From the NCBI GenBank assembly GCA_964482525.1, contig CAYZXV010000001.1:1-29260 (forward strand): 29,260 nt of DNA. The letters run 5' to 3'. The notes beneath the pieces are model-generated. The model saw nothing but the letters and a program-made list of their open reading frames with translations. It had not been told where the DNA came from and made no database searches. The translations under genes and the position numbers were made by a program. Positions 1 through 29,260 of this stretch are shown piece by piece. This DNA comes from an uncultured Rhodospirillaceae bacterium. Lineage in GTDB: Bacteria; Pseudomonadota; Alphaproteobacteria; UBA9219. Positions within the stretch are counted from its first letter, which is position 1, and each line of letters opens with the position of its first letter.

Positions 1-213
1 GACGGCATGCTGACCGGCGCAAATGCAGAACTTTATACAAAGATCCGCCAGATGTGGTCTACGCTGAATCTTCAGGCCTCAGGCGGCGTGAATACAATCG
101 AAGATTTGCGCAGACTGGCTGATAATGGTTTGTCCGGAGCCATTGTCGGCAAGGCACTCTACGAAGGGCATATCGATCTTGCGCAAGCCATAAAAGAAAT
201 CCAACACCAATGA
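1..213 (+). CDS. hisA: HisA (ProFAR isomerase), 3' part only; truncated by the window start
   Basis: Frame 1 reads DGMLTGAN...LQASGG...[11 protein letters not shown], the C-terminal motifs of HisA; lies directly upstream of hisF. Confidence 0.93.
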
Positions 214-220
214 ACCGCCG

Positions 221-988
221 ATGCTTGCCAAACGCATAATCCCTTGTCTCGATGTTAAAGATGGTCGCGTGATCAAGGGTGTGCAGTTTCGTGGGCACGA
301 AGTGGTTGGTGATATTCTCGACCTAGCCCAACGTTACCGCGATGAAGGTGCAGACGAGTTGGTTTTTTACGATATCACGGCCAGCAGTGAAGGACGAAGC
401 GTTGATCGTGCTTGGGTCGATGCGTGCGCGAAGATTCTGGACATCCCCTTTTGCGTCGCCGGAGGTATTCGCACGTCAGAGGATGCGCGCGAAGTTCTCG
501 CCCGTGGCGCGGATAAAACCTCGATCAATTCCCCTGCGCTTGAGAGCCCCGACCTTATCAATGCGCTCTCCCGCGAGTTTGGTAAGCAATGTGTAGTGAT
601 CGGAGTCGACAGCCGCGCCGAAGATGGGGATTACGTCGTTTATCAATACACAGGGGATGCTTCGAAAACCATTAAGGCGCGTCGCCGTACTCTGGATTGG
701 GTCACCGAAGTTGTTCAACGGGGCGCGGGCGAAATTGTCTTGAACTGCATGAATCAAGATGGCGTGCGTCAGGGCTATGATCTCGCGCAGCTCAGCGCCG
801 TTCGCGCCTGTGTGTCTGTGCCGCTTATCGCGTCTGGCGGCGCGGGCGAGATCGCCCATTTTGTGGACGTGTTTGAGGCTGCCCGCGTAGATGGTGCGTT
901 GGCGGCCAGCGTTTTTCATAAAAAGATCATTAACATTCGCGAACTTAAAGCGGCGCTTGCCAAGGCTGGCGTGTGTGTGAGGCCATAA
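221..988 (+). CDS. hisF: Imidazole glycerol phosphate synthase cyclase subunit
   Basis: [43 protein letters not shown] and [10 protein letters not shown] motifs; 255 aa. Confidence 0.98.
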
Positions 989-989
989 G

Positions 990-1595
990 ATGACAGATGT
1001 TCTGGAACCCATTGATTTCGAAAAAGGCAACGGACTCGTTCCTGTTATAGTTCAGGATGCCGAAACGCTACGCGTTCTTATGCTTGGTTATATGAATGAA
1101 CAAGCGCTTACCGTCACGCGAGAGAGCGGGTTTGTTACATTTTTTAGCCGCAGTAAGAACCGCCTGTGGCAAAAAGGAGAGACGTCGGGCAACAGGCTTA
1201 AAGTTGTTTTAATTGCCAAGGATTGCGATTCTGATGCGCTTTTAGTTTTGGCCGAACCACAGGGGCCAACCTGTCACACCGGCGCAATCAGTTGTTTTAC
1301 AGATGCCCCAGGCACAGCACTTCGTGTGCTTGAGCAGCTTGCTGACACGATTAGAGTCAGAAAAACCGAACCGCCTGAGAAAAGTTATACGGCCTCCTTG
1401 TTCGCCGCCGGGCTCCCCCGTATGGCCCAGAAGGTCGGTGAGGAGGGCGTTGAAGTCGCGCTTGCCGCCACAACAGAGCGTGAAAAACTGCCGTCCGAGG
1501 CCGCAGACCTCCTTTACCACCTGCTGGTGTTACTAGAGGCCTGTGATCTGTCGATCGATGACGCTTTGCAGGTTTTGCGTAGTCGCAGAAAATGA
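990..1595 (+). CDS. hisIE: Bifunctional phosphoribosyl-AMP cyclohydrolase / phosphoribosyl-ATP pyrophosphatase
   Basis: HisI half has LWQKGETSGN, DCDSD and GPTCHTG..SCF; HisE half has SYTASLF, AQKVGEEGVE and EAADLLYHLLVLL; starts 1 nt after the hisF stop. Confidence 0.97.
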   Translation: MTDVLEPIDFEKGNGLVPVIVQDAETLRVLMLGYMNEQALTVTRESGFVTFFSRSKNRLWQKGETSGNRLKVVLIAKDCDSDALLVLAEPQGPTCHTGAISCFTDAPGTALRVLEQLADTIRVRKTEPPEKSYTASLFAAGLPRMAQKVGEEGVEVALAATTEREKLPSEAADLLYHLLVLLEACDLSIDDALQVLRSRRK

Positions 1596-1602
1596 CCCCT
1601 GG

Positions 1603-2184
1603 CTATTTTGTGGCCTTAAGACCTGCCAGTCCCTTCCAATCTTCGATATCTTGATCAGGCTTCTCTTTGCGGTACTGCGCATAGAGATCAATGCCCATTT
1701 GATCTTCCAAAATGTCAACCGTGACGCCCTTGGCGCGCAGCAGGGGTTCATTGCCGCTCGCGCTTGTGACGTCACCGACAACGACACGAGGAAATCCGCG
1801 CATGTAGATCAAGGTCGCGCAGATATCACAGGGGCTCAGAGTCGTAAAGATCGTCGTGCGGCTAAAATCAATCCGTCCTGCGTCGCGCACCGCCGACGTT
1901 TCTCCGTGATTATAGGGATCGTTGTCTTGAACCAATGTGTTATGGCCCTTCCCAACGATCTGGCGCGTTTCATTATCAATGATAACACCCCCGATGGGAC
2001 AGCCTCCCTCGCTGTAACCCTTGTGCGCAAGCCAGACGGCAAGTCGCATAAAGTCCTTGTCGGTCATTTTTTTAAACAGACCCGGTTCGACGGCGACGCT
2101 CAGACTTTTCGTTGGCACATGGGCCAGGAGGCGAAGCAGCGAGTCATCAATGGTGGTTTGTTCGGAGAAGCAGGGCTTTGTCAT
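1603..2184 (-). CDS. Zinc-dependent nucleoside/cytosine deaminase (cytidine deaminase fold, resembling yeast FCY1)
   Basis: HGE and SPCDIC zinc motifs plus PIGGVII and GKGHN. I chose ATG 2184 because AAAGG lies 9 nt upstream; ATG 2193 is the alternative. Confidence 0.88.
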   Translation of the reverse strand: MTKPCFSEQTTIDDSLLRLLAHVPTKSLSVAVEPGLFKKMTDKDFMRLAVWLAHKGYSEGGCPIGGVIIDNETRQIVGKGHNTLVQDNDPYNHGETSAVRDAGRIDFSRTTIFTTLSPCDICATLIYMRGFPRVVVGDVTSASGNEPLLRAKGVTVDILEDQMGIDLYAQYRKEKPDQDIEDWKGLAGLKATK

Positions 2185-2199
2185 CGACGGCATCCTTTG

Positions 2200-3375
2200 T
2201 TATTCGCACACGATTTTAAGAAGCTTGGCGTTCTGCGGTGACCAATCCCATGCTTTGATCTTTTCAGCGATAAGATTGGCCTGTGTTTGGGCGGCCTGTC
2301 GTTGGGTATAAATTTTTTCAAGCGCTTCGACAAGTGCATCGGGATCGGTTTCGCCCCAATCTTCCACGCTGGCGTGATCAGGTGGCGCTTTAACAGGCTT
2401 TTGTTCCTCAAAGCAGGAGAATCCCAAGAAGTCGACAAGGTCTTTTTGTCCGGTATTATTCGCAACCACGGTTGGGACGCCGCAGGCGGCGGCCTCCATC
2501 GCAACCAGATTGGTTCCGCCCTCGCAGCGGCTCGGAAAAAGAGCGGCATCGCACTCGCGCAAGATGGCGGGCATCAGCATGTTCGGGACATAGGGAAGGT
2601 CAATAAAACTCCCTTCCGGCAACCCCTGGGCGCGAAGCCAAGCGGTGACCTGAAGGCCTTGCTTTGGATCTAGCTGTGGCGGGACCTCACAATGGCCAGC
2701 CATGGCAAAGGGGCGTGGGTCTTGGACAAGGAGATTTTGCCAGCAAGTGATCAGTAGCGCTTCGGGGTGCCGGGCATGAAACCGTTTGAAGGCTGTTGCG
2801 GTGATATCTTGTCCTTTGCGAAACTCGAACTTACCACCAGAAAAGATAATGAAACGATCTTTCCATAACCCCGTCTTGGGGCCTGGCATGAATTGCGAGG
2901 TGTCGATGCCTTGATGGCACAAATGAACAGGCGCAACATTCAGGCCTTTTAGATATTGTTCGTTCCATCGTGAAATGGCGATGAACATGTCGTAATTTCG
3001 CGCGTAGTCGCAGGCGCTTTGTGAAAAGCCTTTATGCTCGATGGCGGCACACCCCACATTAAGGGTCCCGCGAATGCGGTCTTGACCAGCAAAGCCGGCA
3101 CACTCGTTTCCAACGACGTAGAGGACTGGGTGATCAAAGGCCAGAACTTCACTGGGATTTTGTGATAGGGCATCATCAATTTTTTTGGCTAGAGCCAAGA
3201 CGGGACCTAAGCGAACCTGCGTTAAGGTGGGGAGCGTCGTTTGGGCGGGGGCGCGGGTTGCGATAAAGCTGCCTTCATTTCCACGCAAATACTCAAGGGC
3301 CAAGTGCAGACCATACATGCCATAACCAGAAATGGTCGAAATAGCCCACGTAAGGGCAAGGGATTTGCGAGGCAT
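2200..3375 (-). CDS. GT4-family (GT-B) glycosyltransferase
   Basis: FSGGKFEFRKGQDI and FPSRCEGGTNLVAMEAAACGVP match the GT4 E-x7-E nucleotide-sugar-binding region; 391 aa. Confidence 0.9.
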   Translation of the reverse strand: MPRKSLALTWAISTISGYGMYGLHLALEYLRGNEGSFIATRAPAQTTLPTLTQVRLGPVLALAKKIDDALSQNPSEVLAFDHPVLYVVGNECAGFAGQDRIRGTLNVGCAAIEHKGFSQSACDYARNYDMFIAISRWNEQYLKGLNVAPVHLCHQGIDTSQFMPGPKTGLWKDRFIIFSGGKFEFRKGQDITATAFKRFHARHPEALLITCWQNLLVQDPRPFAMAGHCEVPPQLDPKQGLQVTAWLRAQGLPEGSFIDLPYVPNMLMPAILRECDAALFPSRCEGGTNLVAMEAAACGVPTVVANNTGQKDLVDFLGFSCFEEQKPVKAPPDHASVEDWGETDPDALVEALEKIYTQRQAAQTQANLIAEKIKAWDWSPQNAKLLKIVCE

Positions 3376-3542
3376 AGAGGGCTCTTGGCTAGAAGGTCGG
3401 ACGTCTAAGTCTTAACAAGATGTAAAAAAACGTGCAAATTTTCCCTGAACTGAGAAATGAGGGGACAAGAAAAAACGTGTTTTTTTCCAAGGAGAAGCGC
3501 GCAAGTTACGGATTTTACAGGGTGGAACACCACTGAAGGACC

Positions 3543-3571
3543 TTGTCAAGAAGAAAAAAATGTGATATGAT
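3543..3571 (+). promoter_or_regulatory. Sigma70-type promoter with extended -10
   Basis: TTGTCA (3543-3548), 17-nt spacer, TATGAT (3566-3571), with TG at 3563-3564; about 80 nt upstream of ATG 3651. Confidence 0.65.
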
Positions 3572-3650
3572 TATGATAATGGGCGGAGTGTTTTTTGGGT
3601 GTTTCCGACAGCACGAAGCCAAGGAAGAACGAAGTTGTTTGGGGGATGAC

Positions 3651-3950
3651 ATGCTTGGCATGGACACCATCGCGGAAGTCGGGGGGAGCGGCACAATACG
3701 TGTTCGCTTGCCGTCGTCTGCGCCTGCTCCCTTGGATAACGTGGGTGCAGGGGGCGTTCCGGTTGTGCCGTTTTCTCCGCGTATTAAGACCGACCCTGTG
3801 GCGGGTGTGATGATTGCGGAATACCTTTCCTCCGTTGGGGAAAAGGAAATCCAGATTCCGTCCCAGACGGTTGTGGCTTATTTGCGATCGGGCTTAACGG
3901 CGACTGGTGTGCCCGAAAAGCGCGAGACAGCGACGGCGATTGACGCCTGA
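3651..3950 (+). CDS. Small hypothetical protein, FlaG-like (99 aa)
   Basis: GGGGA lies 5 nt before ATG 3651. SPRIKTDPVAGVMIAEYLSSVGEKEIQIPSQTVV resembles the FlaG core (D..G..V....GE...QIP). Flanked by a promoter and a terminator. Confidence 0.7.
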   Translation: MLGMDTIAEVGGSGTIRVRLPSSAPAPLDNVGAGGVPVVPFSPRIKTDPVAGVMIAEYLSSVGEKEIQIPSQTVVAYLRSGLTATGVPEKRETATAIDA

Positions 3951-3982
3951 CGTTTCTTCAGGGGGATGGCGTGAGATGAACT

Positions 3983-4005
3983 ACCGCCCGCGAGGCGGTT
4001 TTTTT
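3983..4005 (+). terminator. Rho-independent terminator
   Basis: ACCGCC-cgcga-GGCGGT stem-loop followed by a T run, 32 nt after the stop at 3950. Confidence 0.85.
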
Positions 4006-4019
4006 GTGTCAACACCCGA

Positions 4020-5144
4020 TCAGGGACATGCCCCACTTTCATAAGCCCCAAGAATGGTCCGCACAGGGGCAAGATCATCAATGGTAACGGTTTTTGCAAA
4101 ACCAATACGTTCCGGAAGAATAAACACAAGTTTTCCGTCCCGCACCTTTTTATCCTGATGCATCCATCCGATGAGTTCATCGATAGAGGCCTTGTGGGGC
4201 GGTGGAGTCAAGGGGAGCCCGATTGCTTTGAAGTGTTTGTGGACTCGATCTCGATCTTGCCCAGAGCAATAACCTAACGTCACTGCTAAATCAAAAGCCA
4301 TAAGCGTGCCTAGAGCTACGCCTTCGCCATGCAATAACGCCTCACTATAGCCTGTTGCTGTTTCAAGCGCGTGGCCGAAGGTATGGCCTAGATTCAAAAG
4401 GGCTCGTTTTCCGGCCTCGCGCTCATCCTGTGCGACGATCGATGCCTTAATCTTGCAGCTGTGTGCGATGGCTGTGTTGCGCGCAATTGGGTCGCCGGAG
4501 AGAAGAAGGGACGCGTTTTGTTCGCACCACTCGAAAAAAGAGAAATCTTCAATAAGGCCATACTTCACGACCTCAGCATAACCCGCGAGAAGCTCGCGTC
4601 GAGGCAAGGTGTTTAGCGTATTTGTATCCGCCCACACGGCAATGGGTTGAGAAAAAGTTCCGATTGTGTTTTTTCCATATTGGCTGTTGATCCCGTTTTT
4701 ACCGCCAACGGAACTGTCAACTTGTGAAAGAAGGGTTGTAGGAATTTGAACGCAAGGCAATCCGCGCAATGCGGTCGCCGCGGCAAAGCCCGCTAAATCT
4801 CCCACGACCCCGCCGCCTAACGCTAAGATTACGGTATGGCGATCAAGGTCGCGAGCAAAGAAAGACTCCAAAACATGACCCCAGCCCTGGATGCTTTTTA
4901 GGGATTCTCCTGCGGGTATAATTACGGAAGGCAAAACGTTGTGGCCTTGCTCACGCAGAGCCAACTCAACCAATGGCAAATAGAGCGGAGCTACGTTAGA
5001 GTCCGTAACAATAATGACGCGTGACGCTCCCCTCAGGCTCGATAACAAAAGACCTGTTTGTGCCAGAAGGTTGTCGCCAATCAGAATATTGTAAGCACCC
5101 AGCGCACGTGGAATGGTGACAGAAACGGTTTTGTGGGATGTCAT
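4020..5144 (-). CDS. aroB: 3-dehydroquinate synthase
   Basis: LGGGVVGDLAGFAAA, QIPTTLLSQVDSSVGGKNGIN, GYAEVVKYG, RALLNLGHTFGHALE and LLHGEGV motifs. Confidence 0.97.
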   Translation of the reverse strand: MTSHKTVSVTIPRALGAYNILIGDNLLAQTGLLLSSLRGASRVIIVTDSNVAPLYLPLVELALREQGHNVLPSVIIPAGESLKSIQGWGHVLESFFARDLDRHTVILALGGGVVGDLAGFAAATALRGLPCVQIPTTLLSQVDSSVGGKNGINSQYGKNTIGTFSQPIAVWADTNTLNTLPRRELLAGYAEVVKYGLIEDFSFFEWCEQNASLLLSGDPIARNTAIAHSCKIKASIVAQDEREAGKRALLNLGHTFGHALETATGYSEALLHGEGVALGTLMAFDLAVTLGYCSGQDRDRVHKHFKAIGLPLTPPPHKASIDELIGWMHQDKKVRDGKLVFILPERIGFAKTVTIDDLAPVRTILGAYESGACP

Positions 5145-5303
5145 AAAAGGGTTCCAGCCAAGTTAGCGTTTCCCAAGGGAAAAAGATACGGTATCATGAA
5201 TCGCGACAGCCCTGTGTTATAAACTGTTTGAAAGGGCTTTTGGCCCTGCACAGAAAGAAGATATCCATAACTCTTTGGGGGTCCGTAAGGAAGGGATACG
5301 CAT

Positions 5304-7241
5304 ATGAAATCGTTTCGTCAATGTGTTTGGTTTGCCTTTGGCCTGATCTTTTGCGCGGCACATGTGCAGGCGGGGGTGCCTGTCGAAACCAACGATCCTC
5401 GACACGCCAGCTTTGAACTGCCCCGGGCCATAACTAATGGAACAAGCGGCAAGAGCAACGATCCCGCATTCGACTTATCCGTGCCACCAGAAATCAAGAG
5501 GATGAAGGGCGAGGACCTTTCCTCTGAGACAAATCCTCCAACCCTGTCCAAAAACCCGATTCTTGAGGAAGCGATTGAGCCTGTCAAACCTGTTGAGGTT
5601 GCTACCCCCGTGGCGAAAGAGATTCTTCCAGATGTCGACCCAGAAACTTTAGGCCTTCTTTCAGTTGAACAGGGAGGTTTGGGCACGTCTTTATGGACCG
5701 ATACAACCCGTGACGCAATAAATCGTTTTTTGGATCCTTCGGTACTGCCCACGCCTTCACGTGCCTTGAACGAGGTTGCGCGTCGATTGTTTTTGAGCAC
5801 AGCGGCGGCGCCCGCACCCTCCCCCAAAGAACCTAAAAACTCTGTACAACCCTTAAGTTTCTTAGCCCAGCGCATAGGGGCATTGGTTCGGGTCGGTGCG
5901 GTTGAGGATGCTTGGCGGCTTTTTTCCCTTGCTGAGCCGTCTTTGATTGATGCAGGAACGCTTCGTGAGCTTGCCGAAGTTTCGCTTCTTGGGTCAGCTA
6001 GTGCCGAGGTGTGCGCTAAAATTCCGGCGATGATGGCCGCGCATGACAAGACCGAAGAAACACAGCAAGAATGGCAAAAAGCTCTGCTTGTTTGCCAGCT
6101 TCGCCAAAAGAACGACAAAGCAGTTCAACTTGGTCTTTCTCTCCTTGAGGAGAAACAGACGAACCGAGACATGTTTATGATTCTCTTAAGTCGGATAACC
6201 AGTGGCGAGAGAAAGGCATTGCCAAGAGGATTAACGCCGTTAAGGCCAATGACTCTCGCCTTGCTACAAGACATCAACGCCCCTTTGCCATCAGAAGTTT
6301 ACGCAAGGCCTGAGGCAAGCCTGATCCCCTCTTTGATCCAGATGAAAGCACAGAATGAGAAAGACCGACTTGGTCTTGCGGAACGCGCGGCCATACGTGG
6401 ACTCCTTTCGAAGGAGCAACTTGAAAGGGCCTATCAAAGCTATACCCCAACACCGCAAGAAATTGCGGGGGCGCAAGAGGAGCGTAAAATCGAATCCACG
6501 GGACGGGCGATGCTGATTCAAGCTTTGGCGCATGAAGCCTCTCCGGTCAAGAAAGTAGACCTCGCCCAGAAATTCTTATCTTCGCTGCCTGCTGCGGCAA
6601 GCCAAGGCCCTTTGGGTCAGATTATAGCCTCAAAGCTGGAAACAATCCCAATAAACAGCGAAATGAATTCTTACGCATTGGTTTTGGCTCGCATATTTAC
6701 TCAGGCTGGAAACCCGGAGAAAGCCCTGCCGTGGAAAAAGCTTGCGGCAGAGGTTGCTGCCCGTGCTCCAGAGATGAGGCCTGCCTATCGCCAAAGTTGG
6801 CCGCTTTTTGTTCTGGCTGGTTTGGTGCCTGATGGCGACTATGCCCAGGAAATGAACTTTTGGTTAGAGGCCGCGTTAACGTCGACGACGGAGGCTGGTT
6901 TGGCAGCGCCCCAACAGGAACAAGTTGCCCATGCGTTGCTGCTGCTCTCCGCTGCGGGTTATGCTGTGCCAGAGGCGGCGTGGCTTCGAGTGCTTGCGCC
7001 AGCTGTGCCGTTGAAACAAACCATGCCCTCTCCCGCGTTGATGGAACGACTGCGGTTGGCAGCACAAGCTGGGCGACGGGGGGAGGTGGTGTTGCTTTGT
7101 TTTATGGCTGCCTTTGGGGGCCCAGAGAACGCACCTGTTTCTCTTTCTGTGCAGGTGGATATGGTTCGTGCTCTTCGACTAGTTGGGTTGACGGCAGAAA
7201 TGCAGGCGCTCGCTCTTGAAGCGTTGGCGGGGATCCTGTGA
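5304..7241 (+). CDS. Exported, largely helical hypothetical protein (645 aa)
   Basis: Signal-peptide-like N-terminus ending VQA, a Pro/Glu-rich linker, then GGLGTSLWTDT and Ala/Leu-rich helical sequence; SD AAGGAAGGG upstream; stop overlaps the xerD GTG. Confidence 0.8.
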   Translation: MKSFRQCVWFAFGLIFCAAHVQAGVPVETNDPRHASFELPRAITNGTSGKSNDPAFDLSVPPEIKRMKGEDLSSETNPPTLSKNPILEEAIEPVKPVEVATPVAKEILPDVDPETLGLLSVEQGGLGTSLWTDTTRDAINRFLDPSVLPTPSRALNEVARRLFLSTAAAPAPSPKEPKNSVQPLSFLAQRIGALVRVGAVEDAWRLFSLAEPSLIDAGTLRELAEVSLLGSASAEVCAKIPAMMAAHDKTEETQQEWQKALLVCQLRQKNDKAVQLGLSLLEEKQTNRDMFMILLSRITSGERKALPRGLTPLRPMTLALLQDINAPLPSEVYARPEASLIPSLIQMKAQNEKDRLGLAERAAIRGLLSKEQLERAYQSYTPTPQEIAGAQEERKIESTGRAMLIQALAHEASPVKKVDLAQKFLSSLPAAASQGPLGQIIASKLETIPINSEMNSYALVLARIFTQAGNPEKALPWKKLAAEVAARAPEMRPAYRQSWPLFVLAGLVPDGDYAQEMNFWLEAALTSTTEAGLAAPQQEQVAHALLLLSAAGYAVPEAAWLRVLAPAVPLKQTMPSPALMERLRLAAQAGRRGEVVLLCFMAAFGGPENAPVSLSVQVDMVRALRLVGLTAEMQALALEALAGIL

Positions 7242-8188
7242 TCGACCCCTTTCTTGATATGCTGCTAGCCGAACGAGGCGCTTCGGAAAATACGAGACTT
7301 GCTTATGCTCGTGATTTACAGCATGTAAGCGCCTTTCTTGCTTCACGAGGCCAGTCCCTTGACTTGGCTGAAGAAGAAGATATTCGCGCCTATCTTTATC
7401 ATGAATTAAGGGCAGCAGCTTCGCGTACCCAAGCGCGCCGTTTGTCAACACTCCGTCAGTATTACAGGTTTCTTTGTTCAGAACAGGAACGTAAAGACGA
7501 CCCCACACGCACTATTGACTCGCCGAAGCTTACGCGCAGTTTGCCAAAATATTTAACAGAGGGCGAAGTATTATCTCTTTTAAAACATGTTCAAAAGATG
7601 CCGGACATGGAAGGTGCACGGTTGAGGGCTCTTCTGGAGCTTGTGTACGCGACGGGCCTTCGGGTCAGTGAGCTTGTGAGTTTGCCAGTTGCTGCTGTGT
7701 CTTTTGAACGAGGTATGGTTCAAGTTCGGGGTAAGGGTGGAAAAGAACGTATCGTTCCGCTCGGAGATCACGCGCTTGGGGCCCTTGGTCTCTGGTTAGC
7801 GGCTCTTGAACAACAGAAAAGATTGTCAGAAACAGATAGGAAAAAACGACGCAAAAACGAACAGAAAGGAACTGGTTTTTTGTTTCCTTCAGCGAGATCA
7901 AAGTCTGGGCATTTAACGCGCCAAAGATTTTTTCAGAAACTTAAAGAAATAGGTCTGGCTGTTGGACTATCCCCCGATCGACTAAGTCCTCACGTGCTGC
8001 GTCATGCGTTTGCAACGCATTTAATTGAACATGGCGCGGATCTAAGGAGTGTTCAGACAATGTTGGGTCATGCGGATATTGCAACAACCCAGATATACAC
8101 CCATGTGGCACATAGCCGTTTAACCCATGCCGTGACCGCTCATCATCCCCTTGCAGATCGAAAAACGCGCCGCACGAGGAAACGTTAG
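7238..8188 (+). CDS. xerD: Site-specific tyrosine recombinase XerD
   Basis: N-terminal ASENTRLAYARDL; catalytic motifs ATGLRVSEL, GKGGKER and SPHVLRHAFATHL..GADLRSVQTMLGHADIATTQIYTHV. Confidence 0.93.
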   Translation: MIDPFLDMLLAERGASENTRLAYARDLQHVSAFLASRGQSLDLAEEEDIRAYLYHELRAAASRTQARRLSTLRQYYRFLCSEQERKDDPTRTIDSPKLTRSLPKYLTEGEVLSLLKHVQKMPDMEGARLRALLELVYATGLRVSELVSLPVAAVSFERGMVQVRGKGGKERIVPLGDHALGALGLWLAALEQQKRLSETDRKKRRKNEQKGTGFLFPSARSKSGHLTRQRFFQKLKEIGLAVGLSPDRLSPHVLRHAFATHLIEHGADLRSVQTMLGHADIATTQIYTHVAHSRLTHAVTAHHPLADRKTRRTRKR

Positions 8189-8190
8189 TC

Positions 8191-8709
8191 ATGTATTTCA
8201 TGCGCCATGGCGAGTCCATTTTTAATGAGGTCATGAACCGAACCGGCAGAGACCCTCAAATACCCGACCCCCCTTTGACGAAACGGGGGGAAGAGCAGGT
8301 TCTTGCCGCAGCACGGCGATGGGCGAAGCCCATAGACCTTATTGTAACAAGCCCATATACACGGGCTATCCAAACGGCCGTATTGTTTGCACAAACACAT
8401 TCGGCTCCCATTTTTGTAGATCCTGTTGTTGGGGAGAGGCGGCTTTATAGTTGCGACATCGGAATATTTAAGAGAGCTTTGACTCCTAAATGGCCTGAGT
8501 TAAATTTTGAAAATCTTGGAACAGGAATATGGTGGACTCCCTTTCCAGAAACAAATCAGCAGTTAAAAGAGCGTGCGGCTCAGTTTCAACGAACATGGGC
8601 AGCAGAAGCGGCTGCGTCCCGGATGATGGTTATAAGTCATTGGTATTTTATAAATATTATTACAAACTCTGGACCTGAAAATGCAGAAATAGTCGAAACA
8701 ACGAACTAA
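8191..8709 (+). CDS. Histidine phosphatase (phosphoglycerate-mutase-like) family protein
   Basis: MRHGES catalytic motif, LTKRGEEQ, TSPYTRAIQTA and a second conserved His in VISH. Confidence 0.9.
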   Translation: MYFMRHGESIFNEVMNRTGRDPQIPDPPLTKRGEEQVLAAARRWAKPIDLIVTSPYTRAIQTAVLFAQTHSAPIFVDPVVGERRLYSCDIGIFKRALTPKWPELNFENLGTGIWWTPFPETNQQLKERAAQFQRTWAAEAAASRMMVISHWYFINIITNSGPENAEIVETTN

Positions 8710-8884
8710 CTTGTTAGAAAAAGAAGGAAAACCGCCTATTGTATCGATATTATAACATTCTGGCCCCGCGTAAGATATGGGAGAAACTAGGGTGATCTTA
8801 TGTGAAGTGATTCGATTCACGACATCTTAATCTTGTTTATCGCATAGTTGGGTGGGCTTTCTCTCAGTTTATCCAAGAAAATCG

Positions 8885-9394
8885 ATGTCTGACTCTCTTT
8901 TGCTCACGTTTGTGTTTATGCTTGCCGGTACCATAGTCCTTTGGGCGGCGTGGAACGATGCGCGTCGGTTTCGTTTGCCCAATGTTGCGTCGTTGGCGCT
9001 AGTCGCTCTTTTCCCCGTCTATGGCTATTTTTCTCCATCGAGTGTGGCTTGGGCCGAGCATCTTGTCGTGGCGCTTTTAGTGTTGGGCGGCGGGTATATC
9101 CTGTTTTTAAAAAATTGGGCAGGGGCGGGCGATGTCAAATTCGCTGCGGCTTTATCGCTTTGGGCAGGGCCTGCCCTGACACTTCATTTTTTGTTCGTTA
9201 TGGCAATGGCTGGTGGTATTCTGAGTCTTGGTATAGGGGCCATGACTTTAATCCGCCAGAAAATGGCAAAAGATGAAAGCGCGCCTACCCTTGCCAAAAC
9301 ACCCGTTCCTTACGGCATTGCCATCGCGGTTGCCGGTATAGTCCTTCTTATTCGTCTATCCCATCCGAACCTTCTGCCAAGTGTGGGGGTTTAA
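8885..9394 (+). CDS. cpaA: Prepilin peptidase CpaA/TadV (A24 family)
   Basis: WNDARRFRLPN and GAGDVKF aspartate motifs, several TM segments, C-terminal VPYGIAI. ATG 8885 preferred over GTG 8852. Confidence 0.9.
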   Translation: MSDSLLLTFVFMLAGTIVLWAAWNDARRFRLPNVASLALVALFPVYGYFSPSSVAWAEHLVVALLVLGGGYILFLKNWAGAGDVKFAAALSLWAGPALTLHFLFVMAMAGGILSLGIGAMTLIRQKMAKDESAPTLAKTPVPYGIAIAVAGIVLLIRLSHPNLLPSVGV

Positions 9395-9406
9395 GGAGCA
9401 AGCACC

Positions 9407-10345
9407 ATGTCAACACGTAAACTTCCGCTTCTCTTTGTTGCTCTTTTCATTGCTGCGATGACGGTTTTTCTCGCGCGCTCAATGATGAATGAGCCTATAG
9501 ACCCCGCTGCCCCTGTCGAAGTTAAAGCGCCGCCGACCTATGAAATCCTGGTTTCGGCGAAGGACTTGCCGTCCGGGACCTTGCTGACAGAAGCTGACGT
9601 AAAATGGAAAATATGGCCAAAAGAAGAAGGTAAGGAAGGCGAGGCCTCCGAGTTCGTGGTTAAAGGAGAGGCTGATGTAAAATCGGTTGTCGGCAATGTT
9701 GTTCGCTACGGGATTCGTGCTGGTGAACCAATTACGCCCGCACGGACCGTAAAACCAGGCGAGCAAGGATTTATGGCGGCCGCGCTTGCTCCAGGCATGC
9801 GCGCGGTGTCGATCGCGATTACGCCAGTGGCGGGGGTTGCCGGATTTATTTTTCCGGGTGATCGGGTGGATGTCATTGTTACCCACCAAGTTGGCCGCAA
9901 GAGCGAGGCAGATACCACCGAACGCCGCGTGAGTGAAACAATGCTTAGTGATGTGCGGGTTCTGGCTTTAGACCAAAAAATGAGCGATCAAGTTACGGAG
10001 CCTAAGGTTGCTCAGATTGCAACTCTGGAGGTGACGCCAAAGCAAGCGGAGAAGCTGGCCCTTGTGTCTGAGCTTGGCACGGTTTCACTAGCTTTACGCA
10101 GCATAGCAAATGATGCCGCAAAAACAACAGCCGACGCGCAAGAGGGCAAGGATCTTGCTCAAGAAGCTTTGGCCAATGTCATTGCAAATAGTTTGGCCCA
10201 AGAGACAGGCCACGAAATCACATGGGACAGTGATATCAGTAAAGTTCTTCCTCGCCCGGCCAATCGTTCGGGGGCCGTTCAAAAAATTCTAATCATAAGG
10301 GGCAAAGATGTCAGCGAAGCTATCTTTGACCTTCAACAGCCATAG
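9407..10345 (+). CDS. cpaB: Flp pilus assembly protein CpaB/RcpC
   Basis: N-terminal TM, SAF-like LVSAKDLPSGT, and PGMRAVSI...VAGFIFPGDRVDVIVT; SD AAGGAG upstream. Confidence 0.95.
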   Translation: MSTRKLPLLFVALFIAAMTVFLARSMMNEPIDPAAPVEVKAPPTYEILVSAKDLPSGTLLTEADVKWKIWPKEEGKEGEASEFVVKGEADVKSVVGNVVRYGIRAGEPITPARTVKPGEQGFMAAALAPGMRAVSIAITPVAGVAGFIFPGDRVDVIVTHQVGRKSEADTTERRVSETMLSDVRVLALDQKMSDQVTEPKVAQIATLEVTPKQAEKLALVSELGTVSLALRSIANDAAKTTADAQEGKDLAQEALANVIANSLAQETGHEITWDSDISKVLPRPANRSGAVQKILIIRGKDVSEAIFDLQQP

Positions 10346-10350
10346 GGATC

Positions 10351-12078
10351 ATGCTCATGCGTTCCTTGCGATCACTCTCCGTAAGCGCCTTATATGCTCT
10401 TCTTCTTCTTACGTCGGCAAACGCGCTTGCGGCATCGACGTCTGTGCCAGCGTCCATTGCCATGGTTTCGAAAGACGTCCAGACAGCGCCCTTGTCCGTT
10501 GATCCCTTAAAAAGACCGACCCCGCTTGAAATTATGATTGATAAGAGTGTTCCCGTTAATCTGACAGAGCCAGCGGCTACGGTTTTTGTTGCGAACCCAG
10601 AGATTGCCGACATTCAGGTCCTTTCGCCTAACTCAGTGATGGTTTTTGGGAAGAAGGCGGGTCAGACGACCTTGATTATTGCTGGGAATGATGGAAAAAA
10701 TCTTGTTTATCATACAGTAATGGTGTCTCAAAATCTCGCGGACCTGCGCGATGCGATCCGAACGGTGGTCCCGGGCTCATCTATCCAGGTTGAGCCCATC
10801 CCAAATGGCATCGTTTTGACGGGCGATGTTGGGGATTCGACGGCGATTGAAGATATTCGTCGTCTGGCGGCCCGATATTTACCGGAAACAGGAGGCGACA
10901 TCATAAACCGGATACGTGTGCGAGCGAACAACCAGATCCAAATTCGCGTGCGATTTGCCGAGGTTTCTAAGGATGTGGATAAACGGTTCGGCATCGACTG
11001 GGAAACGGTTGGAACCGTAGGTTCTTTTGCTTTTGGGCTTGCAACAGGGGCTGACTTTATTACCGCTGGGTCGACAGCAATTACGCGGACAGTTGTTGGT
11101 GACTCCGTTAATGATGCGTTTAGCACAAGCTTCAACAATAATCATTTCAGTGTTAACGGGATGATTGATGCCTTGGCCAAAGACGGTTTTGTAACGATCT
11201 TGGCCGAACCATCGCTTACGGCGATGTCTGGAGAGACAGCAAGCTTTTTGGCTGGTGGTGAGTTTCCGATCCCCGTGCCGCAATCGGCAAATACGATTAC
11301 AATTGAATGGAAACAGTATGGTGTTTCACTTGCCTTTACGCCAACCATTCTGAATGAAAATAGAATTAACCTTCATGTTCGGCCAGAAGTTAGCCAGCTG
11401 TCTGATGCTGGGTCTGTGACGCTTAACAACATTAATATCCCAGCCCTTACAACCCGTCGGGCTGAAACCACCATCGAATTGAATAGTGGACAAAGTTTTG
11501 CCATTGCAGGTCTTCTTAACAACCAACAAACGCAAAGCGTAGATAAATTCCCGTTCCTTGGCGATGTTCCCGTGCTGGGCCCTCTCTTTAGATCCACACG
11601 CTTTCAAAACAACGAAAGTGAGCTGGTGATTATCATCACGCCATATATTGTCAAGCCAACAACACAGGAAAATCTTAGCTTACCAACGGATGGTCTTGCT
11701 GCCCCCACAGATACAGATCGCGTTTTCCGTTTGCGCCAAACAAACAGTGATCCGAATGCAAAAACAATCAGTGGAGCTCCCCGCGCCGTAAGGGTTGAAA
11801 ACCCAATCCATGCGGAATCACCAGTTGTAACCAAGGCGCCTGTGGCGCCAGTGTTGCGAGAGGCCGCACATGGCGCCGAGCGGCCAAAAGCTGCCGACCA
11901 GTCAACGATCAGAGGCAGCCGAGCATCGACCGCAACCACTATGGAGGAGAAAAAGTCTTCCTCCAGCACAGGAGCAACGTCTGCACTTGCGCCAGCACCG
12001 ATGAGTAAACCAGCGCCCGTAAAACCAAAGGTAAAAACGCCAGGTCCATCAGGTCAAGGCGGCTTTATTGTGGAGTAA
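10351..12078 (+). CDS. cpaC: Tad pilus secretin CpaC/RcpA
   Basis: Signal peptide, VFVANPEIAD N-domain, QIRVRFAEV, LAEPSLTAMSGETASFLAGGEFPIP and FPFLGDVPVLGPLFRS secretin motifs. Confidence 0.95.
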   Translation: MLMRSLRSLSVSALYALLLLTSANALAASTSVPASIAMVSKDVQTAPLSVDPLKRPTPLEIMIDKSVPVNLTEPAATVFVANPEIADIQVLSPNSVMVFGKKAGQTTLIIAGNDGKNLVYHTVMVSQNLADLRDAIRTVVPGSSIQVEPIPNGIVLTGDVGDSTAIEDIRRLAARYLPETGGDIINRIRVRANNQIQIRVRFAEVSKDVDKRFGIDWETVGTVGSFAFGLATGADFITAGSTAITRTVVGDSVNDAFSTSFNNNHFSVNGMIDALAKDGFVTILAEPSLTAMSGETASFLAGGEFPIPVPQSANTITIEWKQYGVSLAFTPTILNENRINLHVRPEVSQLSDAGSVTLNNINIPALTTRRAETTIELNSGQSFAIAGLLNNQQTQSVDKFPFLGDVPVLGPLFRSTRFQNNESELVIIITPYIVKPTTQENLSLPTDGLAAPTDTDRVFRLRQTNSDPNAKTISGAPRAVRVENPIHAESPVVTKAPVAPVLREAAHGAERPKAADQSTIRGSRASTATTMEEKKSSSSTGATSALAPAPMSKPAPVKPKVKTPGPSGQGGFIVE

Positions 12079-12081
12079 ACC

Positions 12082-12510
12082 ATGCGACAAATTCGAAATT
12101 CCTTCCTGATCCTCGTTTTGACAGCCCTCACGGCGTGTCAGACCGCGCCGGTGCCAGATTATCGCATACAACTTATGCCTTCGGCTGATGGCAGATCCGT
12201 TATCGCTGTGCCCCCAGAATGCCCAAGCTGGGCAAGCGTTAGTAACGCGCCACATGAAGGAGGAACGGCCGCTCAGTATGGTTGTTCGCAGGCTCGCAAT
12301 CTAGCCGCGATGGTTGAGCGCCCTGAGGATTTGATTAGCCCGCGTCCTTTGGGCGCGCCTGATGGCGTTGTAACGGCAGGCTCAATTACGGCGTATCGGA
12401 CAGGTAAAACAAAAGCTCTGATTGATGTGAACGAGGCAGCCCCAGTTAATGACATCACAACTGGTGCAGGCATCGCGGCAGCGATTGCAGCAGCAGCATC
12501 GCAAAAATGA
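12082..12510 (+). CDS. cpaD: CpaD-like pilus biogenesis lipoprotein (short form)
   Basis: Lipobox LTAC and GCSQARNLAAMVERPEDL motif; position directly after cpaC. Confidence 0.8.
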   Translation: MRQIRNSFLILVLTALTACQTAPVPDYRIQLMPSADGRSVIAVPPECPSWASVSNAPHEGGTAAQYGCSQARNLAAMVERPEDLISPRPLGAPDGVVTAGSITAYRTGKTKALIDVNEAAPVNDITTGAGIAAAIAAAASQK

Positions 12511-12542
12511 GCGCGTCCAAAGGGAGTGTACAAAGGTGACGC

Positions 12543-13751
12543 ATGCATCCTGAGTTTATGGCCTTTCTCACCGAGCTTCAGACCCTTCAGCTTGTACGAA
12601 GCTGGGCAGACAAGCAGGGGTTTCCCGGCGACGCAGTGCGTGAGGGAGGGCCCGATTTGTTCTCAGTGCTTCTCGAGGCTGAAGCTCCGCCAAAGCTTGC
12701 TCTTGTCGACTTTGATACTGTTGAGCAACCAGTTCAGGTCGCCGCGCGACTTGTCAGTTTGTGCGGACCTGCAACGCGGATCATAGCGGTTGGCACGGCC
12801 AATGATGTTGGCTTGTACCGAAGCATTATAGCCGCAGGTCTTAACGATTATCTGGTTAAGCCCCTTACGCCGGAGGTTTTAACACAAACCATGATGGCGG
12901 CTGCGCGGGGTGATGCACCCGGTGCGCCGAAGAATGCAAAAGACATTGTTGTCATAGGCGTGCGTGGCGGTGTTGGCGCAAGCACGATAGCCGCAAATCT
13001 TGCCTGGCTGATCGCGCATGAACGTAAGGAAAAATGCGCTCTTCTTGATTTAGACCTTCAGTATGGAAGTAGCGCGCTTTCGTTGGATATTGAGCCTGGC
13101 CATGGGTTACGCGATGTTGTTAGTTCGCCCCAACGCGTTGATAGTCTGATGATCGCAGGGGCTCAAGTCAGCGAGAGTGATAACCTAGTAATTCTGAGCG
13201 CAGAGGAACCAATCGACGAAGTGATCCATGTCGACCCCCATGCTATCAGCGCACTGATAAAAGAAATGCGGACAGGTTATCGCGCGATATTGGTTGATAT
13301 GCCCCGACATATGATTGCAACCCAAAAAAGACTTCTTGCGACGGCGCATGAAATCATCCTCGTTACAGAGATGTCGTTGATTGGTATTCGCGACACGCTT
13401 CGTATGCGCACCACAATCAAGGGGCTGGGGTCCTCTGCAAGAATCACACAAATTGCCACGAAGATTGGAACCAATCGTCCCGCAGCAGTTGATGAAGCAA
13501 CCTTTACAAAAGGGGCTCAGGCTAAAATCGATTTTGTGTTCCCGGATGAACACAAAAACCTTGTTCTTGCAAGTAACGCGGGAAAGATGCTTGGCGCAAT
13601 TGCTCCCGACGCTGCCGCGAACAAAGTTCTACGTCAGCTAGCCGCTCATCTGTTGGATGAGCTCAAGGATAAAGATGGTGTTTCAAAAAAACAAAACGGC
13701 CTTCTTTCTTCTCTATTTAAGGGAAGCGAGAAGGGGGCGCCAAAATCATGA
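12543..13751 (+). CDS. cpaE: Pilus assembly protein CpaE/TadZ (receiver-like plus ParA/MinD-like domain)
   Basis: AGLNDYLVKP receiver remnant, deviant Walker A GVRGGVGAST, LLDLDLQYG; SD AAGGTG upstream. Confidence 0.92.
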   Translation: MHPEFMAFLTELQTLQLVRSWADKQGFPGDAVREGGPDLFSVLLEAEAPPKLALVDFDTVEQPVQVAARLVSLCGPATRIIAVGTANDVGLYRSIIAAGLNDYLVKPLTPEVLTQTMMAAARGDAPGAPKNAKDIVVIGVRGGVGASTIAANLAWLIAHERKEKCALLDLDLQYGSSALSLDIEPGHGLRDVVSSPQRVDSLMIAGAQVSESDNLVILSAEEPIDEVIHVDPHAISALIKEMRTGYRAILVDMPRHMIATQKRLLATAHEIILVTEMSLIGIRDTLRMRTTIKGLGSSARITQIATKIGTNRPAAVDEATFTKGAQAKIDFVFPDEHKNLVLASNAGKMLGAIAPDAAANKVLRQLAAHLLDELKDKDGVSKKQNGLLSSLFKGSEKGAPKS

Positions 13752-15394
13752 CGTCGATGGGTAACGCATCAGACGATCCTTTTGCAGCCATTGACAGCAC
13801 ACTTGCTGTTTTGGCAAGACGTATTTTTCCCGACCTTGAAAAACTGTTTCCAGCCGATCGTATGGGGGGCTTAACGCGTAACGACGTAAGTCGTGAGGTA
13901 AAAAGCTTCGCCCTAGCTTATCTAAAGCAGCAAGGAATGGAATTGAACTTGCTTGATCAACGCGATCTTGTTTCCGCGCTAACTAACCAAATTATGGCCC
14001 CTTATAGCAAGGTTGAGGAAGCGGTAAGCACTCTTCCCTTGCAGGCTGAGGATGTTCAAAAAAAAGTAGAAGTTGAACCTGAACCTCCGCCGCCGCCACG
14101 AAGGGTAGATGTTGCTCCCATTGATACTACTAGCCGAGCAAGTGTTGACCAGGCAAAACTTAAAATTCAACCGTTGGTATTGGAAAGGATCGATACCTCT
14201 GCCGCTGCGCGGATGGCCCGTGAAGATCTTGCCCGCGATCTGAAAGGCATTGTCAACGAGCTGCTGATTGAAACAAAAACACAACTAAATGCAGCAGAGC
14301 GTCTGGAGTTAGTCGAGCAACTACTTAACGACATGTTGGGCCTTGGCCCATTAGAGCCCTTGCTCGCAAACGAAGAGATCTCTGAGATTATGGTCAATGG
14401 ACCAAAGCAAGTTTATTGTGAAAGCAAGGGGCGGCTTACCCTTACGGATGTGAAATTTCGCGATAATGCGCATGTGCTCGCCATTGCCACACGCATCGTT
14501 ACGGCCATTGGCCGACGAATTGATGAAAGCTCACCTTTATGTGATGCGCGACTCGCAGATGGAAGCCGTGTTAACATAATTATTCCACCTCTTGCTATTG
14601 ATGGGCCGTCCATCACTATTCGTAAGTTTTCTAAAAAGAAGATTACGCTCGATACCATGGTTAAGTTTGGAAGCATTTCGCCACAAATGGCCAAGGTGTT
14701 ACGGATTGTTGGCCGCTGCCGATTGAACATTTTGATATCAGGCGGAACGGGCTCTGGGAAAACAACCTTGCTAAATGCTTTATCACAGATGATCGACCAT
14801 GGTGAACGTGTTGTGACCATCGAGGACGCGGCAGAGCTTCAACTTCAACAACCGCATGTGGTTCGCCTTGAAACACGCCCCGCTAACCTTGAGGGACATG
14901 GCGAAATTACAATGCGCGATTTGTTAAAGAATGCTCTTCGTATGAGGCCGGATCGCATTATTGTTGGCGAGACTCGCGGCGGTGAGGCTATTGACATGCT
15001 TCAAGCCATGAACACGGGGCATGATGGGTCGCTCTCCACCGTTCACGCAAACCGTCCGCGTGAGGCGGTAATGCGGCTTGAAAACATGGTTGGTCTTGGC
15101 GGTGCCAACTTGGCACCCCGCGCCATTCGTCAGCAAATCGCAAGCGCCGTTGACATGATTATTCAGGTTAGCCGCATGCGTGACGGCTCACGTCGTATCA
15201 CCCATATTTCTGAAATCACGGGTATGGAGGGTGAAGTGGTGGCTTTACAGGATTTGTTTGTTTGTGAAGTTACAGGAGAGCTCCCGGATGGGCGGCTCAC
15301 TGTTGAGTTCAAAAACAACGGCCTTAGGCCGCATTGTTTGCCAAAGGCCGCTTATTATGGGCTTGAAAAGGAATTAATGGAGGCAATGTCGTGA
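13748..15394 (+). CDS. cpaF: Tad pilus ATPase CpaF/TadA with N-terminal extension
   Basis: GLGPLEPLL, Walker [34 protein letters not shown] and [15 protein letters not shown]. Confidence 0.97.
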
Positions 15395-16377
15395 CAACGC
15401 CTATGCTTCTTTTTGTCGCTCTTGGAGGCGGGCTCTCCCTTTTTATGATTGTTTCTCTTTTCATGGGGGACGATCCTTCCGAGGCCATGAAGAAACGTCT
15501 GGATCGTGTAGCCGGAACGGCTCCTGCTAAAAACCTACGCCCAGAGGATAAAAGTGGAAGTTTAAGACGACAGACCAGTGATAGCTCGATACCATTATTG
15601 GATAAGTTGATTAAGGCTACCTTGCCGAACCCGGAAAAAATGAGGCAGCGGCTAGCGCGAACCGGAAAGGTAATCGCGTTGGGTGAGTATTTAATGATTA
15701 ACGGACTTTGTATCCTTCTTTTTTATTTTGTTTTTGTCTATATAGCTGGATGGAGCAAGCCGGTCGCCTTTCCTCTTTCCATTGCTGTTGGCTTGTATTT
15801 GCCTCACATGATTACTGGACGCATGGGGAATAAGCGTATTTTGAAGTTCTTGGCGAGTTTTCCAGAGGCGATTGATACGATATGCCGTGGCTTGCGTTCA
15901 GGGCTTCCGATAACCGAGACTATCACAACTGTTGGGAATGAATTGCCCGATCCCATTGGTATTGAATTTAGACGCATCAGTGATGGTGTTCGAATGGGAC
16001 GTTCGCTCGAAGACGCGATGTGGGACGTAACAAGTCGGATAGACACGCCAGAATTTCGCTTCTTCATCATCGCGTTGGCAATCCAACGAGAAACTGGCGG
16101 TAATTTGGCCGAAACACTAGGCAATTTAGCAGAGCTTTTACGTAAACGCCGCCAACTTAAACTCAAAATCCGTGCCATGTCCTCTGAAGCTCGTGCTTCG
16201 GCCATGATTATTGGGTCGCTTCCTTTCTTGATGTTTGCGTTGTTAATGGCTGTGAATTCTGAATACATGATGATTATGCTCAACGATATTAAGGGCAAGA
16301 TTCTGTTGGCAGGAGGTTTAACCTGGCTTGGTTTTGGGGTTCTAGTTATGAAACAGCTTGTCAATTTTGAAATATGA
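15391..16377 (+). CDS. tadB: Tad pilus inner-membrane platform protein TadB
   Basis: FPEAIDTICRGLRSG, IQRETGGNLAETLGNL and RAMSSEARAS motifs; T2SS-F-like. Confidence 0.93.
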   Translation: MTTPMLLFVALGGGLSLFMIVSLFMGDDPSEAMKKRLDRVAGTAPAKNLRPEDKSGSLRRQTSDSSIPLLDKLIKATLPNPEKMRQRLARTGKVIALGEYLMINGLCILLFYFVFVYIAGWSKPVAFPLSIAVGLYLPHMITGRMGNKRILKFLASFPEAIDTICRGLRSGLPITETITTVGNELPDPIGIEFRRISDGVRMGRSLEDAMWDVTSRIDTPEFRFFIIALAIQRETGGNLAETLGNLAELLRKRRQLKLKIRAMSSEARASAMIIGSLPFLMFALLMAVNSEYMMIMLNDIKGKILLAGGLTWLGFGVLVMKQLVNFEI

Positions 16378-16389
16378 TGGGGTTGCCGC

Positions 16390-17355
16390 GTGCTTAAAGA
16401 CCTCGACCAACTTCTCCACAGCCCCGATTTTCTTGCTGGCCTTTGTGGGTTGGCGGCTTTCTCTGTCGTTGTGCTTGTTTGGACTGCGTTTGTCGATGGA
16501 GGGCCAAAAGCTGATCGACTTAAGGCCGTTTCTCAACGCTTAAGCGAGTTTGAGGCAGATAGACGCAAAAAAAACACGCGCCGCGCAAGTCTGCAAAAAG
16601 TCAGTTTGATGAAGCAAGTGGTAGCGTGGCTGAAGCTGTCACAGGGTAAAAGTCTTGAAGGCTTGAGGCTTAAACTGCGCCGTGCAGGGTATCAGGCTCG
16701 TGATGCAATGTTTGTGTTTTTGTTTGCAAAACTTGCCATGATGGGTGGGCTTGCCGCAACGGGGTTTTTCTTTTTTGGAATTCTTCGGGTGGGCGACCTT
16801 GGTTTTGCGCTTGTATTATTGATTGCAATGTTTGGCGCTCTGATTGGATGGATGCTGCCTGATATCATTGTGAAGAATATGAGTCAGAAACGTGAAGATA
16901 TTCTACGCAAAGCTATTCCCGATGCCCTTGATTTGATGGTTATCTGCGCCGAGGCAGGCCTTGGTCTTGATGCCGCATTGGATCGTGTGGGGCGGGAGGT
17001 CGCACAAAGCTGTCCTGAGCTTGCCGAAGAAATTGGCGTCACAAGCGTAGAGCTTAATTTTATGCCCGATCGACACAAGGCTCTTCATTCTTTGGCAGAG
17101 CGAGTGCCGTTGCCCAGCGTTACTGCTCTTGTCAATACGCTCATCCAAACCGAGAAGTATGGGACGCCTTTAGCGCAGGCTCTTCGTGTTTTGTCGTCAG
17201 AAATGCGTGAGGAACGCATGATGCGCGCTGAGTCCAAAGCTGCGGCGCTGCCAGCCGTGCTGACTGTCCCGATGATCATTTTCATTCTGCCGCCATTATT
17301 CGTTGTTCTAATTGGGCCCGCCGCGCTTAAGGTCGCAACTGCGATGGCGAAATAA
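16390..17355 (+). CDS. tadC: Tad pilus inner-membrane platform protein TadC
   Basis: PDALDLMVICAEAGLGLDAAL, LIQTEKYGTPLAQALRV and TVPMIIFILP motifs. Confidence 0.93.
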   Translation: MLKDLDQLLHSPDFLAGLCGLAAFSVVVLVWTAFVDGGPKADRLKAVSQRLSEFEADRRKKNTRRASLQKVSLMKQVVAWLKLSQGKSLEGLRLKLRRAGYQARDAMFVFLFAKLAMMGGLAATGFFFFGILRVGDLGFALVLLIAMFGALIGWMLPDIIVKNMSQKREDILRKAIPDALDLMVICAEAGLGLDAALDRVGREVAQSCPELAEEIGVTSVELNFMPDRHKALHSLAERVPLPSVTALVNTLIQTEKYGTPLAQALRVLSSEMREERMMRAESKAAALPAVLTVPMIIFILPPLFVVLIGPAALKVATAMAK

Positions 17356-17361
17356 GAACGA

Positions 17362-20103
17362 TTACCCAGCAGCCCCGTGACAGTGCTTATATTTTTTTCC
17401 TGATCCACAAGGGCATGGCGCATTGCGTGGCGTAGACCCCCACGTTGAGGCGTCGGTTGGATTGAATTGGTTTTGAACCGGCGTTTGGTGAGGGCGGGTG
17501 ACAAGACGAGGTCCGCCTGCCCCTGCATGTGCCGTTTGTTCGGAAGAAACTTCCTCTGGGGCAAGGCCGTGAAGCTCTCTCATTTCTTGCGCGCGACGGG
17601 CGGCTACATATTCTTCTAACGTTGGCATGCGAAATTCGGCATACATCAACGCCTTGATCACCTTTTCGGCGACATCCTTAAGCATCATCTGGTAAAGCTC
17701 GAAGGCTTCGCGACTGTATTCATTAAAGGGATCGCGTTGGCCGTAACCGCGAAGATGGATACCCTGTCTTAATTGATCGAGGGCGAGGAGGTGGTCCTTC
17801 CACGCGGCATCAAGAATACCAAGAAGGGCTGCCTTTTCTGCTAAAGCCATCCGTTCCAGGCCCAGCGCCGCTGCTTTTCGTGCCATAACATCGTCGGCGG
17901 CGTTAATAATCCTCTCTTCGATTTCTGCCTCAGCGATATCATCGCTTTTTACCCAAGTTTCGATGGGAAGGTCCAGGGCCAAAATGTCTCTGACCCGTTC
18001 TTGCAGGCCTTTAAGGTCCCATTGTTCATGGTAGGAATGGGGTGGGATAGCACGAGAAACCATATCGTGGATGAGCTCACGACGCATTTCACGGATATCC
18101 TCGCTGACCGATGCGGCCGCCATAATATCCTTTCGTTGTTCATAAACAATCTTGCGTTGATCATTCATGACGTTGTCAAATTTAAGCAGGTTCTTTCGGA
18201 TATCAAAATTGCGGGCTTCGACCTTTTGTTGGGCCTTTTCAAGTGCCGTACTGATCCAAGGATGAGCAATTTTTTCCCCACCACGCAGACCAAGTTTTGT
18301 CAGGATGCCTTCCATCCGCTCAGAGCCAAAGATACGCATCAGGTCATCTTCAAGTGAAAGATAGAACATCGACGCGCCGGGATCTCCCTGGCGACCGGAG
18401 CGGCCGCGCAATTGGTTGTCGATACGTCTTGACTCGTGACGCTCTGTGCCAATGACAAACAGGCCTCCCGCTGCTCTGGCTTTCATCGCGTCCGCGGCGA
18501 TATCGGCACGGAGTGCTTCGACGTGTTGGGCGTGTTCGTGGGGATCCGCAATATGAGCCAGTTCTTGTTCGACCCTCATGTCGAGATTACCACCCATTTG
18601 GATGTCGGTGCCCCGGCCAGCCATGTTTGTTGCGATGGTTACCGCGCCGGATCGCCCAGCTTGGGCGATGATCTGGGCCTCTTGTTCATGATAGCGGGCA
18701 TTAAGAACGTTATGCTTAATGCCATTCTTTTTGAACAAGGTCGAAAGCTCTTCAGATTTTTCAATCGACACGGTGCCGACAAGGACAGGTTGTCCTCGGC
18801 TTTGACATTCTTTGATTTTTTTGACAATGGCCTCGTATTTTTCGGCCATAGTACCATAGATTTCGTCTTCCATGTCTTTGCGCGCGGCAGGGACATTGGT
18901 TGGGATTTCGACTGTTTCAAGGTTATAGATTTCTGCAAACTCGGCGGCCTCTGTTAAGGCCGTGCCGGTCATGCCGGCCAGTTTTGGATACAGGCGGAAA
19001 TAGTTCTGGAAAGTGATGGAGGCAAGTGTTTGGTTCTCGCGTTGAATTGCTACACGCTCTTTTGCTTCTAACGCTTGATGAAGACCGTCGGAATAGCGGC
19101 GACCATCCATCATGCGACCAGTAAATTCGTCAATGATGATGACTTTCCCGCCCTTGACGATGTAGTCCACGTCCCGTTGGAACATTTTGTGTGCGCGAAG
19201 AGCCTGATTAACGTGATGGACGACGGCAATGTTTTGGGCATCGTAAAGGCCGCCGCCGGGCGTAAGGAGCCCAGCTTCGCCAAGCCATAATTCTATGCGT
19301 TCGTTGCCAGCCTCAGTAAGGGTGCAGGTTTTGTTCTTTTCGTCCTTTTCGTAGTCAGTGTCTTCCAAACGTGGGATAAGGGCGTCGATTTTCTGATATA
19401 ATTCTGAAGAATCTTCGGCAGGTCCAGAAATGATAAGAGGTGTCCGCGCTTCGTCAATCAAGATGCTGTCGACTTCATCAACGATCGCAAAATTGAAAGG
19501 ACGCTGGCAAAGCTCCTTGGGGTCGAATTTCATATTATCGCGCAGATAATCAAATCCGAACTCGTTGTTCGTCCCGTAAGTAATGTCGGCGTTATAGGCT
19601 GCCTGCCTCTCTTCATCTGACAGGCCATGAACAATACAGCCTACGGTCAGGCCCAGTGCGTTGTAGACACGGCCCATCCATCGGCTGTCGCGTCGCGCCA
19701 GATAGTCGTTGACGGTCACAACATGAACGCCTTTGCCTGAGAGGGCGTTCAGGTAGACCGGAAGCGTTGCCACAAGGGTTTTTCCTTCGCCGGTTTTCAT
19801 TTCGGCGATTTTCCCATCATGAAGGACCATGCCGCCGCGTAATTGGACATCAAAGGGGCGTTGGCCCAAAACGCGTTTAGCAGCCTCTCGCACGGTTGCA
19901 AAAGCTTCGGGAAGAAGGTCGTCCAGGGTTTCTCCTTTTTCGAGCCGCTCGCGAAATTCAGCAGTTTTGTTGCGGAGCTGATCATCCGTCAGCTTGAGAA
20001 AATCAGACTCTAATTCATTGATTCTAATTATAGTTTTGTCTTGAGAGCGGAGAACGCGGTCGTTATAAGAACCAAAAATTTTGCGAAAAAGGGCGGCAAC
20101 CAT
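17362..20103 (-). CDS. secA: Preprotein translocase ATPase SecA
   Basis: [49 protein letters not shown] and C-terminal [18 protein letters not shown]. Confidence 0.99.
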
Positions 20104-20173
20104 CAGGAATCCTCAAATAGTCAGGCGGTTAACGCCCCAACAGCTTGATTATCCGAGGCGCGCGACCCCTTTT

Positions 20174-20202
20174 ATATGGGCCCGCTCCCCTTGAAAAGCA
20201 AG
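20174..20202 (-). promoter_or_regulatory. Candidate alphaproteobacterial sigma70 promoter for secA
   Basis: Minus strand reads CTTGCT-N17-CCATAT, close to the rhizobial consensus CTTGAC-N17-CTATAT; about 70 nt upstream of the secA ATG. Confidence 0.45.
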
Positions 20203-20223
20203 ATGTGAGGGGAAAAAAACGGT

Positions 20224-22401
20224 TTAGGCTGGTTGTGCGGTGCGCATCAGGCGATATGCCGAAAAATCATCCTTTGTCAGTTGGTTAAGGGCATCCATGG
20301 TTCGGCACAAATGGATACCTTTTTCACTGCAAAAGCGATCGTCTTTTATAAGGGCATGAGTCAATTCTTTTCCAAAAAGACCATCGAGGATGGGATACTG
20401 GAATCCATGGGCCCCCGTTCCTGGCCCCCCCCCAGGCCAGAGGTTGGGCGAGTAGAGGCGCATGGTAAAGCGGCGACCTATTTCAGGGAGATACTTTTTC
20501 ACAAGCCATGCGCCGAGTTTCTCTTCTTCGGTGCCTACCCCGCCTGGGAAAAGGGCGAGGGTTGCAGCTGCTGTAATCATTCCAGCTTCACGGTCTTTGA
20601 TATTCGGGTTGATTTCCCAATAATGGCAACCGGAGGGAATGCGTCCTTGGGCAGATTCTGTCTTTAGAATAGTGGGTGTACTTAAGCCGCTAATATGAAA
20701 ACCCCCTCTGTCACGATAGCCAGTAAAAGGTGCCCACATGCCTTTGCCTGGAGAGTCGCCAGCCCCCCAACAGAAATTTGCTCCTTGAGTAGCTAAGAAC
20801 GCGCCGTAGGCCTTTGCTGCTTCGACTAGACATAAATTTCCGTTGCTGGCTGAGATAAAAACAACGCCAGTTGGCCGTGCTGGATCGGCGGGTATGCCGC
20901 CCGTTGTTCGCGTTGTTGGCGTGTCATACGGGGCAATAAAGGGGGAGTAACGTAGGGCGCGAATTTTAAGAAGCTCTTTTGTAGCCTTTCTCATAGCTTT
21001 TGCATTGGCCGTTTCCAAGATGTCCAGATGGGCTGTGCATATGTGCCGGACATTTTCACATAAATCGATGCGGGTTGGTTCCGCAAAGGCTGGGCGAAGG
21101 TGGTCTCCGTGCATCCCTCTGTTGGCCAGATAGGTTAAAACATTTATGATTGGTGTCCAACTCCCATCATTTTGAACTATGATTGGTTTATAGGCTTCGC
21201 GGGCTTCAAGGCTTTTTGATACAATCGCACAGAACAATGTGTAAACTGAGAAATCTCTTGTTTTCTCATCTAAGCCTGTCAAAGGCGGAAAAACCAAGGC
21301 AGCGGTTTCTTCAAGAGATGGGGAGGGGGTTAGTAGATTGTAAACCTGTTCACGCGCAGGAGCGTTTCGGCTGATTGAGTTCCACGTAAAGCCGTCGACA
21401 ATTTTTACAAGAAATGACGGATCCTTTCTTCGAGGCGTGCTTTGGGGATGGACAATATGTCGAGGTAAAGTTAATGGATTCTTTTCGTTTTTGGTTTCGA
21501 GAGTTTTCCAAAGAGATATGAGAGCCTTGCTTCGGACGCTGTCATGCGTAAGGAATTTTTTCCATTTTGCGGCAATCGGAACGCCTGGTTCGTTTGGCGA
21601 AGACAAAAACCACCGTGTGGCATGCATTTTGTTTTCAGGAAGAAAGAGGGGCGAGGATAAATCGTTGCAGGCCAAATGGAGCTCGACCGTTTGATTGACG
21701 ACAGTCAAGGGTGCTTCGGGGGGATCTGAAAGACGTTGAACGGTAAGAACGGCGGTGTCCCAGATTGAAAGGGTCCTTATCCCTAACTCATTCGCGCTTT
21801 CACGGAACAGATCAAAAAGGACACGCCAACCGCCGACCGCTGCGGCAATGGGACCTGTTTCGGCTCCAGGGCCATGCGCGCGCCCCCCATTGTCGGCACG
21901 ATTCAGGATCTCTTGTGCAACAAAGGAGTCAAGTTTCGTCTTTGCCCAGCGCCAAACACCTCGGCTGGTTAATTTGATTTCGCTGTCTTCTGATACAAAA
22001 AGGATTTTTTCGGGATCAAACGCAATATGATGTTCGGCGCATAAATCCTGTAATGCCGTTTTGTATCGTGAATCTTTGCGGCAAAAACCAATGATTTCCT
22101 GCGCTGTTTCGGCTTTTTGTAGGGCGTTCGCCTTCGCGCTCCCTGTGTCTTCTTCTGCTGAATGAACCGCTTGCGCCACACGGTTGATATTCATAATGTG
22201 AAACGGAAGACTTCGCGCGCGCGCTATGGCCTGGTAATGCTCAACTTTCTCCCTTGTGTGTGTAATAAGAAAGACCAGATAGCCCGGAATTTTCCATTGT
22301 CCGTCTTGCCCAATGGTTGATATTGCTTTCCGGCGAGTAGAGGGTATTAGATTATTAAAAGGGCGCATGATTTTGTATGTGTTAACTTTTATGGAAGCCA
22401 A
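20224..22401 (-). CDS. Multidomain protein: Ham1/ITPase-like N-terminal domain, degenerate LOG-like module and C-terminal LOG/SLOG phosphoribohydrolase domain
   Basis: Ham1-like motifs FLITHTREKVEH, EEDTGSAKANALQKA, SEDS, GPG and SVRSKAL; LOG motifs WGAG, IKDRE and FPGGVGTEEE. The start is uncertain (TTG 22401 or ATG 22368). Confidence 0.75.
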   Translation of the reverse strand: MASIKVNTYKIMRPFNNLIPSTRRKAISTIGQDGQWKIPGYLVFLITHTREKVEHYQAIARARSLPFHIMNINRVAQAVHSAEEDTGSAKANALQKAETAQEIIGFCRKDSRYKTALQDLCAEHHIAFDPEKILFVSEDSEIKLTSRGVWRWAKTKLDSFVAQEILNRADNGGRAHGPGAETGPIAAAVGGWRVLFDLFRESANELGIRTLSIWDTAVLTVQRLSDPPEAPLTVVNQTVELHLACNDLSSPLFLPENKMHATRWFLSSPNEPGVPIAAKWKKFLTHDSVRSKALISLWKTLETKNEKNPLTLPRHIVHPQSTPRRKDPSFLVKIVDGFTWNSISRNAPAREQVYNLLTPSPSLEETAALVFPPLTGLDEKTRDFSVYTLFCAIVSKSLEAREAYKPIIVQNDGSWTPIINVLTYLANRGMHGDHLRPAFAEPTRIDLCENVRHICTAHLDILETANAKAMRKATKELLKIRALRYSPFIAPYDTPTTRTTGGIPADPARPTGVVFISASNGNLCLVEAAKAYGAFLATQGANFCWGAGDSPGKGMWAPFTGYRDRGGFHISGLSTPTILKTESAQGRIPSGCHYWEINPNIKDREAGMITAAATLALFPGGVGTEEEKLGAWLVKKYLPEIGRRFTMRLYSPNLWPGGGPGTGAHGFQYPILDGLFGKELTHALIKDDRFCSEKGIHLCRTMDALNQLTKDDFSAYRLMRTAQPA

Positions 22402-22598
22402 TGCCCTTTCTATAGCGGGTTGATTGCCCCAAATTCCAGAGAATTCAGCGTTAAAATGGGGTAGTAAATACTTTCATATGCATTTGATAAGTAATAAAAT
22501 TCCCTGATAACTGATTTTTAAGCCTTTCCGGGCATAAGGAGGATAGACCCTTCCTGCCAAACACCCCCGTGATTCCTTTAATAGTGCGGTTGTCCGCG

Positions 22599-23564
22599 AT
22601 GACAAAACTACAATCTTCCTTCCTGATGTGCATTCTTGCTGGGGCGGCGTTGCCGCTTGTCTTTGTTGCTTCACGAGGCGACGATGGCGCTCTCCTTTGG
22701 GCGGCAGGGATCGGTGGTGTTGTTGGGCTGGGGGGGTACGGGCTAAGCCATTTATTAACGCAAAGCATTGCCAGAGAACAAGAGCAGCAGGTTGCTGATA
22801 CGGTGGCTGGGATGCGCGGCGCATTGCGTACAAAAATGGGAGAACTTCAGAATGGGTTGATGGAAAAAGCAAAGAAATTAGAACGACTTTCTGAAGAGCA
22901 ACAGAAGAAAGCGACCGATGCCGCATCCTCGGCAGCGCAGGCGACTGAGAATTCTACGGTGATTTCAAGTGCGATTGAAGAGATGAACGCGGCAATCCAA
23001 GAAATTGGACGCCAAGCGGATGAGGCTGGAAACGTTGCTGCCAGTGCAGCAGAGAAGACTCGGGAAGCAGATGTAGCAGCCAGCGGCTTGTCTGAAAAAA
23101 GTGATGAGATCTTATCAATTGTAGAGTTGATTCGTTCAATTGCAAGCCGGACCAACCTTCTTGCCCTTAACGCAACGATTGAGGCCGCACGCGCAGGAGA
23201 TCATGGGAAGGGGTTCGCGGTCGTAGCGAATGAGGTAAAGTCGCTTGCCAACCAGACGGCAGAGGCCACGGCGCAAATCGAAAAGCAAATTAATAATGTG
23301 CGCGAAGCGTCTCACAACATGAAAAGCCAGATGTCCGCACTTGAGGAGATCATGGCGCGGATTAATACGACGACCCAGGTAATCAAAAAGGCTTTGTATG
23401 AGGAAAGTTCCGCAACGCAAGAAATTGCGCGGAGTGCGCAGGAAACAAGCAAGGCGACCCAGGCTGTGACGGCAGTCATATCGCATATGCTGGTTACAAC
23501 CGAAGAGATTCGGCATTCTGCGGAAACGATGGCTGGCGCGGCCTCTGTTTCTCTGCAGGATTAG
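22599..23564 (+). CDS. Methyl-accepting chemotaxis protein lacking a periplasmic sensor domain
   Basis: Two TM helices, then the hairpin-tip motif [40 protein letters not shown] 22599 preferred; GTG 22569 is the alternative. Confidence 0.92.
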
Positions 23565-23658
23565 TCCGAACTTCAGGATCGTCATGTGGGCATTATTCGA
23601 CCCTCACGCATCGGGGTGTTTCCAATCGACCTTCGGATCGACAGAACAATCCGTTAGA

Positions 23659-24558
23659 CTATCCTGCCTTATGCTCTGAACTTTTGGGCCTCAAGGCCTT
23701 CAGATGGGGTAAAAGATAGACATTAAGGCCATATCGTGCCCAAATGGCGACATCTAACAGCCACAAAAGGGGGTGAGGGTAAAACCCCTCGAAATTTTTG
23801 TGGAAATAACGAATAAAACCCTTTGCTTTATTCAATTCAAGAAATTGGTTAGTCGTTTTACTTGTACCGCCCATGTGTGTGACGACAAGGTCTGGGATAA
23901 AGTAGGCCTTACCCCCTTTTCGTGACAGGCGAAGGCAAAGGTCCAGGTCTTCGACATGAAGGAAATAGTCTTCGTCAAACCCACCAAGATGAAGAAAGTC
24001 TTCTTTGATCATGTACATAAAGGCCCCACTGATCGCAGGCATAGGGGTTCGTTCACGAGGGAGTGGCTCTTGGTGATAATTAAGACGCATTTTAGGAAGA
24101 AAGGTACTTAATCCCAGAGCTTCAATAAACGCTGTTTGGGGCGTGAGAAGAGCCCGGCGACAACCTCGTTGATCTTTGCCTTCTCCATCTAAAAGGCGAG
24201 CTCCGAGTATGAAGGGGCGTTTAAGTCCCTTTTCCTGTTTATAGAGGGTCGTAATGGCTTCGGGGGGCAATAGGCTGTCTGGATTGAGAAAAAGAATCCG
24301 ATCGCCCCGAGCCATTCGGGCCCCTAGGTTACAGGCGCGACCAAAGCCGATATTTCCATGTCCGGTAAGATAACGCACGGACGGATCGTCTTTAAACCGC
24401 TCAAGGAAAGCAGTTTCAATTGCCGGGGGATTGCCATTATTGACAAGAATAAGCTCAACTGTAGCCGTTTGGGCCAGAACAGCGGCGATGGCTTTTTCGA
24501 GCACCGGGCCTGTAAAGTAGCTTACCATAATGATGGAAGTTAGTTGCGGCTCAGACAT
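23659..24558 (-). CDS. GT2-family glycosyltransferase (WbbL/rhamnosyltransferase-like by inference)
   Basis: NIGFGRACNLG, FLNPDS, ISGAFM and GGFDEDYFLHVEDLDLCLR motifs; divergent from the rfb operon; AAGGGG upstream of ATG 24558. Confidence 0.9.
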   Translation of the reverse strand: MSEPQLTSIIMVSYFTGPVLEKAIAAVLAQTATVELILVNNGNPPAIETAFLERFKDDPSVRYLTGHGNIGFGRACNLGARMARGDRILFLNPDSLLPPEAITTLYKQEKGLKRPFILGARLLDGEGKDQRGCRRALLTPQTAFIEALGLSTFLPKMRLNYHQEPLPRERTPMPAISGAFMYMIKEDFLHLGGFDEDYFLHVEDLDLCLRLSRKGGKAYFIPDLVVTHMGGTSKTTNQFLELNKAKGFIRYFHKNFEGFYPHPLLWLLDVAIWARYGLNVYLLPHLKALRPKSSEHKAG

Positions 24559-24586
24559 TGACAGCCCCTTTCTTTTCACTTCTACT
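24558..24586 (+). promoter_or_regulatory. Possible sigma70 promoter for the rfbCBDA operon
   Basis: Perfect TTGACA (24558-24563), 17-nt spacer, weak -10 TCTACT. Confidence 0.3.
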
Positions 24587-24631
24587 CAGCTTGGAAAACA
24601 TATCCTATTAACAGAACGCGCTCTCCTGACA

Positions 24632-25195
24632 ATGCTGACTATTGAACCCTGTGCCCTGCCGGACGTCAAGCTTATCAAGCCTAGATTATTTGAGGATGAT
24701 CGAGGGTTCGTTGCCGAATCCGTGAGTGAACGACGCATGGCCGAACATGGGATTTTCGGGCGGTTTGTGCAGGAAAATCTTTCCTTTTCAAAGAAAAGAG
24801 GAACGATTCGCGGGTTGCATTTCCAAAAGCCCCCTGCCGCTCAGGCAAAGCTTATTCGTGTGCTTTCTGGTAAAATCTTTGATGTGGCTGTGGATATACG
24901 CCCTGCCTCGCCAACTTATGGGCGGCATGTTTCTGTGGTGCTGGACGCAGGAAAAGCCGTTAGTCTTTTTTATGTTCCACGTGGGTTTGCGCATGGGTTC
25001 TGTACGTTGACTGATAATGTGATGGTCGAATACAAGGTCGATGCTTATTATGCGCCGGACTGTGAGGGCGGCATCTTATGGAATGATCCCCATCTTAATA
25101 TTGATTGGCCTATAGACGCGACCCGTGTCATTTTGTCCGAGAAGGACAAGACCTTGCCGTCTTTTGCTTGTTTGCCCCCGTTGGAGTGGTTATGA
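24632..25195 (+). CDS. rfbC: dTDP-4-dehydrorhamnose 3,5-epimerase
   Basis: FEDDRGF, FVQENLS, RGLHFQ, QAKLIRV, FDVAVDIR and YVPRGFAHGF motifs. ATG 24632 chosen because the longer ORF overlaps the divergent gene. Confidence 0.96.
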   Translation: MLTIEPCALPDVKLIKPRLFEDDRGFVAESVSERRMAEHGIFGRFVQENLSFSKKRGTIRGLHFQKPPAAQAKLIRVLSGKIFDVAVDIRPASPTYGRHVSVVLDAGKAVSLFYVPRGFAHGFCTLTDNVMVEYKVDAYYAPDCEGGILWNDPHLNIDWPIDATRVILSEKDKTLPSFACLPPLEWL

Positions 25196-26247
25196 AGACA
25201 TTAATTGTTACTGGTGCTGCTGGTTTTATTGGTTCCGCTGTTTGCCGTTATTTACGCCGTGAAAACCTTGCGCGGGTCATTGGTGTTGACAGTATGACTT
25301 ATGCCGCCAGCCGGGAGTCGGTGGGAAATCTTCAAGGCGATCCTGCTTTTTCATTGGTTGAGGCGGATGTGGCGGATGCGGCAGCCATGATGCGGTTGTT
25401 TCGTGAAGAAAAACCAAAGGCTGTAATGCATCTTGCGGCAGAAACGCATGTTGATCGCTCTATCGATTCGCCAAGCGATTTTTTGCGCTCAAACATTGTC
25501 GGGACCTTCTCTTTGCTTGAAACAACGCGCCTATATCTTGCCCAAGAGCCCGGGCAACGAGAGGCGTTTCGCTTTCTGCAGGTCTCGACGGATGAGGTGT
25601 ATGGATCGCTTGGCCCTACCGGGGCCTTCACGGAAGATATGCCCTATGCCCCAAACTCTCCTTACGCAGCAACAAAGGCCTCTTCCGATCATCTTGCGCG
25701 TGCGTGGCATAAAACGTATGGGATACCTGTTGTTATAAGCAACTGCTCTAACAATTATGGACCGCTGCAGTTTCCGGAAAAGTTGATACCATTGTGTATC
25801 ACAAAGGCATTGCGTGGTGAAAAGCTGCCCATTTATGGAACAGGCGCGAATGTTCGTGATTGGCTTTTTGTTGATGATCACGCCCGCGCCCTCTATCTGA
25901 TCTTGGAAAAAGGGCGGCTCGGCGAAAAATATAATGTTGGGGGAGCAAGCGAATTAACAAACATACAGGTGATTCATAAACTATGTGATATCCTGGATGA
26001 ACTGTTGCCTCATTCCCTTTATAAACCACACAAGAATCTGATCACGTTTGTCGCAGATCGTCCAGGCCATGACGAACGTTATGCCATGGATTTTTCAAAA
26101 TTGAAGAAAGAGCTGGGTTGGTCACCGGCGGTTGCTTTTGATCAAGGTCTTCGTGACACCGTAGCTTGGTATTTAAGCAATCAAAATTGGTGTGAGTCTA
26201 TTCGCGCGCGAAAATACGCTGGCGAGCGGCTGGGATATGGGGGATAG
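25192..26247 (+). CDS. rfbB: dTDP-glucose 4,6-dehydratase
   Basis: TGAAGFIGS, HLAAETHVDRSI, VSTDEVYG, YAATKASSDH, SNNYGPLQFPEKLIP and DRPGHD; ATGA overlap with rfbC. Confidence 0.98.
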   Translation: MKTLIVTGAAGFIGSAVCRYLRRENLARVIGVDSMTYAASRESVGNLQGDPAFSLVEADVADAAAMMRLFREEKPKAVMHLAAETHVDRSIDSPSDFLRSNIVGTFSLLETTRLYLAQEPGQREAFRFLQVSTDEVYGSLGPTGAFTEDMPYAPNSPYAATKASSDHLARAWHKTYGIPVVISNCSNNYGPLQFPEKLIPLCITKALRGEKLPIYGTGANVRDWLFVDDHARALYLILEKGRLGEKYNVGGASELTNIQVIHKLCDILDELLPHSLYKPHKNLITFVADRPGHDERYAMDFSKLKKELGWSPAVAFDQGLRDTVAWYLSNQNWCESIRARKYAGERLGYGG

Positions 26248-26251
26248 CGCG

Positions 26252-27172
26252 ATGGAGTCGCAACGAATCCTTTTCTTCGGAGGAGCCGGACAAGTTGGTC
26301 GCACATTTCAGTGTGTGGCCTCTTCTCCGTTCTTTCCAGATGAATGGAATCTCGTTTTTTCTACACGGAATGAATGCGATATAACAAATCCTGCGGCATT
26401 ACGAAATCATATTCACGATATTCACCCCAGACTCATTATTAATGCAGCGGGCCTTACAAGTGTGGATGAGGCGGAGAGAAACCCTGGTGTTGCCGACGCT
26501 GTGAATTTTCACGCAGTAGCAAATATGGCTGCACAATGTTCAAGCCTAGATATTCCTCTGATCCACCTGTCCACAGACTATGTGTTTGATGGAACGCAAG
26601 GGCGACCTTATCGTGAGGATGATTTAATGAACCCTGTCAATAAATATGGGGCAAGCAAAATGATGGGAGAAGAGGCCGTAAGGCATGAGTTGCCTTGGCA
26701 TGTCATTCTTCGTGTTTCTTCGGTTTTTGGTCCGTACCGTGCCAACATTTTTACGAAACTGATCGAGATGATTGATGCTGGGAAACCTCTCCGCATGGTC
26801 ACTGACATTATGAGTGCGCCAACCCCAGCCGTCCATATTGTCGAGGCGATTATTGTAATGGTTCAGGCCTTGTTAAATGGCAAGGCCGATGGGTATGGCA
26901 CTTTTCATCTTTGCGGGGCGCCTGCATGCTCACGGTTTGATTTTGCGAGGGCGGTATTTGATGCGTACGGAAGTTTTGGTGGGGCTCTCCCGTCTTTATC
27001 CCCTGCGTTACAAGCAGACTTCCCGACTGCAGCAGAGAGGCCAGCCTATACCATAATGGCTTGTGATAAATTGGAAAGCGTTTACGGTATAAAACAACGC
27101 GCCTGGTCCCATGGGCTGGCGCATGCGATAGAGGTTCTTCGGAGTGGCAGGGAGGGTGTGCAATGCCCGTGA
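26252..27172 (+). CDS. rfbD: dTDP-4-dehydrorhamnose reductase
   Basis: [27 protein letters not shown] and YGASK motifs; ATG 4 nt after the rfbB stop. Confidence 0.95.
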
Positions 27173-28044
27173 CAAAAAAAGCCATTATTCTGGCTGGAGG
27201 CAGCGGTACACGCCTTTATCCGGCAACGCGGGCAATTAGTAAGCAGTTGATGCCGGTTTACGACAAACCGATGATCTATTATCCGCTTAGCACATTGATG
27301 CTTGCGGGCATAACAGACATATTGCTTATCAGCACACCGCGAGATTTGCCCATGTTTCAAACTCTGCTCGGCGACGGATCGCGGTGGGGTATAAATCTTT
27401 CCTATGAGGAACAGGCTGCCCCAAACGGATTAGCCGAAGCATTTATTATTGGGCGTGAATTTATTGGCCTAGATAAAGTCGCCATGATTCTTGGGGACAA
27501 TCTGTTTTATGGCCAGGGGCTCGAACTTTTATTGCAGAAGGCTGCGCAGCAAGAAAATGGCGCAACAGTCTTTGCCTATCGAGTCGCAAACCCAGAACAA
27601 TATGGGGTAATCCAGTATGATAAAAACAATCGGCCCATAGATGTAATTGAAAAACCGACGCGCCCCCCCTCGTCTTGGGCTGTAACCGGATTATATTTTT
27701 ATGACAATTGCGTGGTGGATATCGCGCGCGCGCTAAAGCCATCTTTAAGGGGAGAGATCGAGATCACGGATGTCAACCGCGCTTATTTGCTTGATGGACG
27801 CATGGAAGCAATTCGATTCGGCCGAGGTTTTGCCTGGCTTGACACAGGCACACACGACTCGCTGGCTAGTGCAACGGAGTTCGTTAGATTGATTGAGGCG
27901 AGACAAAACATCAAAATCGGGTGTCCAGAGGAAATAGCCTATCGCCGAGGGCTTATTAGTGCTGAGTCTGTTCTTGGAATTGCTGCTGAGTCAGGAAAAA
28001 CGCCGTATGCTAGTTATCTGAAACGACTTGTTGAAAGTGAGTGA
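27163..28044 (+). CDS. rfbA: Glucose-1-phosphate thymidylyltransferase
   Basis: [39 protein letters not shown] and WLDTGT motifs. Confidence 0.98.
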
Positions 28045-28047
28045 ACC

Positions 28048-28788
28048 ATGCTTCCTATGCAGGAAAAGGAGTTCCAACTTCCTACGCCAGACGGAAAAGT
28101 CATTTACGGCGTATTAACTAAGTCGCCCATGGATACAAACAAGGTGCTTGTTTTGGCGCATGGGCTGTGCGGACATATAGCCGAGCATATGCATATGGAG
28201 GCCAAAAGATTCTTTTCAAACAATGGATATGATGTTGTTCGTTTCGGTTTTTATGCATCGCCAGAGGACGCGCGCAAGCTCGAAGAAACCACACTCTCTA
28301 TCCATGCGGCGGATCTCAATCTTGTTTGCGACCACTTTCGTCCTTTGTATCAGAAGATGTTTGTTGCAGGTCATTCTTATGGTGGGTTGGCTTTGCTCAT
28401 AGCGAATCCACAAGCAACGGCGTTTAGTTTCTGGGATGCGTCATTTACACCGTATAAAGGATTTTGGCAGAAGGAGGCCAAGAAACTTTCTGGTACCTCG
28501 TATTATACGCTTGGATGGGGAGCCCTGACTCTTATTGGAGAGGCCATGTATGAGGAAGGGCGCCAGATGGACGCGCTTGCGGACGGTTACGCAAGAAAAG
28601 TCACAGTGCCTTCGCTTGTTGTTCTGGCTGGAGATAATAGCGAGAATCCAGAGCGTACAGTTCTTTACGAAGCGTTGCGGTGTTCAAAGATGCTTGAAGA
28701 TATAGATCGAGCAGATCACAATTTTACCAAAAATGACACGCTTGCCATCATGTTTAGGAAAGTGCTTGCGTGGTTTGAACAGGTGTAG
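28048..28788 (+). CDS. Alpha/beta-fold serine hydrolase
   Basis: LAHG oxyanion region, nucleophile elbow GHSYGG and C-terminal ADHNF histidine motif. Confidence 0.87.
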   Translation: MLPMQEKEFQLPTPDGKVIYGVLTKSPMDTNKVLVLAHGLCGHIAEHMHMEAKRFFSNNGYDVVRFGFYASPEDARKLEETTLSIHAADLNLVCDHFRPLYQKMFVAGHSYGGLALLIANPQATAFSFWDASFTPYKGFWQKEAKKLSGTSYYTLGWGALTLIGEAMYEEGRQMDALADGYARKVTVPSLVVLAGDNSENPERTVLYEALRCSKMLEDIDRADHNFTKNDTLAIMFRKVLAWFEQV

Positions 28789-28793
28789 AGCCT

Positions 28794-29260
28794 ATGGCGG
28801 CGTTGCTCTTAGTTTTTATCATTTCCAGCATAGTTGGTGGCGTTCTCACCCATATCGTGCGCCAGCAGCTGCTGGCTCGCGCGATCTTGGATGTGCCGAA
28901 TGAGCGGAGCATGCATCAACAACCAACCCCGCGAGGTGGAGGTCTTGCGGTTATGGCGGTTGTTTGCGGTGGTATTCTTTTTCTTGTTCCCAATCTGTTT
29001 CTGTTTTTAGGACTCTTGTTGTTAATTACGGTTTCTTGGGCTGATGACAAAAAAGGCCTTCGCCCAAGCCTGCGACTGTGTGTTCATTTGTTGGCAGCGT
29101 TTTTGGGGAGTCTATCGTTTGGCGAAGGCGCCGTTGTTTTTGGCGGTCTGCTGCCTTTTGGTGTAGACCGTTTCGTTTTAATTATCGGTTGGGCTTGGTT
29201 TATGAACCTATATAATTTTATGGATGGGATTGATGGAATCACGGGAACGCAGACCGTTAC
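28794..29260 (+). CDS. MraY/WecA-family polyprenyl-phosphate sugar-1-phosphate transferase, 5' part; truncated by the window end and absent from the ORF track
   Basis: My translation from ATG 28794 gives MAALLLVFII...DVPNERSMHQQPTPRGGG...WADD...NLYNFMDGIDGITG, which are family signature motifs. Confidence 0.92.
   Translation, partial: MAALLLVFIISSIVGGVLTHIVRQQLLARAILDVPNERSMHQQPTPRGGGLAVMAVVCGGILFLVPNLFLFLGLLLLITVSWADDKKGLRPSLRLCVHLLAAFLGSLSFGEGAVVFGGLLPFGVDRFVLIIGWAWFMNLYNFMDGIDGITGTQTV

What the first reader, a model, noticed from the sequence alone, without database searches (positions are those of the whole stretch)
20224..22401. Best candidate for a new system: Ham1/ITPase fused to a LOG phosphoribohydrolase, a possible one-protein NTP-to-free-base pathway
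Seen: residues about 41-300 (nt about 21502-22281) carry the Ham1/RdgB motifs in the right order: FLITHTREKVEH (cf. ATxNxxKxxE), EEDTGSAKANALQKA (cf. EExGxTFxENAxxKA), SEDS at 137-140 (cf. ADDS/VEDT with the catalytic Asp kept), GPG, and SVRSKAL (cf. SHRxKAL). Residues about 511-700 (nt about 20302-20871) carry LOG motifs: VFISAS, WGAG, IKDRE (catalytic Arg position) and PGGVGTEEE (20521-20547). Knowledge: Ham1 enzymes convert (d)ITP/XTP to NMP plus PPi; LOG/PpnN enzymes cleave NMP to base plus ribose-5-phosphate; SLOG domains also serve as nucleotide sensors or processors in anti-phage systems such as Thoeris. Inference: consecutive reactions in one chain would destroy non-canonical or modified nucleotides, release signalling bases, or deplete NTPs on infection. 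The SHR-to-SVR change and insertions suggest altered base specificity. I know of no characterised protein with this architecture.
Basis: partly seen in the sequence, partly recalled or inferred. Interest (0 to 1): 0.8.

Follow-up and report, generated by a model that had tools for sequence, protein, structure and literature searches.

The report
Fused Ham1-LOG nucleotide clean-up enzyme
A 725-residue protein of an uncultured alphaproteobacterium joins a very divergent Ham1/ITPase-type NTP pyrophosphatase to a LOG-type nucleotide N-glycosidase; this fusion has not been described, probably converts unwanted nucleoside triphosphates to free base within one protein, and physically links two enzymes that yeast genetics had already placed in one detoxification pathway.

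Summary
The C-terminal domain (aa 499-725) is a LOG phosphoribohydrolase by sequence profile (E=1e-18 to solved LOGs), by fold (TM 0.72-0.81) and by catalytic residues (R604, PGGxGTxxE with E627). The N-terminal domain (aa 41-305) has the Ham1/ITPase fold (TM 0.61-0.73, only Ham1 structures match it) and keeps the catalytic Asp (D139, 67/67 relatives) plus K52, E84 and K96. By sequence alone the Ham1 link is not significant. The architecture is not an artefact: an exhaustive search found 85 cluster representatives, mostly 700-850 aa, all unannotated, and 62 of 67 keep all six catalytic residues. The genes sit in core-genome, partly syntenic positions (secA, lpdA/sucB, inside the atp operon), not in defence islands. 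No defence model matches. The Asp-to-His change of defensive KomB-type HAM1 proteins is absent. The best reading is a bifunctional (d)NTP to NMP to base sanitising enzyme; the substrate is unknown and no activity has been tested. It is a new variant of known kinds and moderately interesting.

The parts
20224..22401 (-). Whole ORF, 725 aa (TTG start; alternative ATG at aa 12 gives the 714-aa public gene call), stop codon at 20224-20226
   Evidence: P0001, 714 aa; upstream sequence
22282..22401 (-). N-terminal leader, aa 1-40, poorly conserved and mostly low-confidence in the model
   Evidence: pLDDT <50 for aa 1-27; not conserved between relatives
21487..22281 (-). Ham1/ITPase-like domain, aa 41-305, about 70-80 residues longer than canonical Ham1 (extra helices around aa 100-125 and a loop around aa 245-275)
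22246..22248 (-). K52, the phosphate-binding Lys position of the T-x-N-x-x-K motif (here T47-x-T49-x-x-K52)
   Evidence: K in 64/67 relatives; colinear with RdgB K13 (lead only)
22111..22155 (-). EEDTGSAKANALQKA, aa 83-97: E84, N92 and K96 correspond to the E-x-G...N-A-x-x-K-A motif of Ham1
   Evidence: E84 65/67, N92 61/67, K96 66/67
21982..21993 (-). SEDS, aa 137-140, with D139 at the position of the catalytic Asp of Ham1 enzymes
   Evidence: D139 invariant 67/67; defensive KomB-type HAM1 carry His here
21520..21540 (-). SVRSKAL, aa 288-294, counterpart of the Ham1 S-H-R motif with the His replaced
   Evidence: S288 45/67; position 289 is P/V/A rather than H; R290 55/67
21412..21486 (-). Linker, aa 306-330, low confidence and variable
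   Evidence: pLDDT 50-63
20908..21411 (-). Middle domain, aa 331-498, conserved; tentatively a degenerate copy of the second half of a LOG domain without the catalytic motif (ALVFPPLTG in place of PGGxGTxxE; KPIIVQNDGSW)
   Evidence: hhalign of middle versus C-terminal sub-alignments: probability 91.5%, E=8.7e-7; the beta-alpha order in the model parallels the second half of the LOG domain; no Pfam or PDB sequence hit of its own
20227..20907 (-). LOG (Lysine_decarbox/PF03641-type) phosphoribohydrolase domain, aa 499-725
   Evidence: profile versus PDB: 7w2i E=1.3e-18, 3qua, 3sbx, 5its; 5zbj E=7e-8 with a 3-sequence profile; Foldseek TM 0.72-0.81; Pfam LOG in 46/64 relatives, best 3e-15
20590..20592 (-). 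R604, counterpart of the catalytic Arg of LOG (Arg99 of CgLOG)
   Evidence: invariant 67/67; aligned to the Arg of solved LOGs; role from PMC4979012
20521..20547 (-). PGGVGTEEE, aa 619-627, the PGGxGTxxE nucleotide-binding and catalytic motif; E627 is the counterpart of the catalytic Glu122 of CgLOG
   Evidence: G620 63/67, G621 65/67, G623 66/67, T624 60/67, E627 65/67
17362..20103 (-). secA, the next gene downstream on the same strand (120-nt gap); the same adjacency occurs in a relative that is only 30% identical

Best explanation
The gene encodes a cytoplasmic, bifunctional nucleotide-pool sanitising or catabolic enzyme. The N-terminal Ham1/ITPase-like domain hydrolyses a nucleoside triphosphate, most likely a non-canonical or base-modified purine (d)NTP, to the monophosphate plus pyrophosphate. 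The C-terminal LOG domain then cleaves the N-glycosidic bond of that monophosphate, releasing the free base and (deoxy)ribose 5-phosphate, so the aberrant nucleotide cannot be re-phosphorylated. The conserved middle domain is probably a catalytically dead half-LOG. It may stand in for the second subunit that normally completes the LOG active-site pocket at the dimer interface. Shown here: the two folds, the order of the domains, the conservation of the catalytic residues of both domains, the family-wide architecture and the core-genome context. Inferred: both activities, their coupling, the substrate and the role of the middle domain.
For: Folds: the AlphaFold model has pLDDT 90.5 and pTM 0.91. 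Foldseek matches LOG at TM 0.72-0.81 and Ham1 at TM 0.61-0.73, and the earlier shallow model gave Ham1 structures as its top 18 hits. Catalytic residues: D139 and R604 are the only invariant columns in 67 relatives. K52, E84, K96, D139, R604 and E627 are all present in 62/67, and four of the five exceptions are gaps in truncated sequences. In solved LOGs the Arg and the last Glu of PGGxGTxxE are the proposed catalytic pair, and the pocket is built by a dimer (PMC4979012). The Asp is the residue lost in the non-catalytic sensor KomB. Pathway logic: in yeast, HAM1 and LOG1 both protect against 6-N-hydroxylaminopurine and 5-FU with partial mutual dependence, and the authors place Log1p downstream of Ham1p (PMC5940212). 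STRING lists ITPase as the top predicted partner of Dictyostelium LOG (PMC11228631). Context: always among housekeeping genes, with synteny kept between distant members (secA in the window and L005; lpdA/sucB in L004, L007, L008, L009, L011; between atpG and atpD in L010). Nucleotide-metabolism neighbours occur in some loci: a dCMP-deaminase-like gene in three, a 5'-nucleotidase, and a stand-alone LOG plus upp.
Against: No activity has been measured. The Ham1 assignment is not significant by sequence: Pfam gives 15.6 bits against a cut-off of 22.5, only 3/64 relatives reach E<0.01, the family profile hits solved Ham1 at E=0.016-0.35, and an N-domain profile finds nothing. The Asn of the T-x-N-x-x-K motif is Thr in 56/67 and the His of S-H-R is replaced, so substrate binding differs from characterised ITPases and hydrolysis cannot be assumed. 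For the normal Ham1 products IMP and XMP a follow-up glycosidase would be pointless, because they are ordinary intermediates; the model therefore needs a different, unidentified substrate. The protein evolves much faster than its syntenic neighbours (30% against 78% for SecA; 39% against 81% for Lpd and SucB), which is unusual for a housekeeping enzyme. The family is very rare (85 representatives among 1.84 billion). The role of the middle domain rests on one internal hhalign match.
Confidence: 0.55

Rival explanations
1. A regulated nucleosidase. Only the LOG domain is catalytic, and the Ham1-like domain is an allosteric nucleotide sensor that switches NMP degradation on or off. This would resemble KomB sensing dITP in Kongming, or the flanking domains of PpnN that bind (p)ppGpp.
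For: There is a precedent for a HAM1 domain turned into a sensor. PpnN is a LOG enzyme under nucleotide control and is among the fold hits. Two substrate-binding positions of canonical Ham1 are changed, Asn to Thr49 and the His of S-H-R. The domain is too divergent for sequence models.
Against: The catalytic Asp, which is exactly the residue lost in sensor-type HAM1 proteins, is invariant here in 67/67, together with E84 and both Lys residues. Conservation of a full catalytic set over 20-45% overall identity argues for chemistry and not only binding.
Confidence: 0.2
2. Production of a free signalling base, for example a cytokinin-like N6-modified adenine, from its triphosphate or from modified nucleotides released by tRNA turnover. 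The chemistry is the same as in the best explanation, but the released base is the purpose and not a waste product.
For: The best-known role of LOG is release of N6-modified adenines from their monophosphates. In two relatives the gene directly follows an IPPT (miaA-like) gene (L012) or a radical-SAM/TRAM (miaB-like) gene (L013).
Against: Only 2 of 13 loci show this. miaA sits in a common alphaproteobacterial core block (hflKC-degP-serB-miaA), so the adjacency may be coincidence. There is no adenylate isopentenyltransferase, receptor or exporter nearby. Residues of the prenyl pocket were not tested.
Confidence: 0.12
3. An anti-phage or conflict effector that depletes NTPs, or processes a deaminase-made non-canonical nucleotide signal, on infection. 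This is the reader's alternative and is Kongming-like: deaminase plus HAM1 plus effector.
For: The protein evolves much faster than its neighbours. A divergent CDA-fold deaminase is adjacent in three loci in three different orientations. Kongming combines a deaminase, a HAM1-like protein and an effector. SLOG domains occur in defence systems.
Against: All 13 loci are core-genome, and several are syntenic across distant members. No PADLOC model matches five family members or the deaminase neighbour beyond a marginal hit. There is no SIR2, TIR or other effector and no mobile-element genes flanking. The catalytic Asp is kept, whereas defensive HAM1 invariably have His. The deaminase is absent from 10 of 13 loci and from this window's neighbourhood.
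Confidence: 0.08
4. An artefact: a chimeric assembly, or two adjacent genes read through as one ORF.
For: None found.
Against: The frame is continuous. The same three-domain length occurs in about 65 independent cluster representatives from different projects. pTM 0.91 indicates confidently packed domains.
Confidence: 0.01

Closest known systems
Ham1/ITPase family (E. coli RdgB, human ITPA, yeast Ham1p; Pfam PF01725)
   Same: Same fold. Same order of motifs, with the phosphate-binding Lys, the metal-binding Glu, the N-A-x-x-K Lys and the catalytic Asp conserved.
   Different: Not recognised by the Pfam model at its threshold. About 70-80 residues longer. The Asn of T-x-N-x-x-K is Thr and the His of S-H-R is lost. 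It is fused to two further domains, whereas canonical members are stand-alone proteins of about 200 aa.
Type-I LOG cytokinin riboside 5'-monophosphate phosphoribohydrolases (CgLOG 5its, MmLOG 3sbx, PaLOG 5zbk, Rv1205 7w2i; PF03641)
   Same: Rossmann-type LOG fold at TM up to 0.81. PGGxGTxxE motif, catalytic Arg and Glu, and a GGG motif.
   Different: The window protein scores below the Pfam and NCBIfam thresholds. The GGG motif is extended (WGAGDSPGKGM). The domain is part of a 725-aa chain preceded by a degenerate half-LOG, whereas canonical LOGs are homodimers of about 180-200 aa.
Yeast Ham1p to Log1p detoxification route for non-canonical nucleotides (Carlsson et al. 2018, PMC5940212)
   Same: The same two enzyme families are proposed to act consecutively: NTP to NMP by Ham1p, then NMP to free base by Log1p.
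   Different: In yeast they are two separate proteins linked only by genetics. Here they are one polypeptide. The biochemistry of the coupled route has not been shown in either case.
PpnN (YgdH), the (p)ppGpp-regulated nucleotide 5'-monophosphate nucleosidase
   Same: A LOG catalytic core embedded in a larger multidomain protein; among the top fold hits (6gfl, 9hs1).
   Different: The PpnN equivalog model scores 15.9 bits against a cut-off of 450. The flanking domains are unrelated. Fold alignments cover only the LOG core (about 225 columns).
Kongming KomB (defensive HAM1-like dITP sensor) with KomA deaminase and KomC SIR2
   Same: A HAM1-like module combined with another nucleotide-related module, and in three relatives a neighbouring deaminase.
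   Different: KomB-clade proteins have His in place of the catalytic Asp, partner with SIR2 and lie in defence islands or mobile elements. Here the Asp is invariant, no SIR2 is present and the loci are core-genome. The neighbouring deaminase is CDA-fold (PF00383), not adenosine deaminase PF00962.
Human DCTPP1 - DCTD - DNPH1 route for modified deoxynucleotides (from my own knowledge, not checked here)
   Same: The same logic: an NTP pyrophosphatase, a dCMP-type deaminase and an NMP N-glycosidase remove a modified nucleotide. The three loci with the dCMP-deaminase-like neighbour would supply all three steps.
   Different: The enzyme families are unrelated for the first and last steps (all-alpha MazG-like and nucleoside 2-deoxyribosyltransferase-like). 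This is an analogy only.

Membership tests
Ham1/ITPase (PF01725, Maf/Ham1 fold) | Significant match to the family's sequence model | tested here: not met
   Pfam Ham1p_like gives 15.6 bits, E=0.015, against a cut-off of 22.5. 3 of 64 relatives reach E<0.01, best 3.5e-5. The family profile versus solved Ham1 sequences gives E=0.016-0.35. An N-domain profile finds no hits.
Ham1/ITPase (PF01725, Maf/Ham1 fold) | ITPase/Ham1 three-dimensional fold | tested here: met
   Foldseek probability 1.00 with TM on target 0.73 (4bnq_A), 0.69 (3tqu), 0.66-0.67 (RdgB) and 0.61 (ITPA). All of the top 18 hits of an independent shallow model were Ham1. Viral HAM1 domains also match. This is a predicted model, not an experimental structure.
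Ham1/ITPase (PF01725, Maf/Ham1 fold) | Catalytic Asp of the (D/E)-D-(S/T) motif | tested here: met
   D139 is present in 67/67 and E/D138 in 66/67. The role of this Asp is as described.
Ham1/ITPase (PF01725, Maf/Ham1 fold) | Phosphate- and metal-binding residues: Lys of T-x-N-x-x-K, Glu of E-x-G, Lys of N-A-x-x-K-A | tested here: met
   K52 64/67, E84 65/67, N92 61/67, K96 66/67.
Ham1/ITPase (PF01725, Maf/Ham1 fold) | Asn of T-x-N-x-x-K and the S-H-R base-pocket motif | tested here: not met
   Position 49 is Thr in 56/67 and never Asn. Position 289 is P/V/A rather than His. S288 (45/67) and R290 (55/67) are kept.
Ham1/ITPase (PF01725, Maf/Ham1 fold) | NTP pyrophosphohydrolase activity on non-canonical purine NTPs | not testable with these tools
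   Needs an enzyme assay.
LOG / Lysine_decarbox (PF03641) | Significant match to the family's sequence model | tested here: met
   The window protein alone is below threshold (20.8 bits against 27; NCBIfam). The family profile hits solved LOGs at E=1.3e-18. 46/64 relatives hit PF03641, best 3e-15. P0002 and others carry precomputed PF03641.
LOG / Lysine_decarbox (PF03641) | LOG Rossmann-type fold | tested here: met
   Foldseek TM 0.80 (3qua), 0.81 (3sbx), 0.77 (5zbk with AMP) and 0.80 (5its_A).
LOG / Lysine_decarbox (PF03641) | PGGxGTxxE motif with catalytic Glu, and the catalytic Arg | tested here: met
   PGGVGTEEE is at aa 619-627. E627 is present in 65/67 and R604 in 67/67. They align to the same residues of solved LOGs. 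Their roles are given in PMC4979012.
LOG / Lysine_decarbox (PF03641) | Homodimer that forms the active-site pocket | not testable with these tools
The middle domain may replace the partner subunit (inference).
LOG / Lysine_decarbox (PF03641) | Nucleoside 5'-monophosphate phosphoribohydrolase activity | not testable with these tools
   Needs an enzyme assay.
PpnN (NF038390) | Equivalog-level match including the PpnN-specific flanking domains | tested here: not met
   15.9 bits against a cut-off of 450, covering the LOG core only. Fold alignments to PpnN cover about 225 columns of 431-454 residues.
Kongming KomB-type defensive HAM1 | Catalytic Asp replaced by His; partner SIR2 (KomC); location in defence islands or mobile elements | tested here: not met
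   D139 is present in 67/67. No SIR2 occurs in any of 13 loci, and all contexts are core-genome. PADLOC gives no hits, although that library dates from 2023 and may lack Kongming.
Thoeris ThsA-type or other defence SLOG sensors | Match to defence-system SLOG models, fusion to SIR2 or TM effectors | tested here: not met
   PADLOC gives no hit for the window protein or for four relatives. The catalytic LOG residues are retained.

The most novel reading that the evidence does not exclude
The protein could be a fast-evolving, chromosomally fixed conflict or stress module in which the Ham1-like domain captures and hydrolyses a non-canonical nucleotide made by a partner deaminase or by an invader, and the LOG domain destroys the product. 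That would be a catalytic, SIR2-free counterpart of Kongming-type signalling or a nucleotide-depletion effector. In the same spirit, the subgroup with the dCMP-deaminase-like neighbour could form a three-step NTP to NMP to deaminated NMP to base route analogous to human DCTPP1-DCTD-DNPH1.
Probability: 0.1. Interest if true: 0.8.

Novelty: new variant of a known kind. Interest (0 to 1): 0.55.

Why it matters
If both domains are active, this is a natural Rosetta-stone fusion. It physically links Ham1/ITPase and LOG enzymes, so far connected only by yeast genetics (PMC5940212). It would support the proposal that the ancestral job of LOG proteins is the destruction of non-canonical nucleotides rather than cytokinin synthesis, and it gives a single purifiable protein in which the coupled NTP to NMP to base route can be assayed. 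It also defines an unannotated family (called 'hypothetical' or 'Rossmann-fold nucleotide-binding protein' in the sources) whose Ham1 domain is invisible to current sequence models. That shows ITPase-like enzymes exist beyond what Pfam-based surveys count. The possible intramolecular pseudo-dimer of LOG would be a new way of building that active site. The limits are that the family is rare, confined so far to uncultured Alphaproteobacteria-like MAGs, and the chemistry is a combination of known reactions.

Tried and rejected
1. Sequence-profile proof of Ham1 membership failed. Profiles of the N domain (3 and 21 sequences) found no solved Ham1. The full-family profile gave only E=0.016-0.35.

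2. The first structure prediction, from three sequences, was poor (pLDDT 45.8). It was superseded by the 67-sequence model.

3. The search for homologous proteins with the 67-sequence alignment returned only the same three close relatives. That search was wasted.

4. The search for related loci with broad alignments failed for lack of conserved stretches. With close alignments it found only one known MAG in the genome collection, then nothing and one partial locus in metagenomes.

5. The middle domain gave no Pfam or PDB sequence hit on its own. Its LOG-like nature rests on the internal hhalign match.

6. Defence role: PADLOC was negative and there is no defence-island context, so I rejected it as the main reading.

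7. Deaminase partnership as a general feature: rejected, because it occurs in only 3/13 loci. The CDA deaminase in the window at 1603-2193 is an ordinary one 18 kb away.

8. Promoter and terminator scans gave nothing above shuffled expectation.

9. The first literature search was swamped by unrelated uses of 'HAM1', 'LOG' and 'fusion'.

10. Interface and active-site geometry could not be analysed because model coordinates are not exposed to the scripting tool.
Full report
THE OBSERVATION

The window carries a 725-codon ORF on the minus strand at 20224-22401 with a TTG start. The public gene call for the identical protein begins at the ATG of residue 12 and is 714 aa (P0001). An AAGGG lies a few bases before the TTG, and either start leaves the domains untouched.

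SINGLE-SEQUENCE SEARCHES

Searched alone, the protein is in the twilight zone. Pfam gives Lysine_decarbox/LOG at E=4.8e-4 (aa 570-633) and Ham1p_like at E=0.015 (aa 44-102), both under the curated cut-offs. NCBIfam gives LOG and PpnN models at E of about 1e-3. phmmer against PDB sequences gives LOG and PpnN chains at E=1e-4 to 0.7. The word-indexed search of 5.8 billion proteins found only the protein itself and two relatives at 44% identity. One of them comes from a Rhodospirillaceae MAG and is named 'hypothetical protein'.

THE FAMILY

An exhaustive HMMER search of 1.84 billion cluster representatives, using a profile of the first 505 residues only and so without the LOG domain, found 85 proteins, 72 of them at E<1e-10. 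Most are 700-870 aa long. The multidomain architecture is therefore a family feature and not an assembly artefact. No stand-alone canonical Ham1 of about 200 aa was among the hits. Where the sources give names, these are 'hypothetical protein', 'predicted Rossmann-fold nucleotide-binding protein' or 'LOG family protein'.

In an alignment of 67 long members (20-45% identical to the window protein) the only invariant columns are D139 and R604. The columns conserved at 90% or more are K52, E84, N92 and K96 in the N-terminal part, and S517, A518, G546, T575, E582, G586, I601, G620, G621, G623 and E627 in the C-terminal part. All six presumed catalytic residues (K52, E84, K96, D139, R604, E627) are present in 62 of 67 sequences. 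Four of the five exceptions are gaps in truncated sequences.

THE C-TERMINAL DOMAIN IS A LOG ENZYME

A three-sequence profile of aa 506-725 hits solved LOG structures at E=7e-8, and the 67-sequence profile at E=1.3e-18. Of 64 relatives, 46 hit PF03641 individually, with a best E-value of 3e-15. The alignments place R604 on the Arg, and E627 on the last Glu, of the PGGxGTxxE motif. Those are the two proposed catalytic residues of LOG, Arg99 and Glu122 in CgLOG (PMC4979012). The PpnN equivalog model is not met, at 15.9 bits against a cut-off of 450.

THE N-TERMINAL DOMAIN HAS THE HAM1/ITPASE FOLD

With three sequences AlphaFold gave a poor model (pLDDT 45.8). Only aa 41-245 were confident, yet the top 18 Foldseek hits in the PDB were all Ham1/ITPase structures. 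With the 67-sequence alignment the model reached pLDDT 90.5 and pTM 0.91 over all three domains.

Foldseek then returned LOG structures at TM 0.72-0.81 on the target. It returned Ham1 structures at TM 0.61-0.73: S. aureus Ham1 4bnq at 0.73 and E=3.7e-5, Coxiella 3tqu, E. coli RdgB 2pyu and 1k7k, and human ITPA 2j4e. All had probability 1.00. The viral structure library gave the matching picture: HAM1 domains of cassava brown streak virus polyproteins, a phage dITP/XTP pyrophosphatase and, separately, a cyanophage LOG protein. No viral protein had both.

The conserved residues fall on the Ham1 motifs in the right order. T47-x-T49-x-x-K52 corresponds to T-x-N-x-x-K. E84...N92-A-x-x-K96 corresponds to E-x-G...N-A-x-x-K-A. 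[ED]138-D139-[ST]140 corresponds to D-D-S. S288-x-R290 corresponds to S-H-R.

By sequence statistics alone, however, the relationship is not established. The Pfam threshold is not met. Only 3/64 relatives reach E<0.01. N-domain profiles find no solved Ham1. Two canonical substrate-contact positions differ systematically: Asn is replaced by Thr49, and the His of S-H-R is replaced by Pro, Val or Ala. I therefore call the domain Ham1-like, catalytically equipped, and of unknown specificity.

THE MIDDLE DOMAIN

Residues 331-498 are as conserved as the rest but match nothing in Pfam or the PDB by sequence. hhalign of the family's middle-domain columns against its own LOG-domain columns gives probability 91.5% and E=8.7e-7. 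The alignment places 'DALVFPPLTG' opposite 'PGGxGTxxE' and 'KPIIVQNDG' opposite the following strand. The beta-alpha-beta-alpha-beta-alpha order in the model parallels the second half of the LOG domain.

In LOG dimers the helices that follow the PGGxGTxxE motif form the interface, and the partner subunit contributes residues to the base pocket. My inference, which is not tested, is that this dead half-LOG mimics the partner subunit, making the LOG unit an intramolecular pseudo-dimer.

GENOMIC CONTEXT

The window is ordinary chromosome: hisF, hisIE, a GT4 gene, aroB, an unknown 645-aa ORF, xerD, a histidine phosphatase, a Tad/Flp pilus operon, secA, the target, a small MCP, a GT2 gene and rmlCBDA. 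SecA is 79-81% identical to SecA of MAGs labelled Alphaproteobacteria or Rhodospirillaceae.

Thirteen distinct loci of family members were read, and all are core-genome.
- In the window and in L005/L006 the gene is next to secA, with the same xerD/His_Phos/aro block nearby.
- In L004, L007, L008, L009 and L011 it is next to lpdA or sucB.
- In L010 it lies between atpG and atpD, inside the ATP synthase operon.
- In L012 it follows a miaA-like gene, and in L013 a miaB-like gene.

No integrases other than xerC/D, no toxin-antitoxin pairs and no known defence genes flank it. PADLOC models match neither the protein nor four relatives.

The protein is the fastest-evolving gene of its syntenic blocks. 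Between the window and L005 it is 30% identical, against SecA 78%, XerD 64% and His_Phos 53%. Between L004 and L007 it is 39% identical, against Lpd 81%, SucB 81%, NadA 74% and HisC 55%.

In three loci of the sucB/lpdA group a divergent CDA-fold deaminase of 260-300 aa is adjacent, in three different orientations. It carries C-x-E...PCxxC, all three copies hit PF00383 (best E=1e-6), and its closest solved relative is human dCMP deaminase. It is absent from the other ten loci and from the target's neighbourhood in this window.

MECHANISM

The best-supported reading is a bifunctional sanitising or catabolic enzyme. The Ham1-like domain converts a (d)NTP to the NMP plus pyrophosphate, and the LOG domain converts the NMP to base plus (deoxy)ribose 5-phosphate. 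The supporting evidence is threefold. Complete catalytic residue sets are retained in both domains across a very divergent family. The domains are confidently packed in the model. Independent yeast genetics shows that HAM1 and LOG1 both protect against 6-N-hydroxylaminopurine and 5-fluorouracil with partial mutual dependence, from which the authors place Log1p downstream of Ham1p and propose that degrading non-canonical nucleotides is the original function of LOG (PMC5940212; echoed in PMC11228631).

IMP and XMP are normal intermediates, so the substrate is more likely a nucleotide whose monophosphate is itself unwanted. N6-modified adenine nucleotides are an attractive guess, because both Ham1 (HAP) and LOG (cytokinin precursors) are known for N6-substituted adenines. 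The altered base-pocket motifs leave this open.

The main rival is that the Ham1-like domain is a sensor, as KomB is in Kongming. KomB-clade proteins invariably carry His in place of the catalytic Asp, pair with SIR2 and sit in defence or mobile contexts (bioRxiv 10.1101/2024.12.20.629578). None of this holds here. A signalling-base role and a defence role cannot be excluded but have little support.

NOVELTY

Both catalytic modules belong to known superfamilies, and the two-step logic has been proposed before. The fusion itself appears undescribed, as do its third domain and this highly divergent Ham1 clade. Full-text searches for Ham1 or ITPase together with LOG, SLOG or phosphoribohydrolase returned only the yeast and Dictyostelium papers and defence reviews. 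I rate it a new variant of a known kind with moderate interest. It offers a direct biochemical test of the Ham1-to-LOG pathway idea and shows that Ham1-like enzymes exist outside the reach of current sequence models.

Noticed in passing
L009:7082-7981 (+), L004:7004-7795 (-), L007:10252-11139 (+): A divergent CDA-fold deaminase of 260-300 aa is adjacent to the Ham1-LOG gene in three relatives, in three different orientations. It carries C-x-E...PCxxC, hits PF00383 in all three copies, and has a long N-terminal extension. Its closest solved relative is human dCMP deaminase. It is absent from the other ten loci.
   Followed up: partly
L010:8001-10550: In one relative (P0054, 849 aa) the gene sits inside the F1 ATP synthase operon, between atpG and atpD.
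   Followed up: no
L012:5035-5832 and L013:4461-5843, 8131-9051, 9117-9767: One relative directly follows an IPPT (miaA-like) gene. Another follows a radical-SAM/TRAM (miaB-like) gene and is itself followed by a stand-alone LOG gene and upp. This is a possible link to modified-adenine nucleotides, or coincidence.
   Followed up: no
L005:6636-7733: A PF06189 5'-nucleotidase gene lies just upstream of the relative P0009, on the same strand.
   Followed up: no
window 20224-22401 compared with L005, L004, L007, L011: The Ham1-LOG protein is the fastest-evolving gene in its syntenic blocks (30-42% identity where SecA, Lpd, SucB and NadA are 74-81%), although its catalytic residues are invariant.
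   Followed up: partly
window 5304-7241 (+): A 645-aa ORF upstream of xerD has no Pfam hit. A 38%-identical 682-aa counterpart sits next to xerD in L005, so it is a conserved unknown protein of this lineage.
   Followed up: partly
window 1603-2193 (-) and 1543-2241 (+): Two long ORFs overlap on opposite strands. The minus-strand one is a canonical CDA-family deaminase (PF00383, E=9e-19). The longer plus-strand ORF has no hit and is probably spurious.
   Followed up: yes
window 8852-17355 (+): A complete-looking Tad/Flp pilus operon: prepilin peptidase, RcpC/CpaB, secretin, a ParA-like ATPase, the TadA-type ATPase and two TadB/C-type membrane proteins.
   Followed up: no
window 22569-23564 (+): A small (331 aa) methyl-accepting chemotaxis protein with only the signalling domain recognised is divergently placed upstream of the target.
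   Followed up: no
window 2200-3375 (-) and L008:72-1337: A GT4 glycosyltransferase hits the Pfam model 'GT4-conflict' (E=4e-11) as well as ordinary GT1-group models. A similar gene occurs in L008. It is probably an ordinary polysaccharide gene.
   Followed up: no
names given by sources: Several close SecA relatives from MAGs are labelled 'Bdellovibrionales bacterium' although their nearest neighbours are labelled Alphaproteobacteria. This is probably MAG misclassification in the source records.
   Followed up: no
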